The translations under genes and the position numbers were made by a program. Source: an uncultured Erysipelotrichaceae bacterium (GTDB taxonomy: Bacteria; Bacillota_I; Bacilli_A; RFN20; CAG-826). Taken from it: a DNA stretch of 64,000 nucleotides. Location of the stretch: assembly GCA_902787955.1 (NCBI GenBank), contig CADAIJ010000007.1, forward strand, positions 128,326 to 192,325. The letters are read 5' to 3'. Within the stretch, counting starts at the first letter, position 1. The number at the start of each line of letters is the position of its first letter. A model generated the notes under the pieces. That model worked only from the letters and a program-made list of their open reading frames with translations. It was not told the DNA's origin and ran no database searches. Shown piece after piece: positions 1-64,000 of this stretch.

Positions 1-762
1 TCTAGCGTCAGGCGCATAGTTATATGAATAATCATTCGAAGTCATATAATCACACATAGTAATGAATAATTTAATTTCGAAATCATTATGAAGAAGTGGA
101 AGATGTCTTTCACTTTCAATCTCGCCTTTAAAGTAATAAAGAAGATCCGCTAATTTGCCTAAAGAACAATCATAAGTTGGTTCAACTTTTAAGATTTGAG
201 GGGAACCTTTATGCGTTTTTTGCTCAATTATTCCCATAAATTCATTCACAATATCTTTCACATAATTAAAGTGAACTACATAACTACGGTCTCTAATCTC
301 AATTGGTAAATCATGAGCAATGTTATAGCAAAATGTCGCGCACGCACTGTTATAATTTGGTCTACACCACTTACCAAAAACATTCGATAAACGATAAATA
401 TAAACTGGAAGATTAGAAACAAATAAATAATCTTCACCCATCTTCTTAGATTTTCCATAATCATTATCGAGTTCCGCTTGAATTGAACTAGACATAATTA
501 TTGGAGTGTTCTTTTTATGTTCTTTAACTAAATCAACAAGCTTTTTAGTGAAGTTAGTATTTCCATCATAAAACTCTTCTTTAGTTAAAGGACGATTAAT
601 CCCTGCTAAATGAATAATGAAATCAGCTTCTTCAATATAAGTGTTAAGTTCCTCAGGAGTGGAATTTAAATCATATTCAAAAACTTGATATTCTTTTCTA
701 TTTAAAGCTAGGCACATGTGTTTTCCAATAAAACCATTTGCCCCGGTTACTAATATTTTCAT
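1..762 (-). CDS. NAD-dependent epimerase/dehydratase, CapF/FnlB-like (N-terminal part; the gene runs past the window start)
   Basis: Minus-strand ATG at 762. Translation begins MKILVTGANGFIGKHM, the Rossmann GxxGxxG of the SDR family. Sits directly downstream of the capG-like and capE-like genes. Confidence 0.55.
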   Translation of the reverse strand, partial: MKILVTGANGFIGKHMCLALNRKEYQVFEYDLNSTPEELNTYIEEADFIIHLAGINRPLTKEEFYDGNTNFTKKLVDLVKEHKKNTPIIMSSSIQAELDNDYGKSKKMGEDYLFVSNLPVYIYRLSNVFGKWCRPNYNSACATFCYNIAHDLPIEIRDRSYVVHFNYVKDIVNEFMGIIEQKTHKGSPQILKVEPTYDCSLGKLADLLYYFKGEIESERHLPLLHNDFEIKLFITMCDYMTSNDYSYNYAPDAR

Positions 763-774
763 ATAAGAACTCGC

Positions 775-1920
775 TTATTTTCTCCAAACCATCTTATTAA
801 CAACGCCAGTATAAGATTGGATAATTTTCATTACTTTATCGCTAACATTAGTGTCTTTATAATCATCCACTACTTTAGCACCATCTTTATTTAAGATAGC
901 TACTTCAACTGCTTGAAGAAGATTCTTTTCATCAATTCCAGCTAAGACAAAGCAACCAGCATCTAATGCTTCTGGTCTTTCAGTGGATGTTCTAATACAT
1001 ACTGCAGCGATTGGTTTATTAATAGATGTATAGAAACTAGATTCTTCTGGAAGTGTTCCACTATCACTTACAACGCAGTAAGCATTCATTTGTAAGTTAT
1101 TATAATCATGGAAACCTAAAGGTTCGTGCATAATGACACGTTTATCAAGTTTAAAGCCAGTAGCTTCTAATTTCTTTCTACTTCTTGGGTGACAAGAATA
1201 TAGAACAGGCATATCGTATTTTTCCGCAAGAGCGTTAATCGCATTAAATAATGAGTTAAAGTTTTTATCAGTATCAATGTTTTCTTCTCTATGCGCGCTT
1301 AATAAAATATATTTTCCTTTTTCTAAATGTAATTTATTTAAGATATCACTAGCTTCGATTTGTTTAAGATTATTAGTTAAAACCTCTGCCATTGGAGAAC
1401 CAGTAACAAAGGTTCTTTCTTTTGGAAGTCCACATTCCGCTAAATATCTTCTCGCGTGTTCACTATAAGCAAGATTTACATCAGAAATGATATCAACGAT
1501 ACGTCTATTTGTTTCTTCAGGTAAACATTCATCTTTACATCTATTACCAGCTTCCATATGGAAGATTGGAATATGAAGTCTTTTCGCACCTATAACACTT
1601 AAGCAACTATTCGTGTCACCTAAGACTAAGACTGCATCTGGTTTAAGTTCCACCATTACTTCATAAGATTTAGCAATGATGTTGCCCATTGTTTCCCCTA
1701 AATCTTTTCCAACCGCGTTTAAATAAATATCAGGATCTTTGATTCCTAAATCTTTAAAGAAAACACCGTTAAGATTGTAATCATAATTTTGACCAGTATG
1801 AACGAGTAAAGTATCAAAATAATCTCTCGCTTTATTAATAACCGCGGCGAGACGAATAATCTCAGGTCTAGTACCCACAATTATTAAGAGTTTAAGTTTG
1901 CCATTATCTTTAAATTTCAT
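775..1920 (-). CDS. UDP-N-acetylglucosamine 2-epimerase (non-hydrolysing), CapG/FnlC/WecB-like
   Basis: The ORF track gives 775..1959, but an internal Met (MKFKDNGKLKLLIIVGTRPEIIRL) is preceded by GGAGGA, so 1920 is the likely start. The GTRPE motif and overall length fit the WecB family. Confidence 0.8.
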   Translation of the reverse strand: MKFKDNGKLKLLIIVGTRPEIIRLAAVINKARDYFDTLLVHTGQNYDYNLNGVFFKDLGIKDPDIYLNAVGKDLGETMGNIIAKSYEVMVELKPDAVLVLGDTNSCLSVIGAKRLHIPIFHMEAGNRCKDECLPEETNRRIVDIISDVNLAYSEHARRYLAECGLPKERTFVTGSPMAEVLTNNLKQIEASDILNKLHLEKGKYILLSAHREENIDTDKNFNSLFNAINALAEKYDMPVLYSCHPRSRKKLEATGFKLDKRVIMHEPLGFHDYNNLQMNAYCVVSDSGTLPEESSFYTSINKPIAAVCIRTSTERPEALDAGCFVLAGIDEKNLLQAVEVAILNKDGAKVVDDYKDTNVSDKVMKIIQSYTGVVNKMVWRK

Positions 1921-1933
1921 ATAGGAAGTCCTC

Positions 1934-3127
1934 CTAATCGTGTTGTCTAACTGGTCCACCGAATAATTCTAGTTTCTTAAGTAATTCTTTCATACCTTTA
2001 ACATCAAGTCGAACAGTATTATGAGAAGTATAGCTCTCTCCTAAGTTTAACTTCTTATTGCCTTTAGAGAAATACTTATCGTAGTTTAAATCACGGTTAT
2101 CGGCTTTAACACAGAAGAAATTACCTAAATCCACAGCTTTTAACATTTCTTCTTGAGTAACTAAGGTTTCAAATAATTTTTCACCATGTCTTGTACCAAT
2201 ATAAGAGATACCAGTTTTACTACCAGTTAATTCAATGATAGCTTTAGCTAAGACATCGATTGTCGCTGCTGGAGCTTTTTGAACGAATAGGTCACCTTGT
2301 TCACCATGTTCAAAAGCGTATAAAACAAGATCAACCGCATCATCTAATGTCATCATAAATCTCGTCATATCTGGATTAGTAATAGTGATTGGCTTTCCTT
2401 CATGAATTTGATTTAAGAATAAAGGAATAACTGAACCTCTACTTGCCATAACGTTCCCATATCTTGTTAAACAAAGGATTGTATCGCCTTCAAGGAGTTG
2501 TCTACTTCTAGCGATAACATTCTTTTCCATTAAAGCTTTAGAAATACCCATCGCGTTAATTGGATAAGCCGCTTTATCAGTGGAAAGGAAGATAGCTTTT
2601 TTAACATGATTTCTAACACATGCGGTAATAACGTTATCAGAACCAATAACATTAGTTCTTACAGCTTCCATTGGATAGAATTCACAAGATGGAACTTGTT
2701 TTAAAGCTGCGGCAGAGAAAACATAATCAACACCTTTAAAGGCATCGATAATTGAATCTAAGTTTCTAACATCTCCAATATAGAATTTAAGTTTGGAGTT
2801 ATTGTAGAGCTTTCTCATATCATCTTGTTTCTTTTCATCACGAGAAAGGATTCTAATTTCTTTAATTTCAGTATCTAAGAATCTATCTACGACAGCGTGA
2901 CCAAAGCTACCTGTTCCTCCGGTAATAAGAAGAACTTTATCTTTTAAGATGGAAGTATCTTTAGCAGCATATTCCATTAAACGATCTTTAATACCTTCAA
3001 GTTTGATTTGATCGGAATTCTTTTCATCACTTTCGTATGAAATATAAGTTCTAAGTGGCATTTGGACGACATTTGCCGCTTCTTTTTGAGTTAACTTGCA
3101 ATTTTTGCGTAATTCTTTTAGTGTCAT
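1934..3127 (-). CDS. UDP-GlcNAc 4,6-dehydratase/epimerase (CapE/FnlA/CapD-like) with an N-terminal XRE-type HTH of about 50 aa
   Basis: LITGGTGSFG nucleotide-binding motif typical of the CapD/PseB/FnlA family. The N-terminus MTLKELRKNCKLTQKEAANVVQMPLRTYISYE is a clear HTH_3 motif, and GAGGTG lies 7 nt before the ATG at 3127. Confidence 0.75.
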   Translation of the reverse strand: MTLKELRKNCKLTQKEAANVVQMPLRTYISYESDEKNSDQIKLEGIKDRLMEYAAKDTSILKDKVLLITGGTGSFGHAVVDRFLDTEIKEIRILSRDEKKQDDMRKLYNNSKLKFYIGDVRNLDSIIDAFKGVDYVFSAAALKQVPSCEFYPMEAVRTNVIGSDNVITACVRNHVKKAIFLSTDKAAYPINAMGISKALMEKNVIARSRQLLEGDTILCLTRYGNVMASRGSVIPLFLNQIHEGKPITITNPDMTRFMMTLDDAVDLVLYAFEHGEQGDLFVQKAPAATIDVLAKAIIELTGSKTGISYIGTRHGEKLFETLVTQEEMLKAVDLGNFFCVKADNRDLNYDKYFSKGNKKLNLGESYTSHNTVRLDVKGMKELLKKLELFGGPVRQHD

Positions 3128-3276
3128 TTTTGCACCTCGCTACCTATTAATATATTAAATATGAAAATTATTGCAAGTAGAAATATGCAGTTTTTGCACT
3201 TTTTCAAATTTTGTTAATCTTTATTATTCTTTATTCTTTATTAATTTATATAAGAGTATAATTATTTAAGTTATTT

Positions 3277-3912
3277 ATGACTTTCGAAATATTAATTCAG
3301 ATCTTCTTTCTAGGCATTGGTCTATCAATGGATGCTTTTTCAGTAGCCTTAACAGATGGACTAACTTATAAAGATATTGATAAAAAGAAATCATTTTTTA
3401 TTGCGGGTACATTTGGTTTCCTTCAAGCTTTAATGCCACTTATAGGTTTCTTCCTTGTTGAAATTGTTGAACTTATTGTTGGAGAAACCGCTGGCGCAAA
3501 GGCTGGGGAACTTACTTCTTTAGTCGTTGTGTGGGCTGCTTTTGCTCTTCTTTTATTTATCGGCGCTAAGATGTTAATCGAATCCATTATTGAAATGAGA
3601 AAACCAGCTGAAGAGAAGAATGAAAGAGTATTTTCGTTTAAAGAGGTTATATTCTTTGGCTTTGCCACTGCAATCGATGCTTTAGCAGCAGGAGTAGCAA
3701 TGCATACAGGATTATCTTCAACCACCACTGTATGGTTACATGTTTCTATAATTCTTGTTTTAACATTTGGCTTATCATTAGTTGGTTTATTCTTAGGAAA
3801 ACAAATTGTAAAATTACTTAAAGGAAAATATGAAATCTCTGGTATTATCGGAGGAATTATCCTAATTCTATTAGCGGTTTGGGTGGCTGTTAGTCACTAT
3901 ACAGGTTTGTAA
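3277..3912 (+). CDS. mntP: manganese efflux pump MntP family
   Basis: N-terminus FLGIGLSMDAFSVAL and a second DA-containing half-repeat; about 6 TM helices; 211 aa. Confidence 0.75.
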   Translation: MTFEILIQIFFLGIGLSMDAFSVALTDGLTYKDIDKKKSFFIAGTFGFLQALMPLIGFFLVEIVELIVGETAGAKAGELTSLVVVWAAFALLLFIGAKMLIESIIEMRKPAEEKNERVFSFKEVIFFGFATAIDALAAGVAMHTGLSSTTTVWLHVSIILVLTFGLSLVGLFLGKQIVKLLKGKYEISGIIGGIILILLAVWVAVSHYTGL

Positions 3913-4120
3913 AAAACATATAAGAACTAAGCTGAATAAGAAAAGAAGCAGCCTTGATGGGTGGACTGAAATCTTGAGGTGCAAAAATTTCACCGCAAAT
4001 TCTTTTTTCTAAATCTAGATATCTCCCACATTCCTTTACTGAACAAAGCATTTACATAATTGTATATAATTGAATGATGATAAAATAATGATAAGGTTAT
4101 GATAGAAAAGAGGATACATT

Positions 4121-4366
4121 ATGTTGGACATTAGACCAATTTCAGATTTAAGAAACAAATTTACAGATATTGAAAAAGCAGTTCAAGCAAACGGCCACGT
4201 TGTTTTAACAAAAAATGGGTATGGTTCAATGGTTGTTCTTTCGATTGAAGAGTATTCTCGTCTTACTAACGCTTTAGAATTAGCGTTAGATGAAGCTGAT
4301 CATCTTGCTGAATCTACTTCTTCACGACTAACACATAATAAAATTTTTCGTGGTTTGAAAAAATAG
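4121..4366 (+). CDS. Phd/YefM-family type II antitoxin (orphan; no adjacent toxin ORF)
   Basis: 81 aa. The pattern ISDLRNKFTDIEKAV...VVLTKNGYGSMVVLSIEEYSRL matches the YefM/Phd fold signature. Confidence 0.65.
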   Translation: MLDIRPISDLRNKFTDIEKAVQANGHVVLTKNGYGSMVVLSIEEYSRLTNALELALDEADHLAESTSSRLTHNKIFRGLKK

Positions 4367-4503
4367 TATGGCGAAATAAAAATAATGGAAATCCATCGGT
4401 TTTTATATAACAAACGAAATAGAACAGTAATAGTTTAAATAGACTTCTTAAATCAAAATAAAAAGAGATAGCATAGCTATCTCATTTTACTAATTAGCTT
4501 TAA

Positions 4504-5211
4504 TTATAAGTTAACGTTATGGAATACGTTTTGAACGTCTTCAAGTTCATCAAGAGTGTCTAATAATTCTTGGAACTTAGCTTTGCTTTCTTCATCTGGC
4601 ATATCGATATATTCGTTTGGTACCATTTGAATTTCAGCTTCTTCATATTCAGTAACACCTAAGCCTTCAAGAACTTCTTTAGCTTGAGCGAATGCTGATG
4701 GTGCGACATAGACAACAATTAAGTCTTCATCTTGTTCAACGGATTGAACATCAACATCTCCTAAAATGAGAGCTTCTTCAACTTCACTGACGTTATTACC
4801 CTTAAAGACTAAAACACCATATTCAGTGAAGTTATAAGCGACACTACCTAAGTGACCACCTTTACGAGTGACTTCAGTTTTAACACTGACGAACGCTCTA
4901 TTTTGGTTATCAGAAAGGGTATCAACAATAATATAAGAATTATGTGGACCAAAGAATTCATAACGGCCAGCGATAAAGACTTCAGCATCGCCACCTTGTG
5001 CTTTCTTAATAGCACGGTCAAAGACGTCACGTGGAACTGATTTACCACGATATTTTTCATAAACTGCTCTTAAGGCTAAGTTAGTTTTTGGATCAGGAGA
5101 ACCAGTTCTAGCTGCCATATATGCTTCTCTAGAAGCACGAGCGTATAAAGCTGATTTAATTTTGCCGGTTCTTGCCATAGCTGCGGCACGAACTTCATGA
5201 TGTCTTCCCAT
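4504..5211 (-). CDS. YebC/PmpR-family DNA-binding regulator
   Basis: Family-like N-terminus MGRHHEVRAAAMARTGKIK and overall length. AAAGGAG lies 8 nt before the ATG at 5211, so the track start at 5235 is probably 8 codons too long. Confidence 0.7.
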   Translation of the reverse strand: MGRHHEVRAAAMARTGKIKSALYARASREAYMAARTGSPDPKTNLALRAVYEKYRGKSVPRDVFDRAIKKAQGGDAEVFIAGRYEFFGPHNSYIIVDTLSDNQNRAFVSVKTEVTRKGGHLGSVAYNFTEYGVLVFKGNNVSEVEEALILGDVDVQSVEQDEDLIVVYVAPSAFAQAKEVLEGLGVTEYEEAEIQMVPNEYIDMPDEESKAKFQELLDTLDELEDVQNVFHNVNL

Positions 5212-5295
5212 AGTTTTATCTCCTTTTGGACGCACACTATTATACTATTATTAATAATAAGTGCCAAAAATTTTTTAATTTTTATTAAATAAATG

Positions 5296-5946
5296 TCAAC
5301 TAATCTCTAGTTCAATTATATCTGTTACATTGCATTTTAAAGCGTTCGAAAGTTTAAGCAAAATTGAGATTGACGCATTATTAATATTCTTTCTTTTTAT
5401 TTCATAATCTTGAAGTGTTCTTAAATTAACTCCAGAATAGTTTGCCAATTCTGATTGGGAAAGACCCATCGCTTTTCTTCTTGCTTGGAGCCTGCTAATT
5501 TGTTTTCTTTCTCCAATAATTCTTAGTAAAACATCAACAAACTTATCCTCACTCGCTTCGTGAAGTGGATAGTAAAGTGATGATATTTCATTCATCTTTA
5601 CAAGAGAAAGAATTGTGCTATAAGGTATTTGTGTAACATATTGAAAATAAGATAACATAGAGCCGGTCCAATACGCCACAATATCAGTTTTGCTAAAATC
5701 TAAATCCTCATTGCATGGATTCAATCCGATTTTATTTATCACAATTAAAGCTAATTCAGCCCCACTTATGCCCGTAGTGTATTTTGGATTTAATCCCTCA
5801 ATTTCTTTCAAGATTTTGGAAAAGAATAAATTTGTGATAAAAACATCCAAATCTAATTGATAATTTATAGAAACAAATGAAAATGCATCTCCCATGTTTT
5901 CCATAAGAGTTTCTAAAAGCATTTTATCCAAATTCTTGTTTTCCAT
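5296..5946 (-). CDS. transcriptional regulator with a C-terminal XRE-type HTH
   Basis: C-terminal LSQSELANYSGVNLRTLQDYE is an HTH_3 motif; the N-terminal domain is unknown. Confidence 0.5.
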   Translation of the reverse strand: MENKNLDKMLLETLMENMGDAFSFVSINYQLDLDVFITNLFFSKILKEIEGLNPKYTTGISGAELALIVINKIGLNPCNEDLDFSKTDIVAYWTGSMLSYFQYVTQIPYSTILSLVKMNEISSLYYPLHEASEDKFVDVLLRIIGERKQISRLQARRKAMGLSQSELANYSGVNLRTLQDYEIKRKNINNASISILLKLSNALKCNVTDIIELEIS

Positions 5947-5982
5947 AATTAAATTATACGACCAAAAGCGTATAGAATAATA

Positions 5983-6669
5983 CTAATTAAACAAAGACTT
6001 AATATCAGTTAAACGATTCAAAGTTTTAAAGATGTATTTTTCTAAATCTTTTGTCGGTTTAGTTAAATCAGGAATAAATATTCCCTTAATACCAGCGTTA
6101 TACGCGGATTTGATTCCATTTGGAGAATCTTCCACCGCTAAAACATCATTAGGATTTAAATGGGCTTTTTCTAAAGCATATAAATATACATCAGGGTTAG
6201 GTTTACCAACCTTAACTTCTTTCGTAGAAATAATATCTTCTAAATATGGGAATAAACCATATTCTTGAGTCATCTTAGTCGCATCATCTTTTCTAGTCGC
6301 GGTTACGATATAGCATTTAATTCCTCTATCTTTTAAGTAAGTTAGAATTTGTACCGCTCCATCTTTGACTGGGATTGGATGAGACTTAACATATTCGTTC
6401 ATTTTCTCTCTTCTAACTTCTCTAGCTCTTTTATATAAAGAATAATCACCGTACCATTTTTCAAATAGGTTCCCGGCTAAATTAGCGTCTAAGCTTCTTA
6501 ATTCTAAAGCTTGTTCATAGGTTAAAGTGTAACCAAAAGATGCAACTGCTTCTCTCCAGAAACGATTGTAATAAGGTTCACTATTGATTAAGGTTCCATC
6601 TAAATCAAAGAAGATGGCTTTTATGTCTTTTAAGTTATTAGGCATCTTCATGATCTCCATAGCCAACAT
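5983..6669 (-). CDS. HAD-superfamily hydrolase (beta-phosphoglucomutase-like subfamily)
   Basis: FFDLDGTL motif I near the N-terminus; later DS and K-x-PNPD motifs. The true start may be an internal Met near 6645. Confidence 0.7.
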   Translation of the reverse strand: MLAMEIMKMPNNLKDIKAIFFDLDGTLINSEPYYNRFWREAVASFGYTLTYEQALELRSLDANLAGNLFEKWYGDYSLYKRAREVRREKMNEYVKSHPIPVKDGAVQILTYLKDRGIKCYIVTATRKDDATKMTQEYGLFPYLEDIISTKEVKVGKPNPDVYLYALEKAHLNPNDVLAVEDSPNGIKSAYNAGIKGIFIPDLTKPTKDLEKYIFKTLNRLTDIKSLFN

Positions 6670-7387
6670 GTGCTAAAAAGAGTCCTTCTGGAGGTGCTTT
6701 ATATGGAGTAACTGAACGATCTTCTCTAGTTAATAAATCTTCAATATCTTCTTTATCAAGTTTTCCTAATCCGACTTCCACTAATGTGCCAACAATTAAT
6801 CTAACCATATATCTCATGAAGCCGGATCCCGTTATTTGGAAAACTAAACCTTCATCTACTTGATCAACGTTAAATTCAAAGATTGTTCTTTCAAAGTCGT
6901 TTTTATCTTCTTCTTTAGTAGTGAAATTTTTAAAATTATGCTTTCCAATAAAAAGTTGAGCGCATTCTTTAATTTTATTAACATCAAGAGGTCTCATAAA
7001 TTGGGTGATAATATGACGGTTAAAGATATCATATTCGCCCATGTTAAGCGTGTATAAATATGTTTTATCCACAACATCGTATCTAGCGTGGAAATTGTCT
7101 TCTACAATTGAGAAGGCTTTAACGTGAATATCGTTAGGAAGCAAACGGTTCACACTATAACGGAATTTATTAAGATCAACGATTGAAGATTCAACATCAA
7201 AATGGAATACTTGGGCAATCGCATGGACACCAGCGTCAGTTCTTCCAGAACCATGGATACGTGTTGGTGTATTTAAAATTTGGGAAATTACTTTCTCAAT
7301 TTCTTCTTGAACACTTCTTCCGTTTGGTTGAATCTGCCAACCTACAAAATTAGTGCCATCATAAGATACGATTCCGATATATCTCAT
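6638..7387 (-). CDS. truA: tRNA pseudouridine(38-40) synthase TruA
   Basis: The truA-ecfT-ecfA2-ecfA1 neighbourhood conserved in Firmicutes; N-terminus MRYIGIVSYDGTNFVGWQ fits TruA; RTD catalytic-Asp motif. Confidence 0.8.
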   Translation of the reverse strand: MRYIGIVSYDGTNFVGWQIQPNGRSVQEEIEKVISQILNTPTRIHGSGRTDAGVHAIAQVFHFDVESSIVDLNKFRYSVNRLLPNDIHVKAFSIVEDNFHARYDVVDKTYLYTLNMGEYDIFNRHIITQFMRPLDVNKIKECAQLFIGKHNFKNFTTKEEDKNDFERTIFEFNVDQVDEGLVFQITGSGFMRYMVRLIVGTLVEVGLGKLDKEDIEDLLTREDRSVTPYKAPPEGLFLAHVGYGDHEDA

Positions 7388-8322
7388 ACTTTCCTCCTAA
7401 AGGTAGTATAAAAGATTCCAATTAAAACAAATATAATAAATATTGCAAACTCAACTAAAAGAGAAAAAGCGAAAAAGAGGTCACTTGTTATGGCTAAATT
7501 TAATACTGAAACCACGACCACACCTGCGGTAATTGCACTAACATAAAGTAAAGAAACACTATCTTTAAATGACCATTTTGGCTTACGGAATCTAGTTCTT
7601 TTTCCTTTTGGATTATAGCCTCTAGCTTCCATAGCATCAGCAAGTTCATCACTTCTTTCAAAAGCAGAAACAAATAATGGGACAATTAAAGATACGATAG
7701 CGTGCATCTTTTCAACAAATTTACCATGTTTAAAATCAACACCCCTACTTGTCTGTGCGTTCATAATACGATGAGTTTCATCTAAGATTGTTGGAATAAA
7801 TCTAAGTGCGATTGAAAGAGTCATCGCTACAACATGAGTTGGGAATTTAAAGAGCTTAAGAGGGGCTAAAAACCATTCAAACGCAAATGTTAAATCAAGT
7901 GGTTTAGTGGTTTGAGTAAGAATTAAAGTTAATGAAATCATTAAGATTAAACGAATAGTGATCTTGATACTTTGGAAAATAGATGCCCAATAAACATCAT
8001 AATTCCACATTGTCCACGCCACTCCATAAGCTTCTTTATTTGGGCCAGGAATAAAGATATTAATGATTAGTAATAGAAGAATCATGAACCAAAGTGCGGA
8101 TAATGATTTAATAAAGTCTTTAAATCTAATCTTGGAAACAATCATTAAACCAAAGATAAATAAGGCTAATATTCCATCAACGATAAAAGTAACTTCATAA
8201 GTAGAGAATTGGAAAAAGATAGCCACCATTAAAAGGATAAGAGCAAGAATCTTATTTCTAGGATCTAGCCTATGAATGAAAGTATCATAAGCAACATAAC
8301 GACCAATCGATAATCTTGCCAT
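7384..8322 (-). CDS. ecfT: ECF transporter transmembrane component EcfT
   Basis: Polytopic membrane protein immediately downstream of two ECF-type ABC ATPases. Confidence 0.75.
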   Translation of the reverse strand: MARLSIGRYVAYDTFIHRLDPRNKILALILLMVAIFFQFSTYEVTFIVDGILALFIFGLMIVSKIRFKDFIKSLSALWFMILLLLIINIFIPGPNKEAYGVAWTMWNYDVYWASIFQSIKITIRLILMISLTLILTQTTKPLDLTFAFEWFLAPLKLFKFPTHVVAMTLSIALRFIPTILDETHRIMNAQTSRGVDFKHGKFVEKMHAIVSLIVPLFVSAFERSDELADAMEARGYNPKGKRTRFRKPKWSFKDSVSLLYVSAITAGVVVVSVLNLAITSDLFFAFSLLVEFAIFIIFVLIGIFYTTFRRKV

Positions 8323-9176
8323 TATTTTGCTCTTCCTTTTACTATTTCATCCACGAGGGAAGATATATCTTTTACTTTTGTTAAATCTAGCTTTAAACCT
8401 TTATCGATTAAGGCTTTTGCAAGTAAAGAAATTTGAGGTGTTTCAAGATTATATTCTTCTTGATTTTCGATAAATAACTCTGCAGGAGTCGCCTCTTTTA
8501 CGATTTCTTTATCTTTCATCACAATAACGTTAGTAGCGTATTCTAAGACTAAAGACATATCATGAGTAACAAAGATAACAGTCTTACCTTCTTCATTAAT
8601 TGTTTTAAATAAATTCATGATTTCTTTAGTGCCAGTTGGGTCAAGCCCAGCGGTAGGTTCATCAAGAACTAAAACATCAGGAGACATTGCTAAAATACCA
8701 GCAATAGCCACTCTACGTTTTTCTCCACCAGATAATTCAAATGGAGATTTTTCAAAATATGATTCTGGAATGCCAACTTTCTTTAAGCATTCAATTGATA
8801 TTTTTCTAGCATCTTCAGCTTTAGCGCCAAAATTAAGTGGGCCAAACATAACATCTTTCAAGATAGTTTCTTCGAAAAGCTGATTTTCAGAGAATTGGAA
8901 AACCACTCCAACTTTTTTACGTAAATCTTTAAGTTTTTTAGTTCTTCTTTTCTTATTCGTGGTTAAAACATATGTATCGACATTAACTTCACCACTAGTA
9001 GGAATAAGTAAACCATTTAAATGTTGAATTAAGGTTGATTTACCGCATCCGGTTTTACCAACGATACCCGTAAAAGAACCTTCTTTAATATCAAGGTTAA
9101 CATCCTTAAGAGCATTAAATTCATAAGGCGTTTTAGGAGAATATGTATAAGAGACATCAAGGAACTTTATTTGCAT
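8322..9176 (-). CDS. ecfA2: ECF transporter ATPase EcfA2
   Basis: Walker A GKTGCGKST, ABC signature LSGGEKRR, Walker B VLVLDEPTAGLD. Confidence 0.8.
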   Translation of the reverse strand: MQIKFLDVSYTYSPKTPYEFNALKDVNLDIKEGSFTGIVGKTGCGKSTLIQHLNGLLIPTSGEVNVDTYVLTTNKKRRTKKLKDLRKKVGVVFQFSENQLFEETILKDVMFGPLNFGAKAEDARKISIECLKKVGIPESYFEKSPFELSGGEKRRVAIAGILAMSPDVLVLDEPTAGLDPTGTKEIMNLFKTINEEGKTVIFVTHDMSLVLEYATNVIVMKDKEIVKEATPAELFIENQEEYNLETPQISLLAKALIDKGLKLDLTKVKDISSLVDEIVKGRAK

Positions 9177-9982
9177 ATTTCATCAACCATCCTTTGAATG
9201 TCTTTATATTCATTTACTTTAATTCCACGTTTATTAAGTTCTTCTTTAACTTCGTATAAAAATGGGACATTTAGTCCAATTCGCTTGAGATCTGAGGCTT
9301 TTTCTAAAATTTCTTCAGGTTTTCCTTTAGCGAAAATCTTTCCATGTTCTAAAACAATAATCTCGTCACTTTGGAAAGCTTCTTCAATATCATGAGTAAT
9401 AGAAATTAAAGTTAAATTTGGATTCTTTTCTCTAAGCTTAACAATCGTATCATGGATATCTTTTCTTCCAACTGGATCAAGCATAGAAGTTGCTTCATCA
9501 AAGATAATAACATCAGGGTTAAGGGCAAGAACACCAGCGATTGCCACTCTTTGTTTTTGGCCACCGGAAAGCATCTCTGGCTCTTTTTCTAAATAGTCTT
9601 CCATCCCTACTTCTTTTGTGAACTTTAAAATAATATCGTTCATCTCTTCGTGAGGGACTCTTCTATTTTCTAAACCAAAAGCAATATCATCTTGAACAGT
9701 TGAACCGATAAACTGATTATCTGGGTTTTGGAAAACGATACCAATATGACTTCTGATTTCTTCAATATTTTGTCTATTATAAGCCAAATTAAAAGCGGAT
9801 ATACTTCCTTCTTTTTTAACAAGTAAACCCATAAGTAGCTTAGCTAAAGTTGATTTACCAGAGCCATTATGGCCAATGATGGAATAGTATTTACCGCTTT
9901 CGATTACAAATGAAACCTTATCAAGAACATATTTCTCATTCTCATAATAAAAACTAAGATCTTTTACTTCGATAAGGTTCAT
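9167..9982 (-). CDS. ecfA1: ECF transporter ATPase EcfA1
   Basis: Walker A GHNGSGKST, LSGGQKQR, IIFDEATSMLD. Confidence 0.8.
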   Translation of the reverse strand: MNLIEVKDLSFYYENEKYVLDKVSFVIESGKYYSIIGHNGSGKSTLAKLLMGLLVKKEGSISAFNLAYNRQNIEEIRSHIGIVFQNPDNQFIGSTVQDDIAFGLENRRVPHEEMNDIILKFTKEVGMEDYLEKEPEMLSGGQKQRVAIAGVLALNPDVIIFDEATSMLDPVGRKDIHDTIVKLREKNPNLTLISITHDIEEAFQSDEIIVLEHGKIFAKGKPEEILEKASDLKRIGLNVPFLYEVKEELNKRGIKVNEYKDIQRMVDEICK

Positions 9983-9987
9983 ATTTT

Positions 9988-10473
9988 TTAATAATTTAAG
10001 GAAGGGACTCTACCTTCGTATTTTCTAACTTTAACTCCGGCAAGTTCAAGCATTAAGGCACTAGCTTTAAAATCAGTTTGTTCAGCGTATTTATTATCTA
10101 GATATACGATTTCAGCAATACCGGATTGAATAACCGCTTTAGCACAGTTATTGCATGGGAATAAGGTAACATAGAGAGTGCAGCCTTTAAGCTGAGAGCC
10201 ATCTCTAGTATTTAAAATAGCGTTAAGTTCAGCGTGACAAACATAAAGATATTTAGAATCTAAACCTTCGCCTTTATTCCAAGAGATTTTAGATTCATCA
10301 ATACCAGTTGGCATACCATTATAACCATTGGAGACAACTTTATGGTCTTTATCAACAATACAAGCACCTACTTTGGTGTTAGGATCTTTACTTCTTTGGC
10401 TAGATAAAATAGCCATACCCATAAAGTATTCATCCCAAGATATATTTGCGTGTGGTATATTTCCCATAAACAT
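9988..10473 (-). CDS. deoxycytidylate (dCMP) deaminase / ComEB-like
   Basis: Cytidine-deaminase zinc motifs CHAELNAI and PCNNCAKAV. Confidence 0.75.
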   Translation of the reverse strand: MFMGNIPHANISWDEYFMGMAILSSQRSKDPNTKVGACIVDKDHKVVSNGYNGMPTGIDESKISWNKGEGLDSKYLYVCHAELNAILNTRDGSQLKGCTLYVTLFPCNNCAKAVIQSGIAEIVYLDNKYAEQTDFKASALMLELAGVKVRKYEGRVPSLNY

Positions 10474-10512
10474 TCTCTCCTTTGTAAGTTTGATAAATTA
10501 TAGCATTTAAAT

Positions 10513-10701
10513 TTATTTAATGTTAAGAATTACGATAATACAAGCAATCATTAAAAGCACAACTACACCCATTGTAATTAATAGGCCAAGAGGAAATGAT
10601 CTTTTATGAAGCTCTTCTTTATCTTCTTCACTTAGTAATGATTCATCCACTTTTAAGTCTTTAGTAGGACGTTCTTCAAGTTCTTTATTTTCTTCACTCA
10701 T
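10513..10701 (-). CDS. small membrane protein (62 aa)
   Basis: Acidic N-terminus followed by a single TM helix; tightly packed between flanking genes. Confidence 0.35.
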   Translation of the reverse strand: MSEENKELEERPTKDLKVDESLLSEEDKEELHKRSFPLGLLITMGVVVLLMIACIIVILNIK

Positions 10702-11491
10702 CGAATTTATCCCTCTTTCTTTCTTTGATTACTTTTTTCATTAAGTTCAGTAAGTTTGTAACTACAAAAGCATCAAGCATAATATTGATGAAAAAGACGA
10801 TACATTGTGAGAAAAATATCACTAAGAAGTCTGTTTCAAAGAAATATGCTTTAACAATTGAGTTAAGGATTAATAAGACTAAAAATTCATCGATAATAGA
10901 AATGATTGTCACTTTATAAATGGAAAAGAAATGACCTCCATTTTGATTACGATGTTTGAAATAAATATCTAAGAAATGGATACCGATAACTGTACCCACG
11001 CTGAAGTTAAACGCTAAAACAATAATTAAGACTCTATGCCATGTTTCAAAGACATAGTTTTTACCGAATAAAGTGATGTCATTATTAAGGAGTAAAAATA
11101 CCGTCGTAAAGATAAATAAAGCACTAACAAATGCCACCAATGAGATTTTTAAGACCTTATCAGAATTAACTTTTTCGAATAGATAAATTAGTAATCCTGG
11201 GATAATTCCAAGAAGGGCGTAAACCGCGGTAAACCACGGGTTAATTCCATAGCCTAAAGCATTAGGAACTAAAACAATTCCTAGTATATCGCTTAAACCT
11301 CCAATAATTGCTCCAAAGAATGGGCCAAGTAAGATGGAGGAAAAAATAATTAAAGCAGGACCAAGTGAGATTCTAACAAAAGGAATAACTGGAATATTTT
11401 GGAGTGATAAAAATCTAGTAAAAATAATTACTAGGGCAAGTAATATTCCCGCTAAAGAAATCTTTTGAACTAAATCTAACTTAATTCTCAT
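10694..11491 (-). CDS. ECF transporter S-component-like membrane protein (possibly folate-specific, FolT-like)
   Basis: Polytopic with glycine-rich TM segments; overlaps the start of the downstream folC-like gene. Confidence 0.45.
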   Translation of the reverse strand: MRIKLDLVQKISLAGILLALVIIFTRFLSLQNIPVIPFVRISLGPALIIFSSILLGPFFGAIIGGLSDILGIVLVPNALGYGINPWFTAVYALLGIIPGLLIYLFEKVNSDKVLKISLVAFVSALFIFTTVFLLLNNDITLFGKNYVFETWHRVLIIVLAFNFSVGTVIGIHFLDIYFKHRNQNGGHFFSIYKVTIISIIDEFLVLLILNSIVKAYFFETDFLVIFFSQCIVFFINIMLDAFVVTNLLNLMKKVIKERKRDKFDE

Positions 11492-12698
11492 TTAAGTATT
11501 TTCGAATAACTCCTACAAAGGCTAATGAACCAGTAACTAAAATAATGTCATCTTTATATTCTTCCATCATTTCTTTAAGCGCGGTTTTATAATCCGCTTT
11601 AAAGTTATAGTCTCCTAAATAAAGGAAGAATTCTTCTTCAGTTCTGGCTCTTTTATGATCAAATGTGGTTAAAGTAACATCATGAACTGATTTAGAAAGA
11701 ATGTTTAACATTGAATCGACGTTTTTATCTCTAAAGACAGCGAATAAAACGTGAATTGGTTTAGTAATAGTTTTATCTAAAGTATCAGTTAAAGAAAGCA
11801 TAGCTTCTGGGTTATGCGCTCCATCAAGAATAAGATTATCTTTAACAAATTCAAATCTACATTCTAAAGGTGCGCTATATAATCCATCTCTAATATTTTC
11901 TTCAGTGACAGGAATAATATCTTTAACAATACTCGTGGCTTCAATAGCGATACTCGCGTTCTTACATTGATAAAGTGATCTAGTGTGAAGTTTAACATTT
12001 AAATATGGGAGGTAATCAAAGATTACTTCGTCATTTTCAATTCGTTCATGATGATAATCATCAACGATATGTAGTGGCGATTCATATTCTTTACAATGTT
12101 CTCTAATCGCAAACATTGCCGTGTCTTCAAGTTTACCCACTAAAGAAGGGACTTCATCTTTAATAATACCCGCTTTATTTTCAGCGATTTCAGAAACTGA
12201 ATGACCTAAATATGATGTATGTTCAAGTGATACAGAAGTAATGATACTTAAAATTGGAGTGATGACATTTGTGGCGTCGATATATCCACCCATACCAACT
12301 TCAATAATTGAGATATCTACTCCCATCTTTTTGAAGTAAGTAAAAGCGATAAATGTTTCAATTTCAAATGCAGAAAGCCCATATTTTTCAAATTTCTTAA
12401 GATAATCATTAAAGATTTCTAAGTACTCTTCATCAGTGATATTTCTACCATTTATCTTAATCATTTCCGTGACATCATTAAGATATGGGGAATTAAATAA
12501 TCCTACTTTGTAGCCTGCTTTTAGATAGATGTTATATAAGTAATTAGCGACACTTCCCTTACCGTTTGTCCCGGTAATATGAATGGACTTAATATCGTAA
12601 TTAAATTTTTCGCTTTTTAAAAACTTATCATAAGAGTCTCTTTCGTAAGTAGAGTATTCATGATCTAAAAGATATTGTTTCATTTCCGCTTTATTCAT
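11481..12698 (-). CDS. folC: folylpolyglutamate synthase / dihydrofolate synthase (Mur ligase family)
   Basis: ITGTNGKGSV P-loop of Mur ligases; length 405 aa. Confidence 0.75.
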   Translation of the reverse strand: MNKAEMKQYLLDHEYSTYERDSYDKFLKSEKFNYDIKSIHITGTNGKGSVANYLYNIYLKAGYKVGLFNSPYLNDVTEMIKINGRNITDEEYLEIFNDYLKKFEKYGLSAFEIETFIAFTYFKKMGVDISIIEVGMGGYIDATNVITPILSIITSVSLEHTSYLGHSVSEIAENKAGIIKDEVPSLVGKLEDTAMFAIREHCKEYESPLHIVDDYHHERIENDEVIFDYLPYLNVKLHTRSLYQCKNASIAIEATSIVKDIIPVTEENIRDGLYSAPLECRFEFVKDNLILDGAHNPEAMLSLTDTLDKTITKPIHVLFAVFRDKNVDSMLNILSKSVHDVTLTTFDHKRARTEEEFFLYLGDYNFKADYKTALKEMMEEYKDDIILVTGSLAFVGVIRKYLNEN

Positions 12699-13162
12699 TG
12701 ATATCTACCTCCACTTTTAAGAGCTTTATCGATTGTTCTTTTATCTTCTTTAGTTTTTTCTACATCGCGTTTATCGTATTTCTTTTTACCTTTGGCTAAA
12801 GCAATTTCAATCTTAGCTTTACCGCGTTTTAAATATACTTTAGTAGGAACAATAGTCATTGCTTGTTCTTTAGCTTTACGGAAGAATTTAGAAATTTCTT
12901 TTTTATGCATTAAAAGCTTTCTAGTTCGATCAGGTTCATGATTAAAAATATTTCCATGTTCATATGGGGTGATATGCATATTTAAGATATAGGCTTCTCC
13001 GTTACGGATAACGATATAAGAATCATGTAAGGAGGCACCATTTTTACGAATTGACTTGATTTCTGAGCCTTTAAGTTCGATTCCGCATTCTAAAAAATCT
13101 TCTAAGAAATAATCATAGAAGGCTTTTTTATTGTTAACCAAAACCTTAATTTTCTCTTCCAT
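12695..13162 (-). CDS. smpB: SsrA-binding protein SmpB
   Basis: 155 aa; ...NKKAFYDY... and the basic C-terminal tail are SmpB-like. Confidence 0.75.
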   Translation of the reverse strand: MEEKIKVLVNNKKAFYDYFLEDFLECGIELKGSEIKSIRKNGASLHDSYIVIRNGEAYILNMHITPYEHGNIFNHEPDRTRKLLMHKKEISKFFRKAKEQAMTIVPTKVYLKRGKAKIEIALAKGKKKYDKRDVEKTKEDKRTIDKALKSGGRYQ

Positions 13163-13207
13163 AGCAAAACGATTATATACTTTTTAACTTATTTATAAAA
13201 TAAAATG

Positions 13208-14482
13208 TTAATTTTCTTTATTTTTGTTAAGTAGCTTATCAATTAGGATATTTCTTCTCGTTAGAATTAAAGAAGGAACAAGGGCAAAGACGATTAAAGC
13301 AAGTGGGAAAACTGCCATTACGATTGAAAGAGGGAAGACAAACTTAAATAAATCAATATATGGAGATGTATAAATAGAAACTAAGTGACATATAAATCCG
13401 ATTAAGATAAATATTGAAACGAAGATAGATGCAGAGAAGAATGGGATCTTAAATGACTTTTGTTCTTCAATCTTTCCAAAATAGAATTGAAGGAATATAA
13501 ATCCTAATGTCATAAATAAGAGTAATCCAACAAAAATAAAGGCGAAAGAAACAATTTCAAGGATGAAAGACGCTCTACTAGTGTCTACGCTAACATTAAC
13601 TAAATAATCTTCTAAATAGGAGAATGAAGAAATTGCGCTAAAAATACTAACATTTCCACCCCCATTTTCTTTAAAAGTAAGTACACTTGGAAAAGCTAAG
13701 AATAGCACTAATAAAGCAAAGCCATAAATAAAGAATGAGAATAATACTTTTTCAATTAATCTTGAGAATCTTCCTTTTCTAAAGGAATAATAAGTTCGAT
13801 AAATCATCGCTATTGCTACATAAAGAAAGAGATTAGATAACACGGAAATATATGAACCATCAAGGACTACATAAGCGTTAAAGTTATCAATAAATTTTGC
13901 GTTAGACATAGTAACAAATAAAGTGAATAAATTACTTAATAAAATAAAGCCAATAAACTTCGCTCCTTGATAAGTAAATGGAGCCTCTTTTTTAAGCTCT
14001 TTAACGGAACGTTTTATTCCAATTGAGGCAACTATATAGGTGAAAATCCAGTTAATGGCTAAGAAAGCCGCTACTAAAATATGGTGAACAAAACCAATTG
14101 TTTCTGCTCCATTATTAGGTGTGCTCCAGTTATAGAATAAGAGGGTGATAATATTAAATTTATCATCACCAATTGAATAAAAATTCACGAATACTAAGCC
14201 GAAAGATAAAGCGAATAAAACTATCCCAGCAATAATAAATATACGTTCAAAAATAGGATTTATTTTTTCTCTTCTAGTCTTTCTTCTATCCTCTTCTTCA
14301 TTAAGGGGATCAAGTGATTCTTTCCCTAGTGATTTATTACAATGAGGGCATTTCCTATCTGTATTTTGTATTTCTTTATGGCAGTAAGGGCATAATGAAA
14401 CACCATCAAAACGTTCTCCGCAGTTAATGCAGAATGTTGCATTATCTTTATTTTCAAAGCCACATTTATCGCACTTAAGCAT
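13208..14482 (-). CDS. membrane protein with an N-terminal double zinc ribbon
   Basis: CDKCGFENKDNATFCINCGERF and CPYCHKEIQNTDRKCPHCNKS, followed by about 8 TM helices. Confidence 0.5.
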   Translation of the reverse strand: MLKCDKCGFENKDNATFCINCGERFDGVSLCPYCHKEIQNTDRKCPHCNKSLGKESLDPLNEEEDRRKTRREKINPIFERIFIIAGIVLFALSFGLVFVNFYSIGDDKFNIITLLFYNWSTPNNGAETIGFVHHILVAAFLAINWIFTYIVASIGIKRSVKELKKEAPFTYQGAKFIGFILLSNLFTLFVTMSNAKFIDNFNAYVVLDGSYISVLSNLFLYVAIAMIYRTYYSFRKGRFSRLIEKVLFSFFIYGFALLVLFLAFPSVLTFKENGGGNVSIFSAISSFSYLEDYLVNVSVDTSRASFILEIVSFAFIFVGLLLFMTLGFIFLQFYFGKIEEQKSFKIPFFSASIFVSIFILIGFICHLVSIYTSPYIDLFKFVFPLSIVMAVFPLALIVFALVPSLILTRRNILIDKLLNKNKEN

Positions 14483-14493
14483 TTAGTTCTTTT

Positions 14494-17154
14494 CTAAGCC
14501 GCTATCGAGGCTAATAAATCAAGTAGTCCTGTAATTGTATAATCCCCTAATAATAAACCTTCGTATGGAGTGCCTTGATCAAGATAAATAGTTTGAACTC
14601 CAAATGGAGGAACTTCTCTTGATACTTTTAATCTTTCATTTAAATTTGCTAAATAAGCTGGATTAAGAGTAATGAGTTCATCATTGACAAGTTCACGGAT
14701 TGTTGCGCGTTGAACATTATCTTGCATATTTTGAATCATTTGACCCATGTCACTTGCGATTTTGTAGTTATTACCTTTAACAACTGGATCATCTAAATCT
14801 TCATCAGATTCATGTAAAAGGTATTTCCACATGACGTTTTCATATTCTAATGGTTCAATAAGCGCTCCAGTACCATCATGTTTATAAATATCATTTTCGA
14901 ATACTTCAACAATCTTAAGATTATTGACCGCAGTACCTAAGTCATTGATATTAGTGGTAGATGGAATATGTTTTAAAACAAAGTTATCGTTTAAATCATC
15001 TGTGGAGAAGACATCTCCAAGAGTTAAGGAAGATAATCTAGTTGTGATGTTACTAATTAAGACATTTTCGTTATATAAAGTTTTAACGATTTGAGGAGCA
15101 GAGGCACCAGGCGCTTCAATAACATCTTGGAATGATAAGGTGTTAATTTTATTTCCTAATTCAGAAATTTTAACTGTAGATAAGGTAATCATTACTTGAG
15201 ATGGAGAAGAACCTAAATCAATAACATCTTGAAGCTCTAAATCATCAATAGCGGTATGAATGTTACCTAAAGTAGCTCCAGCATTATATAAAGCAGTTAA
15301 GACTTTTGAAGAAGCGATATCAGACGCACTAAAGATAGCGTCAAGTCCAAGAGATTTAATCGTGTTATCATCTTTTAAGTCTGCAACTGTGAAGTCTTTT
15401 AAAGCAGTTAATAAATTAGAACCTGCAATTTCATCAGCGTTAAATAATTGAGAAATTGTTAATCCTTCAATAGTAGCAGGATCAGTTAATGAAGAAATTG
15501 AGTTATCTTTTAAGGCTTTAAGAATTGGAGAGTTATTAACATCATCCCCAAAGAAATCATAAAGAGTTAAAGCGCGGATTGTATCATCATCTTTTAAGTC
15601 AGCGATAGTTTTATTAGCTAACGCAGTCAATAAGGTTGAACCATCAATATCATCTTGTGAGAATAATTCAGAAATCTTAAGCCCTTCGATTGTCGCAGGA
15701 TCAGTTAATGAATCAATTGTGTTATCTTTTAAAGCTTTCATAATTGGAGAATCGTTAACGTCATCACCAAAGATATCGTAAAGAGTTAAAGCTTTAATAG
15801 TCGCGTCATCTTTTAAATCAGCGAAAGTATTATCTTTAATCGCGGTTAATAAACGAGAAGCGTTAACCGCATCTTCACCGAATAACTCTAAAATAGTTAA
15901 GTTATTAATTGTACCATCGTCAGCGAGTTCAGAGATTGTTTTATCGGCGAGGGAAGAAAGTAAAGTTGAACCAGCGATATCTTCATCAGATAAAATCTGA
16001 TTAAGCTTTAAGTTATTGATGGTTTCTTGTTTAGTTAAGTCATCGATAGTCTTATCTTTAAGCGCGGTAAGAAGTTTAGAACCTGCTAAATCTTCTGCGC
16101 TGAATAATTCTTCAATCTTAAGGTTTTTGATTGTGTTAGGATCTTTTAAGTCACCAATAGTTTTATTTGCTAAAGCAGTTAAGATTGGAGAGGTTGATGT
16201 ATCTAAAATATCGGAGAGTTTAATACTTTCAACAGTCTCTTGTTTAGTTAAATCATCAATCGTTTTATCTTGCAATGCTTGAAGTAACTTACTACCTGCA
16301 ATATCTTCCGCGGATAGAAGATCACTAATTTTTAAGTTTTTGATTGTGTCAGGATCTTTTAAGTCACCGATAGTTTTATTCGCTAAAGCAGTTAATAATG
16401 GGTTAGCGTTAATATCTTCTTCCGACATGATGTCACTAATTTTTAATGACTCAAGTTTCTCCATGATTTTATCTTGGTTTTCTAAATCAGAAAGAGTTAA
16501 ATCCCCTAAAGCTTCCATTACTTTAGAGTCAGATGTATCAAATAAGTCACCAAGTTTTGCACCGCTTAGAAGGTTATCGACAAATCCTTCTTGAGTAAAT
16601 TCACGGATAGTATAAGGATGATCGAAGTCAAAACTACCATCTGGATTTTGTCTGAGTAAGAAATACTTCATAATCTTAGAACTATCTTCACTAACTCCGA
16701 CCATCTTAGCGATAGTGACATTATCAAAGATAGCATCGAAGATAAATTGAGGAATTTCATCGTATTTCAAATTCTTAAATGCTTCTTCATCAAATCTAAA
16801 GTGTAAGTTTTCTTCAATTGTGTCGTTAATCGAAGCTAAAAGGGTATCGACCATTGGGGTAAGTTTAGCAATACCATCTAAGGAATCAAAAGAGACTTGG
16901 CCAGAGGCTAAGGATGTGATGAGTTGGAATAAAGATTGATTTGAATATTCTTCAGTTAAAACATCTTCTGGTTTATTACCAGTCATCTTAATTAAATCGC
17001 CTGTTTTAACAACACTAGTAGCGATAACTAGTCCACCAGCGATGGTGCCAATACATAAAATAAAACCACTTAAAATACAAAGAAGGTATTTCCACCAGTA
17101 GTGTTTCTTCTTTTCTTCTTTTTTTGGTTCAGGTTGTTTTTTATTAATAACCAT
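14494..17154 (-). CDS. membrane-anchored surface protein with about 12 tandem repeats of roughly 36 aa
   Basis: Lys-rich N-terminus then a TM helix. Repeats of the form TIxDLKDxxTIKxLKISxLFSxxDIAGSxLLTAL; no catalytic motif recognised. Confidence 0.6.
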   Translation of the reverse strand: MVINKKQPEPKKEEKKKHYWWKYLLCILSGFILCIGTIAGGLVIATSVVKTGDLIKMTGNKPEDVLTEEYSNQSLFQLITSLASGQVSFDSLDGIAKLTPMVDTLLASINDTIEENLHFRFDEEAFKNLKYDEIPQFIFDAIFDNVTIAKMVGVSEDSSKIMKYFLLRQNPDGSFDFDHPYTIREFTQEGFVDNLLSGAKLGDLFDTSDSKVMEALGDLTLSDLENQDKIMEKLESLKISDIMSEEDINANPLLTALANKTIGDLKDPDTIKNLKISDLLSAEDIAGSKLLQALQDKTIDDLTKQETVESIKLSDILDTSTSPILTALANKTIGDLKDPNTIKNLKIEELFSAEDLAGSKLLTALKDKTIDDLTKQETINNLKLNQILSDEDIAGSTLLSSLADKTISELADDGTINNLTILELFGEDAVNASRLLTAIKDNTFADLKDDATIKALTLYDIFGDDVNDSPIMKALKDNTIDSLTDPATIEGLKISELFSQDDIDGSTLLTALANKTIADLKDDDTIRALTLYDFFGDDVNNSPILKALKDNSISSLTDPATIEGLTISQLFNADEIAGSNLLTALKDFTVADLKDDNTIKSLGLDAIFSASDIASSKVLTALYNAGATLGNIHTAIDDLELQDVIDLGSSPSQVMITLSTVKISELGNKINTLSFQDVIEAPGASAPQIVKTLYNENVLISNITTRLSSLTLGDVFSTDDLNDNFVLKHIPSTTNINDLGTAVNNLKIVEVFENDIYKHDGTGALIEPLEYENVMWKYLLHESDEDLDDPVVKGNNYKIASDMGQMIQNMQDNVQRATIRELVNDELITLNPAYLANLNERLKVSREVPPFGVQTIYLDQGTPYEGLLLGDYTITGLLDLLASIAA
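15250..16450. repeat. intragenic tandem DNA repeats of about 108 bp that encode the 36-aa protein repeats
   Basis: Recurrent near-identical strings, for example tcatcttttaagtc...gcagttaataa versus ...gcagtcaataa, with about 108-nt periodicity. Confidence 0.55.
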
Positions 17155-17367
17155 AAACTTTTCCCCTCAAGTTACTTCAAAGTATAACGGATATAAGACT
17201 ATTTCTAAAGTAAAACTAATAAAATATTTATAGTTTTTTTGTAAACTTACTTACTTTGAATTTTCCTTATAATATTTCTCTAAGTGGCCATATTATCGCT
17301 ACACACATGAAAAGAAATAAATTTATGATGAATTTTAGGGGTTATTTCTATATCATATTTGTAGTTT

Positions 17368-17622
17368 ATGAAGTTTAGAAAGATATTTACTCTCTTAACC
17401 TTACTAATAAGTGTCTCCTCTATTGGGGTTATTTCAGCCTATAAAGGTGAGAATAATCATACTAAAGAAGAGACTAGATTAGTTCTTAAAAAAGAGAAAG
17501 CATCTTTAATAACTTATGCGGATAACGATACTTCTTTATCAATTATTGTTATTGTCGCTGTCGTTGGTATCACAATTACGGGAGCCTATATCTATTTAAT
17601 GAAAGGAAATAATAAGAAATGA
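17368..17622 (+). CDS. small secreted/membrane protein (84 aa)
   Basis: N-terminal signal/TM and a C-terminal TM; overlaps the start of the next gene. Confidence 0.35.
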   Translation: MKFRKIFTLLTLLISVSSIGVISAYKGENNHTKEETRLVLKKEKASLITYADNDTSLSIIVIVAVVGITITGAYIYLMKGNNKK

Positions 17623-19067
17623 AAAATAAAGTTCTTAACATCATTTTATTAAGTTCAACTTTATGCGCTTTATCACTCAGCGCTATCGCTAGTATTTCCT
17701 TTAAAAAACCTATAGGAACTCACGCTTATGATACTAATTCGCTTCCGACTACTATTGATTTAAATGACTCAACTGAAGAAGAAGTTAGATCTTATTATTC
17801 AAACCTCAATTCTTTAAAGGATTCTGAGAAAAATAAAGAAAACTTACTTAAAAATCTAAAACCAATTCTCTCAAACGGACAAAAGTATTATTCCTATGAT
17901 TCCGGTAACGCCATTTGGAATATATATGCGATTAGTGATAGAGACTGGGAAAACTCCCCTGCTAAAGATGTCGGAGAAGGAACCTATAACAGTGCTACTA
18001 ACACAATCACTAACTATAAATATGGAAGTAACAATAACGATAACCCATATGTTCACTCTTTATATGTAAGTCGTAATTATGTTAAAGAACATGGTAACCC
18101 AACTAAAGCTTTTGGTAATCACACTCAAGGAGAAAACGGTATTAACCGTGAACATATCTGGCCTAAATCGAGAGGCTTTGATGAAGTATTAGAAACTACT
18201 GGAGGAGCTAGAGGAGATTTAATGCACCTTTGGGCCGCAGATGGTTACACCAATAACATCCACGGTAATAACGCTTATGGTTACGTTGATAAATCTAAAT
18301 CCTATACAGACTGTAACTCTAAAATTAAATATTCAGTTGGAAACTATCTAGGTACATCTAAAACCTTAGGAAGTGGAACTGTCTTTGAACCTCAAGATGA
18401 TGATAAAGGTGATATCGCTAGAGCCATCTTCTATATGGCGGCTAGATATAATAATATCTCCGGTACCGATAATAATATTGATGCGAATAATCCTAACCTC
18501 ACTATTAAAAATATCACTTGGGGAGTAACTGATTCAGGAACATCCACGAAAGACACTCCATTTGCGATGGGTATCTTAGATGACTTACTTGAATGGCATA
18601 GAAGTGATCCAGTAGATGAATATGAAATCCACCGCAACAATCTTCTTTATAAAAACTTCACCAATAATAGAAACCCATTTATCGATTTCCCAGAATGGGT
18701 TGAATATATATGGGGCACTAAACAAGACCTCGCGGTAGATCCTACTAAAGATGAACTTAATGTAGGTAAAACTCAACCAAGTGAAAAACCAAGTAGTAAC
18801 ACTAATATATTTAATGATCTAATTGAGTTTATGAAATCTAACCCGGTTATCGCTATTATTATCGGCGCTATAGTTCTCGCTATCATAATTGTAGTAATTA
18901 TCATCCTTGCGAAATCCTCTAAAGGTGGTAAGGGAGGAAAAGGTGGTAAATCCTCAGTTAAACCAATTAAAAAAGTAATTAATTACGCTTCTAAAGAGAT
19001 TAAAAAAGGAGGCGGTTCCTCTTCAGGAAAGAAAACCACCTCTAATAAACCAAAATCAAAGAAATAA
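17619..19067 (+). CDS. Endonuclease I-family extracellular nuclease, membrane-anchored by a C-terminal TM plus a Gly/Lys-rich tail
   Basis: N-terminal signal peptide; REHIWPKSRGF, which is EHxxP-like as in Endonuclease I; C-terminal TM then GGKGGKGGKSS. Confidence 0.55.
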   Translation: MKNKVLNIILLSSTLCALSLSAIASISFKKPIGTHAYDTNSLPTTIDLNDSTEEEVRSYYSNLNSLKDSEKNKENLLKNLKPILSNGQKYYSYDSGNAIWNIYAISDRDWENSPAKDVGEGTYNSATNTITNYKYGSNNNDNPYVHSLYVSRNYVKEHGNPTKAFGNHTQGENGINREHIWPKSRGFDEVLETTGGARGDLMHLWAADGYTNNIHGNNAYGYVDKSKSYTDCNSKIKYSVGNYLGTSKTLGSGTVFEPQDDDKGDIARAIFYMAARYNNISGTDNNIDANNPNLTIKNITWGVTDSGTSTKDTPFAMGILDDLLEWHRSDPVDEYEIHRNNLLYKNFTNNRNPFIDFPEWVEYIWGTKQDLAVDPTKDELNVGKTQPSEKPSSNTNIFNDLIEFMKSNPVIAIIIGAIVLAIIIVVIIILAKSSKGGKGGKGGKSSVKPIKKVINYASKEIKKGGGSSSGKKTTSNKPKSKK

Positions 19068-19075
19068 GGGACTTC

Positions 19076-20791
19076 TTAGTCCTTTTTCTTTTCACGGAGT
19101 GACTTTATCTTGTTATAAATTAAATAGAATAAGAAGATAAATAACGCACCAAAGAAGAAGCCTAGTGTATCAATTCCAACGTCTTCCCATAAACCACTTC
19201 TTCCAGGTGTCACAAGTTGAATAAGTTCAGAGACACCTGCGACGATAAATCCAGTTAAAATAGAGGCTACATAAGTTAGCCATTTTTTACTCGTTTTATC
19301 AAAGAAGAAGAGATAATAAATCGCTAAGGTGGTAAATAAACCAGAGACTAAGAATAATAGGAAATGTCCAATAGACTTTCTAAAGAAAGCAAAGACGTCA
19401 TCTTTATTATCGTCATTAATAATTCCTTTAGGGGTAACGGTAAAGCTACGAGAAACACTTACTTCTGGGTTTGAATTAGATCTTAAAGTAATTGAAGCAA
19501 ATCCACTTTTATTGCCGTATATTCTAATCGATGTTCCGTTATTCGCTATTTCTAAGATTTCCGAACTAGATGTTTCCACTTTAAAAGATTTATCAGATGC
19601 GTTAATTGGTTCAACGCTAACGCCAATTGAAAGGAAGGAGCCGTGTTCTAGTTCATCTTTAGAGGACGCTAAAGTAATTTCAGTAACATCAACTTTCTTA
19701 ACTTCAATATCAATTTCCTTATAGATAGTCGGGTCAAATGTGGATGTCGCTCTTATTTTAGCAACACCAGTATTACGGTATCCTCTTACATTACCTTCAT
19801 TATCCACCATCGCGATTAATGGGTTAGATGAAGTATAGATTAAACCTTTATCACTAGGAGGATTACTTCCCCAATCAATATCTAGTTTAGTGTGATGTAA
19901 ACCTTCTTCACCATAAGATGGTCCATCATAATCAACGTCTCCAATATAGGCGACTGCTTCAGATGTAACAATATTCCAGGAATCAGTTACTGGAACAATT
20001 GGATTTGGATTAGGAAGAACTTCCACATTTAAGTTAACAAAAGCGTTACTTTCTTTGTTAAGGACTTTAACTACGGTAGATCCCACTGCTTCAGCTTTAA
20101 GCACTAAGTTATCGTGAGTGGACACAATCGTGTCATCATTTGAATCTAGCTCGAGTAGATAATTATTGTAGTAACGATCTCCAACGATTTTATAGCCCAC
20201 TCCTTCAGTGGTGTTTTTAATATCAAGTGGATAAGTTAAACCCTGGTAAATTGTGATATCTTTCTCTTCGATATCAAAACTATATGGGGCTTTAAGGTCA
20301 ACGCAGTTAAAGGTGTAAGAGGCTTTAACTTCTTTATTAGATTGGCTAGTCGCGGTAATTACATAATCTGTACCTATTTCAGTAATTTCAACATAGGCAT
20401 TTAAACCTTGCTGGGAGATTTTAACTTTATCACTATTAGAGGTGAAGATAACACCTTTATTAGTCGCGTTAGATGGTTCAATAGAGGCGGTTAATAATTT
20501 AGTGCCTCCTAATGGTACTTCGTTTTGATTATAACCAGGACGAACATTAACCCCGGTATTTGGATAAGATAATGTTATTTTATTTACATCTACTTTAGGG
20601 GTATCGACATCCGCTCCACTATTGATGATCATGGAAATAAAGGTGGATATTAAATCAGAGAAGTTACCGGATTTAGATCCATCCATTCCAGCGTTAACAA
20701 GAATAAAGATATTTAAGAGTAAAGAAATCGTCCCAAAAACAATCATATGAGGGATTCTTTTTTTAACGTTAAATGTCTCACTCTTTTTCAT
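19076..20791 (-). CDS. Ig-like (Big_2-type) domain protein with a C-terminal VanZ-like membrane domain
   Basis: N-terminal TM, beta-rich repeated segments, and a C-terminal TM cluster with SELIQLVTPGR that is VanZ-like. Confidence 0.45.
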   Translation of the reverse strand: MKKSETFNVKKRIPHMIVFGTISLLLNIFILVNAGMDGSKSGNFSDLISTFISMIINSGADVDTPKVDVNKITLSYPNTGVNVRPGYNQNEVPLGGTKLLTASIEPSNATNKGVIFTSNSDKVKISQQGLNAYVEITEIGTDYVITATSQSNKEVKASYTFNCVDLKAPYSFDIEEKDITIYQGLTYPLDIKNTTEGVGYKIVGDRYYNNYLLELDSNDDTIVSTHDNLVLKAEAVGSTVVKVLNKESNAFVNLNVEVLPNPNPIVPVTDSWNIVTSEAVAYIGDVDYDGPSYGEEGLHHTKLDIDWGSNPPSDKGLIYTSSNPLIAMVDNEGNVRGYRNTGVAKIRATSTFDPTIYKEIDIEVKKVDVTEITLASSKDELEHGSFLSIGVSVEPINASDKSFKVETSSSEILEIANNGTSIRIYGNKSGFASITLRSNSNPEVSVSRSFTVTPKGIINDDNKDDVFAFFRKSIGHFLLFLVSGLFTTLAIYYLFFFDKTSKKWLTYVASILTGFIVAGVSELIQLVTPGRSGLWEDVGIDTLGFFFGALFIFLFYLIYNKIKSLREKKKD

Positions 20792-20943
20792 AATTATTAA
20801 TAATTATTATATAAAGTTATTATATTGGTCAAAATAAATCGAAAAAATAATAACGATTAGATGAGAATTAATAAAAGAAAATCCACCACCAAGTGACTAG
20901 TGATGGATCTCTAATATAACTTAGTCCTTTATTACTAAGTACA

Positions 20944-22425
20944 TTATTCTTTCTTTTCTTTCATCTGATGTTTACGTTCATACATGAGTTTATCAGCGCG
21001 CTTAAAGACATCATCAACTGATTTATCGTTATCTTTAGAATAAGTACTATATCCAATTGCCGCGCTTATTCTTTCCGATTTTTTAAGATTCATATTATTC
21101 ACTACTTCATCAATTTGGTTATTGAAGTTATTAAGGAGGATAGACGCTCTCATATAGTCGCTCTTTCTTAAGATAACTACGAATTCATCTCCACCAATAC
21201 GATAAACAGGAGAATGCTTAAATGTTTCACAAATGATATTAGCAAGTTTAATTAATGATTCATCACCAGCATCATGACCTTGCTCGTCGTTAGTGAGTTT
21301 TAAATAGTTAAGGTCAATCATGGCTATACCAAATGGTTCTTGAACGTTAATAGAGATAGCTTTATTGATCTTTTCTACTTCCGAGTTATAAGCAATCTTA
21401 TTTTGAACACCAGTTAATCCATCTCTATTCGCGAGTTCAGACATCTTTTTCGTTTCTTTTTGGGCGTTGCTTAGTTCTTTATTCATACGAACAAGTTCGT
21501 ACATTCTATCATTGATATCGTTTTCCATCTTCTTTAAAGCGATAGCAAAGTCTTCAACTTCATCACGGGTATTGATATTTAAGTTATTAAAGACACGATG
21601 AGTCTTCTCTTGGTTTTCCTTATCATATGACTTGATTGCTGTGGTTAGTTTCTTAATTGGTTTATTAAATAAGAAATGCACTGCAACAATACCGATAACA
21701 GAGATTACTGCGGTGATACCTAAAAGGAAGATAAACATATTAGTGATGAGTTTAGCTTGTTCATCACGAATTAAGTTCATCGAAACATCTACTGTAGCGT
21801 ATCCGATTACTTCTTTTGCATCCCCTTCTCCATAATAAATAGGAGTGCCACTTGTGACTAAATAACCATATTCTTCAGTATTTGTAACATATGGAGGGAA
21901 ACCAATTGTCGGATCATCTAAGACTCTTTTATTAACATCATAAAGTTCATCGATACAGCCTGGAGGGCATGCATCTTCTTCCGCGCCATCGCAGAGGTAA
22001 ATAAATAATTCATAAGTAGGGTCAACATAACAGAGATAGACGCATTCTACTTCGTTAGCAGTACCCATCTTCGTTAAGATTTTTTTAGTTCTAATAAAAA
22101 TTGGATCTTCATAAAGAAATTCAAATTGAGCAATATAAGCGTTCCAATCATCACTGCCCCATTCTTCAGAGGTTGGTTTAGGATCACTTGCTTCAAATAT
22201 CGGAGCGATTTTATCTTTTAAATATTTAACATCATCTTTATTAATGACTTCGGATGTTGTTTCCGAGAGTCTTGTCGCTGTGGAAGTAAAGCTATTATAG
22301 TTATTTTTATCTAAGACAATAGAGAAATAAGACATCGCAGTGATGACCACTAAAGAAGCTAAAAAGACAATTAAGAATATAGTCTTAACATAAATTGGGA
22401 TTCTAAATCTTCTTTTTCTTTCCAT
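20944..22425 (-). CDS. sensor diguanylate cyclase (GGDEF domain)
   Basis: RDGLTGVQNKIAY and IGGDEF motifs; two TM segments flank an extracytoplasmic sensor region; no EAL domain. Confidence 0.8.
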   Translation of the reverse strand: MERKRRFRIPIYVKTIFLIVFLASLVVITAMSYFSIVLDKNNYNSFTSTATRLSETTSEVINKDDVKYLKDKIAPIFEASDPKPTSEEWGSDDWNAYIAQFEFLYEDPIFIRTKKILTKMGTANEVECVYLCYVDPTYELFIYLCDGAEEDACPPGCIDELYDVNKRVLDDPTIGFPPYVTNTEEYGYLVTSGTPIYYGEGDAKEVIGYATVDVSMNLIRDEQAKLITNMFIFLLGITAVISVIGIVAVHFLFNKPIKKLTTAIKSYDKENQEKTHRVFNNLNINTRDEVEDFAIALKKMENDINDRMYELVRMNKELSNAQKETKKMSELANRDGLTGVQNKIAYNSEVEKINKAISINVQEPFGIAMIDLNYLKLTNDEQGHDAGDESLIKLANIICETFKHSPVYRIGGDEFVVILRKSDYMRASILLNNFNNQIDEVVNNMNLKKSERISAAIGYSTYSKDNDKSVDDVFKRADKLMYERKHQMKEKKE

Positions 22426-22477
22426 TTTCTAAGCCTAAATAAATAAAAATCGATGCTACGTTTTGTTTATGGTAACA

Positions 22478-22580
22478 CCGAAATAAAAGCTAATTGCAAC
22501 TGGCTATCCATACGTATGGACCCTATAGCTTTGCGTCGCCGAATTACTTCGGGTTTGCCAAAAACGAAACTAAAACCATT
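22478..22580 (-). ncRNA. c-di-GMP-I (GEMM) riboswitch in the leader of the GGDEF gene
   Basis: The minus strand reads GGCAAACC-CGAAGTAATTCG (a GNRA hairpin)-GCGACGCAAAGC-CTATAGGGTCCATACGTATGGATAGCC. These are the hallmark GEMM blocks in canonical order and spacing, about 60-150 nt upstream of the ATG at 22425. Confidence 0.75.
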
Positions 22581-22713
22581 ATAGCAACGATAAATATTTA
22601 AACAAGAGTTAAAAGAAAAGTTAGATATATCCTTATGTTTTTATAAATAACATTTATTAATTTGATGCGAATAAATTGAATATTAGTAAATTTAAATATA
22701 TCATTTATGGGCG

Positions 22714-24429
22714 ATGAAAACGAAAAACACTTTAATTATATTAACTTTACCTCTCCTACTTAGTGGGTGTGGTTTCTTTAATCCTCTTCCAAATTCTAGT
22801 AAGGATAATGACTCTATAAATATAAGTGATAATTCTACCTCTAATACTGAAACATCTTTTGGAGAGGGAGAGGCTCCTAATGACACTTATATGGACTTTG
22901 GGCTAAATTCTAATAACCTAAAGTCTAATCAACTCGCTATAAATAAGTATGGAGACTATGTTGAATTCACTAGTACCACTAATAAAGACTTAACTGAAGA
23001 ATATAATAAGCTCCTCACTAGTGTTAAAGGTAAAAAGAATGGAGTGTTCCAAACTGATTATCAGCAAGGTTTATTAGATTTCTTTGATTACACTAAACAC
23101 GTAAAAGTGGTCCTAGATATGTCTAATAAAACTAAAGAAGCCTTACAAAAAGACTACGAAATGAAAAACACCGAATCATATCGCCCTATTGATTTAGATC
23201 TTTATTTTGATGATATGCATTTCCATTTTAGACAAGTGGGAATTAGACAAAAAGGTAATACATCTAGAACAGAAATCTATGATGATGACCATATCTTTAA
23301 TCTAGAACACTGGAAGTTATCATTTGAAGAGACATTTGATGATGAATATACCTTAACTAAGGCTAAATGGTTTAATGAAGAAGCTTATACCTTTAGACAA
23401 GATAGAAAGTTCTTTGGTACATCTAAGATTAACTTTAGATTTAATAGAAACTTAGAGACGACTTATATTAGAGAACATTATGCCTCTAACATGTATCGCC
23501 AAAATGGTTCTTTAGCGGCCTCTACTAACCCAGTAAACTTCAATATTAAACTCGATAATAAAGAATATAACTTAGGTGTCTATTTAGCGGTGGAAAACAT
23601 CGATAAGAGTTTTATTAAAAGAAATATTATTAAAGATAGTAGAAATGGAGACCTTTATAAACTAAGTTACACCTCAATGGGTCCTGCTAACTTTAATCCT
23701 GATAGTCTTTCTAAGATTGGTTTAGATTACTTAACTTTAAGAAATAATAAGTATGATGAAGCTAAATATGTTTATTCGATTAAGACTAATAAAACCACAA
23801 CAAATCACGCGGATTTAAAAAATTTCATCAATACTTTAGGGAATACTAGAGGCGCGGATAGCCTTACATTTATGGATACTTATAGTGACTTAGATTCCTA
23901 TGTATCTTTCTGCGCTTTATCTTATCTACTAGGTGATCCAGATGACTTAAGAGGTAACTATAATAACGCTTATGTTTATTTTACAGGTGACACTCATAAA
24001 GCGATCTTTATCCCAACTGATTTAGATCGAGTCCTTGGTTCTACTGGTGGAGACGGAAATAACCCAACTGGTAACCATGGAGCGCTCACAAAACCATTCG
24101 ATAAAAATACAGGTTATGCGCATGGAAATGATTCTAATTTATTTAATAAGACTTTATTCTCCACGAATGCGACTGATATGAGAAGTAGATATCTAACTAG
24201 AATAAGTGAAATCATAGAAGCGGGTTGGATGAATATTTCTAAATTTAGTGAATACTTTAACTACTCAAACACTAACTATAAAGATGAAGTAAAAATATCT
24301 AATGGTATTGGGGGAAGCTATGTCTCCTTCAGTGTCTCTGAATCTAATAAAGACTTATATAACTCCGAGAATCTAGATGTTAAAACATTCATGGAAAATA
24401 AAGTGAATACCTTTAATAACAATAAATAA
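22714..24429 (+). CDS. lipoprotein, possibly CotH-family kinase-like
   Basis: Lipobox LLLSGC. The central stretch GVYLAVENIDKSFIKRN recalls CotH-family strings of the G-Y-L-E-D-F type; the family assignment is tentative. Confidence 0.4.
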   Translation: MKTKNTLIILTLPLLLSGCGFFNPLPNSSKDNDSINISDNSTSNTETSFGEGEAPNDTYMDFGLNSNNLKSNQLAINKYGDYVEFTSTTNKDLTEEYNKLLTSVKGKKNGVFQTDYQQGLLDFFDYTKHVKVVLDMSNKTKEALQKDYEMKNTESYRPIDLDLYFDDMHFHFRQVGIRQKGNTSRTEIYDDDHIFNLEHWKLSFEETFDDEYTLTKAKWFNEEAYTFRQDRKFFGTSKINFRFNRNLETTYIREHYASNMYRQNGSLAASTNPVNFNIKLDNKEYNLGVYLAVENIDKSFIKRNIIKDSRNGDLYKLSYTSMGPANFNPDSLSKIGLDYLTLRNNKYDEAKYVYSIKTNKTTTNHADLKNFINTLGNTRGADSLTFMDTYSDLDSYVSFCALSYLLGDPDDLRGNYNNAYVYFTGDTHKAIFIPTDLDRVLGSTGGDGNNPTGNHGALTKPFDKNTGYAHGNDSNLFNKTLFSTNATDMRSRYLTRISEIIEAGWMNISKFSEYFNYSNTNYKDEVKISNGIGGSYVSFSVSESNKDLYNSENLDVKTFMENKVNTFNNNK

Positions 24430-24444
24430 AAGAAAGTAATATTA

Positions 24445-25284
24445 ATGGAAGTAATTAAAAATAAAGTCTATAACGAAGAAAGATCACTATTTTCCTCAAA
24501 TGAACTAGAAATATATAACACTAGATTTATAGAAGGAGAATCTCCTTTAAAAGAATCTTCGAATATATATTTAGAAGAAGTAACTTTCTCCTATAAATAT
24601 CCCCTTTGGTATTCTAAGAATATTAAAGGGAATAGGTTAATTCTTGAAGAGATGGCAAGAAGTGGTATTTGGTATACCTCTAATATCGATATTATAGATT
24701 CTGTTATACACGCGCCTAAAACCTTTAGAAGAAGTACAAATATAAAACTTACTAATGTAACTCTTCATCACGCGGATGAAACGTTATGGAAATGTAAGAA
24801 GATTAAACTAAATAACATTAAGGCTAAAGGTGATTACTTTGGTTTTAACAGTGAAGATATAGAAATTAATAACCTCTATTTAGATGGAAACTACGCCTTT
24901 GATGGAGGAAAGAATATTATTATCCGTAATAGTGTTCTTAACTCTAAAGATGCAATCTGGAACTGTGAGAATGTCTTAATTGAAAATACACTTATAAATG
25001 GAGAATATTTAGGTTGGAACTCTAAAGATGTAACCCTTGTTAACTGTAAGATTATCTCTCATCAAGGTCTCTGCTATATGGAGAACGTTAAACTAGTTAA
25101 CTCTGAAATAATCGATAGTGATCTCATCTTAGAATATTCCTCTAATATCGACGCGGATATCACTAGTGTTGTTGATTCTATTAAAAACCCAACATCCGGG
25201 ATTATTAGAGTCAAAGGGGTTAAAGAACTTATCTTAGATCCTAAATATATCGATGTAAGTAAAGTTAAAGTGGAACTTAAATAA
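24445..25284 (+). CDS. right-handed beta-helix repeat protein (DUF3737-like)
   Basis: Repeated roughly 22-aa segments rich in N, V, L and I. Confidence 0.4.
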   Translation: MEVIKNKVYNEERSLFSSNELEIYNTRFIEGESPLKESSNIYLEEVTFSYKYPLWYSKNIKGNRLILEEMARSGIWYTSNIDIIDSVIHAPKTFRRSTNIKLTNVTLHHADETLWKCKKIKLNNIKAKGDYFGFNSEDIEINNLYLDGNYAFDGGKNIIIRNSVLNSKDAIWNCENVLIENTLINGEYLGWNSKDVTLVNCKIISHQGLCYMENVKLVNSEIIDSDLILEYSSNIDADITSVVDSIKNPTSGIIRVKGVKELILDPKYIDVSKVKVELK

Positions 25285-25299
25285 AGAAAGTAAATATAT

Positions 25300-26460
25300 A
25301 TGAAATATAACTTTGATAAAATCCCTAATCGAAGAGGTACCACTCAGATTAAGTGGAGAGTAAAAGAAAATGAACTTCCAATGTGGGTCGCGGATATGGA
25401 TTTTGAAACCGCGCCTAAAGTAAAAGAAGCAATAATGAACACTGCTAAATTAGGCGTGTATGGTTATAACGACACAAATGAAGAATTTTATGATGCTTAT
25501 GTAACACATTGGAACACAAAACATCATACAAGTTTAACTAAAGATAACTTAATCTATGTAACAGGAGTTATCGCTGCCTTAGATATCATCTTAAAATATA
25601 TCCCTTCTAAAAATGATAACGTTATTCTTCTTACTCCAGTCTATAATGCTTTCTTTAACTGTATTAAGAATAATGAACTAAATGTTTTAGAATCTCATCT
25701 AAGTTATAAAGACTATAAATATGAGATAGATTTTAAAGACTTAGAAGAGAAATTATCCTATAAGAACTCAACTGCTTTAATTCTTTGTAACCCTCATAAC
25801 CCTATAGGTAAGATATGGTCAAGAGAGGATATATCTAGAGTTATAGAATTATGTAAGAAATATGATGTCTTACTTATTTCTGATGAGATCCACTGCGACA
25901 TCGTATCTCCAAATAAAGAATATAACGCGATATTTAGTTTTAATAATATTGATGAAAGAAACACCATCGCTTTAGTTTCTCCATCTAAAATCTTTGGACT
26001 AGCGGGGTTACACACCGCTTGTATCATGATTAAAGATAGAGATAGAAAAGAATATCTAGAGAAACAAGTATATAAAGATGATGTTGGAGAAGCTAACTCT
26101 TTCGCCGTCAGTGCGTCTATCGCTTGTTATAGAGATTCTGAAGATTGGATAGATGAAGTTAATAAATATATAGAATCTAATAGATTACTTGTTAAATCCT
26201 ATCTAGAAGAACATATTAAAGAACTTAAACTAATCGATGGAGACGCAACTTATCTCCTTTGGATTGATATATCTAAAACTACACTTAAAAGTGAACTTTT
26301 TGCCGCTAAGCTAAGAGAGGAAACAGGTCTATTCATCCTTCCAGGTAAAAAGTATGGAGAGATTGGAGATAACTTTATTAGGGTTAATATCGCTACCTCT
26401 AAGGATAATGTAATAGATGCGTTACATAGATTAGATAAATTCGTAAAATCTTTAAACTAA
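25300..26460 (+). CDS. PLP-dependent C-S lyase / aminotransferase class I-II (PatB/MalY-like)
   Basis: N-terminus FDKIPNRRGTTQIKW is the signature MalY/PatB start; about 386 aa with a Lys-containing PLP region. Confidence 0.75.
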   Translation: MKYNFDKIPNRRGTTQIKWRVKENELPMWVADMDFETAPKVKEAIMNTAKLGVYGYNDTNEEFYDAYVTHWNTKHHTSLTKDNLIYVTGVIAALDIILKYIPSKNDNVILLTPVYNAFFNCIKNNELNVLESHLSYKDYKYEIDFKDLEEKLSYKNSTALILCNPHNPIGKIWSREDISRVIELCKKYDVLLISDEIHCDIVSPNKEYNAIFSFNNIDERNTIALVSPSKIFGLAGLHTACIMIKDRDRKEYLEKQVYKDDVGEANSFAVSASIACYRDSEDWIDEVNKYIESNRLLVKSYLEEHIKELKLIDGDATYLLWIDISKTTLKSELFAAKLREETGLFILPGKKYGEIGDNFIRVNIATSKDNVIDALHRLDKFVKSLN

Positions 26461-26515
26461 TCTCTAAAAGTCATACAATGGTATTTAATAATAATTAAAA
26501 GGTGGAAAACTAATT

Positions 26516-27046
26516 ATGTTTGGAAAAGAACTCGCACATGATGAAACATATTATAAAGAATATGGAGAATATAAGCTTTCAAGTGCCTATACCGTATATG
26601 AAGCTTATATAGAGGAGATGTTTAATAAAGACGGCACTCCAATGACTAATAAAGATGGTTCACAAAGATATCGTTATATTGATAATAAAGATATTGTCAC
26701 TATTAAAGAAGATAAGTTAGTTAAAGAAATAAGACCTAACTTCTATAAAGATATCTATGAAGTTAATGGAGACTATGTTGAAAAAGTAGAGAAAGAAAAT
26801 AAAAGAATCTACTTTGTCGTCGAAAAAGAAAAGATTAAAACCTTAGCGACAGGTAGTAAAGTAACAGAAAGAAACGGTACATATCGTTTACTTACTCAAC
26901 TTGGCTACGTTTTAGTGGATGATTATGATGTAGAAAACCCAAAAGTAGTGGCAGTCCGTAAATTCAAAACTGATAACCACGAAGAAGAAGCTAAAGAAAT
27001 CATCAAAGCTAAGCTAAGAAGATATAGCGATAAAGAAGAAGAATAA
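26516..27046 (+). CDS. hypothetical protein
   Basis: 176 aa, charged; no recognisable motif. Confidence 0.4.
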   Translation: MFGKELAHDETYYKEYGEYKLSSAYTVYEAYIEEMFNKDGTPMTNKDGSQRYRYIDNKDIVTIKEDKLVKEIRPNFYKDIYEVNGDYVEKVEKENKRIYFVVEKEKIKTLATGSKVTERNGTYRLLTQLGYVLVDDYDVENPKVVAVRKFKTDNHEEEAKEIIKAKLRRYSDKEEE

Positions 27047-27151
27047 ATAATTCACTTATAAAAATCAGTTAGATAGAAGGTGGAAACATATAGGAAGTCC
27101 CACCTTTTTGTTTAAGTGATTGTTATTCTATAATTTAATAAGAATAAATAT

Positions 27152-27838
27152 ATGTCAAAACTAACTAGAGGAATAAAAGGAGAAGATAAAGTAAAAGAGG
27201 TGTTATCATCCTTAAAGGAATATCACCATGTTTTAAATGATATTTCTTTTATAAATGATAAGACCTCTATGACTCATCAAATAGATCATATCCTTATTCA
27301 TCCTTTAGGAGTGTTCCTCCTCGAAACTAAAAACTATTATGGAAGAATAGAGATAGATAGATTAACTAAGACTTGGTATAAGATAGTTAATAATAAAAGA
27401 ATAAGAATATCTAATCCCTTATCTCAGAATAAAGGACATCTAGTTATCCTTAATAGAGTGTTATCTAAGAAGTATGAAGTAATCCCTTTAATTGTATTTG
27501 TTAAGAATAACGCACCTTATATAGATAACACCTCTAACGATAATCTTATTAATCTAGATGATCTATTACTCTTTATTAGTTCTTATCCATCTAGAAGAGT
27601 GTTATCTAATAATGAAATAGATAAGATTAAAGAAACAATAGAGAGGACTTCCTATAGTGTTTCCTCTAATGAACATATAGAGAACATTAAGATTCTTAAA
27701 GCTTATAAGAAAGAACAAGAAGGACAGATATCTTATGCTTTGACAACATCTAAATGTCCGTGGTGTGATTCTCCTATTAAGCATTATAAAAATAACGAAT
27801 ATAAATGTTCTAAGTGTAACTTTGGGTTTAAGTTATAA
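27152..27838 (+). CDS. NERD-domain protein with a C-terminal zinc ribbon
   Basis: GEDKVKEVLSSL...IDHILIHPLGVFLLETKNYYGRI matches the NERD signature; C-terminal CPWCDS...CSKCN. Confidence 0.6.
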   Translation: MSKLTRGIKGEDKVKEVLSSLKEYHHVLNDISFINDKTSMTHQIDHILIHPLGVFLLETKNYYGRIEIDRLTKTWYKIVNNKRIRISNPLSQNKGHLVILNRVLSKKYEVIPLIVFVKNNAPYIDNTSNDNLINLDDLLLFISSYPSRRVLSNNEIDKIKETIERTSYSVSSNEHIENIKILKAYKKEQEGQISYALTTSKCPWCDSPIKHYKNNEYKCSKCNFGFKL

Positions 27839-27853
27839 GAATAATAAGTAAGA

Positions 27854-29050
27854 TTAGGAGTTCTTTACTGGGACATCATTTTCAAGGTGCCAGGTTCCAT
27901 AATAATTGACCTCTAAATTATTGTTGCTACTAAAACTATTGTCCCAACCGCTTGGTTTTGAAGCGTGATAAGTAAATAATGGGGTTCCTGTTTTATAAAA
28001 TCCATAATTTTCAATTGTGGTAACAAAAGCAGGAATAACGATATAACCTGTTAAAACACTGATACCGGAATTAGAGAATGCTCTAGATTTAATCGTGGTA
28101 ACACTCTCAGGGACAAATAAGCCGTTCAAGAAGACATTATTTGGAGCAAACACTAAGGTGGTCATGTCTTTAGAGTAAATAACGTTACCAACGGAAGTTA
28201 AAGAAGTGTTATTAGAGTCTACATTAATAGTTGTGATTGCTTCAGTGTAATCAAATGTCCCTGTAGCAATATCAGAAACATATCTTCCAATATTGACCGT
28301 AGTTAATTTTTTTAATGTATATATGTTGGCTTCTATCTTAGTAACGTTAAGACCTAAATAAGTATCAGGAATTGTTAATATAGTGGAGTTGCTATTGATA
28401 TTTGTGGATAAAACCGCGCTGAATGAATTGGTATCATCAAGATATTTAAAAGTGAGTCCATTTGTAAATGATTCACTATGAGAGCCAGTTACGCATGAAT
28501 ACTTAATAGATAATGAACTTACTTCTATAGGAGTATTGGATTCACTGTTAATAATAGAGAAATAGTTATAAGAATTAGATAAAACATATTCTTCATTACT
28601 ATTAATAATAAGATCAGTTACTTCCATATAAGAGGTAGAGTAACCTAACTCTAATCTAAGACTACCTGTACCAGTATAACTAATAGAGTTAATACCTTTA
28701 ATCTCTGTAAAGTTCTTAATATATCCACCTTTATTGATTTTAGTGACTTCATTAGACCCATCACTATAGGCTTTCTTATATTTAAAAGTTAATGGATAGG
28801 TTACTACTCTAGAAGTAACAAATGATTTCTCTGTAGAGGAAACTTCACTATCAAGTAAACCATATGGGTTAAAGGATAAGTTATAAGAGATAGGATCTCC
28901 TTTAACCACCATATTGTTATCTTTGTTATTAATGATATTAGAGTTACTACTTATAACCGCGGACATAACTGTTATAAGAGTAAGGCTAGGTAAAATACCC
29001 AGCATAAAGATATTTCTGAGTTTATTATTGTTCTTATTAATTTTATTCAT
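27854..29050 (-). CDS. secreted BspA-type leucine-rich-repeat surface protein
   Basis: Signal peptide; C-terminal repeats of the form IPxSVTTIxxxAFxxSGI. Confidence 0.55.
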   Translation of the reverse strand: MNKINKNNNKLRNIFMLGILPSLTLITVMSAVISSNSNIINNKDNNMVVKGDPISYNLSFNPYGLLDSEVSSTEKSFVTSRVVTYPLTFKYKKAYSDGSNEVTKINKGGYIKNFTEIKGINSISYTGTGSLRLELGYSTSYMEVTDLIINSNEEYVLSNSYNYFSIINSESNTPIEVSSLSIKYSCVTGSHSESFTNGLTFKYLDDTNSFSAVLSTNINSNSTILTIPDTYLGLNVTKIEANIYTLKKLTTVNIGRYVSDIATGTFDYTEAITTINVDSNNTSLTSVGNVIYSKDMTTLVFAPNNVFLNGLFVPESVTTIKSRAFSNSGISVLTGYIVIPAFVTTIENYGFYKTGTPLFTYHASKPSGWDNSFSSNNNLEVNYYGTWHLENDVPVKNS

Positions 29051-29085
29051 CCTATATTAATCCCCTTTGTTTCAAATTGGGATAA

Positions 29086-29114
29086 ATTGTATCTAGTTAA
29101 TATATAAGATTCAA
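29086..29114 (-). promoter_or_regulatory. sigma-70-like promoter for the LRR protein gene
   Basis: Minus-strand TTGAAT, a 17-nt spacer, then TACAAT, about 38 nt upstream of the ATG at 29050. Confidence 0.4.
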
Positions 29115-29149
29115 GAAATTAATAAATATAGATATAAGAATATAAATAT

Positions 29150-29196
29150 AGATAGATAAAAAGAAAGACGGCAGGGAAAGCCAATTACCTACCGTC
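29150..29196 (-). terminator. rho-independent terminator
   Basis: Hairpin GACGG...CCGTC followed on the minus strand by TTTCTTTTTAT. Insulates the downstream promoter. Confidence 0.45.
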
Positions 29197-29385
29197 AGAC
29201 ATGACCTATGAAAAGGGGAGGTCATGGAAGTTTTTATATTTTCTCACGAATTTAAGTATTTGTATAGAGGGAAATTAAAAAAATGTGAATTTATATGGTG
29301 GTTAAGAGGCCACTATTAAAGGAAAATATAATTAACAAGTCAGTATTTTGTATAATAAGGATATATTAATGGGAGAACGCAAATA

Positions 29386-29985
29386 ATGAAGAGAAAATTA
29401 TCCGTTTTATTTATCTTTGGTCTTTTACTATGTTCATGCAATCAAAACATTGCAGAATTTAAAGAAGGCTTTTCATTTGAAAATCTTACAAACAATGATC
29501 CAGACGCAGATTTTATTATTGAAAGATCTTATGCAAATATCGCTCAAGCATCTCATATTAAGTATGCTGATGAGAGTTATACAAATGACTTAGCTTCAAA
29601 TGAAACAAAATACACTCAAAACATCGAAATATGGCTCTATTCTAATCCTCTTATTCACAAAATTACAAAGTTTAAACAAGAGTCAACTTCTAGCGGGGTT
29701 AATGCATCAAGAGAGACTGAAACAACAAATGTTTATCTTATAGATGAAGGTATGGAAACAGATTACACGCTGAGTGAAGGAATTTTAACAAAAAGTACCA
29801 CTACAGCGCCTGAAAATATAGAAAATTTTTATAGGCGTCCAGTTCCTCAAATAAATAAAAACTTTAGTGTATACAAAGATAAGAACGATTATGTATTGGT
29901 ATATTCTAGTGATAAAAAACAATCGCCTATGATGGCACTGGTTTTGAAAAAGAACGTATTACAATTAATAGGACTCAATACATAG
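29386..29985 (+). CDS. lipoprotein
   Basis: Signal peptide with lipobox LLLCSC. Confidence 0.5.
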   Translation: MKRKLSVLFIFGLLLCSCNQNIAEFKEGFSFENLTNNDPDADFIIERSYANIAQASHIKYADESYTNDLASNETKYTQNIEIWLYSNPLIHKITKFKQESTSSGVNASRETETTNVYLIDEGMETDYTLSEGILTKSTTTAPENIENFYRRPVPQINKNFSVYKDKNDYVLVYSSDKKQSPMMALVLKKNVLQLIGLNT

Positions 29986-30008
29986 CGAGAGTCAATAAGA
30001 ATTATCAA

Positions 30009-30536
30009 ATGTATAGCTACACTTCAATCGTAGAAGTTACGCAAAACTTTACAAAGGTAAGTGGCGAGTACTTTAAAGATATGAAATTATATTCATCTGC
30101 CAAATGCTCGATGGAACTTGAATATAAAGACAGAGTAAGAAATGATGATGTAGTTAATCAAATTACTAATTCAAGTTCAATAAAACAGATACCGGTTTGT
30201 AGCGTATTTTTTGCTGAATATAATAGTATCACTGACGTTTCTCCATATGTTTATAGAAACTATGGTCCAAAAGTAAATTATATCAATGAAAACGAATTCT
30301 TTGTTTCATTTGTTTTCAGTCACTCTTATCCATATTATTCACTAAATTTGAGAGTTTATGGGATTTTATCACCAGAAACAATGACTTCATTATATTTATA
30401 TGACGATTATAAAGTTAGTGAAGATTATAAAATGAAAAATAGAGGTAAGACGTATTTATCAGTCTCTTTTACATTAATTAGAGAAGTTAAAGGAAATAGC
30501 GAAATATTCAGCTACAAAGATCTTATTATTAGTTAA
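30009..30536 (+). CDS. hypothetical protein
   Basis: 175 aa; no motif. Confidence 0.4.
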   Translation: MYSYTSIVEVTQNFTKVSGEYFKDMKLYSSAKCSMELEYKDRVRNDDVVNQITNSSSIKQIPVCSVFFAEYNSITDVSPYVYRNYGPKVNYINENEFFVSFVFSHSYPYYSLNLRVYGILSPETMTSLYLYDDYKVSEDYKMKNRGKTYLSVSFTLIREVKGNSEIFSYKDLIIS

Positions 30537-30569
30537 TAGTCTTAATCATCTAATTAGTTGCGTAATAAA

Positions 30570-30603
30570 AGCCATCAAGAATCACTATCTTGGTGGCTGT
30601 TTA
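30570..30603. terminator. bidirectional intrinsic terminator between convergent genes
   Basis: AGCCATCAAGA-atcacta-TCTTGGTGGCT hairpin flanked by A and T runs. Confidence 0.5.
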
Positions 30604-30634
30604 CTATATATATGGTTTCTAACACTGAATTCAA

Positions 30635-31084
30635 TTAGTGTCTTTTCGCAAATTCCTTCTCGTATCTAACTCTATCGTTATCTGATACTTCTAACATTAT
30701 TTGGATTAATTCATTAGTGACATACTCTACTAACTCTTTAAATCTTTTAAGTTCTTTAATCTCTTCTTTATCTTTAATATCATGCTCATATAAAGCAGCT
30801 TCTCCGATTAAGGTAGGGAATAGTTCATATAGTTCATTTAAAGAAGCATTCATATAATCATCGATAATGTTTTCTTTATGCATGGTAACAGTTAAATCTT
30901 CCATCTCCCTTATATCAAATAGATACTGTTCCTTGTTATCTATATCAATACTAATAGGGGCATCCATATGATGGAGGTTATATAAATGCACGATATTATC
31001 AAAAAGGACGTAGTAGTCGGTGCGGATATCTGGTGGTAGTCTATTAAAGTCTTCGAATTCTTTTAAAGCGGCGAGATCAGGCAT
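30635..31084 (-). CDS. hypothetical protein
   Basis: 149 aa, acidic. Confidence 0.4.
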   Translation of the reverse strand: MPDLAALKEFEDFNRLPPDIRTDYYVLFDNIVHLYNLHHMDAPISIDIDNKEQYLFDIREMEDLTVTMHKENIIDDYMNASLNELYELFPTLIGEAALYEHDIKDKEEIKELKRFKELVEYVTNELIQIMLEVSDNDRVRYEKEFAKRH

Positions 31085-31459
31085 TTTAAAGTCCCCTTTC
31101 TTATTAGTAACTCTAAGAATATCTTAATGGTTTTTTGAAATAAAGTCACAAGAATGATTGATTTTATATTTTTTATTAAATAATAGACCAAGCAAACCCA
31201 TTTTCCGTCTTCTATATCTATATCCTTCTATCCCTATGTCAGGCTAGCTTCTTTAAAGCTTGAATGAATTGTTGAAATTTTGAATGAATTATCAATTAAC
31301 TGCTAGATTGGTGTTGATTTTTCGACTTCTATATGATTTTATAACTATGGAATTCACCCGTGGTAGCTCATGACTACCGCCTAGTGGGAATTCTTTTTAT
31401 TTATAATTTCCCAAATTTTATCAATATCATCAGGACATAATTTATAATCCTTTAAAATC

Positions 31460-31924
31460 TCACTTAGATATTCCTCTAATATCATTTCTTAAATATGAAT
31501 CTTCTTCCCAATTTTGGGGATTATAAATATTCTCATACCATTCAATAAAATCTTTTAGGCCACAAAATCTTTTAACATAGTGTGGTGCGCATCCTGCCGC
31601 AGTTATTCCAATGATATCAAAAGTATTAAGTGGGATAGAGAACACTAATAACTTAAAACCACCTGTGTAGTGTTTAATGCTATTAAAATCAACATCTCTT
31701 CCTGTGTGCTTTTTAAAGAACGCTCGTAATTGTTCCCCTGTTTCTTTGTCTTTAAAACCAAAGATTGCTTTTGTGATTTCAGTTTTTACTTGCATACTTA
31801 TTTCCTCCTTTACGTGCTTGCCTGCTTGCTTGCCTGCTTGCTTAAGCGTTCCATAAAGAAGAAAAGCTCCCATCGTTATGATAGGAGCAACTATATCTAG
31901 AATAATATTGTTCCCATCAACCAA
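31460..31924 (-). CDS. hypothetical protein (probably starts at a TTG or an internal ATG)
   Basis: ORF with an in-frame 12-nt tandem duplication encoding QAGKQAGK. Confidence 0.35.
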   Translation of the reverse strand: MVDGNNIILDIVAPIITMGAFLLYGTLKQAGKQAGKHVKEEISMQVKTEITKAIFGFKDKETGEQLRAFFKKHTGRDVDFNSIKHYTGGFKLLVFSIPLNTFDIIGITAAGCAPHYVKRFCGLKDFIEWYENIYNPQNWEEDSYLRNDIRGISK

Positions 31925-31939
31925 GCTTTAGCACTTTGC

Positions 31940-31984
31940 CTTATTTAATTAAGGTAAGTTGCTGGTGGGTCATAGGGCTTGTCC
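31940..31984. repeat. copy 3 (short, internally deleted) of the cassette-boundary repeat
   Basis: taattaagg...ttgctggtgggtcatagggcttgtcc aligns with the 3' part of the copies at 38559 and 45422. Confidence 0.5.
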
Positions 31985-32250
31985 CTCGCCACTCTCTTTA
32001 TGGTGATTTAATTATAATCTAAATTCCAAAATTAGTGGAATAGTTATTTCTTTAGTGTGATTTATGCTTTTTCTTTGATTTAAATAGGCTTGTGTCATTA
32101 CTCGTCATTAAGAGGTGAAACAGTTATTCAATCCTGACGTTTCTAGATGTATAATGGCAAATATGGTAATACGGTTTCACTTTTTGATTGGTAGTTTCAT
32201 TTTGTGCTCAAGCGGTTTCAAATGAAGAGGCTAGATAAGGATGATTATAA

Positions 32251-32280
32251 AGGCTACCCAGCAATTAAGTTGAGTAGCCT
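32251..32280 (-). terminator. intrinsic terminator of the helicase-MTase operon
   Basis: AGGCTAC-ccagcaattaagttga-GTAGCCT hairpin immediately after the stop at 32284. Confidence 0.45.
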
Positions 32281-32283
32281 ACT

Positions 32284-33066
32284 TTATTGTCTAAACCTTG
32301 AATAAGACAATTTTTGAACACGACATTTTTCTTTATAGTCTTCTGTTTTAAAATATTCTTCGTCTATTCCTACTTTAGCTAAAGGAAGAAAGCAATTGCT
32401 ATAATACTTAGGAAAAGGAGTATAATCACAAGTATCAGCGCAAACAATTCTATTACTATTTTTCCCTGGTAGGCTTCCCATTCTCAAGCGGACTTGCCTT
32501 ATTGATAATTTTCTAAATCCTTTTTCAAAGAAAAGGAAGTTTACACCACCAGGATTAGCGACAGATTTGTAAGCTAAACAATCAGGTCTTAATTCTATTA
32601 TTTCATTAATAACTTCTGTTTCTTCTTCGTTTAGGGTAATTCCTTCTTCGTTTTTCTTTAATATTTCATGAAAGGAGATATCTCTACCGTCAATAATAAT
32701 TAAGGGCTCACTATTATCTATAATAGGGAATGTGCTGGTTGCATCATCATACGCCCAAAAAGTAATAATATTATTCAATGACCCATGTTTCTTAATTTCT
32801 TTTCTTGCAGTATCTATTGAATCCGCCCAATAAGATAATTTTTGACCTGGAAAAAGAGTAGAGTATCTATTGTTAATATTAGATAATCTCAAATTTCCTT
32901 CGTTTAATTTAAATACGCTTTTGCCATAAAATGATGGATTGAATTCAACACATCTAAAAAAGTCAAATTCGTCGGTAACATATACAGGCAATCTGTTATG
33001 TTTGAAAATCTCTCTTCCCCAGTCTTGATTTGGAAATAATGGTGCATTAATTTTCCTTCCACTCAT
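32284..33066 (-). CDS. hypothetical protein, possibly RES-domain-like
   Basis: The segment NNRYSTLFPGQKLSYWADSIDTARKE resembles the RES-domain R...S...E core; weak. Confidence 0.3.
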   Translation of the reverse strand: MSGRKINAPLFPNQDWGREIFKHNRLPVYVTDEFDFFRCVEFNPSFYGKSVFKLNEGNLRLSNINNRYSTLFPGQKLSYWADSIDTARKEIKKHGSLNNIITFWAYDDATSTFPIIDNSEPLIIIDGRDISFHEILKKNEEGITLNEEETEVINEIIELRPDCLAYKSVANPGGVNFLFFEKGFRKLSIRQVRLRMGSLPGKNSNRIVCADTCDYTPFPKYYSNCFLPLAKVGIDEEYFKTEDYKEKCRVQKLSYSRFRQ

Positions 33067-33068
33067 TT

Positions 33069-36000
33069 TTACTTAACCATGTCCTCAGAAGTTTTTTCAA
33101 TGAACAATATTTCTTCATCGCTTAAACCGTACTTGCTATAAAGTTGCTTATCAATTTCAGAAACTGATTTATCCCATTGAATTTCTGAGTTATTAGAAAA
33201 ATCTAGTAATGGAATGTTTGCCCAAGTATCTTTAGGATTGTTTTGCGTAACTTTGAGTGTTCCCAGCATAAATCTTAAAAACTTTGTGTAAATATATTTT
33301 TCAAAATTTTTAGCTTCGATTTCAGTATTAAAATTACCAATGCTCATAAATGTTTGGGTATGACATTCATTTGGCTTAGCAACAATTGGCTTACTTAATT
33401 GTTCACCTAATTTTCCACTTCCATTTGCACCTGTTATAAAAACTTTATAATGATTTAAATTATCGTTTTCCCTAACATATTTATTCGCAATAAATTTCCA
33501 TGTACGTTGATTATTTTGTCTGCCACAAACTCTAATATCATCTTTATTTACTTGAGATTCAGAAAATACTTTTGGCATTTTTTCAAAAATACTAGCATCA
33601 ACTATTAGTTCGTTTCCTTTTGTAAACGTTCCGATATACTCAGGAAAATCTTTATAAATAATACTCTCAAGATTATATGTACTTTTTGGAAATGCTATAG
33701 AGTCAATAAAAACATCTGTTTTTTTTCTAACCTTTTCAATAATATTCTTAGTAATAGGATTTTCAGTGAAATGAACAATCGGGCCTATTTTTCTACTTTT
33801 ATCCATCAATGTTACCGCAACACCGCCTTTTATTTCGGCTGTAGGGAAAACAACACGTGAATCACTAAAGTAATCAATTACAGAAAAATGCTCATCATTC
33901 AACATTTTGATATTCCATTCTGCAGGAGTTTGTCCGGCATTGAATAAAAATCTTGCAGGGCTAATTAATGTAACTAAGTTTGAAATCGAAAATGAAGCCT
34001 GATAGAAATAATGATAAATAGGATTTTTTCTGTTATTATTTATTTCTTCTTGATATGGTGGATTGCCTACTATTGCATTGAATTTCATTTGCCCATGACC
34101 TCCTAAATTCCAGAATGATGGTTTTAATACTTTTTGTATAAATTGTGCTTGCTTATCTTTTAATTGCATTACTAAATCATCAAAAGAATGCATATTTGTT
34201 TTTCCATTTCTATAGCCAAGCAATGTTCTTTTAGTAATAAGTTTTGCCATTGGCGTTTTACAAATAACGAACACTTGATTCTTAACGACGTTATCCCAAT
34301 ATTCAACTTTCTTTTCAAAACTTATATCGTCTAAATTCTTAATCGCTTCTCTATATAAGGAATAAGTTACATATAGTGGATATAAACCTGTTTTTGAATT
34401 GATTTCAAGTATTTTTGCTTCTTTAGTAAACACTTTATTTGTAACATCAATTTGGTCAACAAATCTTGGTTCTTCTATCATGTTGTTATGAGATTCATCA
34501 AAGAAATCATAGCCACCAATAGTGTCTGACATATGCATATTCACAACACGCCATGGTGTCAAAACTGTTTCTTTATCAGGATTCTTAAATGTTGCAAATA
34601 ATGATGCAATTTTCTTTACTCTTTCAGTAGGTTCTAGTTCATCAGCTGTTTTAGCAATGTATCTTATTCTTCTACTTGCAGCTACAAAAATGTCTTTATC
34701 ATAATACTTAGAAAATTTTTTAAATGTTGCTTTATCTACGCCAGCAGGCATAAATTCATTCCAAGATGTATCATCAACTAAATCAGCAAAATTATCAATT
34801 GTGACATCTGCTTCAATATCGATATTCATACCATAAACTAGAAGAGGCATTCTAATAGAAATAGCTCTTAAAATAGATATAGCTGAATCGCGATTCTTTT
34901 TCTTTTCTTTTAATTCAGCAAGACGTTTCTTTTCTTCTTCAGTTAATTCTTGCTTTTTCTTTTTCTCTTTTAGTTTCTTTTCTTCTTCGGTTTCTTCCTC
35001 ATCAAAGCCTTCTTTATTAATATCAATATCTCCAGCTTTTTTAGTTTGCTTAGAAGCACCAACTATCTTTTTTAAGTTTTCGAATTCTTTTAATTCAACT
35101 TCAGTTAATTTTAGTAGCTCATCATTATAGATTTTAGGATCATCAAAGCCATTTCTAGCGACTCTTTCAGCATAAGCTTTCTTCAACTCTTGCAGCAACT
35201 CAGCAACTTGATATTCTTTCATATTAGAATCTTCAATTGCTATAACAGGGCAATAATTCAAGAACTTGGAAAGAGATAATTCAGCAACACTATTGTTTGC
35301 TCCTGCTCTTGCTGAAAGCTGTACCGATTCAGCTACCATCTTTAATGTACGATCTGGAGCAAAATCAAATACAAAGCATTCTGCCTTTATCTTGCCATTG
35401 ATATTTGCAGGAGATTGAACTCTAAAAATTGTTTGAAGATATTGGCTAGCTGCAGTCGAGTATGTGCCAGCAAGCATTAAAACTGCTGTCCATTCAGGAA
35501 CAGTAACTCCAGTAGTTAATCTTCCACAAGATAAAGTAATAGTTCTAGTATCTTCTGGGTGGTCTGTCATTTTTTCTTTTAACGCTTTTAAAGCATCAGA
35601 AGTATCAATTTCTTCTCCACCATCACCAGCAACATTAACAACAGCAAATTCTTTTAATATATGATGATTCTTTATTAGTTTTTCCAAAGCTTTAGCTTCT
35701 TTAACGCCAGGAACTACCCATAAAGAATGCCTAAAGTAATCTCTATATTCATCGGTTGAATAAGGATAATTTGTATCATCACTTTTTTTACATATTAAAT
35801 CTAAAAAGGCTTTTACATCTTGTTCATGAACAAAATCACCAGCTTTTACTCCGTTAGGTACTTTCTTGCCATCTTTTTCAATATCACCTGTCCAAATTCT
35901 AAAGAATTCTCTAAAGTTAAATGCCTTATCCATTACATCGATATATACTGGAAGACTCTTCTCAAGATGATAAGTAAATATATTCATTTTTGGAAGTTCC

Positions 36001-37082
36001 TCATACGGGTTAGAATCACCAAAATGGTTTTGGTCCCATAATGTTTTGGCTTCTTGTTCCATAATATAATCCCATGTATAAATGGATTCCTGTTCAAAAT
36101 CAGTTAGCAAGTTAAATGGTGTTCCTGATAATTCTAGAACGTGTGTTTTATATTCATCATTAGGTTTAATAACTGCTTCTAATACATTTTTACCAAGTTG
36201 TGTTTGAGTTCCTTCGTGTGCTTCATCGACAACAACAAAGTCCCAGTTTGTCTTAAACACATCATCATTCTTATCAAAGTTCCCACCAACAGCATCACTA
36301 CCACGTAAATCTTGCATAGAAGCAAAATAAACAAAAGAAAGTCCAGCTTTTTCTAGTTCTTTGATGGATTTATGGCCATCTTTTTTAGAGCCAAATGCAT
36401 AATTTGGTTTATCGTAAAAAATTTTACCAAAATCCTCGAACCAGCCATCACTTACTACTGGTCTATGAGTAATAATTATTGTTCTCTTAAATTCCATCTC
36501 TTTAGCCACTTCTAAAGCAGTTAAAGTTTTTCCAAAACGCATCTTAGCATTCCAAAGCATTCTATTATCCGTCTTGTATCTGAAAATGGTCTTTTTAATG
36601 GCTTCTTTTTGTTCTGGCCTAAATATAATAGGATTTTTATTACTCGTCATTTGTGATGAATTTAATGCAGTGTTTCCAGCCTTTACAGCTGCAATAGCAT
36701 TCTTTGCTGTATTTAAATCACATTCAAACCACTCATTTGGCTTTTTATTGAATTCAAATGTTTTCTTTTTTATACCAGAGCGGATTAAAACTTCATGTAC
36801 TTTATAGTCTCTAAATGCTTTAACTTTTCCATCTTTATTGTAGACAGCAATTTCAGTATGAATTAAATCATAATTAATTGCAGCGGTTGCTGTATATGAG
36901 TCTATTCTTTTTCTGGCTGCATAATTTAAATCATGGCAATTTGGAGCAAAGCTAGAATAAGGCTTATCAGTATGAATTGTAGCATCACCAATCTTTAAGC
37001 ACCCTGCGTGTTGCTTATCATTAATTCTAAATATATAAATAAGTTTATATTCAAATGTTGAATTGAATTTTATTGAACACAT
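33069..37082 (-). CDS. single-polypeptide restriction-modification-like enzyme: T5orf172/GIY-YIG-like domain + SF2 (res-subunit-type) helicase + coiled-coil linker + gamma-class N6-adenine methyltransferase + C-terminal target-recognition-like region
   Basis: N-terminus YKLIYIFR...LKIGDAT...EWFECDL fits the T5orf172 pattern. Walker A GKT and DEAH-box FVVVDEAHEG. A charged coiled coil EEETEEEKKLKEKKKKQ. MTase motif I-like KILEINSKTGLY and motif IV AIVGNPPYQ. Confidence 0.7.
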   Translation of the reverse strand: MCSIKFNSTFEYKLIYIFRINDKQHAGCLKIGDATIHTDKPYSSFAPNCHDLNYAARKRIDSYTATAAINYDLIHTEIAVYNKDGKVKAFRDYKVHEVLIRSGIKKKTFEFNKKPNEWFECDLNTAKNAIAAVKAGNTALNSSQMTSNKNPIIFRPEQKEAIKKTIFRYKTDNRMLWNAKMRFGKTLTALEVAKEMEFKRTIIITHRPVVSDGWFEDFGKIFYDKPNYAFGSKKDGHKSIKELEKAGLSFVYFASMQDLRGSDAVGGNFDKNDDVFKTNWDFVVVDEAHEGTQTQLGKNVLEAVIKPNDEYKTHVLELSGTPFNLLTDFEQESIYTWDYIMEQEAKTLWDQNHFGDSNPYEELPKMNIFTYHLEKSLPVYIDVMDKAFNFREFFRIWTGDIEKDGKKVPNGVKAGDFVHEQDVKAFLDLICKKSDDTNYPYSTDEYRDYFRHSLWVVPGVKEAKALEKLIKNHHILKEFAVVNVAGDGGEEIDTSDALKALKEKMTDHPEDTRTITLSCGRLTTGVTVPEWTAVLMLAGTYSTAASQYLQTIFRVQSPANINGKIKAECFVFDFAPDRTLKMVAESVQLSARAGANNSVAELSLSKFLNYCPVIAIEDSNMKEYQVAELLQELKKAYAERVARNGFDDPKIYNDELLKLTEVELKEFENLKKIVGASKQTKKAGDIDINKEGFDEEETEEEKKLKEKKKKQELTEEEKKRLAELKEKKKNRDSAISILRAISIRMPLLVYGMNIDIEADVTIDNFADLVDDTSWNEFMPAGVDKATFKKFSKYYDKDIFVAASRRIRYIAKTADELEPTERVKKIASLFATFKNPDKETVLTPWRVVNMHMSDTIGGYDFFDESHNNMIEEPRFVDQIDVTNKVFTKEAKILEINSKTGLYPLYVTYSLYREAIKNLDDISFEKKVEYWDNVVKNQVFVICKTPMAKLITKRTLLGYRNGKTNMHSFDDLVMQLKDKQAQFIQKVLKPSFWNLGGHGQMKFNAIVGNPPYQEEINNNRKNPIYHYFYQASFSISNLVTLISPARFLFNAGQTPAEWNIKMLNDEHFSVIDYFSDSRVVFPTAEIKGGVAVTLMDKSRKIGPIVHFTENPITKNIIEKVRKKTDVFIDSIAFPKSTYNLESIIYKDFPEYIGTFTKGNELIVDASIFEKMPKVFSESQVNKDDIRVCGRQNNQRTWKFIANKYVRENDNLNHYKVFITGANGSGKLGEQLSKPIVAKPNECHTQTFMSIGNFNTEIEAKNFEKYIYTKFLRFMLGTLKVTQNNPKDTWANIPLLDFSNNSEIQWDKSVSEIDKQLYSKYGLSDEEILFIEKTSEDMVK

Positions 37083-38059
37083 AAGGTATACCCCCTAGCT
37101 AGTAAATCTACATATCTTACTTTTTTATTCTTTTCCCAATCCATTATCTTTGCATATATGCCGTTATGCTGATATACATCGCCTTTAGCACAACCTATGC
37201 ATCCATTTTCTTGTACATCTTCTTCGCCAAACAAGTTTATTTGAACTATTCTTTCTACTTGACAAGATTCAGGTATAACGCATTTAATTCCATCCATTTG
37301 CCATAAATTCCAAGAAATAATAGTTGCAACTTCAATCATTAAATCTTGAGATGGAAGCTCATTTAATTTTGCATAGTAATACTCAAAATAACTAAATAGG
37401 ACATTTTCTCGTGCAAGTAATAAATTATCTCCTTGCCATTCATAACCATATGTTGCTTTTAAGGCTTCTAAAGAATATTTTACCCAGTCCTCTTTATTAT
37501 TAGTATTCTCATTAACGACTCTTAACTTTCTATCTAAAAGACCTACTCTATCCTTTAAATCAATTCTATTACCAGTAACAGTATCATAACGACTAACAAT
37601 ATAAGGGGCTTCACCACATGTTATTTCCATTCTTATATCTTTAACATAGTCTATCCACGTTTTGCCTTCTGGATACTCAATTTTAGATTCAGTAGATTTC
37701 CATGTATTATTATCTAGCTCCTCATTGAAGACACCTGTTTTATTAAACCATGCATTATCAATTAAATTGTTTTGTTTATTACACATCCAAGATGGTGTAA
37801 ATACTTCAGCATTATCTTTAGATCTCTTTGATTGTTCGGTTTTTGATTTTTGGCTTCTGGGTTTAATGAAATTCTTTTCACCAATAATAAAAGGTGACAT
37901 GTTTTCTTTAAATCTATATCCTTTTCTTTTATATGAGTCAGTAGCCCAAATAATATTTTTTCTAGTTGTATTATCTATCAAAAGTAAATCCAGAATCTTT
38001 GGATAATTTTCTAATAGGTATTTTTCATTGATGTCAATTGAATCCAAAAATTCCATCAT
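37070..38059 (-). CDS. hypothetical protein co-transcribed with the helicase-MTase (contains an EVFTP-type motif-X-like string but no NPPY)
   Basis: 329 aa; AEVFTPSWMCNKQNNLID; overlaps both the upstream HTH gene and the downstream giant gene. Confidence 0.4.
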   Translation of the reverse strand: MMEFLDSIDINEKYLLENYPKILDLLLIDNTTRKNIIWATDSYKRKGYRFKENMSPFIIGEKNFIKPRSQKSKTEQSKRSKDNAEVFTPSWMCNKQNNLIDNAWFNKTGVFNEELDNNTWKSTESKIEYPEGKTWIDYVKDIRMEITCGEAPYIVSRYDTVTGNRIDLKDRVGLLDRKLRVVNENTNNKEDWVKYSLEALKATYGYEWQGDNLLLARENVLFSYFEYYYAKLNELPSQDLMIEVATIISWNLWQMDGIKCVIPESCQVERIVQINLFGEEDVQENGCIGCAKGDVYQHNGIYAKIMDWEKNKKVRYVDLLARGYTLCVQ

Positions 38060-38250
38060 TATTCCTCCACTTCAATTTTATATTTTTCTAAATAAGGCAT
38101 TAACATTCTTTTAATTTTCATAGTTGGTTCATGCGTTCCCGCTTCCCATCTATTAACAGTACCGAAAGTCACACCAAAAAGTGCTCCAAATTCAGTCTGA
38201 GTTAAACACATTTTTAATCTAACTTTTTTTATAGCTTCATTATATTTCAT
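38059..38250 (-). CDS. XRE-family HTH protein (controller-like)
   Basis: LTQTEFGALFGVTFGTVNRWEAG is an HTH_3 motif; first gene of the operon; a TATAAT lies about 30 nt upstream. Confidence 0.6.
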   Translation of the reverse strand: MKYNEAIKKVRLKMCLTQTEFGALFGVTFGTVNRWEAGTHEPTMKIKRMLMPYLEKYKIEVEE

Positions 38251-38558
38251 TGTTAAAAAGCCTCATTTCATAAATATGTTAATATTATATCATCTTTTAA
38301 TCATTTTTGCTATTGTTAAGAGTTAATTTCTTCCTTAATATCTTTTTATTACTTCAAGTACTGGTCCAAACATAACTGGATCTAATGCATCGCAAAGCCA
38401 AGTTTATGTAATTCTTTTATCATATTTTCATTCATAAAGTTAAAACCATATGCATACCATTTGGGTCACCTCAATTTTAAATAATTGTGAACAGCGAATT
38501 TTGGCAGATACTATAAAAATGAATCTATAGATAATATTTCTATTATAAATACACAAGT

Positions 38559-38658
38559 TGCGCACATTTCTTATCCTCATACCTATACAAATAATGCCCC
38601 TATAATTAAGTACAGCATTGGAGCCCAGTGTAGTCGCCTTGCTGATGGCTAGGGCTTG
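38559..38658. repeat. copy 1 of the ~100-nt cassette-boundary repeat
   Basis: About 85% identical to 45422..45523. Differences are compensatory within predicted hairpins: GCC/GGC versus CACC/GGTG, and GCCC/GGGC versus CCCAG/CTGGG. Confidence 0.65.
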
Positions 38659-38713
38659 TGAAAATATTAAGAGGATATGCAACCAATCAAATTATCAGTG
38701 ACTGATTGGATTT

Positions 38714-40027
38714 TTATATATCGCGGTAACCTAGCATCCAATTTATCCAACTTCGAATTGTTGAAGCTCTCCTTTTAAATGTGGAATCTGATAATTTTAA
38801 TGTATCTTTTTTATCTAAAAGCATCATCTCAATATCATCTGTGGTTGACTTAGTAATACTCTTTTCTCTCAAATCATTGTAAATTTTATTAAAAATGTCT
38901 TTCGAAATTAGTCTGTTAAATATCTCTTTTTCAATTTCTTCTTTATTACCTATTACCTTCAATGCGGAATCAGTAAACTTTTTTTCATGAGTGAGAAAAC
39001 CCAAATATACCAATGCCGAAAGGTAATAAGAGATTTGCCTTTCCGTATTTAAATCTAGAATTTTTAAAGCGTAGTCTTTATCATCTAAAACTCTTTGCCC
39101 CGCAATTAACATATTTACAATCTTAGTAATGTCATTTGCTTGAGGAAGAGTATTGTTAAAACCAAGAATTATAACTTCTTTTCCGCTTTTTCTTTCATTT
39201 CCATTAGAGTTAATACTGCGCAAAGTGGAAAACTTTTCTGCATAGTAGAAAATTTGGTATTTAGAATCTTTAGAAAATAACTCTATTACTTTTTCTGTCG
39301 CATTATTACTAAGAACTAATGCAGCGCCATTATCAATTGCTCTATCGCAAACAATTTTTAATTTTTCAAAATCACTAAATGTAAATCCAGCTAATTGATA
39401 TTTTGTAAAACCATCATCATCCTCATAATCATATGGTGGATCAACATAAATTATGTCGCCTGCTTTTGCCATATTTATTGCAGCCTCATAGGAACCAGAT
39501 AGAATTTTTATCGTATCCTTATTCTCAAATAAATATTTATGTATTTCTCTTAAGTTCGAACTATCACAGATTGTTGGATTTCGATATCTTCCGATTGGCG
39601 TGTTGAATTGCCCTTTATTATTAACTCGGTATAAGCCGTTGTAGCATGTTTTGTTAAGGAAAATCATGCGTGCAGCTCTTTCGACTGGTGAGTATGCTTG
39701 CGGCCAATCTTCTCTTCTATCCCACGCTCTTACTTCATAATAAAAATCGTCAGGATCTTGCCTGTATTTAGTATCAAATTCTTGAAGCTTAATAATTAAT
39801 TCTTCAATCTTATTGGACTGGATTACTTTATACGCATTTATTAAATCTTCGTTTAAATCGTTGATTATCGCCTTAGTGGGTTTGCGATCAAAAAACACTG
39901 CGCCGCCACCTAAAAAAGGTTCGATATAAGTAAAATCTTGAGAACCATCTGCTATTTCATCGATGTATCCATTGATTTTATCTAATATTTGCCTTTTTCC
40001 ACCGGCCCATTTAACAAAAGGTTTCAT
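38714..40027 (-). CDS. Dam-family (D12 class) N6-adenine DNA methyltransferase with a C-terminal extension of about 150 aa
   Basis: FVKWAGGKRQIL N-terminal signature, FLGGGAVFF SAM motif, and VDPPYD catalytic motif. Confidence 0.8.
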   Translation of the reverse strand: MKPFVKWAGGKRQILDKINGYIDEIADGSQDFTYIEPFLGGGAVFFDRKPTKAIINDLNEDLINAYKVIQSNKIEELIIKLQEFDTKYRQDPDDFYYEVRAWDRREDWPQAYSPVERAARMIFLNKTCYNGLYRVNNKGQFNTPIGRYRNPTICDSSNLREIHKYLFENKDTIKILSGSYEAAINMAKAGDIIYVDPPYDYEDDDGFTKYQLAGFTFSDFEKLKIVCDRAIDNGAALVLSNNATEKVIELFSKDSKYQIFYYAEKFSTLRSINSNGNERKSGKEVIILGFNNTLPQANDITKIVNMLIAGQRVLDDKDYALKILDLNTERQISYYLSALVYLGFLTHEKKFTDSALKVIGNKEEIEKEIFNRLISKDIFNKIYNDLREKSITKSTTDDIEMMLLDKKDTLKLSDSTFKRRASTIRSWINWMLGYRDI

Positions 40028-40034
40028 TTATTAT

Positions 40035-40775
40035 TTATTCACTAGTTAATTTCTTTAATTGATTGTATACCATTTCTGCTAAATCTTCTTCACTTATCGC
40101 GTCTAACAATCTTACGCTGCCTAAATAAGAAATGTATTTTGCTATTTCTGCATATAAATCATTATTTTCATTGTTTGGGTTTTCATCGTAAAACCTTTTT
40201 TCTCCGCGTAAGGCACCTCTCACTAAATGTTCTTCAGAAGAGAATGAACGCCATGTTAGGTTTCTAAATCTCAATGGATTCTCAACAACCCATTTTGATA
40301 ATTCATACTTATCGGGTTTTGATTCATCAACAGTAAGTGCTATACGGAAATAACATCGAGATAAAACCCCAAACATGAGTCCTCTTCTAACACCTGTTGT
40401 GTGAAGCCACATATTTTTAATTGTTGTTGAACTATTAATCTTCATAAGGTTTTTGGTAACTAAATAGAATTTATCTAAATGCAACCAAAGCCAGAATCTT
40501 ACATCGGTTAAAATGTGTCGTGGAAGTTGATTTAAGTGTTCATATAACCTTTTAGAGTTTTCGAAATCGATTTCTTTATCTTTTCCTTCAGGGTTATCAA
40601 TTAATTCAAAATCTTCAATTGCGATTTTCTTTTCAACAAACATTGGTTGAGGAAAAGTATCTTTCATCCAAGCATTATCATCATTTGAGATAATTAAATT
40701 AGTCAAAGATTCAACGTTATGAACAAAATATTCATAAGCATCATTTGATAAAAGTTTAATATGAATAAACGCCAT
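40035..40775 (-). CDS. hypothetical protein (cassette member)
   Basis: 246 aa; directly follows the next ORF upstream with a 2-nt gap. Confidence 0.4.
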   Translation of the reverse strand: MAFIHIKLLSNDAYEYFVHNVESLTNLIISNDDNAWMKDTFPQPMFVEKKIAIEDFELIDNPEGKDKEIDFENSKRLYEHLNQLPRHILTDVRFWLWLHLDKFYLVTKNLMKINSSTTIKNMWLHTTGVRRGLMFGVLSRCYFRIALTVDESKPDKYELSKWVVENPLRFRNLTWRSFSSEEHLVRGALRGEKRFYDENPNNENNDLYAEIAKYISYLGSVRLLDAISEEDLAEMVYNQLKKLTSE

Positions 40776-40777
40776 AA

Positions 40778-41683
40778 TTATTCCTCCTCAGGTTGTGCTG
40801 TTTTCGATTGAAGCGATAATTTTTCAAGACTAGAACCAAAAGGTTTTTTCAAAAGCTGTTGTGCGAAAGAACACGCAGAAGTCTTCTTAAATGTATCAAC
40901 TTCTAAATCGGTTCCAAATAATCTTTTGTATGATGACAAAACCGATCTAAACCAAATATGTTTATTACAAATATCATCGAAATCTACGTCATCATCTTGA
41001 ATTTCACTTTTACAAATTGAGAAGCCTTCAGTTAACGCTGGAATAAGCAAAGAATTAAAGAACATTTCTTGATAAGCAGGAATTGCATAAATGATTTTAT
41101 AATTATCAAAATCTTTCTTTGCCATCGTAATAACAATCTTCTTAGAAGAATCGCAATCAACAGAAAACATTCCATCTTCTAGTTTTTCATCGCAAATAAT
41201 GGAGAATATAGATGAGACAACATTGTTTTCTTTTTCTTCGTGACGGGCATGCATGTTAAACCCATCATAAACTGCGACTATATCATATTTTTCAATGCTG
41301 AATTTATAGTCTAAGTAATCATCATCAAACTCGTCAGATGAGAGTATAAAATCTTCTGTTGCATAAGCAAATAATGAGCAATCCAATCTTTCATTAAAAT
41401 CAGATTTATATAAAGTTAATTTTTGAGGTTGCTGAGTAATGACAAATTTTTTTCTAAATACGGTATACGAACATTCAATAATTAATAAGATTTCAATTTT
41501 CTTTTCATCATAAAGCTTTTGGATTGTTTTGCTGTTCGTCACGAAACAAATGTTATCAAAAACAAATCTGTCATCATATTCAATAAAATCGTAGCTAAGA
41601 TCAAAGGTTAAATCTTTGTAATTAGATAATCCTAAATTTTTATTAATAACAGGATACGGAAACAGCTTATTTCTGACTTGCAT
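40778..41683 (-). CDS. hypothetical protein (cassette member)
   Basis: 301 aa, acidic; overlaps the GHKL gene by 17 nt, implying translational coupling. Confidence 0.4.
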   Translation of the reverse strand: MQVRNKLFPYPVINKNLGLSNYKDLTFDLSYDFIEYDDRFVFDNICFVTNSKTIQKLYDEKKIEILLIIECSYTVFRKKFVITQQPQKLTLYKSDFNERLDCSLFAYATEDFILSSDEFDDDYLDYKFSIEKYDIVAVYDGFNMHARHEEKENNVVSSIFSIICDEKLEDGMFSVDCDSSKKIVITMAKKDFDNYKIIYAIPAYQEMFFNSLLIPALTEGFSICKSEIQDDDVDFDDICNKHIWFRSVLSSYKRLFGTDLEVDTFKKTSACSFAQQLLKKPFGSSLEKLSLQSKTAQPEEE

Positions 41684-43610
41684 ATGTTATTTTAACCTCG
41701 CTTCCAAAATTTTCGTGAATATTTGTAACTAATTGAATTAAGACTTTTTGTCCTTCTTTTATCGAAAAAGGCCCAGCTTCAATTTGTGTTGAGCAATCAA
41801 CATTAATTCCATTCACTTTCATTTCTATAATCTCAATTTGCTCGCCACCATTTACATCATCAAGTCTTAAAAGTGATAAGTAACATTCTTCTTTAGAAGT
41901 TGGGGCATTAAAGACAACGTTAAATCTGCCTTCTTTTGGGTTTACACCAATAAACTTATAATTTACTCCGGCGAGCTTTGTTCGAACGAAAATGACGCTA
42001 TCCCCATCTTTTTTTCCACCTTTTTCAGTGCCAGGATGAGGGTCACCACCAGTTTTTTCATTCCTACCACCAGGATATTCAACTTCATTGCCTTCATCAT
42101 CAATGCCACCAATTTGTGGTTCAAGTCCATTGTCAAAATCGCTCTTATAGTTTGCGTTCTTGCTAGATGTTGAATTTTCTTTTCTTTTTGACATTGTAAC
42201 TTCATCAGCTGGTTTTGGTTTTTCATTATTCTTCTGTCCGCTATCACCTGCAGCTTCATCTGGCAAATATTCACCGGCCCCATTTGGATCGATCGGATCA
42301 TCATTGTCTAGTTGAAGACATTCAATAATTTTCTCATTAATCTTTATTTTAATTTCATTAATTAATCCAACGATTTCTTTTTTATATGCTTTATCTTCAA
42401 TTCTATTTGTTTCCCAATCATCATGTTTTGGGTTTTCTATATTGCGTAGGGCTTTTCCTAAATCTTCGCCTTCAATAATACAAAGTGCAGAAGCATCATA
42501 TGAATTCGACATATTAAAGTTTTTAATCTTCATATATGGTTTTCTAATCATTGTGATTTGATGTGTTGCCAAATCAGAATTATCTTTGCCAAGTTTTAAT
42601 ATATATAAACTGCAATTGCCATATTCTGTATCGATATCGAAAACGCTAACATCTTCTCCACCTTTTAAAATTAAATATTGAGATACTATTTCATTTTTTA
42701 ACTTAGCATCAATGAGTTCTTCGTCAAAAACTAAACTATCAAGTGTTTCTTTTGAAATAATAATATCTTGATATTTTACAACTATATGACCGTAGAAAAT
42801 CGATGCCATGAATGACTCAAGCACGCTATTAACAACTTCTTTTTTAGTATCTGCAGAATCAGAGTAACCGATAATAAAAATATCGGTTCCACATTCATCG
42901 TTTCGATTCAATGCACTCTCATCAAGCATCAATAAATTATCGCAAGGTTCATGCAATTCATTAGAACAATAATATCCCTTTCCTAAAGTGTAATCATTGC
43001 TTTGAGAACCAACAACTACACCGGAAGCAAAATCGGCAACGCCAATTGATCCAGAATAACTACACAGTTCACCGTTTAGCCCTTGATTTGTCTTAGTTGA
43101 ATAAAATACAACCTTAGTTGAAGACATTAAAAAGGCAGCATTTTTACCAACACCCTTAGATCCTCCTGCTAACTCACTAGGTTTTTCTGATACACCAGTA
43201 CTTTTAGCTAAAGCTAAAAATCTATTATTTTCTGATTCGTTACTTTCTATACCAACTAGACCAGTTGTATTGTAGTCGCTTACTCTTAGACATGTGATTT
43301 TTTTGCTAGATAATGACTTTAATATTTTGTCATAAACAGCAACATAGTCTTTCTTGTATGACCAAAGATCAATACAGTTTTGGGCAGCTTGGCGAAGTTC
43401 GTCAATCCCCGGAATCTTAGCTGTATCAATTTCAAATGTTTTAAATTCAACAAGGACAGGACTCTCGTCTGAAGCTCTCGCATCAATTGAGTTCTGTAAA
43501 ATTTCACGTGCAAAGCCTTTATGCGCGTTCTTTTTGAATGTTTCGGTATCAGCAGTGCTTATACCCCTTTTATCAGTGTGATTTGCTTTAGGAAATCTCC
43601 AATTATTCAT
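41667..43610 (-). CDS. GHKL/Bergerat-fold ATPase (MORC/MutL-like HATPase_c) protein
   Basis: Motif N FAREILQNSIDA, G1-like SDYNTTGLVG, G2-like GGSKGVGKNAAF. The large C-terminal region has no recognised motif. Confidence 0.65.
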   Translation of the reverse strand: MNNWRFPKANHTDKRGISTADTETFKKNAHKGFAREILQNSIDARASDESPVLVEFKTFEIDTAKIPGIDELRQAAQNCIDLWSYKKDYVAVYDKILKSLSSKKITCLRVSDYNTTGLVGIESNESENNRFLALAKSTGVSEKPSELAGGSKGVGKNAAFLMSSTKVVFYSTKTNQGLNGELCSYSGSIGVADFASGVVVGSQSNDYTLGKGYYCSNELHEPCDNLLMLDESALNRNDECGTDIFIIGYSDSADTKKEVVNSVLESFMASIFYGHIVVKYQDIIISKETLDSLVFDEELIDAKLKNEIVSQYLILKGGEDVSVFDIDTEYGNCSLYILKLGKDNSDLATHQITMIRKPYMKIKNFNMSNSYDASALCIIEGEDLGKALRNIENPKHDDWETNRIEDKAYKKEIVGLINEIKIKINEKIIECLQLDNDDPIDPNGAGEYLPDEAAGDSGQKNNEKPKPADEVTMSKRKENSTSSKNANYKSDFDNGLEPQIGGIDDEGNEVEYPGGRNEKTGGDPHPGTEKGGKKDGDSVIFVRTKLAGVNYKFIGVNPKEGRFNVVFNAPTSKEECYLSLLRLDDVNGGEQIEIIEMKVNGINVDCSTQIEAGPFSIKEGQKVLIQLVTNIHENFGSEVKITYASQK

Positions 43611-43629
43611 ACCTTTCCCCCTTTCTTAC

Positions 43630-43851
43630 CTATAACTCGAATCTTTTATTATTCTTATTGTTTTTCTTTAAAAGATATTCTTTAACTTTTTTTGTTTCTT
43701 TCTCTATTAAGCTAAACATTTTCGCAATATCATCGTCATCATATTCATAGTAAGAAGCATTGCTCAAGTTGCCTAATTGATTAATAGAAGAAACAATTTT
43801 TGAAACACGGTTTTCTGAAATCCTTTTAAAATTAGATCTTTTATTTTCCAT
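43630..43851 (-). CDS. small hypothetical protein (73 aa)
   Basis: ORF positioned between operon members. Confidence 0.3.
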   Translation of the reverse strand: MENKRSNFKRISENRVSKIVSSINQLGNLSNASYYEYDDDDIAKMFSLIEKETKKVKEYLLKKNNKNNKRFEL

Positions 43852-43937
43852 ATCAGTTTCCTCACAAAAATGTTACTATAACAAGCAATATACGTCAAAT
43901 ATTTTCGTAATATTTTTCAACTATTGTGAAAATCAAA

Positions 43938-45359
43938 TTATTTTACTAAAGTAACTTTAAAATTTAATGCACTATAAGTTGACCCACTATTTTCAACAGC
44001 ATAGTGCTCTCTTAAAAAAGAATTAATTATTCCTAGAAGAAGATATTTGTTCCAAGGGTAAACTAATGTTGGCAAAGATGAAAATCCTTTATATGTTTCA
44101 GAATCTATATTTGAAAAACTATTGATATAGAAATCTATTTCATCTTTTATCTTTTCTAAATCGCTATCAGTAATAATAAAGCTGCTCTTTCTAACAAATT
44201 TATCTTCGTTAATACTGACATAGTCATCAGCAATATCTTCAGCAAACTGCTGTATGTTTGTCAAAAATGTTATATTCAATTTCTTCGCATGCTGTTTTAG
44301 CTCGGAAAGTGTAAACGAATCTTTTGAATACGCATATTCCTTAATCATTTGTTCTTTAGAAAGGGCGGTCTCTTTTGAAAGAGAGATAAATGGTTTAGAA
44401 AAATAATAAGTTCTTCGTAACCCTAATTTAGCGATTGAGAATAAAACATTGCGGTTTGAGGATGTCCCAAGCTCTTTCATTTTGTCATAATGTAAAAGCA
44501 TCATTCTACTGTATAACTTATCAATAGAAATTGTTGTTGTTTTTAAAGAATCAAACAGGTATTGAATTTCTTTTGATAAGATTGGAATAAAATCTTCACT
44601 CAATTTGAGATCATTATTATCAAAGAATTCTTTATCAGCAAAGTAACTGTCTAAATAATTGAGACATTTTTCAATAGCACCAGCACTTTTTGGTGATGTT
44701 ATATATTTTGTCTGTGCATATTCAATCGTTTTTGTTTTGTAATTAAAAAAAGCAAATTCATCTTCAAACAAGAAAAAATCAGTAAACCCTGGCGAAATTT
44801 CATGCAATAATCCGTTAATAGTTTCAAAGTTATTAATAATATGGTTTGCTTTAAAAACATCGAGGCCAATACTTTTTAATGCTTTTTTAAATCCTTTTAC
44901 AGCTTCATTATGATAATATTCCTTAACTTCTTTAGGTTCACAAACGTGATGTCTTGAAATTAATAAAAGGCAAGATTTTAAATCGACATCATAAAATTCA
45001 AGTATGTTGACAAGCATCATAAATGAATGGGTGGCGGTGTGATTTAAGTTAATGTATAAATCACGATACATCCTATGATTTGAATTTTTGGTTTCACTAA
45101 AGAGTTTTTGCTTGCTCCACCACAATTCGTATGACAAAAGTTCCTCTTTGGTTTTAGGGTTTAAACTATCAAGTATTTTTAAAACATCAAAAACGAGATT
45201 TGTCCACCCTGTTGGATATAACTTAATATTGTCACATTCAAAATAAAATGGGGTTGTATCAGTTAAAACAGGAGTCTCTGTATCAAGAGCATATTCATAA
45301 TAATGATGCCCATTAATTACATGAATCTTATATTTATCTTTTAGCTCATCGAAAGTCAT
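43938..45359 (-). CDS. hypothetical protein (first gene of the GHKL/Dam cassette)
   Basis: 473 aa; a TATAAT lies immediately upstream; no motif recognised. Confidence 0.4.
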   Translation of the reverse strand: MTFDELKDKYKIHVINGHHYYEYALDTETPVLTDTTPFYFECDNIKLYPTGWTNLVFDVLKILDSLNPKTKEELLSYELWWSKQKLFSETKNSNHRMYRDLYINLNHTATHSFMMLVNILEFYDVDLKSCLLLISRHHVCEPKEVKEYYHNEAVKGFKKALKSIGLDVFKANHIINNFETINGLLHEISPGFTDFFLFEDEFAFFNYKTKTIEYAQTKYITSPKSAGAIEKCLNYLDSYFADKEFFDNNDLKLSEDFIPILSKEIQYLFDSLKTTTISIDKLYSRMMLLHYDKMKELGTSSNRNVLFSIAKLGLRRTYYFSKPFISLSKETALSKEQMIKEYAYSKDSFTLSELKQHAKKLNITFLTNIQQFAEDIADDYVSINEDKFVRKSSFIITDSDLEKIKDEIDFYINSFSNIDSETYKGFSSLPTLVYPWNKYLLLGIINSFLREHYAVENSGSTYSALNFKVTLVK

Positions 45360-45421
45360 AACTAACTCTTATTATAAAAAATCATTGGTTTATTCAACAA
45401 CACCTATTTTATTTCGAAACA

Positions 45422-45523
45422 ACTAAATTGAGGCGGACATTTCTTGTCCTCACACCTATATAAATAATACCCATATAATTAAGGCACAGCATTGGAACCC
45501 AGTGTAGTCACCTTGCTGGTGGC
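45422..45523. repeat. copy 2 of the cassette-boundary repeat (5' part of the GC-rich non-coding segment)
   Basis: Aligns base-for-base with 38559..38658 and carries compensatory hairpin substitutions. Confidence 0.65.
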
Positions 45524-45995
45524 TGGGGCCTAGCCTAGTATAAGGAGAAATGTGGGATACTGCATCAATCCGAAGACCAAAGTAGAAATACTTAGGTATC
45601 CGACTAAAAGAGTCGCTTAGGTTAGTGGCGCATTTCGCTTCTATATGTAAGTAGGTAATAGACCAGGCATGACAAGAGGCTCTGCAGAAATGCATCCCAC
45701 GTGCAGATAGTAGGTTTGAGACCCTATTATCTCCGTTCTCAAAGGAAGTGCTTGATTTGACGGGTGGTGACATCCTATAACTGGTCTATTATGCATCAGT
45801 AGGGGAATATCAAGTTGACCTAGTTATGAAGATCATCTTGCTGAAGCTCCCTGAAAGTTGGAGGATACTGGTTCCTCCCTAGGTATCGGTTAGTAATAAC
45901 TCTCATCGGAAGTAACGGGGTCGCTCCCTATTACTCAGCCCGATGCGTTAGTGTACGAACAACATATCGAAGTAAGAGGTGTATGACGAAGGTCG
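45422..45995. ncRNA. candidate large structured non-coding RNA (unclassified; strand unresolved)
   Basis: About 570 bp with clearly higher GC than the surroundings and no credible ORF. Many perfect hairpins, for example GGAGGAtactggtTCCTCC. An interleaved AGTAATA / CATCGG / TATTACT / CCGATG arrangement is pseudoknot-like. Confidence 0.4.
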
Positions 45996-46044
45996 CCAGT
46001 GCTATTTTTATTTAATACTTACTAGAAAAGGAGGGAGTTCCTAT

Positions 46045-46254
46045 ATGAAAAAGACAAAATCAAAGTCTAGTTACACTAACATATGGTTACATAGAAATAA
46101 ACATATGTGGCATGAGTTGGATGGCTTAATTATTCTTGAGGATAGAGAGCACACTCCTAAGATAGTTAGAGATAGAGTAGACGAGATCAATTCGAAGAAA
46201 ATGAAACCGTCAAATAATGACGATATTATGGAATTCCTTAAAGACTTCCTTTAG
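46045..46254 (+). CDS. small basic hypothetical protein (about 70 aa)
   Basis: AAAAGGAGGG RBS 7 nt before the ATG at 46045; a terminator hairpin follows. Confidence 0.45.
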   Translation: MKKTKSKSSYTNIWLHRNKHMWHELDGLIILEDREHTPKIVRDRVDEINSKKMKPSNNDDIMEFLKDFL

Positions 46255-46529
46255 GAACAAGGGTTGAGCGACATCAATCCTTTTTCTTTACTTATAAAGA
46301 TTATTTGAAAAAGAAAACATCCAGTAAGGATGTCGAATGCAGAGACCTTAAAGGCTTCCGCGAATACGTTAACTACATCGATACTGGATGTACCATCGTT
46401 TTCAATACGGCGGATATTTCTCACACTGTATCCTACGATGTCTGCTAAGTAGTCTTGTGTCCAATTCTTACTTAGTCTTAGTTGCTTAATGGATTTACCT
46501 ATTAAGCTTGAATCAATTAATGTACTCAT
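46251..46529 (-). CDS. XRE-family HTH regulator
   Basis: NWTQDYLADIVGYSVRNIRRIE is an HTH_3 motif. Confidence 0.6.
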   Translation of the reverse strand: MSTLIDSSLIGKSIKQLRLSKNWTQDYLADIVGYSVRNIRRIENDGTSSIDVVNVFAEAFKVSAFDILTGCFLFQIIFISKEKGLMSLNPCS

Positions 46530-46664
46530 ACAACACCTCCTATTCTTTGATTCATAATTTGTTTCGTAATTTACTAATAGAGGTTTTATGAGTGAAATCT
46601 ATTCTATAGATTGTTGACTCGGTAGCAACGCTGATTTTTGCTACCGAGTACAATCTAATAAGAA

Positions 46665-46880
46665 TTACGCTAGAAGTTTTGCGATTTCTGTAACAACATA
46701 ATCGTATTGATCATTTTGATCTTTGATATAGTCGAGAACTACTTCTGGGAATTCTTTTTCTTCGGTTTTAAGAACTAAATAGCCGTATGAATCGTGTTCC
46801 CACTTATCTTTGTTACTATCAAGCCATTTGTTTGCTTCTTTTACTTGAAGATGTCTTTGATATAGATCTTTACTAAGCAT
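46665..46880 (-). CDS. small hypothetical protein
   Basis: 71-aa ORF in the minus-strand gene array. Confidence 0.35.
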   Translation of the reverse strand: MLSKDLYQRHLQVKEANKWLDSNKDKWEHDSYGYLVLKTEEKEFPEVVLDYIKDQNDQYDYVVTEIAKLLA

Positions 46881-46904
46881 ATCTATTCTCTACCTCCTTT
46901 CTTT

Positions 46905-47132
46905 TTAGTATTCGTCTGGATAATTTGTATTCCACCACGCTATACATTCTCTTGTATAACGCATGCTTTCGTTTTGATCGTCTGCAACTTGTCTAATCCA
47001 ATCAGGGACACTAGGGTCGATAATAACCATGTCTCCTTCTTTGTTAAACTCCCAAGTATCTGGATGAGTTTCTAACCAATAAAGACCTTTTTCGAATTTT
47101 TCCAAATGTGACATTTTTGTTATATCTTCCAT
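46905..47132 (-). CDS. small hypothetical protein (start revised to an internal ATG)
   Basis: AGGAGG lies 8 nt upstream of the ATG at 47132. The longer track ORF would include a GGCCCAG...CTGGGCC hairpin. Confidence 0.4.
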   Translation of the reverse strand: MEDITKMSHLEKFEKGLYWLETHPDTWEFNKEGDMVIIDPSVPDWIRQVADDQNESMRYTRECIAWWNTNYPDEY

Positions 47133-47394
47133 GCGAATACCTCCTAAAGGTTTTGTTTGGCCCAGTATATTCCCCTGGGCCATGGGAAGCGGTTATAGAA
47201 ATTAGAGAAAGGAGATGTCTATGGATTTAGATTATTCACTTCTTACCGCCGGAAGAAGGATAATCCCACAATGTAAGTCAATACGGTTTTCGTATCGACA
47301 CCATTAATGTACATAAAGAAAATGAAGTCGTACAAATTCCTGACTTGTTGATATTAACAATCCTATTTTTAATAGGATTAACTGAATTTATGGG

Positions 47395-48366
47395 TTATTT
47401 GCTGTTTTTCTTAATTAGGTTGTTTAAAGGTGGGTGTCCACTTTCTGTGAGCATTTTATTAGCCGCTACAAGATCCATATGATCGTTGAAAGCGCGCATA
47501 ATAATCTTGTCTTTGCTGATATTTGCATCAAGTTTCTCGTTTATTAATGATAGGAGTTCTTGTGTTTGACGTACATCAAGGCCTAGATTAAAGCAAATGC
47601 CTATGAGGGTATATTTCTTTGGAATCGATCCATTGAGAATATTGTTGAATCCTGTTTGACTAATAACACCTGAGAAACATTGTGCCTTACTAGCGGTCTT
47701 ATCAATCATGTATTTTTTTATTTTTAAAGATAGTTCGTTGGAATCTGGTGCTTTTCTTTGAATATCGTAAATGTTTGAGGTGTACCAGAAAAAACGTTCG
47801 TATTCTCGATCTCTGCTTTCTAGCATTTCCTTGCTTTCTTTTGTAAGGTGGCCACTGACAACATTGTAATTTTCGAAAATATCTTTGTATGTTTTAAACA
47901 TTGATTCGGTGTAAACCATTAAACCGACATTTAGTTCTTCGTGTTTTTCTAAATACTTTGTAATTGCGTTAATCGCTATCTCAATTGCATCTCTTTTAGG
48001 GTATTTATAGGCACCAGTGGATAGAAGTGGAAAAGCGATACTATCTAAATCGAAATCAGTTGCCATTTTTAAACAGGATAGATAAGAAATCATTAAGAGT
48101 CCTTCTTCGTTATGTTTACCATCAATCCACTTAGGATCTGCAACTAAGATAATTCTTTTACAAGGAAGGTTATACGCATTAACAATGATGCATTGGCCAA
48201 TATTGATTGGACTAAATTGTTTTAGTTCTCTGGCAAGTTTATCTCCACCTATTTTCGCTAGTTGTTCGCCCATTGGTCCTTCTAGTTTTAATGAAGGTTG
48301 TGTTGGCACTACAATAGCGTCGTAACGTTGCTCAAAGATATCTCCCTTAACAATACTGAACCCCAT
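47395..48366 (-). CDS. macro-domain protein (divergent MacroD-like N-terminal domain plus a C-terminal extension)
   Basis: SIVKGDIFEQRYDAIVVP...GEQLAKIGG parallels the macro-domain start VKGDIT...DAIVNAAN...GGGV. Confidence 0.5.
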   Translation of the reverse strand: MGFSIVKGDIFEQRYDAIVVPTQPSLKLEGPMGEQLAKIGGDKLARELKQFSPINIGQCIIVNAYNLPCKRIILVADPKWIDGKHNEEGLLMISYLSCLKMATDFDLDSIAFPLLSTGAYKYPKRDAIEIAINAITKYLEKHEELNVGLMVYTESMFKTYKDIFENYNVVSGHLTKESKEMLESRDREYERFFWYTSNIYDIQRKAPDSNELSLKIKKYMIDKTASKAQCFSGVISQTGFNNILNGSIPKKYTLIGICFNLGLDVRQTQELLSLINEKLDANISKDKIIMRAFNDHMDLVAANKMLTESGHPPLNNLIKKNSK

Positions 48367-48461
48367 AATAAATCCCTCCTTTATGCTATATAGCGATTTT
48401 TATGTCGACACCGCTATTATAACATTTAAGAAGGGATAAACCAAATCTACTCCTAGATTTT

Positions 48462-50081
48462 TTAAAATCTAGCATAGAGGATTTCGCGGATTTTTGTAAA
48501 ACACTCGTCTAAGATAGGCATTAGTTCTTGAATAGTAAGATTATGTTTCTTCTCCATTTCTTTTAATGAAAAATTATCTAATCTATATTCTTTTAAATAT
48601 ATAAGCTTATCTCCGAAGTATTCTTCTTCATTAGGAGTAAGACTATTAATAAATTCAATAATCTTCTTTCTATCAGAGATAACTAGTTGCCAGATGTAGG
48701 TATAAATATCATCAAAAGTAAGAGTGATATCTTGATCATATTGGTTGATGACTATGCCTTCATATCTAGGATCGTTTTTAATGACTCTAACTAAATCATT
48801 AAATGGGAATACTGCGTTAGATAGCATCTCAGATTCATCCGGAAGATAGAATGGATCAGTATAAAGCGCTAAATAGACTTTATTATCTCTTCTAATCTTT
48901 TGGATTCTAGTTATTTCTTTTCCTAATCCAGTTAAAACATCTTTCTTAGTTAAGATAGAAATATTATCGTAATCCACCTCTAAAGTAGTCATTGAACATA
49001 TAAACATATTGGAGTTCTTAAGCATATTTGCTAATTCTCCAGTCATTCTAGTGTGTTCTTTTTTACCTTTAAATTTAACTAGTTCCTCCACTAGATCATC
49101 TTGCCCTAGAGTAGCGTTACTATCATAGGAGGTTTCCATAAAGACTTCTTTAAATTCACTAAGGATAGTAACCAAATCATCATCAGGAACTTTTAGACAT
49201 AAATCATTTAGTTCTTTTATTCTTTTAACTGTTAGTATGTCTCTAAATCCATGTGGACTTTTAACAATAAGATGATTTCCAGGTTTAATAGAATCTTTAA
49301 GATAAGAAGGAATACCTTTAGCTAAATAGGTGTTTGTGCCAAAATCTCCTAGATAAATATATGGTGTTTTATGTTTCTCATGTTCATAAAAGTCTTCTTC
49401 ATATTGTTCGAAGTAATCCATTGCTTCTCCTATTTCAAAGATAAACGGGTTAATGAGATTTAATCTATCTAGATGATCTTCCTTAAGTTCTTCATAGGTA
49501 TCTAATGGGAATGGGTAGACGACTGCATCATCTTTAGTACCATCATTAAACGCGACCAATATGTTAGGATTTCCGTTTTCATCATGTTGATTAACTAAAG
49601 AAACGCAGTTGATATGGTCAACGTTTATACCTTTTTCTTCTTTAATCATCTCTGGAAATGCTATCCAAATCATTTCTAAGAGTAAAGTAACTAAACGATA
49701 ATCAAGATTATTATCATAGGAATTTATAATTGTGGATACGGTCGGGAAACATGTAGCGCCGATTATGTTGATAGAGTCTATCTCTTTAGCCCACTCTTCT
49801 CTAATTAATGGGTTTTCCACTAAAGATTCTTTATCTTCTAAGACATTTCCATAACAATCAGCGAACACCATAAACTTCTTTTCCATATCGTGATATAAGA
49901 AAGGATAATGGTGAGTAAAAGTTTTATGGCAATGTGGGCATGTTACATGAAATAATGAAGTATCTAATAGTTTTTCTTTAAGTTCAGGGTCTAAAGTGAC
50001 ATTGATACTATCATAGATAACACAAGGAATCTTCTTATTGCATTTAGGACATTTAAAACTATAAATATGGGATTTAGACAC
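48462..50081 (-). CDS. hypothetical protein with an N-terminal double CxxC zinc ribbon
   Basis: CPKCNKK...VTCPHCHKTF; 539 aa. Confidence 0.4.
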   Translation of the reverse strand: MSKSHIYSFKCPKCNKKIPCVIYDSINVTLDPELKEKLLDTSLFHVTCPHCHKTFTHHYPFLYHDMEKKFMVFADCYGNVLEDKESLVENPLIREEWAKEIDSINIIGATCFPTVSTIINSYDNNLDYRLVTLLLEMIWIAFPEMIKEEKGINVDHINCVSLVNQHDENGNPNILVAFNDGTKDDAVVYPFPLDTYEELKEDHLDRLNLINPFIFEIGEAMDYFEQYEEDFYEHEKHKTPYIYLGDFGTNTYLAKGIPSYLKDSIKPGNHLIVKSPHGFRDILTVKRIKELNDLCLKVPDDDLVTILSEFKEVFMETSYDSNATLGQDDLVEELVKFKGKKEHTRMTGELANMLKNSNMFICSMTTLEVDYDNISILTKKDVLTGLGKEITRIQKIRRDNKVYLALYTDPFYLPDESEMLSNAVFPFNDLVRVIKNDPRYEGIVINQYDQDITLTFDDIYTYIWQLVISDRKKIIEFINSLTPNEEEYFGDKLIYLKEYRLDNFSLKEMEKKHNLTIQELMPILDECFTKIREILYARF

Positions 50082-50866
50082 TAAAAACCACCATACCTTT
50101 CCTTGAATTCATTAATAACACCTCTCATCTCTAAAGGAAGAGTGTTAATAACGTCATTAACTAAACTAGCAGGAATTACTTTATAGTAGGCTTCTGCAAC
50201 CGCACAAGAAATTGCCGCGGTTGTGTCACAGTCTCCTCCAATTGAAATTGTGGTTCTTAAACAATCTTCAAAGGAAGTAGAAATAAAGAAACAATATAAG
50301 GCTTCTGGAACGGTTAGTTGACATATTTCAGGACCATGAACATATGTGCTCCTAAGTTCTTCATAATCGAAGTCTAAATCATAGAACTTGGAAGCAAAAT
50401 CCTTGAGTTGCTCTTTATTTTTTCCATTTCTAGCCATACGAATGAGTTCACTTGTAACATAAGCACCCTTCATTCCTTCTTTATGGTTATGAGTAACTTT
50501 AGTAAAGGTATCACTTAATTCCTTAACTACATTAGGATCATCGCTTACCCATCCTACTGGGGATATACGCATTGCGCTACCATTGCCGCAGGAATTATAT
50601 GGTTTTGGGTTAGCCATATACATCCAGCTTGAAAATGAACCACCATAACCGGCATTAGGATATTCTTGAGCCAATTTTTGTAAATATTTAGCCGCAGAAA
50701 CCTCGTCTTTTATTTCTGCATGAAGTAACCAATCCATACAGGCGATAGTTAAAACGGTGTCATCGGTGTATGTTGAATTTTTAGTAACTAAGGTGAATTC
50801 TTTAGTTTTAATGTTATTGAATTCGAAACGTGAACCCACTACATCTCCAATAATCGCTCCTATCAT
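50081..50866 (-). CDS. ADP-ribosylglycohydrolase (ARH/DraG family)
   Basis: MIGAIIGDVVGSRFEF and YTDDTVLTIA correspond to ARH metal-binding motifs. Confidence 0.65.
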   Translation of the reverse strand: MIGAIIGDVVGSRFEFNNIKTKEFTLVTKNSTYTDDTVLTIACMDWLLHAEIKDEVSAAKYLQKLAQEYPNAGYGGSFSSWMYMANPKPYNSCGNGSAMRISPVGWVSDDPNVVKELSDTFTKVTHNHKEGMKGAYVTSELIRMARNGKNKEQLKDFASKFYDLDFDYEELRSTYVHGPEICQLTVPEALYCFFISTSFEDCLRTTISIGGDCDTTAAISCAVAEAYYKVIPASLVNDVINTLPLEMRGVINEFKERYGGF

Positions 50867-52095
50867 TATTCATTCCCCTCCTTTTCTTTCATTTTTTGGT
50901 CCATATATTCTTTGAATTTCTCCGCAAGAGATGGACTATTTGCGGTTAATCTTTTAATTTCAAGGTTTGGAATTTGGTTAACTGCTCTACCCAAATGAGT
51001 AACAGTCTTTTTAAATTCGTCTTTGAAATTCTGGACTTTCTTAATAATGTCTTCGCACATCTTATCGACCTGGTCATAAATCTTACCCGCGTTAGAGTAA
51101 TCAGTATTGATCTTATCTACGACTGTTCTAACCGCTGTTTCAAAGTTAGCGATATCAACATTTTCTTTTTTATATCTATCGATTTCTTTTCTATAGCTTA
51201 AGGTATTTCTCGCCATTGAACGGATTAAGCCGATGATAGTGAGGAAGTATTGAGGTCTAACCACAAACATCTTTGGATAACGATGTGACACATCAACGAT
51301 ACCTTTATTATATAAAGTGCTATCGCTTTCTAAGGTAGAGACTAAAACTGCATACTCACATCCTTTGGATGTTCTATTTTTATCAAGCTTACTAAAGAAG
51401 TGTTCGTTTTTATGCTTATCTTTAGTGGTGTCTTTTTCTGTCTTCATTTCAAACATGATGGAGACAGTTTCAATACCATCGATATAGTCGCGGAAAATGA
51501 AGTCACCTTTTCCTTCTTCGTCCACTTTATTATCTTTTTCAAAGTAGGAATCTGGGTAAGCAGTCATTCTTACTTCGTTAAAAGCATCCTGACAGTATTT
51601 CTCTAAGGACTCACCTAAGTCTTTAGTGGAATCGCCCATTCTAAATTCCTTCCAAAGCTTAATCTCGTTATCTTTAGCTTCGAGTTGGAATTCGTATTGC
51701 TCTTTAAGCTTTTGGGTGGATAACACTAATTCCTTTTCATTATTAGCGATTTGGCCTTTAAGCTTAGTGATCTCTTCGTTCTTCTTAGAGATAGTCTCTT
51801 TATAAGTGTCTAAAGCAGAATTGACGGCAATTGTTGTGTCTTTTTCGGAGTTAGCTAACTTCTCTTCTAAGACTTTAATCTTGTTGTTAAGTTCCGCGTT
51901 TAAAACTTCTTGGGCCGCTTTTAGTTTATTGGCTTCGATTTCGTTTTTAGCTTTATAAACTTTTTCGAGGTCAGTTACCTTATCTTTAACTCGACGTTCG
52001 ATTTCTTCGGTTTCGATATCTTGAAGGAGAGAATTATATTCATCCTTCCCGATTTCGATAATTTCTTTACATTTAGGACATGTGATTCTTAACAT
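50866..52095 (-). CDS. coiled-coil protein with an N-terminal zinc ribbon (DUF2130-like)
   Basis: MLRITCPKCKEI..., a long coiled coil, then an alpha/beta C-terminal domain. Confidence 0.4.
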   Translation of the reverse strand: MLRITCPKCKEIIEIGKDEYNSLLQDIETEEIERRVKDKVTDLEKVYKAKNEIEANKLKAAQEVLNAELNNKIKVLEEKLANSEKDTTIAVNSALDTYKETISKKNEEITKLKGQIANNEKELVLSTQKLKEQYEFQLEAKDNEIKLWKEFRMGDSTKDLGESLEKYCQDAFNEVRMTAYPDSYFEKDNKVDEEGKGDFIFRDYIDGIETVSIMFEMKTEKDTTKDKHKNEHFFSKLDKNRTSKGCEYAVLVSTLESDSTLYNKGIVDVSHRYPKMFVVRPQYFLTIIGLIRSMARNTLSYRKEIDRYKKENVDIANFETAVRTVVDKINTDYSNAGKIYDQVDKMCEDIIKKVQNFKDEFKKTVTHLGRAVNQIPNLEIKRLTANSPSLAEKFKEYMDQKMKEKEGNE

Positions 52096-52098
52096 ATA

Positions 52099-52677
52099 TT
52101 ATTTATTCTCCTTTCCTAATTCGTATTTTAATGTAATGACATAGTCATTATGATAATTAGATAAACCCGCGACAGTCACTAAACACTTCTTATATGAGTA
52201 GCGTTTAGCTTTATGCATTAAATCGAAGAGTGTTCCTTCCATATTGCAGTTAATGCAACTAAATGTCTTATTAGTGATACTTATAGCAACAGAGTGATTG
52301 TCCTTACAAAATGGACAATTAACATATAGGAAGTCGCCTTTTTTAGTTACATTTTTAAATAAGAAGTCCACTACTTTAATGGTGTCAGCATGCTTTAAGA
52401 CATCTTTCTCTGCTCTTTTAAATACTCTACGTGCCTTGCGCATTTCCTTACGTCTAATACGAGTAGCTTTTTCCTCCTCGGCAGCAGCTACATCAATGTC
52501 GTACTCAAGATACTTAGCGCATTTAAGTAAGTCTTCGAGAGCTAATCTATCATCGTAGAACTCTTCGAGACAGTTAAGCATGGTGACTTCTAGCACGTCT
52601 TCGCGTGTTAAATTAGATTCGGACAATTGATAATCAATTAAGTCCTCGATGTGTTGTTGAATTTCGTTTTTAGTCAT
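52099..52677 (-). CDS. zinc-finger hypothetical protein
   Basis: CPFCKDNH...CINCNMEG; basic central region. Confidence 0.4.
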   Translation of the reverse strand: MTKNEIQQHIEDLIDYQLSESNLTREDVLEVTMLNCLEEFYDDRLALEDLLKCAKYLEYDIDVAAAEEEKATRIRRKEMRKARRVFKRAEKDVLKHADTIKVVDFLFKNVTKKGDFLYVNCPFCKDNHSVAISITNKTFSCINCNMEGTLFDLMHKAKRYSYKKCLVTVAGLSNYHNDYVITLKYELGKENK

Positions 52678-52679
52678 GC

Positions 52680-53601
52680 TTATTTTCCTCCATTCTTTTG
52701 ACGATCAATTTCATCTAATACTTCTTTTTTAGGTTCGTAACCCATCGCTAAGGTGAGGACTTCGAGGTCATTACGACACATTTCGTCATCTAAGTAGGAT
52801 TTAAAGAATCCATCAAGGATGATGGCGTCAATTTCTTCGTCATCCTTGTTTTTATACTTGTTATGTAATTGTTCTCTTAGTTTTTTTAAGAACGCTCTTA
52901 TTTCTTGTTCGTTCATACTATTTATTTCCTCCTTTTAATTCTTCTAACCATTCAGGCCTTTTAATTGTTTCCATAAGGACATCAATAAGGTCAGTGACTA
53001 AGTCGTTATAATCACGAGCCATAAAGGTGTCGATAATAACACCACCTGGAAACTTACCGGTGTTGATGTCAATAGCCTCTTTTTCAAAGGCTTTAAGTTT
53101 CTTTAATAAGTGTTCGCGCTTACTAAGTAGTTGTTGATTAGTGTTGTTTTTTACGCTTGCCATATATTTTTCTCCTTTACTTAAATAACACTGACATAAT
53201 GTCTAGATGGTCTTTTTCTCACTACTGAACTTAAATCATCCATCCAGCGAATGATAACCATGTAATCGTGGGAACTAATTTCTCCTGAGTTATAGCCATT
53301 ACGGAATCTCTCCATAAGTGTGTGATTAGTGATGCCGCGCTTATTGGCATCTTTTACTAATTGATTGAACTTATCTTTGTTCATACACTACTACCTCCTT
53401 TTCTAAGTAATTCTCGTAGTCCTTATCCTGTAAGAGGCTACTCAACTTGAGCTCCTCTTTTTTACGGAGATAGGCGATTACTTTCTTATTCCTATTAGTG
53501 AACTTGATGTCACTGATTTTGCTTGAATATATCTTGCTATTCATTTTTATTTCCTCCTTGTTAGCTAAGTTTTTCATCTCGGTTTTCTCTCGAGCCAACA
53601 A
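52680..53601 (-). other. array of four tiny ORFs (78, 81, 67 and 76 aa), tightly packed
   Basis: Contiguous or overlapping stops and starts: 52680-52916, 52918-53163, 53181-53384, 53371-53601. Resembles a phage or anti-defense early-gene array. Confidence 0.35.
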
Positions 53602-54099
53602 TAGGTTAAAATAGAATATGAATTTCAGATAATTCGTGACTTGTCGTAAAAAATAGTCCTATACTTTGTATAGGACTTTCTTGTAATTTCTCAATTAAGG
53701 ATTGTAGTCCCATAACTTAGGTATAATTCAATAACCACCTTTATTATGGGGAATGAAGATTAGGATTTGGTCAATCCGGAAATGACAAATATAAAATATG
53801 AGGAAAATGGTCAATTGTTCCCCCACACTTATTTTCACCCACTATATTTATATAGTATTTGCCCTTTTTAGCACTAAAGAGGCTCGGGGAGGGCCAAATA
53901 TCTAGATAAGGATATTTAAATCCTAACTATATATTTCGTGGCCCTACGAGCCTCTTTTTATAAATCTATATTTCTTAGTAATCCTAAATAATATTATTAA
54001 TATTTTTAATATTGTTGTTCCACTCTTAACATTTGCTTAACATATAGGTGAAATAAGAAGTCGTTGTGTTTCGTTTCATTCCTCACTTTCTTTAGAAAA

Positions 54100-54133
54100 G
54101 GATACCCTTATCGCTTGGGGTATCCTTTTCCTT
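54100..54133 (-). terminator. intrinsic terminator
   Basis: GGATACCC-ttatcgctt-GGGGTATCC hairpin with an A tract on one side and a T tract on the other, just downstream of the minus-strand gene ending at 54158. Confidence 0.55.
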
Positions 54134-54157
54134 ATCTTTATTAATGCCTTTGTTTCT

Positions 54158-54511
54158 TTAGTCTTTAAACCTTAATAGAACCCCACCTGGTCTATCTTTC
54201 TCTTTAGATTTTTCTTTAACTAATGAGTTATATAAGTTAGTGTTCCTCTTCTTAATAAGTTCATCATAATACTCTAATAATTCTTCAACATATAATGGCT
54301 TTCTAACTCCAGCGCAGTAACACGCCATAGAGGTGACACCTAGTTGGAAGACAGTGTAATCATCTAAATCCACGGCAATACCTATTACTTTATCTTTAAG
54401 ATTATAAACATCATCTAACTTATGATAGATCTTATATCCATCTTCTTTACTTAATCTATTAATAAGTGTGTTAATCCCATCATAGGATTTATAAGTTAAG
54501 ATATACTGCAT
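54158..54511 (-). CDS. hypothetical protein (117 aa)
   Basis: Last gene of the operon. Confidence 0.4.
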   Translation of the reverse strand: MQYILTYKSYDGINTLINRLSKEDGYKIYHKLDDVYNLKDKVIGIAVDLDDYTVFQLGVTSMACYCAGVRKPLYVEELLEYYDELIKKRNTNLYNSLVKEKSKEKDRPGGVLLRFKD

Positions 54512-54525
54512 ATTAATATTATTAT

Positions 54526-55299
54526 TTAATCTCTTTCTTTAAATTCTCTTACTTGTTTATAGCCCTCTAACATATATTTCGCTAAAGTATGTGGCTCTAC
54601 TCCCCCAGTTAAACCTCCAAAGGCAGGGATAACGATAGAATGGATGTTAGCTTTAAGCGCCATAATAAGAGTGCTTCTCATCGAATTATAGATAACTAGA
54701 GGGTCTTTAATAATAGAAGGTGTTCTCATCGTTGGAGTGTGTATTAACTTCTTATCTGTATTAGGGATATCCACGAGAATTGAAGTTCCTACAGGTTGTT
54801 CACCAAAATAATTTTGTTTAATGAAGTTCTGGACTCTTTTTTGTAAAGTATCTCCAAAGTATCTAGTAATCGCTAAGTCGTAGCCTCCATTCATGATTCC
54901 AAATGAATTAGCAGGACTTACAATACATTCAACATTTTTATGTGTGTCCATAAAGTGTTTAAAGTCATCTAAGACTACTTCTACTTCTTTATAGCTAGAG
55001 AAAGCTTTTTTAAATTCAGAGATGATTTTAGGGTTAATATCAAGAAGATAGATTTTAAGGTTATTAAGATTAGAATAAACTTTCACAATATGGCCTTTAT
55101 TATAGAAAGGTTCAGAACTTACTAAGTCTAAAGAGATAAGTTCGTTAAAGATAGAATCCGCTAAAGGGAAAGAAATAGAGAATGTTCTTTGTAAGGTTGA
55201 GATAGAAACGTATTTCGTATCTTTAAGCCATTCTTTAATCACATCCATTAAGCCTTCGTTATAGGCTTTAGTTAGTAAGTCTTTGTTATTATTCATCAT
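54526..55299 (-). CDS. FtsK-gamma-like winged-helix + macro-domain protein
   Basis: YVSISTLQRTFSISFPLADSIFNEL resembles the FtsK gamma wHTH. ECIVSPANSFGIMNGGYDLAI and AFGGLTGG are macro-domain signatures. Confidence 0.5.
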   Translation of the reverse strand: MMNNNKDLLTKAYNEGLMDVIKEWLKDTKYVSISTLQRTFSISFPLADSIFNELISLDLVSSEPFYNKGHIVKVYSNLNNLKIYLLDINPKIISEFKKAFSSYKEVEVVLDDFKHFMDTHKNVECIVSPANSFGIMNGGYDLAITRYFGDTLQKRVQNFIKQNYFGEQPVGTSILVDIPNTDKKLIHTPTMRTPSIIKDPLVIYNSMRSTLIMALKANIHSIVIPAFGGLTGGVEPHTLAKYMLEGYKQVREFKERD

Positions 55300-56021
55300 T
55301 ATTTCTTTTGATACTCCTCTCTTAGTTTCATAAGTAAGATCCCTAGATTATTCTTTCCTTTTCCTTTAGATACTCCCCAGAAAGTATCATTCCAATCATT
55401 ACCTTCGATTAATATTCTATCTTTGGTATTTATTAGTTTCTCTTTTAAGTCAGGATATGTATTAAATTTAATTCTTAATATATCCTCCATGATATTAACT
55501 TTAATGTCTTCCCAATCACTTCTTAAAGTTACTTTTCTTCCTAATCTTTTTGCACTTGTAGGAGATAGATTTTTAAATTCTTCACTCCTACTTAAATCTT
55601 TTTGAGCTTGGAAGGCTGCTTCATTATTTAAGTAAGTAATCCCGTTATAAGTAATACTAGCGTTATAGAAATTACTTAAGAAATCATATTCTCCCCTAAA
55701 GGAAGTTATCGCGTCTTTAAGTTTTATTCTTTCTAATTCTATTTCTTCTAGTTTCTTTCTTTTAGTTTCTTCTTCAAGTTTAGCTAATCTAATACTTTCT
55801 TTATTTTCAAATTCTAAATAGTCTTCCATTAACTTATTTAGTTTTTCTTCTTTAAATCTAAGGTATCCACTTCGATAGGCGAGATATAAGCTATATTTCT
55901 TATCATTAGATAGACTAATAATTATTTCTTTAATCTCACTAGATTCATTGGTGGCTTTAATTAAATATGTCTCCCCTACTTTATTAATTACTTCCTTATT
56001 TAAAAGTGTCTTATTATCCAT
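55299..56021 (-). CDS. NADAR (YbiA-like, DUF1768) domain protein with an N-terminal coiled-coil extension
   Basis: YDFLSNFYNASITYNGITYLNNEAAFQAQKD...SDWEDIKVNIMEDILRIKF...GNDWNDTFWG matches the NADAR consensus closely. Confidence 0.7.
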   Translation of the reverse strand: MDNKTLLNKEVINKVGETYLIKATNESSEIKEIIISLSNDKKYSLYLAYRSGYLRFKEEKLNKLMEDYLEFENKESIRLAKLEEETKRKKLEEIELERIKLKDAITSFRGEYDFLSNFYNASITYNGITYLNNEAAFQAQKDLSRSEEFKNLSPTSAKRLGRKVTLRSDWEDIKVNIMEDILRIKFNTYPDLKEKLINTKDRILIEGNDWNDTFWGVSKGKGKNNLGILLMKLREEYQKK

Positions 56022-56109
56022 TATTCATCCTTCTTTCTTGGCTCATATTATGGAGGGGGTTAATGAAAAAATGTAAAGACTTGACTTAATTTAACTACTG
56101 TTAAGAATC

Positions 56110-56784
56110 TTATTTATTTTTAAACTTATGATAGATAGTTAGAGGTTTAATTCTATTTACTACTTCATATGGGGATTCTTTAAGAGAGAGGGAATCACTA
56201 TTAAAGATAGCAACTTCATTATAGTAACCTTTTTGTTTTTCTTTCTTAGTAGGTAAGATACGACGCGAATAGTTAATTTTAGATATAGGATCTTCTTTTA
56301 AAGTTACTTTTAGGTTTCTAGTTAATTTATTAGGATCTTCTTTTCCTTTAAATAACTCGTAGAAGATATTACCTGTATTAGATTGAAGAAGTGTTTCATT
56401 ATTATATCTAGATACTTTAATTAGATAGGAGAGTTTAATGTTTGGATTATCTCCTATTACTATATCCACCCCTTTCCTTGTAGGACATTTATTATGATGA
56501 AGATAGAAATGGAAAGGGGATGATTTATCTCCTCTTTGTTCATCCTTACCTTCATGAATAAAGGAGTCTATATAGTGGATTTTATTATTTTGATCTTTTT
56601 CATGTAGATCTTCAAAGTAAGCCTCTACAAAGAGGGGTTTAAGTTCTTCATCATTATCAAAACAAATAATAGAGTTAAGTAGATACTCCCCTATCTTTTG
56701 AATAAGACTAGTTATCTCTTCCGTAGATTTATTAGGAGAGATCTCATGATATAAAGATAGGATTTTATTTTCGATATTATTCAT
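56110..56784 (-). CDS. hypothetical protein
   Basis: 224 aa; first gene of the NADAR operon. Confidence 0.4.
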   Translation of the reverse strand: MNNIENKILSLYHEISPNKSTEEITSLIQKIGEYLLNSIICFDNDEELKPLFVEAYFEDLHEKDQNNKIHYIDSFIHEGKDEQRGDKSSPFHFYLHHNKCPTRKGVDIVIGDNPNIKLSYLIKVSRYNNETLLQSNTGNIFYELFKGKEDPNKLTRNLKVTLKEDPISKINYSRRILPTKKEKQKGYYNEVAIFNSDSLSLKESPYEVVNRIKPLTIYHKFKNK

Positions 56785-56834
56785 AACTATTAATCATTAT
56801 AGCGGTTCTAATCTAATTTATCAGTTTAGATAAA

Positions 56835-56875
56835 GAAAAAGACCGCAGAACCCAAGTGTTTTGGGAGTGCGGTCT
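56835..56875 (-). terminator. intrinsic terminator after the macro gene
   Basis: AGACCGCA...TGCGGTCT hairpin followed on the minus strand by TTTTTCTTTAT. Confidence 0.55.
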
Positions 56876-56923
56876 ATCTCGCTCTGTTGCGCTTAAATAA
56901 TAATATTAAACGATCGGGTGATG

Positions 56924-57601
56924 CTAGAACAAAGATAATTGCTTATTAAATTCAATATTTCCATCATAATAAAGTCTAAATATCGACTTATATGTTTCCG
57001 CTCCAATATCTTTAATTTTTGATATATCAACAAATCTAACAATTTTACTTTGTTCATTTTCTAATGAAGTAATTTGCTTTTTTGTTAATCTGACATATTT
57101 TTTAAGTTCATCAATCGGCGTTTCTTTGAAAGAGTTAATCATTTCAAGTTCTTTCCCTTCAACCAATTTAGATCGACAAATATAAACATCAATATCAAGG
57201 TTTGAAAGGTATTTAATCATTACTTTCTCAACTTCCTCTGGATTTAAGCCGCCATTAGAAGCACCAAGCAATGGAAAAGCAACAGAGTTAAATCCCCACT
57301 GTTTATAGTTTTCGGTGAAATACTTTAAGCCTTCTTCAATCCACTCCATTTGAGATGGGTATTTAAAATGGAACTTAGTTGGAAAGTTTATTATCTTTTG
57401 TCCATCAATTTCATAAAAATATACTTTTCCGGTATGGATTAAGTTATTATGACACTCTTCAATATATTGTTCGTTTAATTTTGGATAGCGTAAAGCAAAT
57501 TCAAGTGCAAGGCCTTTCCCCATTAAGCCAACACAGTTAATCGTATTAACAATGCATTCAGCTTTTGTATTAAAAACAGTTGAATCAGTAATTATCATCA
57601 T
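56924..57601 (-). CDS. macro-domain protein of the TARG1/DarG type (candidate antitoxin or reversal enzyme)
   Basis: AECIVNTINCVGLMGKGLALEF and AFPLLGASNGGL match the DarG/TARG1 macro clade. Overlaps the DarT-like gene by 17 nt. Confidence 0.6.
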   Translation of the reverse strand: MMIITDSTVFNTKAECIVNTINCVGLMGKGLALEFALRYPKLNEQYIEECHNNLIHTGKVYFYEIDGQKIINFPTKFHFKYPSQMEWIEEGLKYFTENYKQWGFNSVAFPLLGASNGGLNPEEVEKVMIKYLSNLDIDVYICRSKLVEGKELEMINSFKETPIDELKKYVRLTKKQITSLENEQSKIVRFVDISKIKDIGAETYKSIFRLYYDGNIEFNKQLSLF

Positions 57602-58544
57602 TTTTATGCCAAAATAATTCCCAGCGAACTTCGCATTTTCTCCTAATTTGTTCTCTTTTATTATAAGGCAAACAATTGATAAAGTTATCTAATTCGTCTT
57701 CCGATTCGAAATAAATATGCTTAATAATTTCCGCACTAACTTTGTTGTGGAACAAGATTTCAGCAGCTAAATATGGATTATCCTCATAAGCATCATAAGC
57801 ATCGTAAGTTTTTGCAAAATTAAAGTTAAATCGATTTAGATTTTTAAGGTTTCCTTGATATCCAATGTTAAATCTTCCCCAGTAAAAATCACCATCATAC
57901 ATAAAATGTCCATTTACCGGATAAAGAATTACATTGGTACCTGACTTCCAAATTGAATCATAATCGAGAGCGATTATAACTCCATAAGTATTGTTTTTGA
58001 TAAAATTGTGATACATCGAGCATGTGGCTTTATTTCTTATGTTTAGATAAAATCTTGCATATCGTTGCAATATTGGTGAGTAATTTGATCCCATAACAGA
58101 ATTAGATGTTTCGTTCATTTTATCATTATCATATTTGATTAAAATACCTCCATAATATCTAGAATACAAATACCCTGTGGAAATAATTGAGACAGCGTTT
58201 TGAACTGCTGTAAAATGATAAAACTCAACAGGACCGTCGCTATGTCGTTGCAACATATTGTAAAGTTCGTCATAAGATGTGGCTAAACTCTCAAAACGAA
58301 GACCGGTTTCTTTAGTCTCACATACATATGGTTTTGCAATCACACTTCTTTCTTCAATATTTTTATATATAACGCCTTCAATTTTATCTTCGTTTGTCCA
58401 AAAATCGCGCATTTCGCCATCTGTGAATACTGCTTTGTGTTCATCTTTAATTGATAGAATTGTCTTCCTCTCACCGTTTTTAAAAACAACGATATCGCCT
58501 TTTCTCAAATCTTTATATGAATTATATTTTTGAATTTTTTCCAT
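57585..58544 (-). CDS. DarT-like (DUF4433) ADP-ribosyltransferase with an N-terminal extension of about 100 aa
   Basis: FYHFTAVQNAVSIISTGYLYSR parallels LYHFTHIDNLPSILxxGLLSR. C-terminal AAEILFHNKVSAEIIKHIYF parallels the AEfLV...IP...I motif that carries the catalytic Glu. Confidence 0.55.
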   Translation of the reverse strand: MEKIQKYNSYKDLRKGDIVVFKNGERKTILSIKDEHKAVFTDGEMRDFWTNEDKIEGVIYKNIEERSVIAKPYVCETKETGLRFESLATSYDELYNMLQRHSDGPVEFYHFTAVQNAVSIISTGYLYSRYYGGILIKYDNDKMNETSNSVMGSNYSPILQRYARFYLNIRNKATCSMYHNFIKNNTYGVIIALDYDSIWKSGTNVILYPVNGHFMYDGDFYWGRFNIGYQGNLKNLNRFNFNFAKTYDAYDAYEDNPYLAAEILFHNKVSAEIIKHIYFESEDELDNFINCLPYNKREQIRRKCEVRWELFWHKNDDNY

Positions 58545-58568
58545 TTTTATGTTACCCCTTTGCTTTTA

Positions 58569-59570
58569 TTATGCCTCTCCTGGCTTTTTACCATTAAATA
58601 ATTCTTCATCTAAATGGTTAATTAACATTTGATAAAAATTCTTAAATCTTTCAGGAACATACAAGTTCTCCCTTTTTATGTTTTTTAGTAATCTTTTTGC
58701 TTCTTTGTGATCTCTTTCTACACCATCGATATCGGAAGCAAAGCATAATGCAGAAATAATACGGCATAAAGGATTTGCAGTCCTCATAGTTCCCGCTACC
58801 GCAATAAAGAATCCTTTGTTATTAATATTAAGACTGCCTGTCTTTTCATACTCTTCTTGAAGAAATAATAATGAAAAAATGGCATAGGAATCGCCGTTAA
58901 ATCTCTCATACAAACAATTAATAACATCTTCATAATCGCTTTCGTAAGCAGCGTTAAATAATCTAACATTCAACCCGTTGTTTGAATAAAGAGCACCGCC
59001 ATATTCATTAAATATTTTTAAATAATGAAACTCTGTATTATCTTTAAAAAATTCTTTATAAGGTGGAAATAGATTATTTAGCGTTTTATATGATTGTGAA
59101 AGTATATAAGCGACTTGGCCCTTTCTATTATTGGGAGCGTATTCAAAAGCAAGATTTAAATATTTCGATGCTTTTAGATAATCAACCATATCTGGCTCTA
59201 AATTGTTAAAAATATGTAAGTTGGCTAATTCCAAACATGCTGAATAACTATGTTTATTAATCCCTTCTTCAAGAACTTTCACTGCTTGATAAACTTTCGC
59301 TAGATTACCTACAGTTATTTTCACATAAAGATTATAGGCATCATATCCTTCCTCAATCGCTTTTAATGCGTATTCTTGCGCTTCTTTATACCTTCTTAAA
59401 CGGCATAATGCTAGAGCAATAAAATAGTATAATGATTTATCCTCTTTGATTTTTAAAGCATCATTAAAACAATTAATTGCAATTTCTTCTTCACTAGTTT
59501 CTTTGTCAGTACCAAAAAGATTAACTAATCCTAAAACTTTTTTCTTATCAAAATCACTCAAATAAAACAT
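58569..59570 (-). CDS. helical-repeat (TPR/Sel1-like) protein
   Basis: Repeated amphipathic helices rich in Ala, Tyr and Leu; 333 aa. Confidence 0.35.
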   Translation of the reverse strand: MFYLSDFDKKKVLGLVNLFGTDKETSEEEIAINCFNDALKIKEDKSLYYFIALALCRLRRYKEAQEYALKAIEEGYDAYNLYVKITVGNLAKVYQAVKVLEEGINKHSYSACLELANLHIFNNLEPDMVDYLKASKYLNLAFEYAPNNRKGQVAYILSQSYKTLNNLFPPYKEFFKDNTEFHYLKIFNEYGGALYSNNGLNVRLFNAAYESDYEDVINCLYERFNGDSYAIFSLLFLQEEYEKTGSLNINNKGFFIAVAGTMRTANPLCRIISALCFASDIDGVERDHKEAKRLLKNIKRENLYVPERFKNFYQMLINHLDEELFNGKKPGEA

Positions 59571-59579
59571 ATCCCCTCC

Positions 59580-59909
59580 TTATGCCATATCACTAATATC
59601 TTTATTATACTCAAACTCTAAATTCCACTTTTTTAAAAGCATATCCTTAAGTAAATTAGAGCAATCATCATATGCATTATTTAAAACGTATTGAAATTGT
59701 TTGTTATATTTCTCATCTTTCTTTGCATATCGAAAAAATCTAGCACAAAGATCTTTAAATGATTCTACATCTAAAAAAACATCCCCATATGCACCTGAGC
59801 ATATACTTAAAATAAGTAAATACTCGTCAGTTTTCTTATCGCTAGGATCCCAATAGATTTTAATTGGATCATCTTTTGTTCCAACAAATGTTATGTTTGT
59901 CTCTTTCAT
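59580..59909 (-). CDS. hypothetical protein (109 aa), first gene of the DarT-like operon
   Basis: ORF downstream of the 59.9-60.3 kb intergenic region. Confidence 0.4.
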   Translation of the reverse strand: MKETNITFVGTKDDPIKIYWDPSDKKTDEYLLILSICSGAYGDVFLDVESFKDLCARFFRYAKKDEKYNKQFQYVLNNAYDDCSNLLKDMLLKKWNLEFEYNKDISDMA

Positions 59910-60260
59910 AATTCCTCTTTCTTCCTCCTTAAATACTAATAAGAACTGGCCCGGAAGTTCTTTTTTTTAGAAAGGAGGTTATGCATAAAACTGGAAAAGA
60001 TTTTAGTTACACCAAGCCGGGCCTCTTGAATGTAACTAAATATTAACCAAAAAATAAATTATTAATAGTCTTGTAATTCATAGAAGATATGGCAAAATCG
60101 TAACCCACGACTCTTCTATCTGAATCTATTCTTACTGAATATATTCTGTATCTCTGAATATCTTATCCTATTATCCTTCTCTTCTTATTCTTTATCTTTC
60201 TTCTCTACTCCCTTTTTTAAAATTTTTTGAAAATTATTTATAAATTCGCTCAAATATAAA

Positions 60261-60288
60261 ACGCCCCAGCATAAACTGAGGCGTTAAT
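60261..60288 (-). terminator. intrinsic terminator after the AAA-protease gene
   Basis: AACGCCTCAG...CTGGGGCGTT hairpin followed on the minus strand by TTTTATATTT. Confidence 0.5.
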
Positions 60289-60310
60289 TATATATTTAAA
60301 AGAAACGCAC

Positions 60311-61678
60311 TTAGGCGCTTACGTGCTCGTTATTATTAAACCTATTTAGTATTTCTTCAACTTCTCGCTTAGAGAGTTTTTCTTTCTCTTTAAGTTCGTT
60401 ATATAACGTTTTAGCAAGGTTCATATTCGATTGTATTAAAGCTTTAGCATTTTCAAACGCTTCGTTTAGTAATTCTGTTTCAAGTCTTTCTGTTACTTCA
60501 AGTCTCTTTTCAGAGGTTGGAGTAGTATCTGCAGCAAAACCACCACTTGCTCTATTAGGTGGAAGTTTATCAAACCCAAAAGCACCAACATTCATAAGAT
60601 GAGATATGGCCGTTCTAGCTTTATTGACATCATCAACTGCTCCAGTAGTCATGTCACTACACATAACTTCTTCACCAGCAAGACCACCAAGCATTGTAAT
60701 TAGTTTCTTCTTAAGAGTGTTTTTACTTACTCGTTCAAATTCAATTGTTTCTTCTTCAAACAAGATATGGCCTGTTATTCTTCCAAACTTTTCAGTAGAG
60801 ATTGATGTCACAATACCACTTGTTTTATATTCTGCAATGAAATGGCCAATTTCATGATAACAAGTTAAATCATCTGGGCCATATTTATTTCTCTTTCTAA
60901 TATCTTGAAATCTTACAACAGGAATATTCCTTTCGAAGTCAATAAGTGTAATCTTATTAATTCCTTGGGATGTGCAGTCAATAATTGTCTCGTTTACGAG
61001 TGTCTTTATGTCCGCTCCACAGAAATTAGGAGTCTTAAGAGCAAGTTGATGAGCATCTATATCATTAAGTAATTCGTTCTTACTTAAATAGAGTTTAAAT
61101 ATTTCTTCTCTATCGATGGTGTCTGGCATATCAATAGTGATACGTTTATCCATTCTTCCACTTCTCATTAAAGATGGCGGAAGAATTGGGCGGTGATTTG
61201 TTGTAGCAATAACTAAAATACCATCGCTAGAAGAAATGCCATCAATCTCAGTTAAAAGAATCTTTGTTGTTTTTCTTGAGTAATCAGAAGTAAAGTCATT
61301 TGTCATAACTAATTCATCAAGTTCATCAATAAAGATAATAGCAGGAGGATTTTCTCTCGCTTTCTTGAACAATTCTTTAATGGATTTAATAGTAGCGGCT
61401 TCGGTTTCGCTTTCATTACTTTCGTATTCAAAGAATGGAACCCCACTTTCAGAAGCAATAGCTTTAGCAAGCATGGTTTTACCTACGCCAGGATTGCCAG
61501 ATAAGATTAAACCTTTAGGTATATACGCACCCTTCTTCTCGTACTTCTCGTGGTTTTTAAGAACCTCGATAATCTTCTTAGCCTCGGCTTTTTCTTCTTC
61601 ATAGCCAGCGATGTCACTTAAATAAATTTTGTCTTCCATATCTAATATTCCTTTCATTAAAAATTTGTAAAAAACCAT
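60311..61678 (-). CDS. soluble FtsH-like AAA+ ATPase fused to an M41 zinc metalloprotease (no transmembrane N-terminus)
   Basis: Walker A GNPGVGKTMLAKAIA, Walker B IIFIDELDEL, second-region-of-homology-like ATTNHRPILPPSLMRSGRMD, zinc-binding HEIGH. Confidence 0.7.
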   Translation of the reverse strand: MVFYKFLMKGILDMEDKIYLSDIAGYEEEKAEAKKIIEVLKNHEKYEKKGAYIPKGLILSGNPGVGKTMLAKAIASESGVPFFEYESNESETEAATIKSIKELFKKARENPPAIIFIDELDELVMTNDFTSDYSRKTTKILLTEIDGISSSDGILVIATTNHRPILPPSLMRSGRMDKRITIDMPDTIDREEIFKLYLSKNELLNDIDAHQLALKTPNFCGADIKTLVNETIIDCTSQGINKITLIDFERNIPVVRFQDIRKRNKYGPDDLTCYHEIGHFIAEYKTSGIVTSISTEKFGRITGHILFEEETIEFERVSKNTLKKKLITMLGGLAGEEVMCSDMTTGAVDDVNKARTAISHLMNVGAFGFDKLPPNRASGGFAADTTPTSEKRLEVTERLETELLNEAFENAKALIQSNMNLAKTLYNELKEKEKLSKREVEEILNRFNNNEHVSA

Positions 61679-61719
61679 CAGAAATCCATTAAATTGAAGT
61701 CTGATGGTAAATTAGTGTG

Positions 61720-62688
61720 TTATTTATTAGTGTTACAAAGTTCAACAAATTCTTGGTATGTGATTATTCTTCCACCATATGGGTACTTTAGACCAGAAGA
61801 AATCTCTTCTTTATTCTTCTTGTCTATAGTAACAAAGAAATCAGAACCATTTGTTCTATCATATGCAACAAAGTTGTTTTCTTTAATTAATTTAATAAGA
61901 TTCGTTAGTTCTTTATGATGCTCTTTCATTTCACCACTAACAGTAACGAATTTACCAATTGAATTAGGATCTTCCAAAAGAGGCAAGTGTTTGCGATATA
62001 ATTCACCCCACATTACTTGCCCTTCATCTCTCTTCTTCTTGTTGACATGACTTTTTCTTTTATATCGCTCGTTTTTATTCTCTTTATACTTCTTCCAATA
62101 TTCAAAAGCAGAAATCTTTGAATCTTGGCATGAGTCGAGAAGATCTTGAACGCTAAACTCTAAGTCCACTACCATAGATTTAAAAACAAGCATTGTTTTA
62201 TAAGCATCATCATCCGCTTTATGATCTATTAAACTGCTTCTTTCATTCTCAGGAACAATATCAATAAAGGCATTATCTAAAGACGTATATCTTTTGTTTT
62301 GCTTATCGAAAACAGGAAGCATCTTTTGAACATCATATGCTACATAATCAAACTTATCCAATTTATAACGGTTACAAGCCTTAATAAGGTAACGAATGTC
62401 GTTATCTACACTATGACCGAAGATTAATATATCTTTTTGGGTCATAAGAAATTTAATATTGTCATAAGCATCGTCAAATGGTTTATGTTTATAATATTCT
62501 TCTTCAGGGTAGGATAGTTTTAAGTCAGATTGACCTTTTCTACCCGTAAGATTAAATTTGCATTTCGGATTAATAAGGATGTTTTTCTTTCGAATGATAT
62601 TTAAACTCTCATCGCATAAAACATATCCAAATTCGCATATGGCTCTACTTCCATCTGCGCATTCAATGTCGAAAAATAAGTATCTCAA
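61720..62688 (-). CDS. DEDDh 3'-5' exonuclease (DnaQ/RNase T-like) with a C-terminal extension
   Basis: LFFDIECADG (exo I), FGHSVDNDIRYL (exo II) and HKADDDAYKT (exo III). Confidence 0.65.
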   Translation of the reverse strand: MRYLFFDIECADGSRAICEFGYVLCDESLNIIRKKNILINPKCKFNLTGRKGQSDLKLSYPEEEYYKHKPFDDAYDNIKFLMTQKDILIFGHSVDNDIRYLIKACNRYKLDKFDYVAYDVQKMLPVFDKQNKRYTSLDNAFIDIVPENERSSLIDHKADDDAYKTMLVFKSMVVDLEFSVQDLLDSCQDSKISAFEYWKKYKENKNERYKRKSHVNKKKRDEGQVMWGELYRKHLPLLEDPNSIGKFVTVSGEMKEHHKELTNLIKLIKENNFVAYDRTNGSDFFVTIDKKNKEEISSGLKYPYGGRIITYQEFVELCNTNK

Positions 62689-62778
62689 TTATACCGTCCT
62701 CCTTTAAATATAGAGGATATACCCGATATTGCGGGAAATATCCATTTGTAGATAATAAGTAGATTTTACAAAGTAAAA

Positions 62779-63990
62779 TTAGAAAATGCTTTTTTCGTAG
62801 TTTTTAATCAATTTTTCTAAAAAATCTGTCTTATTGTAATTAAACTTGTTGAATAATGTGTATTGGGGTTTCTCGCCTTTTCTTGTTTTCCTTAATGTTG
62901 GAAGAGGAATGGCGTCTTCAGCAAGAAGTGATTTAAGAGAATAACCTAATTCGTTTGGATATTCATGCACGATATAAAGAAAGATAAAAAGTTTCGAATA
63001 GCCATCATCTAGATCTTCAAGTGATTTTATTAGTAATTTAGCTTTTTGAGGAGAATTAATTTTAATTTTGAGTTTTCGGTAAGCTCTTCTAATAGTGTTA
63101 ATAAAATTGGCTTTTTTAAGCTCAAAATCATTATTTAAAGTTTTATCACTAATGTTATCAATTGCTTCCTTAATTTCCGATAGTATCTCAATAGATGCTT
63201 TGTTTTGTTTATATATATCAGTTTGGAATCCTTTAGTGGAATAATCATGTTTAAATAGATTAAAGAATGGAATAGTTTTTGTTCTAACATCATCTTCAAA
63301 TGCAGAATTATTAACAATATCCCATAGATAATCCATTGTTGTTTTAAATTCGCGGTCAATATTACTTTTTTGTTTAATATCACTTATCTTTGGCTTACAG
63401 TTCTTATCTCTAGAAACAATAGTGAAAAATAAAGGCTTTTTACTATAATAGCCGTGTTTGATAGCGTAATTTCTAACCCTATTATATTCACTGGTTGTGT
63501 TGTCGAATGGGAAACTACGCTTAGCGCTATCGATTTCCGCACCTGATAGAACTGCTAAAATAGCAATTTCGTTATATAGTTCTTTATGTTCGTTACCTTT
63601 ACCATATTTATAGTTATTCCAAAGATGGCTATTTAATAATTGAGAGAGGTTAACGATTTTACCAACATTGTTATTAGCGATTTCGTTATCAATTTTGTTT
63701 TGATTTAAAAGAAGATTCTCTTTTTTATCAGTTGAAAATTGTTCCATTGCTTTATTAGTAGATCCAAATCCAGTAAATGGAACAGGGAAATTGTTATAAT
63801 TTTTAATAGCGGATTCCACCAAAACAGGATTATCGGTTAAAAGCATTGAATCAGAGTCATAATCGCATCCACTTAATCTTTGTTGGATATTATTGTTAAT
63901 TGCATCCACCACAACTATTTCATTAGTGAGATTAAAATATTTATCTATCTCAGGGAGTCTTTTATTTTTTGCATATAAGACATTTCCCAT
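62779..63990 (-). CDS. hypothetical protein
   Basis: 403 aa; no motif. Confidence 0.4.
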   Translation of the reverse strand: MGNVLYAKNKRLPEIDKYFNLTNEIVVVDAINNNIQQRLSGCDYDSDSMLLTDNPVLVESAIKNYNNFPVPFTGFGSTNKAMEQFSTDKKENLLLNQNKIDNEIANNNVGKIVNLSQLLNSHLWNNYKYGKGNEHKELYNEIAILAVLSGAEIDSAKRSFPFDNTTSEYNRVRNYAIKHGYYSKKPLFFTIVSRDKNCKPKISDIKQKSNIDREFKTTMDYLWDIVNNSAFEDDVRTKTIPFFNLFKHDYSTKGFQTDIYKQNKASIEILSEIKEAIDNISDKTLNNDFELKKANFINTIRRAYRKLKIKINSPQKAKLLIKSLEDLDDGYSKLFIFLYIVHEYPNELGYSLKSLLAEDAIPLPTLRKTRKGEKPQYTLFNKFNYNKTDFLEKLIKNYEKSIF

Positions 63991-64000
63991 TGTGGTATGA

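Follow-up and report, generated by a model that had tools for sequence, protein, structure and literature searches.

The repeated sequence that lies at both ends of a defence-gene cassette in the 64-kb stretch of DNA analysed here (the window) is the front of a ROOL RNA gene, comprising an upstream box, the 5' strand of the closing helix and the first ROOL hairpin. The right-hand copy (copy 3) begins an intact and presumably functional ROOL gene, and the left-hand copy (copy 2) looks, from its sequence, like a decaying, non-functional relic of a ROOL 5' end. We consider that this arrangement probably arose through turnover of cassettes anchored on ROOL, with copy 2 left behind as a stump. The first-pass annotation described a three-member family of a new structured element; two of its members are instead the plus-strand 5' end of ROOL and a truncated duplicate of that end, and the third (copy 1) is an unrelated riboswitch. 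The features of the ROOL locus and the truncated copy are as follows.

38560 to 38655, plus strand: truncated ROOL 5' relic (copy 2), 88% identical to 45433-45529, 35.3 bits with covariance model R1
45433 to 45473, plus strand: conserved box 5' of ROOL (left part of copy 3), recognized by homology to the ROOL loci of relatives
45474 to 46014, plus strand: intact ROOL RNA gene, Rfam RF03087, 186.8 bits (gathering score 99.1), matching model positions 1-574 of 574
46045 to 46254, plus strand: ORF of 69 aa with a strong RBS, directly 3' of ROOL, gene call on the public contig
46251 to 46529, minus strand: Xre-type HTH gene convergent with ROOL, Pfam HTH_3

ROOL genes typically, although not by definition, reside in phages or prophages beside tRNA genes. 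The window gene matches the covariance model of the family (RF03087; Weinberg et al., 2017, PMC5737381) over its full length, with a score similar to those of its relatives (187-217 bits). Copy 3 consists of the conserved upstream box and the first 56 nt of this gene, which contain the P1 5' strand GCAUUGG and the first two-tier hairpin. This hairpin (outer helix CCNNG/CNNGG, internal loop GUGNAG, and inner helix) is maintained by covariation in phage and bacterial members of the family, and in copy 3 both CCCAG/CUGGG and CACC/GGUG pair in the family register. The box contains a putative operator-like palindrome, GGACA-N5-TGTCC, at 45435-45449, followed by CTCACAC, and a TATAAT hexamer follows the box at 45474-45479. 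The GGAC and GTCC arms (GGAC-N7-GTCC) were invariant and showed no covariation in 18 sequences. A canonical -35/-10 pair was not found in the box, and consensus promoter and terminator scans of copies 2 and 3 yielded nothing usable. Homology with the ROOL loci of relatives (L041, L036, L045, and others) starts exactly at 45434. Thus, the left edge of the repeat coincides with that of the box common to the relatives, indicating that the repeat unit is the natural front of ROOL.

The two long copies reported by the first-pass annotation are real. Local alignment of 38560-38655 with 45433-45529 showed 85 identities in 96 positions (88%) and one 1-nt indel (blastn E-value, 4e-22), and no similarity was detected past either edge. 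We built covariance model R1 from 18 related ROOL 5' units, excluding copy 2, and searched the whole 64-kb window with filters off. Only copy 3 (92.5 bits) and copy 2 (E 1e-6) were found; the next best match scored 14 bits (E 0.3). Additional copies of the unit were absent from the window and from the collections searched, and the ROOL region had no blastn match in the phage and plasmid collections. Further, a scan for the exact pattern GCATTGGNNCCCAGTGTAGTC found no match in genome and viral contigs, indicating that no close relative was available there. Copies 2 and 3 have in common GTGTAGTC, a C at 45511/38637, and an AT-rich stretch that replaces TTGACA, all of which are absent from 17 relatives. 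Therefore, both copies derive from closely related ROOLs.

Copy 2 comprises the upstream box and ROOL positions 1 to ~56, and stops immediately after the first hairpin. It is not a full-length gene, because no RF03087 match was found within 38000-40000 even at E<=10. Six of the 12 differences between copies 2 and 3 occur at positions on which 15 or more of the 17 relatives agree, and at each of the six it is copy 2 that deviates; copy 3 departs from family-conserved positions only in one compensated pair. The deviant sites of copy 2 include both arms of the palindrome and two helix pairs, and the R1 alignment shows non-standard pairs in the palindrome and in both hairpin helices. The differences between the copies had been read as compensatory. 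In the family register, however, the inner and the outer helix of copy 2 each contain one C.A mismatch, and the two alternative hairpins proposed share one C, so that both cannot form. The sole true compensatory change is that of copy 3 relative to the family (CAUC/GAUG to CACC/GGUG). Further, neither copy folded in isolation better than shuffled sequence (z between +0.10 and -0.40). Selection on structure, which had been deduced from these differences, is thus not what they reveal; they indicate instead that constraint was lost in copy 2.

Copy 2 retains TATAAT, and a hairpin and T-run lie ~25 nt downstream on the plus strand, as they do after a second relic described below (L054), so that some residual transcription may occur. 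Copy 2 might accordingly be functional, either as a promoter with a short structured RNA or with an antisense transcript against the 3' end of the adjacent cassette B, or as a bidirectional control module shared by the cassettes, as the first-pass annotation suggested; several relatives have a divergent upstream gene whose start is just 32-56 nt from the box, and the box region may therefore also serve minus-strand genes. We consider such a function very improbable, given the six mutated invariant or near-invariant positions, the fold, and the confinement of the unit to two copies. Moreover, the HTH operon of cassette A, for which the element had been proposed as a leader, is separated from copy 2 by 310 nt and is served by a conserved extended -10 promoter of its own. 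Homologues of this operon elsewhere lack the element and retain only 79 nt upstream of the HTH gene.

The proposed short copy at 31940-31984 does not belong to the repeat. Its best local alignment to copy 3 was a 10-nt word, TTGCTGGTGG, which was equalled by 87 of 2114 windows of the same size, and its R1 score was at the level of noise (8.2 bits, E about 9). The region is fully accounted for as a minus-strand SAM-I riboswitch, of which it is the conserved core, as follows.

31911 to 32006, minus strand: SAM-I riboswitch aptamer, RF00162, 47.8 bits (gathering score 44.4)
31855 to 31888, minus strand: terminator-type expression platform of the riboswitch, GCUCCUAUC...GAUGGGAGC then UUUUCUUCUUU, as read from the sequence
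31460 to 31795, minus strand: gene of 111 aa behind the riboswitch, gene calls on the public contig

SAM-I riboswitches usually regulate genes of methionine or SAM metabolism. The window aptamer resembles other members of RF00162 in possessing all the core motifs (AAGAG, GAGGGA, GCCCUAUGA, GCAAC, and GUGCUAA), a terminator-type platform, and an RBS for the downstream gene (AAAGGAGG, at about 31800-31810). It differs in its very short P4. The 154-aa ORF assigned here by the first-pass annotation had been over-extended through the riboswitch, and the gene calls give 111 aa. The 111-aa protein had no Pfam family and only a negligible partial NCBIfam match far below the cut-off. An orthologous riboswitch is present in L041 (79% identity over 168 nt; 55.6 bits with RF00162), in which the terminator hairpin is identical and the gene behind the riboswitch encodes an FtsH-like AAA+/M41 protein. 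Thus, unlike the usual arrangement, the downstream gene is not one of sulfur or methionine metabolism in either the window or L041.

Between the riboswitch and the intact ROOL are two cassettes, identified by Pfam and PADLOC matches.

32284 to 38329, minus strand: cassette A, type IIG restriction-modification
38059 to 38250, minus strand: HTH gene of cassette A
37070 to 38059, minus strand: type II MTase of cassette A
33069 to 37082, minus strand: 1337-aa ResIII+Eco57I type IIG/ISP-like enzyme of cassette A
32284 to 33066, minus strand: 260-aa protein of cassette A
38656 to 45432, minus strand: cassette B (PDC-M33/Dam), between the two ROOL 5' copies
38714 to 40027, minus strand: Dam+DUF7226 of cassette B
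40035 to 40775, minus strand: PDC-M33C of cassette B
40778 to 41683, minus strand: PDC-M33B of cassette B
41667 to 43610, minus strand: PDC-M33A, GHKL-like, of cassette B
43630 to 43851, minus strand: 73-aa protein of cassette B
43938 to 45359, minus strand: 473-aa protein of cassette B

Homologues of cassette A in loci L005-L011 were 88-90% identical, and the homology ended at 38329 (38336 in L007). In L005, the homologue adjoins the 3' end of a tRNA/tmRNA gene. An extended -10 sequence, TGATATAAT, was read directly in L005 and L006; cassette A has a separate promoter of this extended -10 type, no more than 79 nt from where the HTH gene starts. The earlier description of both cassettes as bracketed by the element holds in part: features are present at the borders of both, and cassette B lies between two real copies, but the left border is the SAM riboswitch. 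At this left junction (32000-32300), a search for extra repeats returned only 8-13-nt chance words. Further, the resemblance of the flank upstream of copy 2 to the intergenic spacer of L041 was not significant (46 of 500 shuffles).

When the window was aligned with L041, homology stopped at about 32025 and resumed at 45434. In L041, the SAM riboswitch (4464-4591, minus strand) and ROOL (4704-5238, plus strand) are divergent and only ~110 nt apart. Because the two are back to back there, the ~13.4 kb of cassettes A and B fills the gap between two RNA genes. L041 belongs to a different species (ROOL ~72% identical), and it is formally possible that DNA was deleted there. One 13.6-kb contig of sample ERZ1029115 runs exactly from 45548 to 31935, and the ROOL-HTH piece is joined to nothing on either side; this weakly suggests assembly-graph branches at the cassette borders.

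The association with variable gene content anticipated by the first-pass annotation was found in the relatives. In ~15 related loci, the ROOL 5' box marks a constant edge, beyond which the gene content varies and is rich in defence genes; those beside the box include a C5-MTase with Z1/MzaC; Dam with GmrSD/HEC-06; HEC-05; GmrSD-HNH; a DdmD-like gene with a TnsA-like gene; and AIPR. Judged by these gene contents, the ROOL 5' flank is a predicted defence hotspot, with this ROOL lineage at the fixed edge of a slot in which genes appear to be swapped. On the other side of ROOL, HTH homologues (56-80% amino-acid identity) adjoin the RNA gene in L041, L043-L045, L047-L052, L054, and L057-L061, the Xre-type HTH gene being a conserved partner of ROOL in this lineage. 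The 69-aa ORF occupies the same position in L047, L040, and L063 (51-55% amino-acid identity).

In this respect, the lineage differs from the ROOLs of phages. All 18 of the phage ROOLs examined adjoin tRNA arrays, whereas the neighbours of the window ROOL are defence genes and no tRNA was found in the 64-kb window. In the loci of relatives, no tRNA adjoins ROOL, and the only two tRNA matches were ~0.6 kb (L039) and ~6.6 kb (L036) away. Compared with phage ROOLs, the window lineage possesses the upstream palindrome box, the convergent Xre-type HTH gene, sometimes the small downstream ORF, and the 5' defence genes.

In loci L054/L057, an intact ROOL is preceded, at a distance of ~1.7 kb, by a truncated copy of the ROOL 5' end (69.3 bits, 87-88% identity), and this relic flanks a cassette of one gene (AAA_14/DUF4143). 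Its breakpoint, at about +85, is unlike that of copy 2 at about +56, and at all seven invariant or near-invariant positions with a deviation it is the truncated copy that deviates. The L054/L057 relic is a second, independent case, and the recurrence comprises these two lineages only. Neither 18 phage loci nor 11 genome loci contained a partial ROOL duplicate, and we found no description of truncated ROOL 5' duplicates in the literature searched.

These observations would be explained if ROOL and the convergent HTH gene provide a conserved stretch of homology that serves as an anchor where a defence-gene hotspot ends. The incoming DNA would be a cassette beside its own ROOL, which would be joined on one side by homologous recombination inside or beyond ROOL, and on the other side by an illegitimate join. 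If the illegitimate join fell within the resident ROOL, the promoter-proximal stump of the resident gene would be left behind as copy 2. We infer the order of events, and which ROOL was donor and which recipient, since a close relative (>90% identity) with other cassette content was not found. Exact-protein look-ups with seven window proteins led to contigs of a few samples only, which repeated the gene arrangement of the window; none showed other cassette content in the riboswitch-to-ROOL interval. The only variants that they recovered elsewhere were the cassette A homologues in another context (L005-L011) and L072.

Alternatively, the copies may be attL/attR-like, with cassette B having entered as a circle at a site in the 5' end of ROOL by site-specific or Campbell-type recombination. 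An incoming ROOL-like att segment would then restore the gene, as occurs with islands at tRNA/tmRNA genes, and the recombinase would act in trans. Cassette B is indeed flanked by direct repeats that derive from one end of an RNA gene, the same layout arose independently in L054/L057, and the conserved palindrome in the unit could bind a protein. We regard this explanation as quite unlikely, however. No recombinase or integrase domain was detected in the six cassette B proteins (Pfam and PADLOC, with NCBIfam on four) or in the single gene of the L054 cassette, and the 473-aa protein adjoining copy 3 was rejected as a candidate recombinase because it matched no family. The first-pass annotation saw no integrase in the window, and no integrase domain was found among the ORFs scanned, which were most of those of at least 90 aa between 20.9 and 62.7 kb and one upstream. 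The longest identical run between copies 2 and 3 is 12 nt; at 88% identity, a core once common to both may have been lost through later drift. The extents of the repeats also differ (about -41 to +56 in the window; about -75 to +85 in L054/L057), and the palindrome is degenerate in both relics. Further, a crossover within the unit is expected to split the deviations between the copies, yet the deviant sites of copy 2 are spread over the whole unit (38563-38651) and never switch to copy 3, which argues against such a crossover.

Truncated and intact copies of separate origin, with no switch of deviant sites, would also result if two tandem ROOL-headed modules (two islands or a segmental duplication) once existed, and if the first of these ROOLs, along with the DNA that followed it, was later mostly lost by deletion, with a 5' stump remaining beside cassette B. 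The lineage-specific features common to copies 2 and 3 are compatible with this explanation. It requires, however, two events in place of the one needed for anchored insertion, and no locus with two intact ROOLs was found among about 50 ROOL loci examined; we therefore consider it unlikely.

The locus shares features with several known systems. As in islands at tRNA/tmRNA genes, the RNA gene remains intact and a piece of it recurs on the opposite side of the inserted block. In contrast to those islands, the window repeat is the 5' end with the promoter region rather than the 3' end, no integrase domain was found in the cassette B proteins, no identical run longer than 12 nt is shared by the copies, and the window and L054/L057 events have different breakpoints. 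The locus also resembles defence-island hotspots, in which a conserved anchor (here ROOL and the HTH gene) lies beside a slot of differing defence systems. Unlike other such hotspots, the anchor is the gene of a large structured non-coding RNA, and relic fragments of the anchor lie inside the slot. The likeness to integron attC sites, namely short repeats between gene cassettes of the same orientation, is superficial. No integron integrase was found among the scanned ORFs, there are two copies only, the repeat is a fragment of a gene and is conserved in sequence rather than in structure, and at least one window cassette has its own promoter.

The claim of a novel element thus dissolves into two catalogued RNA families and one pseudo-fragment. 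What emerges is a reproducible non-phage context of ROOL, with a fixed regulator, an operator-like box, and a defence slot, which could guide experiments on an RNA that is abundant and has a solved cryo-EM structure, a nanocage (PMC12286853), but no known function. We tentatively raise the possibility, which we consider doubtful at present, that the chromosomal ROOL lineage of gut Erysipelotrichaceae and other Bacilli (GGAC-N7-GTCC box, convergent Xre gene, no tRNAs, and in some cases a small co-directional ORF) is linked in function to defence against phages. In that case, ROOL and the HTH gene may organize or regulate the hotspot, or may join a conflict system with the downstream DUF2130, ADP-ribosylhydrolase, and Macro genes. 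Such a link, if true, would be the first functional handle on ROOL. Further, the truncated ROOL 5' stumps resemble traces left by earlier replacements of cassettes and, if a wider survey confirms this, might serve as markers for dating and mapping the turnover of cassettes in defence islands.

The first-pass annotation had described three copies of an approximately 100-nt structured element (31940-31984, 38559-38658 and 45422-45523, hereafter copies 1, 2 and 3) at the borders of two defence-gene cassettes. Local alignment confirmed that copies 2 and 3 are homologous: the repeat comprises 38560-38655 and 45433-45529, with 85 of 96 bases identical and one 1-nt indel (blastn E 4e-22), and both of its ends are sharp. 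Copy 1, in contrast, shared only a 10-nt word with copy 3, a similarity equalled by 87 of 2114 same-size windows. We therefore do not regard it as a copy. A covariance model (R1) was built from 18 related ROOL genes, using their 5' units and leaving copy 2 out, and was searched against the entire window with filters off. Copy 3 scored 92.5 bits and copy 2 scored 35.3 bits (E 1e-6), compared with 14 bits for the third-ranked match and 8.2 bits (E about 9) for the copy 1 region. Thus, the copy number is two, not three.

An Rfam scan of the window yielded three matches above the gathering score:

22492-22569, minus strand, c-di-GMP-I riboswitch (55.2 bits)
31911-32006, minus strand, SAM-I riboswitch (47.8 bits)
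45474-46014, plus strand, ROOL RNA (186.8 bits, full length)

Given this position of ROOL, copy 3 consists of 41 nt of upstream sequence and ROOL nt 1-56. These 56 nt supply the first two-tier hairpin and one side of the closing helix, whose 5' strand, GCAUUGG, pairs with CCAGUGC near the end of the RNA (3' end). No continuation of ROOL was found after copy 2, even at E<=10. Copy 1 was rejected as a repeat member; its sequence is that of the SAM-I core as it appears on the opposite strand, and its region contains the core motifs GAGGGA, GCCCUAUGA, GCAAC and GUGCUAA. The element itself is therefore already known, as ROOL and SAM-I. A GGDEF diguanylate cyclase gene (20944-22425, minus strand) immediately follows the c-di-GMP-I riboswitch.

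In L041, a related locus of Erysipelotrichaceae MAG SIG217, an orthologous SAM riboswitch (4464-4591, minus strand; 79% identity over 168 nt, same terminator hairpin) and ROOL (4704-5238, plus strand) lie back to back, approximately 110 nt apart. Homology with the window extends through the riboswitch and its -10 to ~32025 and restarts at 45434. Thus, 13.4 kb, containing copy 2 and both cassettes, fills the gap between two divergent RNA genes:

32284-38329, minus strand, cassette A: HTH, type II MTase, 1337-aa ResIII+Eco57I enzyme, 260-aa protein
38656-45432, minus strand, cassette B: Dam-DUF7226, PDC-M33C, PDC-M33B, PDC-M33A, 73-aa protein, 473-aa protein

The cassette borders recognized in the first-pass annotation were borne out, in that the SAM riboswitch and ROOL flank this block, but the nature assigned to the element and the argument for selection were not.

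The SAM-I unit (31460-32006, minus strand), at the edge of the defence island, is of the OFF type: 3' of the aptamer come a terminator hairpin, then a strong RBS, then a 111-aa gene, the product of which has no assigned function. An odd short repeat, GCAAGCAGGCAAGCAAGCAGGCAAGCA, lies between terminator and RBS (31815-31845, minus strand) and is not present in L041. In L041 (unit 3183-4591, minus strand), the gene immediately behind the orthologous riboswitch is FtsH-like (AAA+/M41) and resembles in kind window 60311-61678, which PADLOC calls IetA-like. Putatively, defence-type genes under the control of a SAM riboswitch would be turned on when SAM drops, as might happen when phage enzymes degrade it. 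A strain that shares 91% identity with the window (L072, ENA ERZ922474; compared over 29213-31531) lacks 29295-30633, which holds two plus-strand genes; its homology stops within the 111-aa gene at 31531, and a DUF4314 gene follows from there. These differences indicate that the region left of the riboswitch is also mosaic.

Differences between copies 2 and 3 had been interpreted as compensatory changes within hairpins. Across the ROOL family, covariation keeps the first hairpin paired (CCCAG/CUGGG, CCAUG/CAUGG, CCAGG/CCUGG, CCCGG/CCGGG, CCCUG/CAGGG). The two alternatives proposed for copy 2 require one C twice, and neither isolated copy folded better than shuffles. When the 12 differences were polarised against 17 relatives, at least 15 of these agreed in six columns (45436, 45446, 45453, 45497, 45510 and 45525), and at all six copy 2 was deviant while copy 3 carried the family base. 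The deviations of copy 2 affect both arms of the upstream palindrome and give C.A mismatches in the inner and outer helices. The sole deviation of copy 3, G at 45519, pairs with a C common to both copies, making a compensated pair (CAUC/GAUG to CACC/GGUG). The differences thus show that constraint on copy 2 is relaxed rather than that structure is selected.

Nor is copy 2 the leader of the HTH operon, as had been suggested, since homologues of cassette A in pig and poultry gut contigs (88-90% identity) carry no ROOL fragment and their homology stops 79 nt upstream of the HTH gene. The extended -10 upstream of this gene (TGATATAAT) is preserved in the related loci L005 and L006; in L005 the cassette adjoins a tRNA/tmRNA 3' end. 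In cassette B, the 473-aa protein (43938-45359, minus strand) adjoins ROOL as the first gene of the PDC-M33/Dam operon. It had no match in Pfam, NCBIfam or PADLOC, and a 29% identical homologue occurs at another ROOL locus (L056, 4421-5134), ~4 kb from ROOL.

The window sequence matches a 158.8-kb contig from a gut metagenome (ENA ERZ27280421) without any difference; phage and plasmid collections contained nothing similar. A strict sequence pattern found no match, a generic ROOL pattern retrieved 20 contigs from phages and 12 from bacterial MAGs, and a lineage-specific one retrieved 18 metagenome contigs. The bacterial relatives (Erysipelotrichaceae, other Bacilli and Anaeroplasmatales MAGs; ROOL ~70% identical to that of the window) share the order box, ROOL and a convergent Xre-type HTH gene (56-80% amino-acid identity), where the box is the conserved segment directly upstream of ROOL. 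It contains an invariant palindrome, GGAC-N7-GTCC, followed in most cases by TTGACA, and then a TATAAT-like hexamer. Homology of the window to these loci begins at 45434, the left edge of the repeat. This edge therefore coincides with the point where the ROOL gene unit naturally begins, and the sole novel junction is the right edge, at ROOL position ~56.

Within the box (window 45435-45479; alignment A3, L036-L065), the palindrome is invariant without covariation, a sequence pattern that suggests a candidate protein operator. TTGACA lies merely ~5 nt from the TATAAT-like hexamer, a spacing unworkable for sigma-70, and is missing from the window's own box; no canonical promoter was found in the upstream box. 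A 69-aa ORF with a strong RBS (46045-46254, plus strand) begins 31 nt past the ROOL 3' end and has counterparts in the corresponding place in L047, L040 and L063 (51-55% amino-acid identity); in part of the lineage, a small protein gene may share a transcript with ROOL. In L064, an L036-type locus, a 35-nt exact direct repeat (1158-1192 and 2060-2094; spacing ~900 nt) corresponds to the ROOL 3'-terminal region.

The 5' neighbour of the box varies by genome and is usually a defence gene:

L050: C5-MTase with Z1/MzaC
L051: Dam with GmrSD/HEC-06
L052: HEC-05
L058: GmrSD-HNH
L040 and L047: DdmD-like helicase with TnsA-like protein
L056: AIPR
L054: AAA_14/DUF4143 with TOTE primase

Beyond the cassettes, the window from ~27 kb on is likewise rich in defence genes, encoding NERD, Macro, ADP-ribosylglycohydrolase, NADAR, DarT with DarG, and an IetA/FtsH-like ATPase. 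ADP-ribosylation genes are abundant downstream of ROOL-HTH (46251-64000), with three Macro proteins, ADP-ribosylglycohydrolase, NADAR and DarT with DarG (56924-58544), beside DUF2130 and a CHC2 zinc-ribbon protein. DUF2130 (46-55% amino-acid identity) and the hydrolase (46%) recur downstream of ROOL in relatives (L041, L051, L052 and L058), so that conservation is higher here than on the 5' side.

Self-comparison and model R1 revealed one further relic. In the human gut loci L054 and L057, a ROOL 5' copy that is truncated lies ~1.7 kb upstream of intact ROOL in direct orientation (69.3 bits, 87-88% identical, about -75 to +85) and flanks a single AAA_14/DUF4143 gene; all 7 deviations at invariant or near-invariant positions fall in the truncated copy. 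Neither the 18 phage loci nor the remaining bacterial loci contained such a fragment.

We infer a mechanism that is consistent with this pattern: cassettes would be acquired through recombination for which ROOL-HTH homology serves as the anchor, and an illegitimate join would fall within the resident ROOL. In support, the left repeat edge is a natural gene edge, the right edge differs between the two relic events, a recombinase domain is absent from all six cassette-B proteins, and deviant sites are confined to one copy, along its full length. Site-specific integration, or tandem modules followed by deletion, is possible at a lower probability. In another sample, a single 13.6-kb contig runs exactly from 45548 to 31935, and the ROOL-HTH piece is unjoined at both sides; these contig ends hint at assembly-graph branching at the SAM-riboswitch and ROOL borders and lend the mechanism weak support.

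ROOL, which forms a homo-oligomeric nanocage and has no assigned function, has been described both in phages and prophages, close to tRNA islands, and outside prophages (PMC5737381; PMC12286853). Among the papers searched, none linked it with defence islands. tRNA arrays adjoined all 18 phage ROOLs examined. In the loci of the bacterial relatives, no tRNA lies beside ROOL (the only two tRNA matches were ~0.6 kb away in L039 and 6.6 kb away in L036). Novelty is low for the element and moderate for its context: a chromosomal ROOL lineage at the fixed edge of a defence slot, with 5' relics left behind, is a modest addition based on about 15 loci and two relic events.

Follow-up and report, generated by a model that had tools for sequence, protein, structure and literature searches.

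Organization of the locus

The window, i.e., the whole stretch of 64,000 nucleotides that was analyzed, contains on its minus strand an uninterrupted open reading frame for a protein of 1337 amino acids, here referred to as the large protein (Table 1); the plus-strand translation of the same region is riddled with stops. The frame begins with an ATG at position 37082, and a Shine-Dalgarno-like stretch (AGGGGG) is located 8 nt 5' of this start codon. Its coordinates agree with those of the initial annotation, which had omitted the strand. The stop of the gene directly upstream, encoding the partner, overlaps the start of the large gene by 13 nt. The first gene of the operon encodes a small HTH protein, and its stop in turn overlaps the start of the partner gene (TAATG). 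As the partner gene was always found adjacent to the large gene and here overlaps both of its neighbors, translational coupling is suggested.

The HTH_3 protein is a candidate controller resembling C-proteins. Since its gene occurred 5' of the module in only six of 49 genome loci, and in addition on a plasmid of E. faecium, it is regarded as accessory. The extended -10 element in front of it is something that we only infer, as a consensus promoter scan of the region around the HTH gene did not rise above chance. The 260-residue reading frame at the other end was found once more, at a 96%-identical locus (L001), and matched Pfam RES below threshold (E 0.013, 15.9 bits; cut-off 23.2); it is strain-specific cargo outside the conserved module. 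The neighborhood of the large gene further includes a NERD protein as well as PDC-M33 together with a Dam-like methylase, and has the appearance of a defense island.

Table 1. Genes, domains and putative regulatory element of the locus, in order of transcription (positions in the window)
Feature	Position	Strand	Residues	Remarks
Possible extended -10 promoter element TGATATAAT	38284..38292	-		About 30 nt 5' of the HTH gene; read from the sequence
63-aa HTH_3 protein	38059..38250	-		Pfam HTH_3, 2e-7; weak PADLOC control-protein match
329-aa half-methylase-like partner	37070..38059	-		Overlaps the start of the large gene; no NPPY
1337-aa large protein	33069..37082	-		T5orf172-SF2 ATPase-linker-N6A methylase-TRD protein
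T5orf172 (GIY-YIG superfamily) nuclease-like head	36678..37049	-	~12-135	
SF2 helicase-like ATPase	35283..36635	-	~150-600	Two RecA-like lobes
Lys/Glu-rich charged helical linker	34878..35120	-	~655-735	From sequence and AF2 model
Coupler-like helices and own methylase N-half	34083..34877	-	~736-1000	
Methylase catalytic half	33843..34082	-	~1001-1080	Starts the exchangeable cassette
Hypervariable target-recognition region (TRD)	33363..33842	-	~1081-1240	Majority-residue fraction 0.24-0.45
Conserved C-terminal domain	33072..33362	-	1241-1337	Same cassette as catalytic half and TRD
260-aa ORF	32284..33066	-		2 nt 3' of the large gene

Domain architecture of the large protein

The initial annotation had proposed a layout of four parts, a nuclease-like head, an SF2 helicase, a charged linker and a gamma-class N6-adenine methylase with a TRD-like tail; this layout is borne out, and every motif quoted there was found in the large protein. 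The head carries YKLIYIFR (residues 12-19), LKIGDAT (29-35) and EWFECDL (117-123). When the N-terminal 154 residues alone were compared to T5orf172 (Pfam PF10544), the match was borderline with 19.7 bits (E 0.0013), 0.3 bits under the gathering cut-off of 20. Of 34 diverse homologues with 38-71% identity, however, 32 matched T5orf172 at E<0.01, the best at 5.6e-9, and eight of the 34 matched MUG113, a family of the GIY-YIG clan. Y16, K30, G32, R59, D92, E117 and W118 are invariant among the 34 homologues and H96 is nearly so; by motif inspection, Y16, K30-I-G32, R59 and E117 would correspond to core positions of the GIY-YIG type. An hhalign comparison of the head with a single canonical GIY-YIG sequence gave no match, and no PD-(D/E)xK family of Pfam was matched by the N-terminus of the large protein. 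The earlier assignment of the head as T5orf172/GIY-YIG-like, and not Mrr/PD-(D/E)xK, is therefore upheld by the homologues. T5orf172 domains are proven nucleases in the case of Odn of phage ICP1 (PMC8263062).

The motor was identified by Pfam ResIII at residues 154-323 (1e-13) and displays a Walker A GKT (184-186), FVVVDEAHEG (282-291, with DEAH at 286-289), SGT (319-321), TTG (523-525) and Q550/R554. All of these, counting DEAHEG for the second motif, are invariant across the 34 homologues, as is GNPPY (1006-1010) of the methylase, and none of the helicase or methylase motifs was found to be degenerate. The charged linker is real as well, and in the AF2 model its helices flank a stretch with pLDDT <50 at residues 676-695 (537-556 in the numbering of the modeled fragment).

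C-terminal of the linker, the N-half of a methylase is indicated by invariant columns, by the secondary structure of the model and by Foldseek matches to CamA, LlaBIII and PglX. Inspection suggests ETVLTPWRVVN (838-848) as motif X and ILEINSKTGLYPL (891-903) as a motif I-like segment; the methylase motif quoted in the initial annotation, KILEINSKTGLY, is located at residues 890-901. The catalytic half contains GNPPYQ (1006-1011). Pfam assigned an Eco57I methylase to residues 935-1078 (4e-24), and MmeI_Mtase of Pfam was not matched by the large protein. The PADLOC model REase_MTase_IIG matched at 9e-51, with the best-scoring stretch in the C-terminal methylase/TRD part (888-1329), and MTase_II (PDLC03375) spans residues 999-1330. 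The tail behaves as expected for a TRD, as the majority-residue fraction at residues 1121-1200 is 0.24-0.27 compared to about 0.7 elsewhere. At the level of sequence, the large subunit thus has the full set of conserved catalytic motifs in its nuclease-like head, in the SF2 motor and in the NPPY adenine methylase, and the hypervariable recognition domain follows.

The partner gene and domain rearrangements

The predicted structure of the partner is similar to just one half of a gamma-class DNA methylase, the N-terminal one that binds SAM. In this protein, AEVFTPSW represents motif X, MEITCGEAPY and YGYE are segments resembling motifs I and II, and a Cys-rich beta domain forms the C terminus; a sub-threshold match to MmeI_Mtase was obtained for the Lactococcus partner only. 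The gene was located directly 5' of the large gene in each of the 46 genome loci whose 5' flank is intact. It also adjoins the large gene in the one archaeon inspected, Methanosphaera, and on all four plasmids inspected (Lactococcus, Enterococcus, Lysinibacillus), and the loci bearing it span Bacillota, Bacteroidota and Synergistota in addition to the archaeon. About 60 positions are invariant among 62 partner sequences, and the partner is, judging from these sequences, under strong purifying selection. The locus had initially been described as encoding a single-chain enzyme. This description is most probably wrong, because the half-methylase-like gene is adjacent throughout and because reciprocal arrangements and fusions exist.

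A sister arrangement exists in which the partner, and not the helicase protein, is fused to the NPPY half with its catalytic center and to the recognition domain. There, the 670-residue methylase P0249 consists of partner, NPPY half and TRD, and the T5orf172-helicase protein of 1116 residues ends in a region resembling the N-half without NPPY. Residues 995-1335 of the large protein share 32% identity with the C-terminal half of P0249. In a natural fusion, P0281, partner, T5orf172 and helicase are joined in one protein. Exchange was also observed on a smaller scale: P0005 and P0006 show 92% identity in the core and 21% in the recognition region, and P0007 shows 74% and 91%, respectively. Identity of the catalytic half falls where that of the TRD does, regardless of identity in the core, with the boundary of the swap at about residue 1001. 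These comparisons indicate that a cassette of catalytic half, TRD and C-terminal domain is exchanged between close relatives.

Distribution of the family

The family of the large protein is very large, with more than 8000 database matches scored, and full-length copies were found on 51 plasmids. The module is carried by small non-mobilizable plasmids, and in lactic acid bacteria homologues reside on plasmids, a feature in common with the Type ISP enzymes LlaGI and LlaBIII. Gut phage genomes contain distant homologues (28-36% identical), the single annotated example being split into two genes. In Methanosphaera, GmrSD neighbors the module. RefSeq labels the family as 'Eco57I restriction-modification methylase domain-containing protein', and PADLOC covers it by REase_MTase_IIG. 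Helicase-associated Type ISP/IIL relatives with GIY-YIG nucleases have already been described (PMC2731913, PMC3553950), and T5orf172 appears in a list of nuclease domains used for restriction by N6A systems (PMC4738411). The novelty initially claimed for an architecture with a GIY-YIG head was hence overstated. Neither biochemical nor genetic tests of a family member were found in the literature.

Likeness to known systems

In a Foldseek search with the AF2 model of residues 140-1337, the best PDB matches were LlaBIII (4xqk, E 5e-20) and LlaGI (5ffj, E 4e-14), with alignments of about 1400-1460 columns. The Type ISP-like layout proposed at the outset is thereby supported by predicted structure, on which the resemblance rests, with a low global TM of 0.30. 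Further matches were CamA, PglX/BrxX and SNF2-type ATPases, and for the ATPase part also RadD and SauUSI. At the sequence level, searches of the complete set of PDB sequences, 4xqk and 5ffj among them, by phmmer and by profile hmmsearch revealed no similarity to LlaGI, LlaBIII or any other PDB chain at E<=1. Type ISP enzymes are characterized by methylation of one strand of an asymmetric site and by cleavage through collision of two enzymes translocating from head-to-head sites. The order from N to C terminus is shared with LlaGI and LlaBIII, i.e., nuclease head, SF2 motor, coupler/linker, gamma N6A methylase and TRD, but the head of Type ISP enzymes is an Mrr PD-(D/E)xK domain and that of the large protein is T5orf172/GIY-YIG-like. 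In addition, Type ISP enzymes are single polypeptides without companion, whereas the module appears with an adjacent half-methylase partner gene throughout. Exchange of the TRD on a conserved core, similar to that seen here, has been described for the LlaGI/LlaBIII pair (PMC3553950); unlike in that pair, the swapped cassette of the present family comprises the catalytic half together with the TRD.

The dnmA(yeeA)-yeeB-yeeC cluster, encoding an MmeI-like methylase, an SF2 helicase and a T5orf172/GIY-YIG protein (PMC2731913, PMC9973331), shares with the module the three activities of gamma N6A methylase with TRD, helicase and T5orf172/GIY-YIG nuclease. Such clusters were predicted to be Type I-like with single-strand modification (Morgan et al., 2009; PMC2731913), and the three-gene cluster of B. 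subtilis displayed neither restriction nor phage defense (PMC9973331). According to its published description, the cluster is set apart by three separate proteins, another gene order and a methylase of the MmeI type; in the module, a single protein unites T5orf172 and helicase, the methylase belongs to the Eco57I type and a half-methylase partner is added.

Methylase, TRD and C-terminal part resemble those of Type IIG/IIL and Eco57I-family enzymes (Eco57I, MmeI, DrdV, BpuSI; CamA; PglX/BrxX), as indicated by Pfam Eco57I, the PADLOC models REase_MTase_IIG and MTase_II and the structures of CamA, PglX and DrdV. However, these enzymes lack a helicase motor, whereas here an SF2 ATPase is located between head and methylase, and in Type IIG enzymes a PD-(D/E)xK head cleaves at a short, constant distance. 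PglX acts together with BREX partners and is related here only by the structure of the methylase part. The T5orf172 nucleases of ICP1/PLE (Odn/Gp88 and related homing-endonuclease-like genes; PMC8263062, PMC10448857) share the Pfam domain and the GIY-YIG-type core residues, but are small stand-alone proteins or fusions to DNA-binding domains with a sequence specificity of their own; the head of the large protein would, in contrast, be the effector of a predicted translocating restriction-modification enzyme.

A probable two-gene restriction-modification module

We consider it probable, at roughly 60%, that the locus encodes an ATP-dependent, Type ISP-like restriction-modification module of two genes, with a T5orf172 head of the GIY-YIG superfamily and an obligatory small partner. 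Methylation, ATPase activity, cleavage and complex formation are properties that we infer for this module. The large protein and the partner would form one complex, the TRD of which would read an asymmetric site, and the NPPY center would methylate one adenine, by which self DNA would be marked. On unmodified DNA, the SF2 motor would translocate on the double strand away from the site, and the T5orf172 head would nick or cut non-specific DNA at a distance, probably upon collision of two enzymes as for LlaGI. The partner may be a SAM-binding or pseudo-methylase subunit docked on the methylase/helicase core and could license or regulate the complex, a role that would be comparable to the one played in Type III enzymes by the second Mod protomer, which is not catalytic. 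Where present, the HTH gene would delay expression of the nuclease upon entry into a new host.

The role of the partner can also be read differently, as it may supply the functional SAM-binding Rossmann half in trans to the NPPY half, the N-half of the helicase protein being a degenerate pseudo-domain. We regard this as rather unlikely, although several findings point in this direction. The sister arrangement fuses a partner-like N-half in cis straight to the NPPY half, and the C terminus of the partner falls precisely on the 'GG' in front of the MKF..GNPPY strand of the fused form. The partner retains the hallmark acidic residues E145, E207 and D256, its Lactococcus homologue has a canonical motif I (LEPAAGDGNF), and beta2 of the helicase protein (VFVICKT here, QVYGLAP in arrangement A) is without the usual acidic residue of motif II. 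However, in the AF2 model the N-half in cis and the catalytic half together form one complete fold (pLDDT ~90) that matches full-length CamA, and divergence of the partner does not track that of the catalytic half (rho -0.03). Also the motif I found in cis (E..G.Y), which looks similar to that of M.TaqI, is invariant and speaks against a degenerate N-half. That the large protein instead acts as a single-chain Type ISP-like enzyme, next to an independent or dispensable methylase remnant, is very improbable. On paper, it holds every activity, the model shows a complete helicase-methylase-TRD protein and LlaGI works without a partner (PMC3553950), but against this reading stand the constant adjacency of the partner across three bacterial phyla and an archaeon, its strong purifying selection, the overlapping genes, and the existence of fusions in nature and of a reciprocal arrangement of the domains.

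Finally, the module may not restrict at all, but serve mobile elements as a helicase-methylase that only methylates or that counters restriction, of which DarB of phage P1 is an example, or in a non-cleaving, BREX-like defense, with T5orf172 as a DNA-binding module. The homologues in gut phage genomes, the presence of PglX/BrxX among the structural matches and the finding that in B. subtilis the related dnmA-yeeB-yeeC cluster behaved like an orphan methylase (PMC9973331) would be in line with such a function. We nevertheless judge it improbable: no variation was seen among the homologues at the putative catalytic residues of the head, the BREX core genes PglZ, BrxC and BrxL were absent among the neighbors of the large gene, and the phage matches are distant, with the one annotated example split. 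Shuffling of the TRD, the controller-like HTH protein, carriage on small non-mobilizable plasmids and the defense-island context fit classical restriction-modification.

For the two-gene restriction-modification module, it is possible, although with the odds against it, that the methylase is divided over two polypeptides, with a mobile cassette of catalytic half and TRD residing either on the helicase or on the small subunit and being completed or licensed by the SAM-binding half-domain of the other chain. If so, the family would represent a distinct two-subunit subtype of ATP-dependent restriction-modification, its nuclease being T5orf172 and its methylase either split or pseudo-dimeric, in which SAM sensing, self-marking and licensing of the nuclease would be wired unlike in Type I, III or ISP systems.

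A Type ISP-like protein with a T5orf172-like head

A single unbroken ORF fills 33069-37082 on the minus strand (Table), and the plus-strand translation of the same region is full of stops. The ORF starts at an ATG at 37082, with the ribosome-binding stretch AGGGGG just 5' of it, and encodes a large protein containing all peptide motifs quoted in the initial annotation. In addition to the Pfam domains, the PADLOC Type IIG REase-MTase model matched the protein (9e-51), most strongly on the C-terminal third, and the stand-alone Type II methylase model of PADLOC spans residues 999-1330. The helicase and methylase motifs are not degenerate, as the catalytic motifs were invariant in an alignment of 34 full-length sequences. 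A scan of the gene region for promoters and terminators gave no signal above shuffled expectation.

Features of the region and of the large protein
Feature	Position	Strand	Remarks
NERD nuclease-related domain protein	27152-27838	+	
BspA-type leucine-rich-repeat protein	27854-29050	-	
260-aa ORF	32284-33066	-	2 nt past the large-gene stop; sub-threshold RES match (E 0.013, profile 25-142 of 157)
Large protein	33069-37082	-	1337 aa
Partner	37070-38059	-	329 aa
HTH_3 gene	38059-38250	-	63 aa
D12-class (Dam-like) adenine methylase-DUF7226 fusion	38714-40027	-	C-terminus weakly matches PADLOC Type II REase model
PDC-M33 C homologue (DUF6339)	40035-40775	-	PADLOC candidate system
PDC-M33 B homologue	40778-41683	-	PADLOC candidate system
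PDC-M33 A homologue	41667-43610	-	PADLOC candidate system
Macro-domain protein	47395-48366	-	
ResIII (Pfam)	residues 154-323		large protein; E 1e-13
GKT	residues 184-186		large protein; invariant
DEAHEG	residues 286-291		large protein; invariant
SGT	residues 319-321		large protein; invariant
TTG	residues 523-525		large protein; invariant
Q550/R554	residues 550, 554		large protein; invariant
INSK.G.YPL	residues 894-903		large protein; unusual motif I-like stretch, invariant
Eco57I methylase domain (Pfam)	residues 935-1078		large protein; E 4e-24
GNPPY	residues 1006-1010		large protein; invariant

HMMER searches against all PDB sequences, with the full protein or the family profile, found no relative of the large protein, and the link to Type ISP restriction-modification enzymes therefore rests on predicted structure. 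When residues 140-1337 were modelled with AlphaFold2 (pLDDT 80), the best PDB match by Foldseek was the Type ISP enzyme LlaBIII (4xqk; E 5e-20, alignment across ~1460 columns), followed by LlaGI (5ffj; E 4e-14). Further matches were the Eco57I-like methylase CamA, PglX/BrxX and then the SNF2, RadD and SauUSI ATPases. At 0.30 the global TM was low, which is not surprising in a multidomain chain that can flex. Thus, the Type ISP-like layout proposed in the initial annotation is upheld by the predicted structure, not by sequence, and the protein appears to share the motor-methylase-TRD (target-recognition region) chassis of LlaGI and LlaBIII.

On residues 1-154 alone, T5orf172 scored 19.7 bits (E 0.0013; gathering score 20). 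When the same region was taken from 34 homologues of genome loci and plasmids (38-71% identical), T5orf172 was matched at E<0.01 in 32 (best 5.6e-9) and the sister family MUG113 in 8. Y16, K30, G32, R59, D92, E117 and W118 were invariant in all 34, and H96 nearly so. The residues at the previously proposed GIY-YIG-like core positions are therefore conserved; their match to a catalytic centre is putative, as it was drawn by motif inspection. The N-terminal profile retrieved nothing useful from the PDB sequences, and an hhalign comparison with one canonical GIY-YIG protein (RefSeq-annotated, from an L. garvieae plasmid) indicated no relation, which is uninformative since the target was a single sequence. 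On the L. garvieae plasmid, a separate canonical GIY-YIG protein is encoded downstream. The lactococcal large proteins (1454-1461 aa) carry an extra DUF4145 domain (E 4e-5; L050 1127-1560, L051 2664-3090) N-terminal of the T5orf172 head.

A conserved partner resembling half a methylase

The protein had been described as a single-chain enzyme; this description overlooked a partner gene directly upstream, which overlaps the start of the large gene by 13 nt and whose own start overlaps the stop of the HTH_3 gene (TAATG). In tblastn searches of the neighbouring proteins against 49 genome loci, the partner was found directly upstream of the large gene in 46, the remaining three being cut at the 5' end. 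By comparison, the HTH gene occurred in 6 of the 49 loci and the downstream 260-aa ORF in one, so that neither is conserved. The upstream genes of large-protein homologues on four plasmids also all align with the partner, and 2350 relatives (795 at E<=1e-30) were retrieved from 1.84 billion cluster representatives. The archaeon Methanosphaera sp. BMS (CP014213.1, L053 5378-13000) encodes the pair (325 + 1340 aa) beside a GmrSD Type IV gene, its partner being 55% identical to that studied here; the occurrence of the pair in a gut methanogen indicates transfer between bacteria and archaea.

RefSeq names the partner homologues inconsistently: 'N-6 DNA methylase' (Lactococcus plasmid, L050 433-1125, 230 aa), 'restriction endonuclease' (E. 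faecium plasmid, L056 2302-3150, 282 aa), 'hypothetical protein' (Lysinibacillus plasmid, L057 2705-3487, 260 aa) and, for P0224, 'restriction endonuclease subunit M'. None of these names conveys a half-methylase without a catalytic motif.

A Pfam scan of the partner gave no match, and the PADLOC MTase_II model matched at 2.6e-111. Its AlphaFold2 model is confident (pLDDT 90, pTM 0.89); the Foldseek matches, among which PglX, DrdV, CamA, MmeI, BsaXI and BpuSI were named, were not significant. The partner contains a motif X (AEVFTPSW), a motif I-like loop (EITCGEAPY), a motif II-like YGYE and WQMDG, followed by a Cys-rich beta domain in its C-terminal part, and lacks (N/D)PP(Y/F). The Lactococcus homologue carries the canonical LEPAAGDGNF, and its match to the 311-position N6_Mtase model is confined to positions 20-105. 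The partner thus corresponds to the N-terminal, SAM-binding half of a gamma-class methylase and has no catalytic half. Support for its kinship with the methylase N-half of the large protein comes from fold and motifs, as hhalign of the partner profile against that region aligned the motif X 'FTP/LTP' segment alone, without significance.

The catalytic cassette occurs on either chain

Of the 150 best-scoring members taken to represent the partner family, 101 do not exceed 420 aa, 96 of these without NPPY, and another 27 are 561-780 aa long with NPPY at ~300-390, where the tested ones match Pfam Eco57I. In P0249 (670 aa; loci L054 and L055), the partner section is directly followed by 'MKFDFVIGNPPYQ', a TRD and a C-terminal domain, and the part after the partner section is 32% identical to residues 995-1335 of the large protein. 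The next gene encodes 1116 aa with T5orf172/MUG113, a helicase (32% identical to large-protein residues 59-689) and a C-terminal region resembling a methylase N-half, collinear with large-protein residues 722-970. This region has a motif X (QIFTPKNVV) and a motif I-like FIDLYMKSGLY and ends before the catalytic strand, without NPPY. Thus, both arrangements comprise two methylase N-halves and one cassette of catalytic half, TRD and C-terminal domain, carried on either chain.

Partner divergence follows that of the head (Spearman rho 0.74) and the helicase (0.73), not that of the catalytic half (-0.03). Together with the gene overlaps, this co-divergence argues that partner and large protein form one enzyme of two proteins. 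P0281 is a natural fusion of partner, T5orf172 and helicase; an apparent partner-helicase fusion at L014 was rejected because a stop codon separates the genes.

In the homologue alignment, the majority fraction was ~0.7 through residue 1000 and dropped to 0.24-0.27 at 1121-1200. The homologues P0005 and P0006 are 92% identical to the large protein in the core (150-1080) and 21% in the TRD (1081-1240), and P0007 74% and 91%, respectively. These comparisons show that close relatives exchange the cassette cleanly; the exchange unit starts at about residue 1001, just N-terminal of the NPPY strand.

Genomic neighbourhood

The module sits in a defence island. Directly upstream lies a second defence-type operon (38714-43610, minus strand), whose PDC-M33 C, B and A homologues were identified by PADLOC with E values of 1e-37 to 9e-124. 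Its D12 methylase was rejected as the second methylase of the module, having a counterpart in none of 51 related loci and being directly followed by PDC-M33 C/B/A on the same strand. The NERD, Macro and BspA-type proteins flank the region, as would fit a variable island of defence or accessory genes. The 260-aa ORF was likewise rejected as the 'real' nuclease, its RES match being sub-threshold and L001, which is 96% identical, being the only other locus to have it. The ORF may thus be toxin-like cargo carried along by the operon.

Discussion

By analogy with LlaGI and LlaBIII (PMC3553950), the TRD would read an asymmetric site, the NPPY centre would mark host DNA, the SF2 motor would translocate on unmodified DNA, and the T5orf172 head would cut non-specific DNA at a distance, probably when the translocating enzyme collides with another. 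The partner would most likely dock as a SAM-binding or pseudo-methylase subunit. One possibility is that the functional SAM-binding half comes in trans from the partner, since the usual acidic motif II residue is missing from beta2 of the large protein and kept in the partner; however, AlphaFold2 builds a complete methylase fold in cis from the large protein. In B. subtilis, a related three-gene cluster, dnmA-yeeB-yeeC, did not act as a restriction system (PMC9973331).

Among genomes, the best match (96%) came from the MAG of an uncultured gut Bacillales. The range of the large-protein family takes in gut Bacillota, Bacteroidota, Synergistota, a methanogen and Lactococcus and Enterococcus plasmids of dairy and clinical origin, and far exceeds that of the LlaGI/LlaBIII pair studied so far. 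The human-gut phage genomes MT835780.1, MT835565.1 and PV036449.1 (L052 5911-10367) also encode distant relatives, 28-36% identical across 69-80% of the protein. In the one annotated record, the match is divided between a 'DNA methyltransferase' and a hypothetical protein. Instead of restricting DNA, the phage relatives might protect the phage itself or counter host defences.

To our knowledge, only two Type ISP enzymes have been studied mechanistically, both Mrr-headed. The present family differs from LlaGI and LlaBIII in its GIY-YIG-type head and its companion half-methylase. Relatives that combine helicases with GIY-YIG nucleases were mentioned, as uncharacterised, by Morgan et al. (2009, PMC2731913) and Sisakova et al. 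(2013, PMC3553950), and T5orf172 has been counted among restriction nuclease domains (Iyer et al., 2016, PMC4738411). In our literature search, no paper was found to describe the fusion, the half-methylase partner or the occurrence of the cassette on either chain, and the main text of a lactococcal methylome paper assigns no motif to the pUC047G homologue. The family itself is common, and RefSeq and PADLOC already carry labels for it.

Judged by its sequences, the family suggests that the motor-methylase-TRD chassis can be combined with a head of the GIY-YIG type and a half-methylase as companion. Characterisation would show what thousands of inconsistently annotated genes do and which motifs they methylate, and would test if collision-type cleavage can run on a nicking-type GIY-YIG nuclease. 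It would also provide a natural example of specificity and catalysis moving together, as one cassette, from subunit to subunit, which is useful for engineering new specificities.

Follow-up and report, generated by a model that had tools for sequence, protein, structure and literature searches.

The six genes at positions 38714 to 45359 of the window (the whole 64,000-nt stretch of DNA that we analysed, from an uncultured Erysipelotrichaceae bacterium) are one conserved, operon-like unit. Its three-gene core is the PADLOC phage-defence candidate PDC-M33, and across genomes the unit is recurrently joined to adenine methylases. That it constitutes a horizontally mobile defence cassette, comprising PDC-M33, two accessory genes and a GATC methylase fused to DUF7226, and gated by GATC methylation, is a reading that we would accept about as readily as doubt.

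A conserved unit with a PDC-M33 core

All six genes are intact, closely spaced and located on the minus strand, with open reading frames exactly as the initial annotation had given them. In order of transcription they encode a 473-aa protein, which is a short form of a variable large protein upstream of the ATPase (43938..45359); a small basic protein of 73 aa with a pI of 9.5 (43630..43851); a putative GHKL-type ATPase of 647 aa with a Gly-rich linker and a C-terminal domain (41667..43610, PDC-M33A, PADLOC PDLC04582; hereafter A); an acidic protein of 301 aa with a pI of 4.7 (40778..41683, PDC-M33B; B); a protein of 246 aa (40035..40775, PDC-M33C; C); and a Dam-family N6-adenine methylase of 437 aa (38714..40027). 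The A and B genes overlap by 17 nt, and gaps of 2 nt and 7 nt separate B from C and C from the methylase gene, as expected from the 17-nt overlap and the 2-8 nt gaps described previously.

The A, B and C proteins matched the PADLOC PDC-M33A, PDC-M33B and PDC-M33C profiles over their full lengths (E 9e-124, 3e-49 and 1e-37), with residues 1-641 of 647 in A aligning to positions 1-623 of 627. The matches are contiguous, on a single strand and in the PDC-M33 order. The module had been proposed as a distinct, unrecognised one; its core is in fact already catalogued, and the 246-aa protein C is Pfam DUF6339. PDC-M33 is a computational phage-defence candidate that PADLOC defines by three genes without a description, and a literature search for it returned no paper and no published test or experiment on the family. 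The definition omits the 73-aa gene, the variable large protein and the Dam-class methylase, all of which recur here.

Co-occurrence was assessed in 78 loci from distinct species-level genomes. The order of 73-aa gene, variable large protein, A, B and C was constant, with A present in all 78 loci, B in 71, C in 70, the 73-aa gene in 64, Dam in 50 and the large protein in 47. The carriers are gut, rumen and mycoplasma bacteria; Metamycoplasma hominis and two further contigs, examined by independent gene calls and Pfam labels, also carry the set. The initial annotation had held that absence of the gene set from other genomes would argue against a module. The unit co-occurs widely, with its gene order kept across dozens of species and far beyond chance, so this objection falls away. 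The companion proteins are not fragments of known genes either. The A family comprises 1545 representatives (50%-identity clusters) at E<=1e-30, and it is rare in viral data, with 2 matches in 2.9 million IMG/VR contigs and 2 in 50,697 phage records.

We scrutinized A for ATPase signatures. It contains four collinear motifs, ExxxNxxD (residues 36-44), SDxNTxG (111-117), GxxGxGK (150-156) and GTD (241-243), in which E36/N40/D43, D112/G117, G150/G153/G155 and G241/T242 do not vary across 24-28 homologues; motif II is one residue longer than DxGxG. The three motifs quoted in the initial annotation were intact in A (residues 36, 112 and 149), and invariant in 28 homologues that include distant plasmid and phage versions. 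On the strength of the four collinear invariant motifs, A is likely a GHKL-type ATPase. The Pfam HATPase_c_3 profile scored A at 17.4 bits, below the cut-off of 25, and matched 1 of 24 family members; profile searches of PDB sequences with A and with its N-terminal domain yielded no GHKL or other meaningful match; and hhalign of A against approximate HtpG/MutL N-terminal sequences aligned motifs III and I with a probability below 7%. The name GHKL/MORC-like thus holds at the level of motifs, where MORC-like is a motif label only.

The confident structural model of B predicts tandem Ig-like beta-sandwiches followed by a helical domain and an acidic tail, and that of C predicts a compact fold, helical for the most part, for which no related structure has been solved; C also has invariant Arg, Trp and Tyr residues. 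A nuclease fold had been suggested as something to look for in both proteins, and the models indicate that neither B nor C is a nuclease. Profile searches of PDB sequences gave no meaningful match for B or C, a Pfam scan of the cassette proteins found no match to any nuclease family, and the cassette parts open to examination revealed neither a nuclease nor any other recognisable effector domain.

Two recurrent accessory genes accompany the core. The 473-aa protein had no Pfam, PADLOC, NCBIfam or PHROG match, and only its residues ~240-470 are common to the ~770-940-aa proteins that occupy the same position, the slot being filled in 47 of the 78 loci. These long forms bear sigma-70 region 4, whereas the protein of the window is without it, and sigma region 4 was the sole match when the family profile was searched against PDB sequences. 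The 73-aa gene precedes either A or the large protein, and is also found in phage NatCom_9291 and two IMG/VR contigs. A weak match of its product to a PADLOC 'control protein' (E 0.002) suggests that it is possibly a regulator. Among PHROGs, the methylase was the only cassette protein with a match.

The Dam-family methylase and its linkage to the core

The methylase matched TIGR00571 (dam) with 235 bits against a cut-off of 115 (E 1e-69) and PF02086 with E 1e-51, and has FLGGG at residue 38 and DPPY at residue 196. By these profile and motif criteria it belongs to the Dam family (alpha-class D12) of N6-adenine DNA methylases, which accounts for residues 1 to ~290. The C-terminal domain that had been called unique is real as an extension of ~140 aa; it is Pfam DUF7226 (E 3e-15; residues ~296-437, nt 38717-39142, minus strand) and hence not unique. 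DUF7226 is likewise found at the C-terminal end of a DUF6996-DUF6997-DUF7226 protein (~430 aa), which adjoins Dam in sister loci and matches a PADLOC type II restriction-enzyme model. Invariant Tyr, Arg and Trp positions are kept in the methylase-fused, stand-alone and restriction enzyme-borne forms, which argues that DUF7226 is under selection. Profile searches of PDB sequences with DUF7226 and with the restriction enzyme-like protein gave nothing meaningful, and hhalign revealed no relation of DUF7226 to the large-protein family or to C.

Whether a cognate restriction enzyme lies beside the methylase was examined by tblastn with the protein from locus L013, which found in the window only the DUF7226 part fused to Dam. 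The cassette was accordingly set aside as a classical type II restriction-modification system, which calls for a cognate endonuclease. GATC is depleted in the window (observed/expected 0.47), and depletion is equally present in loci without Dam; it therefore says nothing specific to the cassette and is not a sign of GATC restriction by it.

A link to experiment is provided by M. hominis. The methylase of the window is 56% identical over its full length, including DUF7226, to the M. hominis gene that the published dam1 primers amplify. This ortholog-level similarity to DAM1 (442 aa, WP_012855752.1) suggests that the window methylase is GATC-specific. DAM1 also occupies the same genomic position, directly after DUF6339, as the last gene of the cassette there. 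M. hominis strains positive for dam1 have G(m6A)TC DNA that is cleavable by DpnI, as shown by Nanopore sequencing and DpnI digestion; the recombinant proof of a methylase concerned DAM2, not DAM1 (PMC10305163). The same paper presents DAM1 as a 'solitary' or 'orphan' methylase, suggests that it may have a role in regulation, and does not discuss the A-B-C genes that lie upstream of it (PMC10305163).

Across loci, the cassette is recurrently joined to adenine methylases. A Dam-class methylase directly adjoins it in 34 of 45 fully flanked loci, in at least four arrangements and subfamilies: the downstream DUF7226 fusion, Dam with the restriction enzyme-like protein (in L019 in the order C-Dam-REase), a distant Dam on the upstream side, and a Dam encoded by the opposite strand. 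The fusion is tightly coupled across 12 genome loci, where its distance from C ranges from -21 to +27 nt, and in L084 and L085; the A proteins of these loci are only 25-50% identical to that of the window. An adjacent Dam is absent from the other 11 of the 45 loci, five of which are bare A-B-C loci of Anaeroplasmataceae amid housekeeping genes. From these loci it follows that methylation cannot be obligatory in cis. Among distant versions, Lactococcus lactis pS127 has two D12 methylases and an AlwI-family enzyme ~1.5 kb away, and phage NatCom_9291 has a C5 methylase ~1 kb away.

Flanking ROOL repeats and defence context

The repeat copies said to bound the cassette were confirmed as direct repeats on the plus strand, at 38560..38655 and 45433..45529. 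They are ~96 nt long and 88-91% identical, occur in two copies only within the window, and had no chance matches in shuffled sequences. The right copy comprises the promoter and 5' end of an intact ROOL RNA gene and overlaps the start of its Rfam match. This gene (45474..46014, plus strand, divergent from the cassette) matched RF03087 over model positions 1-574 of 574, at 186.8 bits and E 2e-40, the gathering score being 99.1. The left copy is an orphan ROOL promoter (TATAAT) with the first ~56 nt of ROOL. The repeats are therefore the promoter and 5' end of the neighbouring ROOL gene. Just past the orphan fragment, a plus-strand hairpin with a T-run (38683..38715; -9 kcal/mol, z -1.9) abuts the stop codon of Dam, and may tentatively be taken as a weak candidate for a plus-strand terminator. 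No ROOL was found beside related loci by nhmmer, and no integrase that would explain the duplicated ROOL end was present among the ORFs scanned at 26.5-31.9, 32.3-52.7 and 54.2-56.8 kb. A promoter scan gave fewer sites than shuffled sequences did.

Other defence genes surround the unit. In the window these are genes for a type IIG enzyme and for macro, ADP-ribosylglycohydrolase, NADAR and NERD proteins. The neighbours are type III restriction-modification and CBASS in locus L014, and Mrr and type III restriction-modification in locus L084; the pS127 version is accompanied by AbiG. Flanking genes vary between loci, and the cassette occurs in variable islands as well as on plasmids and in one temperate phage, where it lies beside an integrase.

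Possible roles and comparison with known systems

In the defence reading, the methylase would mark the GATC sites of the host, and an A-B-C complex powered by ATP binding and hydrolysis by A would act on incoming DNA without the mark; alternatively, the mark may keep A-B-C harmless to the host. Either way, establishment of phages or plasmids would be limited. B could be an Ig-like/helical adaptor, and the middle or C-terminal part of A, or else the large protein, may hold the effector, unless the system acts without cleavage. We infer the role in defence, the gating by methylation and the step carried out by an effector, and the bare A-B-C loci together with the missing nuclease weaken this reading. 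The scarcity of the family in IMG/VR and phage records also counts against it. A variant that dispenses with the nuclease would have A as a MORC/MutL-like clamp, which with adaptor B and a DNA- or methyl-reading DUF6339 blocks replication or expression of unmethylated DNA, the large protein, with sigma-70 region 4 in most relatives, serving as sensor or decoy for sigma-targeting phage factors. We regard this variant as unlikely; if true, it would make immune self-markers of 'orphan' Dams, M. hominis DAM1 among them.

The same bare loci, and the three-gene definition in PADLOC, would also fit two independent neighbours brought together by island clustering: a methylation-independent A-B-C with the 73-aa gene, and a Dam-DUF7226 remnant of a type II GATC restriction-modification system whose DUF6996/6997 nuclease domains were deleted. 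Sister loci retain intact Dam and the ~430-aa restriction enzyme-model protein, L019 has Dam and this enzyme at exactly the position of the fusion, and Dam (~285 aa) plus DUF7226 (~145 aa) gives the length of the fused protein, which is what one would expect from an in-frame deletion. The position, strand and subfamily of Dam vary, and M. hominis dam1 is confined to cases in which the locus has lost its DpnII-type system (PMC10305163). However, adjacency at the observed frequency with four Dam arrangements is hard to ascribe to island drift, the fusion stays coupled to widely diverged A proteins, and DUF7226 is under selection. We judge two neighbours rather unlikely. Alternatively, the cassette would serve a mobile island as an addiction or stabilisation module rather than chiefly against viruses; A-B-C would be toxic to unmarked DNA, so that loss of the cassette kills segregants as in restriction-modification post-segregational killing. 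Toxicity of AbiR without its methylase offers an analogy, the duplicated ROOL 5' end bounds the cassette as a target does in integrated islands, and plasmids and a temperate phage carry it; bare A-B-C is nevertheless tolerated without an adjacent methylase. Addiction, which need not exclude defence, seems quite improbable to us. Very improbable is a housekeeping or epigenetic role, in which a MutL-like ATPase and Dam would carry out methyl-directed repair, or GATC methylation would regulate genes as proposed for DAM1. The A motifs do resemble those of MutL and HtpG, but a MutS or MutH partner is absent, the mobile settings and changing neighbours speak against it, and the distribution is patchy and strain-variable, with dam1 in 7% of 115 M. 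hominis isolates (PMC10305163).

These results extend the parts list of PDC-M33, to whose core we add the 73-aa gene, the variable large protein, in which sigma region 4 is frequent, and a Dam-class methylase that recurs. They include the negative result that two of the three core proteins are, by their models, not nucleases. They also give the cassette an experimental counterpart in DAM1, an enzyme with a known link to G(m6A)TC that had so far been regarded as solitary. Methylation gating is directly testable in cultivable hosts, such as M. hominis PG21 or L. lactis with its plasmids. Gating without a nuclease, if true, would be a new means by which cells tell their own DNA from non-self DNA; otherwise the cassette is a further candidate beside a decayed restriction system.

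Two described systems share components with the cassette. Lactococcal AbiR (L. lactis pKR223), a precedent for the defence reading, is a phage-resistance system of three genes that includes a large sigma-70-like protein and an ATPase, and needs the LlaKR2I methylase of a neighbouring restriction-modification system, without which it is toxic (PMC13064643). The long forms of the 473-aa protein likewise bear sigma-70 region 4. AbiR is defined by Sigma70-like, ParB-like and REase/Snf2 proteins together with methylase dependence, a set that the cassette does not show, and homology of the large protein to AbiRi was set aside, as no plasmid match went beyond the generic sigma region 4. MzaABCDE combines the sigma-70-like MzaA with the MutL/MORC-like GHKL ATPase MzaB, its nuclease being MzaD (Gao et al. 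2020). The NCBIfam MzaA model matches sigma region 4 of the long-form large proteins (E 8e-13), far below its cut-off, and no window protein has a PADLOC or NCBIfam Mza match.

A PADLOC scan of the window proteins gave no BREX or DISARM model match, and the cassette methylase is a small alpha-class Dam, not of the PglX type. BREX, DISARM and MADS place a methylase within a multi-gene ATPase operon and use methylation to set self against non-self, with no classical restriction enzyme. In the methylation-gated reading, the cassette would share this concept of defence.

Gene identities and conservation of the cassette

Six open reading frames, all on the minus strand and all confirmed where the initial annotation had placed them, make up the cassette. 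They encode a 473-aa protein (45359..43938), a 73-aa protein (43851..43630), protein A of 647 aa (43610..41667), protein B of 301 aa (41683..40778), protein C of 246 aa (40775..40035), and a Dam methylase of 437 aa (40027..38714). The coding regions of A and B share 17 nt, and gaps of 2 and 7 nt separate B from C and C from Dam, respectively. The profiles of PDC-M33, a phage-defence candidate in PADLOC, matched A, B, and C end to end (E 9e-124, 3e-49, and 1e-37), and Pfam in addition assigned C to DUF6339 (E 1.6e-35). The last gene encodes a Dam-family alpha-class N6-adenine methylase, which scored 235 bits against TIGR00571 (cut-off 115), matched PF02086, and contains the FLGGG and DPPY motifs. 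Its C-terminal ~140 aa had been described as a unique domain, but proved to be Pfam DUF7226. Searches of Pfam, PADLOC, NCBIfam, and PHROGs gave no match for the 473-aa protein, and only a weak match to a PADLOC 'control protein' for the 73-aa protein. PDC-M33, DUF6339, and DUF7226 were mentioned nowhere in the literature that our search retrieved.

We examined the distribution of the gene set with a profile search for A in the GTDB-representative genome set. This yielded 78 loci, each from a different species and most of them from Bacillota and Mollicutes of the gut and rumen; their ORFs were then searched with the window proteins. Besides A, which was present in all 78, the loci contained B (71/78), C (70/78), the 73-aa protein (64/78), a Dam domain (50/78), a 473-aa-like protein (47/78), and DUF7226 (23/78). 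The order of genes was constant, with the 73-aa gene followed by the large protein, where present, and then by A, B, and C. Co-occurrence in other genomes, on which the initial annotation had staked its proposal, was clearly borne out. For Metamycoplasma hominis and two further contigs, the complete arrangement was confirmed by independent gene calls that carried precomputed Pfam labels. The A family as a whole comprises 1545 representatives at 50% identity (E<=1e-30). Viral contigs rarely contain it: IMG/VR gave 2 loci. Distant A-B-C sets were found on the L. lactis plasmid pS127, flanked on one side by AbiG and on the other by two D12 methylases of an AlwI-family system, and in the temperate phage NatCom_9291, where the set adjoins the integrase, close to a C5 methylase and the 73-aa gene.

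Inspection of protein A revealed four motifs: I (RExxQNSxDA, residues 35-44), II (SDxNTxG, residues 111-117), III (GxxGxGK, residues 150-156), and IV (GTD, residues 241-243). The three motifs quoted in the initial annotation were located at residues 36, 112, and 149. Motifs I-IV are collinear and invariant across 24-28 homologues, a set that takes in versions only 26-31% identical, found on a Lactococcus plasmid and in a phage of Clostridium innocuum. Their order and type fit a Bergerat fold, and the assignment of A as a GHKL ATPase is plausible but unproven. Pfam HATPase_c_3 matched 1 of 24 family members at 17.4 bits, below the cut-off of 25, and A profile searches across all PDB sequences found no GHKL protein. 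When A was compared by hhalign with HtpG and MutL N-termini, the right motifs were aligned at a probability of <7%. The earlier GHKL label fits the four motifs but lacks statistical support, and its MORC-like part is putative.

Neither B nor C was recognisable as a nuclease; the check for a nuclease fold proposed at the outset was negative for both proteins. Across the divergent set, the positions of C that are invariant or nearly so hold Phe, Arg, Trp, Tyr, Asn, Pro, and Ser. Since none of these residues is acidic, they would fit binding better than catalysis.

The slot upstream of A is occupied in related loci by proteins of ~770-940 aa (for example, at 7436-9976 of locus L013 and 7179-9986 of locus L014), with which the 473-aa protein has only its C-terminal ~230 residues in common. 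In these long forms Pfam identified sigma-70 region 4, a domain that matched RpoD region 4 in PDB at E 4e-13 and NCBIfam MzaA weakly, below threshold. Sigma-70 region 4 is absent from the window protein, and in one variant it is replaced by DUF3427. Variability of this kind, as often seen in sensor or specificity modules, might point to a similar part for the large protein. An effector could reside there or in the rest of A, for instance in its invariant ENPxHDxWE(x3)R segment (residues 392-403), and the cassette might also work without cleavage.

Association with Dam-family methylases

To describe the methylase link we considered 45 fully flanked loci, in which A, B, and C are present with at least 2.5 kb on either side. 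The 73-aa gene was found in 39 of them, and a directly adjacent Dam-family methylase in 34. At least four arrangements of the methylase were observed among the related loci. In 12 loci a Dam-DUF7226 fusion follows C immediately, as in the window, at a spacing of -21 to +27 nt. In 9 loci the gene after Dam encodes a ~430-aa DUF6996-DUF6997-DUF7226 protein, for which PADLOC gave a match to one of its models of type II restriction enzymes. In others a more distant Dam lies upstream, or Dam is upstream on the opposite strand. A stand-alone DUF7226 ORF follows Dam in two loci. The ~430-aa protein beside Dam (for example, L013 5363-6646, L019 14552-15835, and L031 8310-9611) had no relative in PDB or NCBIfam.

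Cis methylation is frequent and not obligatory, since 11 of the 45 loci have no adjacent Dam. One of these, L014 from Erysipelotrichaceae, has a type III R-M system upstream in place of Dam and a CBASS operon (SLATT effector and SMODS cyclase) downstream, at 2715-6896 and 13561-15406, respectively. In two others (L022 and L023) a methylase and type IIG pair, the same as beside the window cassette, lies just upstream. Bare A-B-C occurs in five Anaeroplasmataceae loci (L035, L036, L046, L049, and L054); the two inspected closely (L035 and L036) have housekeeping surroundings and no 73-aa gene.

One methylase of M. hominis, DAM1, is a 442-aa protein described as 'solitary' (PMC10305163). Strains carrying dam1, which number 8 among 115 isolates, have G(m6A)TC DNA, as judged by Nanopore analysis and DpnI cleavage, and at no locus was dam1 found alongside an intact dam2 system of the DpnII type (PMC10305163). 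We found that the published dam1 primers match exactly a 442-aa D12 and DUF7226 gene at 11620-12948 of L083, the M. hominis locus (GCA_049915255.1), with the 118-bp amplicon as published. In this locus, which runs 73 aa, A, B, DUF6339, Dam-DUF7226, the DAM1 gene sits immediately after the three core genes. DAM1 is therefore the terminal gene of a cassette of this kind, and not solitary. Because the window Dam is 56% identical to DAM1 over its whole length, including DUF7226, G(m6A)TC is very probably its product.

Among 4-nt palindromes, GATC shows the strongest depletion in the window (120 observed against 253 expected, O/E 0.47). As a sign of cassette action this is uninformative, because depletion is equal in related loci with or without adjacent Dam.

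Possible insertion site and surroundings

The cassette is bounded, as noted previously, by a direct repeat of ~96 nt (38560-38655 and 45433-45529) that is ~90% identical and has only these two copies within the window. Each repeat consists of a ~40 nt promoter, including TATAAT, and the first ~56 nt of ROOL. A full-length ROOL RNA gene (45474-46014, plus strand, 186.8 bits), divergent from the cassette, begins inside the right copy. The left copy is an orphan ROOL 5' end; after it comes a weak hairpin with a T-run, which abuts the Dam stop codon. Islands that target tRNA genes insert into a gene and carry a replacement end. With an orphan copy of the promoter and 5' end at the left and the full-length ROOL gene at the right, the arrangement suggests that the 6.9-kb cassette inserted into the ROOL 5' end and brought a replacement along. 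No integrase was present among the ORFs scanned around the cassette, and no ROOL was found near related loci. Two minus-strand ORFs of 80 aa (38440-38682) and 105 aa (45456-45773), antisense over the ROOL fragment and the ROOL gene, had no family match and are probably not genes.

Directly downstream is a separate R-M unit (33069-38250, minus strand). It encodes an HTH protein of 63 aa, a methylase of 329 aa that matched PADLOC MTase_II (E 3e-111) but nothing in Pfam, and a 1337-aa type IIG enzyme with ResIII and Eco57I domains. A cluster of conflict and ADP-ribose-related genes (47395-56021, minus; 27152-27838, plus) encodes two proteins with macro domains, of which one also has an FtsK-gamma domain, together with ADP-ribosylglycohydrolase, NADAR, DUF2130, CpXC, CHC2 zinc-finger, and NERD proteins. 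Taken as a whole, the neighbourhood resembles a large, variable island of defence or conflict genes. A c-di-GMP-I riboswitch (22492-22569, minus) and a SAM (S-box) riboswitch (31911-32006, minus) are in keeping with a Bacillota host of low GC content (~32%).

Proposed function and comparison with known systems

The gene identities, their conservation, the recurrent adjacency of Dam, and the homology to an experimentally supported GATC methylase are established. On the basis of genomic context and PADLOC candidacy, we infer a role in defence. As the reading with the best support, we propose a mobile cassette in which Dam-DUF7226 would mark the GATC sites of the host, and an ATP-driven A-B-C complex would act on DNA lacking the mark or be restrained by it; we regard this model as about evenly balanced between right and wrong. 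Gating by methylation is suggested by analogy with the methylase-dependent AbiR and BREX-like systems.

The main competing explanation, which we consider rather unlikely, is that Dam-DUF7226 is a leftover of a neighbouring GATC restriction system whose nuclease domains were lost. The sizes are compatible with an in-frame deletion, and the intact precursor arrangement is seen in L019. However, the fusion stays tightly coupled across lineages whose A is only 25-50% identical to that of the window, and DUF7226 remains conserved. That the cassette serves for addiction, or has a housekeeping function, is less likely.

The suggestion of a distinct methylation-coupled module stands as regards a conserved set with a recurrent methylase, but A, B, and C had already been catalogued: the cassette is a member of PDC-M33, a candidate known by name and not by function. 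New are the extended conserved gene set around this core, the methylase link with its tie to DAM1, the lack of a recognisable nuclease in B and C, and the ROOL-end duplication. These provide a concrete, testable lead on a widespread uncharacterised family, of moderate interest, and demonstrate no new mechanism. By membership tests the cassette falls outside MzaABCDE, AbiR, and BREX/DISARM, and its likeness to them is in concept: Mza combines a sigma-like protein with a GHKL ATPase, AbiR of lactococci includes an ATPase as well as a large sigma-70-like protein and depends on a methylase, and BREX/DISARM have a methylase embedded in an ATPase operon.

Follow-up and report, generated by a model that had tools for sequence, protein, structure and literature searches.

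Background

ROOL RNAs, which are abundant and stable, are among the largest and most elaborate of all bacterial RNAs; their cage structure was solved in 2025, and their function is unknown. They are usually described in phage tRNA arrays. Members of the family (Weinberg et al. 2017, PMC5737381) self-assemble in vitro, without protein, into hollow octameric or hexameric cages, which are held together by kissing loops and A-minor contacts and contain a variable linker, as cryo-EM studies have established (PMC12286853, PMC12990946).

A ROOL on non-phage DNA is the long non-coding RNA of the Lactobacillus salivarius megaplasmid (Cousin et al. 2017, PMC5643018). It reaches the level of 16S rRNA, and its deletion gives no growth phenotype; the expression of an HTH gene tracked the RNA across strains, and the HTH product was suggested to influence it (PMC5643018). 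In our analysis the ROOL of L. salivarius pMP118 was confirmed at 130 bits, with an HTH gene of about 90 codons located 78 nt after it. Cage formation and an unknown function are shared by GOLLD, another large, ornate RNA found on mobile elements; it is a separate family, typical of phage tRNA arrays. Defence hotspots with a conserved anchor are known from P2/P4 prophages and, as core-genome hotspots, from Pseudomonas and Escherichia coli.

Here we describe a segment of a 64-kb stretch of DNA (the window). The reading that jointly explains the observations best, to which we assign a probability of about 93%, is that the segment is an intact ROOL gene of a divergent gut and rumen Bacillota subfamily, which is accompanied by an HTH gene and a palindrome and stands at the border of a defence hotspot. 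The features on which this reading is based are listed in Table 1.

Table 1. Features of the ROOL locus, with positions in the window
Feature	Position	Strand	Evidence
ROOL RNA gene, ~525 nt	45486-46010	+	Rfam match and covariation; both ends inferred
TATAAT box, probable -10 element of the ROOL promoter	45474-45479	+	Box at the same position in every homologue
Closing-stem 3' strand (CCAGTGCT) and T-run, probable 3' end/terminator	45996-46009	+	97% paired; motif in most homologues
Pseudoknot UGAGA (45717-21) : UCUCA (45737-41)	45717-45741	+	99% paired; 2 covarying pairs (GC to AU)
Long-range 4-bp pairing, 45753-56 : 45809-12	45753-45812	+	98.9% paired; 3 of 4 pairs covary
Hypervariable internal linker	45813-45847 (about)	+	Alignment columns ~353-399, without conservation, length varies
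Palindrome GGACATTTCTTGTCC (GGACA-N5-TGTCC)	45435-45449	.	Conservation of the ROOL module begins here
Small basic protein gene, 69 aa	46045-46254	+	GGAGG RBS; ~50% aa identity to ORFs in L151, L158 and L176
Xre-type HTH regulator gene, 92 aa, convergent with ROOL	46251-46529	-	Pfam HTH_3, 7e-10
Decayed duplicate of palindrome, promoter and first ~45 nt of ROOL	38557-38656	+	Direct repeat; profile match, E 6e-13
Cargo between the ROOL 5' copies	38714-45359	-	Pfam and PADLOC
D12 methyltransferase with DUF7226	38714-40027	-	MTase_II, 2e-76
PDC-M33C, B, A	40035-43610	-	PADLOC: PDC-M33C 1e-37, PDC-M33B 3e-49, PDC-M33A 9e-124
73-aa ORF	between PDC-M33 block and 473-aa gene	-	Cargo member
473-aa protein gene adjoining ROOL	43938-45359	-	No family match

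Identity of the RNA

An Rfam scan of the whole window detected ROOL (RF03087) on the forward strand at 45474-46014 with a score of 186.8 bits (E 2e-40), the curated gathering score of the family being 99.1 bits. The match is not truncated and covers model positions 1-574 of 574. The initial annotation had proposed a candidate large structured non-coding RNA with ROOL named first among the candidates, and the scan that it suggested has thus returned ROOL at full length. A permissive rescan of 45200-46300 yielded no family other than ROOL at E <= 1. GOLLD, OLE, raiA and HEARO, which had been put forward beside ROOL, gave no covariance-model match at this threshold in this interval, and neither did tmRNA, RNase P or group II introns, which had already been judged absent; this exclusion reaches as far as the models of those families can see.

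The G+C content of positions 45400-45999 is 0.41-0.465, the highest between 40 and 50 kb, compared with 0.25-0.33 in the flanks, so that the marked rise described earlier is confirmed by measurement. The forward strand has a minimum folding energy of -170.5 kcal/mol (z = -3.0), and none of 100 dinucleotide shuffles folds as well; the reverse strand is weaker, with z = -1.8. The RNA shares with the ROOL family its length class (about 525-540 nt), the closing stem that joins the two ends, the multi-junction architecture, the pseudoknots and a hypervariable internal linker. It also contains the family motifs AACCCAGUG, GGGAUAC, UAUAAC, CUGAAG, GGUCGCUCC, CUCAG and GACGAAGGUC.

Its score of 187 bits compares with 293-315 bits for classical ROOLs on viral contigs, a level well above it; some tertiary or quaternary contacts may differ. 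The RNA is a new, divergent member of a known family and constitutes no new RNA class.

Homologues and conserved secondary structure

With a specific 5' pattern, 25 loci were obtained from metagenomes of rumen and gut. When a looser 5'-hairpin pattern was applied to genome contigs, ROOL was present in four of 119 loci, the rest being mostly chance matches; the four belong to Erysipelotrichaceae, a Bacillales MAG, Anaeroplasmatales and Roseburia hominis. About 24 full-length homologues were identified by nhmmer, and their identity to the window RNA is 67-74% by blastn. Twenty-two distinct sequences were aligned with plain MAFFT, so that the alignment was fitted to no structure.

From this alignment RNAalifold derived a consensus of 128 nested pairs in 23 helices. 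Standard pairs are formed in 98.0% of the pair cells, compared with 35-43% after a shift of the 3' partners by 1-3 columns, and compensatory changes on both sides occur in 67 of the 128 pairs, compared with 13-19 in these shifted controls. None of 500 shuffles reaches any of five pairing measures. Covariation among homologues had also been suggested as a check, and what is conserved across the 22 sequences is pairing, not an ORF-like pattern.

Three of the stems noticed earlier are among the consensus helices, namely GGAGGA/TCCTCC (45860-65 : 45873-78, with five of six pairs covarying), the TGCA-GAAA-TGCA stem (three of four pairs covarying) and CATCGG/CCGATG (45902-09 : 45940-47). The fourth, an interleaved pairing of AGTAATA with TATTACT proposed as part of a pseudoknot, is rejected: its pairing amounts to 72.9%, a value that 28 of 500 shuffles equal or exceed. 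TATTACT pairs instead with the nearer AAGTAAC in a nested helix that is 96% paired and covarying.

Non-nested helices were sought by scanning the unpaired columns of the alignment. The scan revealed the pseudoknot and the long-range pairing given in Table 1, together with two weakly supported 3-bp loop contacts; in the same scan of 22 sequences the third published ROOL pseudoknot had no secure counterpart. The long-range pairing lies at the 5' edge of the linker, and it may, tentatively and by analogy, correspond to the quaternary kissing loop that is conserved in the published cage (PMC12286853). The hypervariable linker itself sits where the cryo-EM study places a disordered internal linker (PMC12286853).

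HTH gene and palindrome

The Xre-type HTH gene is a conserved partner of ROOL in the gut and rumen subfamily. At 16 loci, that of Roseburia among them, homologues with 57-80% amino acid identity are situated immediately 3' of ROOL. The L. salivarius megaplasmid resembles the window in having a ROOL on non-phage DNA with an HTH gene at its 3' side, but there the HTH gene is co-directional with ROOL, whereas that of the window is convergent, and homology between the window protein and LSL_1884 of L. salivarius was not demonstrable (E = 0.04). The two also differ in that the L. salivarius ROOL has metabolic neighbours (a PTS component and a chloride channel) and no palindrome, whereas the window ROOL has defence neighbours and a palindrome.

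The palindrome GGACATTTCTTGTCC has no other exact match in the 64 kb, where 0.02 would be expected. It occupies the same place upstream of the ROOL promoter in about 20 loci, and in all loci compared conservation begins exactly at GGACA. A second copy, which the window lacks, is present at five loci (L156, L160, L161, L169 and L174) in the interval that separates the HTH gene from DUF2130, 139-141 nt before the HTH start; this second copy might just as well act as a terminator hairpin for DUF2130. The palindrome upstream of ROOL is a candidate operator and/or recombination core, and the HTH protein may bind it and thereby control ROOL.

Variable cargo and the sharp junction

To the left of the palindrome the genes are different in every locus, and most of them point away from ROOL. 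Upstream proteins matched PADLOC models in nine of 13 loci tested; these are single-protein matches, several of them to candidate systems only. They comprise PDC-M33 with a methyltransferase (the window), HEC-05 with a methyltransferase, HEC-06 with a restriction enzyme and a methyltransferase, two C5 methyltransferases with an MzaC-like helicase, NsnA/REase with a methyltransferase, a DdmD-like protein, DruE, an AbiU/MzaE-like protein and PDC-S01. On the downstream side of ROOL and HTH only two of 10 proteins matched a defence model, and that side is less clearly defence-related. The 473-aa protein nearest to ROOL in the window had no match in Pfam, PHROG, PADLOC, NCBIfam or PDB. A 247-aa homologue of it (29% identity) is present in the cargo of L166.

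Three loci, L160, L161 and L169, are siblings. The sequence that begins with their right palindrome arm and contains ROOL, HTH and DUF2130 is 93-100% identical over at least 1.1-1.7 kb, except that L169 has an insertion of about 600 nt. Leftward of the palindrome the identity falls to about 40%, which is the random level, and the break lies inside the palindrome. The 5-nt spacer differs among L160, L161, L169 and L165 (TTTCT, AACGC, AACGCA and AACCA). Variable cargo therefore meets a conserved anchor at a nucleotide-sharp junction, the arrangement that characterizes a hotspot. Such a junction could be expected from exchange at a recombination core, but also if the promoter were under selection and the spacer neutral.

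The cargo of the window lies between a decayed (38562-76) and an intact (45435-49) palindrome copy. Other loci have a single palindrome upstream of ROOL, apart from the five with a second one beyond the HTH gene. No empty-site variant was found, an exact look-up of the HTH protein returning only the window's own contig.

Duplication of the ROOL 5' end

The initial annotation had placed the second copy of a boundary repeat at the start of the segment, and a direct repeat of about 100 nt is indeed present at 38557-38656 and 45432-45530, the two copies being about 88-90% identical. In the left copy the palindrome arms and the hairpin pairs are broken, so that it is a decaying remnant. It adjoins the promoter side of a Type IIG restriction-modification operon, a layout also seen where a full ROOL adjoins its cargo at other loci. 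The methyltransferase, PDC-M33 and 473-aa genes occupy the 6.9 kb that separate the copies.

Two other loci, L164 (3153-3256) and L167 (2689-2792), contain a decayed fragment followed by one AAA-ATPase gene and then a full ROOL; their fragments are identical and were counted as one lineage. The window fragment is 88% identical to the ROOL of its own locus and at most 67% identical to any other, and the L164 fragment is 81% identical to its own ROOL and at most 70% to others. The right-hand breakpoints differ as well (at about nt 45 and nt 75 of ROOL). Because each fragment is closest to the ROOL of its own locus and the breakpoints are different, the fragments represent independent local duplications. 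From the sequences, the ROOL 5' end has been duplicated while cargo was placed before the intact ROOL, independently in two lineages. Both Campbell-type integration of a circle carrying the 5' segment and stacking of modules that truncates the resident copy fit as the mechanism.

Neighbourhood of the locus

The initial annotation pointed to the mobile and prophage-like regions in which ROOL and GOLLD are known, but the neighbourhood gives no support to a prophage-like setting. Phage ROOLs, with about 300 bits, lie in tRNA arrays, whereas the window ROOL has no tRNAs or phage genes nearby: the 64 kb contain no tRNA, and among the ten genes nearest to ROOL the PHROG matches are to generic methyltransferase and regulator families only. 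Megablast of the 20-kb neighbourhood and sensitive blastn of ROOL itself gave no match to phage or plasmid records. The 5' pattern of the subfamily is absent from IMG/VR viral contigs, and a first ROOL motif pattern (AAGTAANNNGGTCGCTCCNNNTTNCTCAG) had no match in viral contigs. The classical ROOLs on viral contigs sit among tRNA genes; in one such contig (L012, 4842-12628) a ROOL of 294 bits is part of an 11-tRNA array with a group I intron. Within the subfamily, tRNA genes are present at two of 26 loci. At one locus (L105, an Anaeroplasmatales MAG), which has no HTH gene, a tRNA-Ser gene at 1090-1180 on the reverse strand follows ROOL at a distance of about 570 nt, its 3' end pointing towards ROOL; it may be an attachment site of the island.

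From about 32 kb onwards the window reads as a defence island, judging from its predicted genes. The block beside the ROOL fragment (33069-38250, reverse strand) encodes a Type IIG restriction-modification enzyme of 1337 aa, a separate methyltransferase and a small controller HTH protein. A cluster of ADP-ribosylation genes at 47395-58544 encodes three Macro-domain proteins, an ADP-ribosylglycohydrolase, NADAR and a DarT-like toxin, the last of which lies next to a Macro protein as a DarTG-like pair (56924-58544). Other island genes are CpXC and an AAA+/M41 protease. The DUF2130 protein (50866-52677, reverse strand), which is also present in L160, L161 and L169 with 55% identity across loci, belongs to the conserved backbone beyond the HTH gene; in the window it is followed by a CHC2 zinc-finger (primase-like) protein. 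The left part of the window, which appears to be chromosomal, contains a c-di-GMP-I riboswitch (22492-22569, reverse strand, 55.2 bits) and a SAM-I riboswitch (31911-32006, reverse strand, 47.8 bits); apart from ROOL, these two are the only Rfam matches in the window.

The most serious alternative is that ROOL is a mere passenger in a large defence island, and that the junction results from purifying selection on the promoter with no recombination site involved. This is conceivable and retains appreciable weight, although we rate its chances below even. Defence-type genes (Type IIG, DarT-Macro, NADAR and additional Macro domains) occur on both sides of ROOL, over more than 30 kb; the rest of the window shows no enrichment of degenerate palindromes (11 against an expected nine); and no recombinase was found: the proteins scanned at 32-64 kb, in a window and loci that are partial, contain no integrase or recombinase domain, and a search for an integrase to the left of the island was negative. 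A passenger would not readily account for the retention of the ROOL-HTH pair in more than 15 loci whose flanks are otherwise different, for siblings that are 95% identical on the right yet carry unrelated cargo on the left and differ also in the palindrome spacer, or for two independent duplications of the ROOL 5' end flanking inserted cargo.

As the border of a hotspot, the locus resembles the known anchored defence hotspots in its conserved anchor, its sharp junction and the diversity of defence systems at one position. It differs from them in that the anchor is an RNA gene with a promoter-proximal palindrome and that partial duplications of the anchor flank the cargo; in addition, no integrase or host element was found at the locus. 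The defence cargo, the conserved convergent HTH gene and the palindrome likewise set this ROOL apart from a typical one.

Limits of the transcript and the downstream gene

A TATAAT-like box precedes the 5' strand of the closing stem by 6-10 nt, and its variants among the homologues are TATAAT, TATACT, TATTAT and TAAACT. A generic promoter scan found no recognizable -35 element at the standard spacing of 17 nt upstream of TATAAT, and for this reason it did not call a promoter. Given the constant position of the box, it probably acts as the -10 element of the ROOL promoter.

In the closing stem, 45490-94 are paired with 45997-46001; the 3' strand of the stem occupies 45996-46003 and is followed by a T-run at 46005-46009, and most homologues have CCAATGC and then TTTTTT at this place. 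With the -10 box used to place the 5' end of the gene, and the closing stem and T-run to place its 3' end, we infer an independent transcript of about 525 nt that would start at about 45486-45490 and end at about 46009. A 3' end formed by a hairpin and a T-run had been predicted earlier, and the closing stem and the T-run are present; the RNA, however, would end about 15 nt beyond the position originally given.

A small gene with a strong ribosome-binding site had also been predicted to follow, and the 69-codon gene with its GGAGG site lies directly after the T-run. It is confined to a sub-clade. Proteins of this kind, 69-80 aa long and about 50% identical, were found at four loci (the window, L151 at 6824-7066, L158 and L176), where their ORFs begin 15-35 nt past the T-run of ROOL. 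They share the motif KSKAAYTNKWLxRN...APKIVxxRVKEIN, and Pfam and further family searches gave no match. The protein could be a partner of ROOL.

The segment might instead be a long structured 5' leader that regulates this gene in cis, and not an independent RNA. We consider this very improbable, even though the small ORF is on the same strand, begins 35 nt past the T-run with a strong ribosome-binding site and is conserved in L151, L158 and L176. Most homologous loci have no co-directional ORF downstream and the convergent HTH gene abuts ROOL directly; the closing stem with its U-run resembles a terminator; and the ROOL of L. salivarius is a discrete, stable and very abundant RNA (PMC5643018).

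The small ORF is one of several occupants of the ROOL 3' end, the others being an insert of about 600 nt in L169 and an ORF of 712 codons in L156. The L169 insert begins about 570-590 nt after the ROOL start, exactly between the T-run and the HTH gene, and the L156 ORF (7261-9399) lies exactly between the same two features. These occupants suggest that the ROOL 3' end is a second insertion point.

Coding potential

The only ORF of the segment, 105 codons at 45456-45773 on the reverse strand and thus antisense to ROOL, had been regarded as nonsense, and its homologues agree: 18 of 21 contain in-frame stops, and in most the length differs, too, by a number of nucleotides not divisible by three. 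The notion of a decayed protein-coding gene or a composition artefact without conserved RNA structure, which could appeal to this ORF and to the capacity of horizontal transfer to produce GC-rich islands, is refuted by the stops in the homologues, by the 67 compensatory pairs that none of 500 shuffles attains and by the full-length covariance-model match, and we give it practically no weight. Because its helices are paired and covarying, its linker is variable and the reverse-strand ORF is broken, the segment is a non-coding RNA under structural constraint and a genuine ROOL.

Proposed mechanism and significance

We propose that ROOL is its own transcription unit, which would run from a start at about 45486-45490, specified by the -10 box, to the closing stem and U-run. 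The transcript would adopt the multi-junction fold of ROOL, which includes pseudoknots and a flexible internal linker, and, by analogy with the ROOLs studied by cryo-EM, would assemble through loop-loop contacts into a hollow homo-oligomeric cage. Cage formation is a reasonable expectation for this RNA, because it keeps the conserved core and the covarying long-range pairing at the edge of the linker. In this subfamily the ROOL gene travels with the convergent Xre-type HTH gene and the upstream palindrome, and the HTH protein would bind the palindrome and control ROOL. On this view the ROOL-HTH pair is a constant right-hand border to whose left blocks of defence genes are exchanged, and the 100-nt boundary repeat is a ROOL 5' remnant that one such exchange left behind. 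Recombination as the mechanism of exchange is our interpretation of this arrangement, and any functional tie between ROOL and defence is conjectural.

A stronger version of the proposal is that the palindrome is a recombination site for defence cassettes, at which the ROOL 5' end is sometimes duplicated, and that ROOL and the Xre-type regulator are functional parts of the island (a sensor, a scaffold or a maintenance element) and not passengers. At present we hold this to be rather unlikely. In the literature searched, we found no paper linking ROOL to defence islands; if the stronger version were true, a functional role in the machinery of such islands would be the first biological role for ROOL.

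The RNA itself is not novel, and the added value of the locus is its context, namely the ROOL-HTH-palindrome module as the fixed border of a hotspot, together with the scars of the ROOL 5' end. This context, which combines a conserved partner regulator with a candidate operator and with placement at the fixed border of a rapidly changing defence hotspot, is cleaner than that of phage tRNA arrays, and it offers testable handles on an RNA of unknown function.
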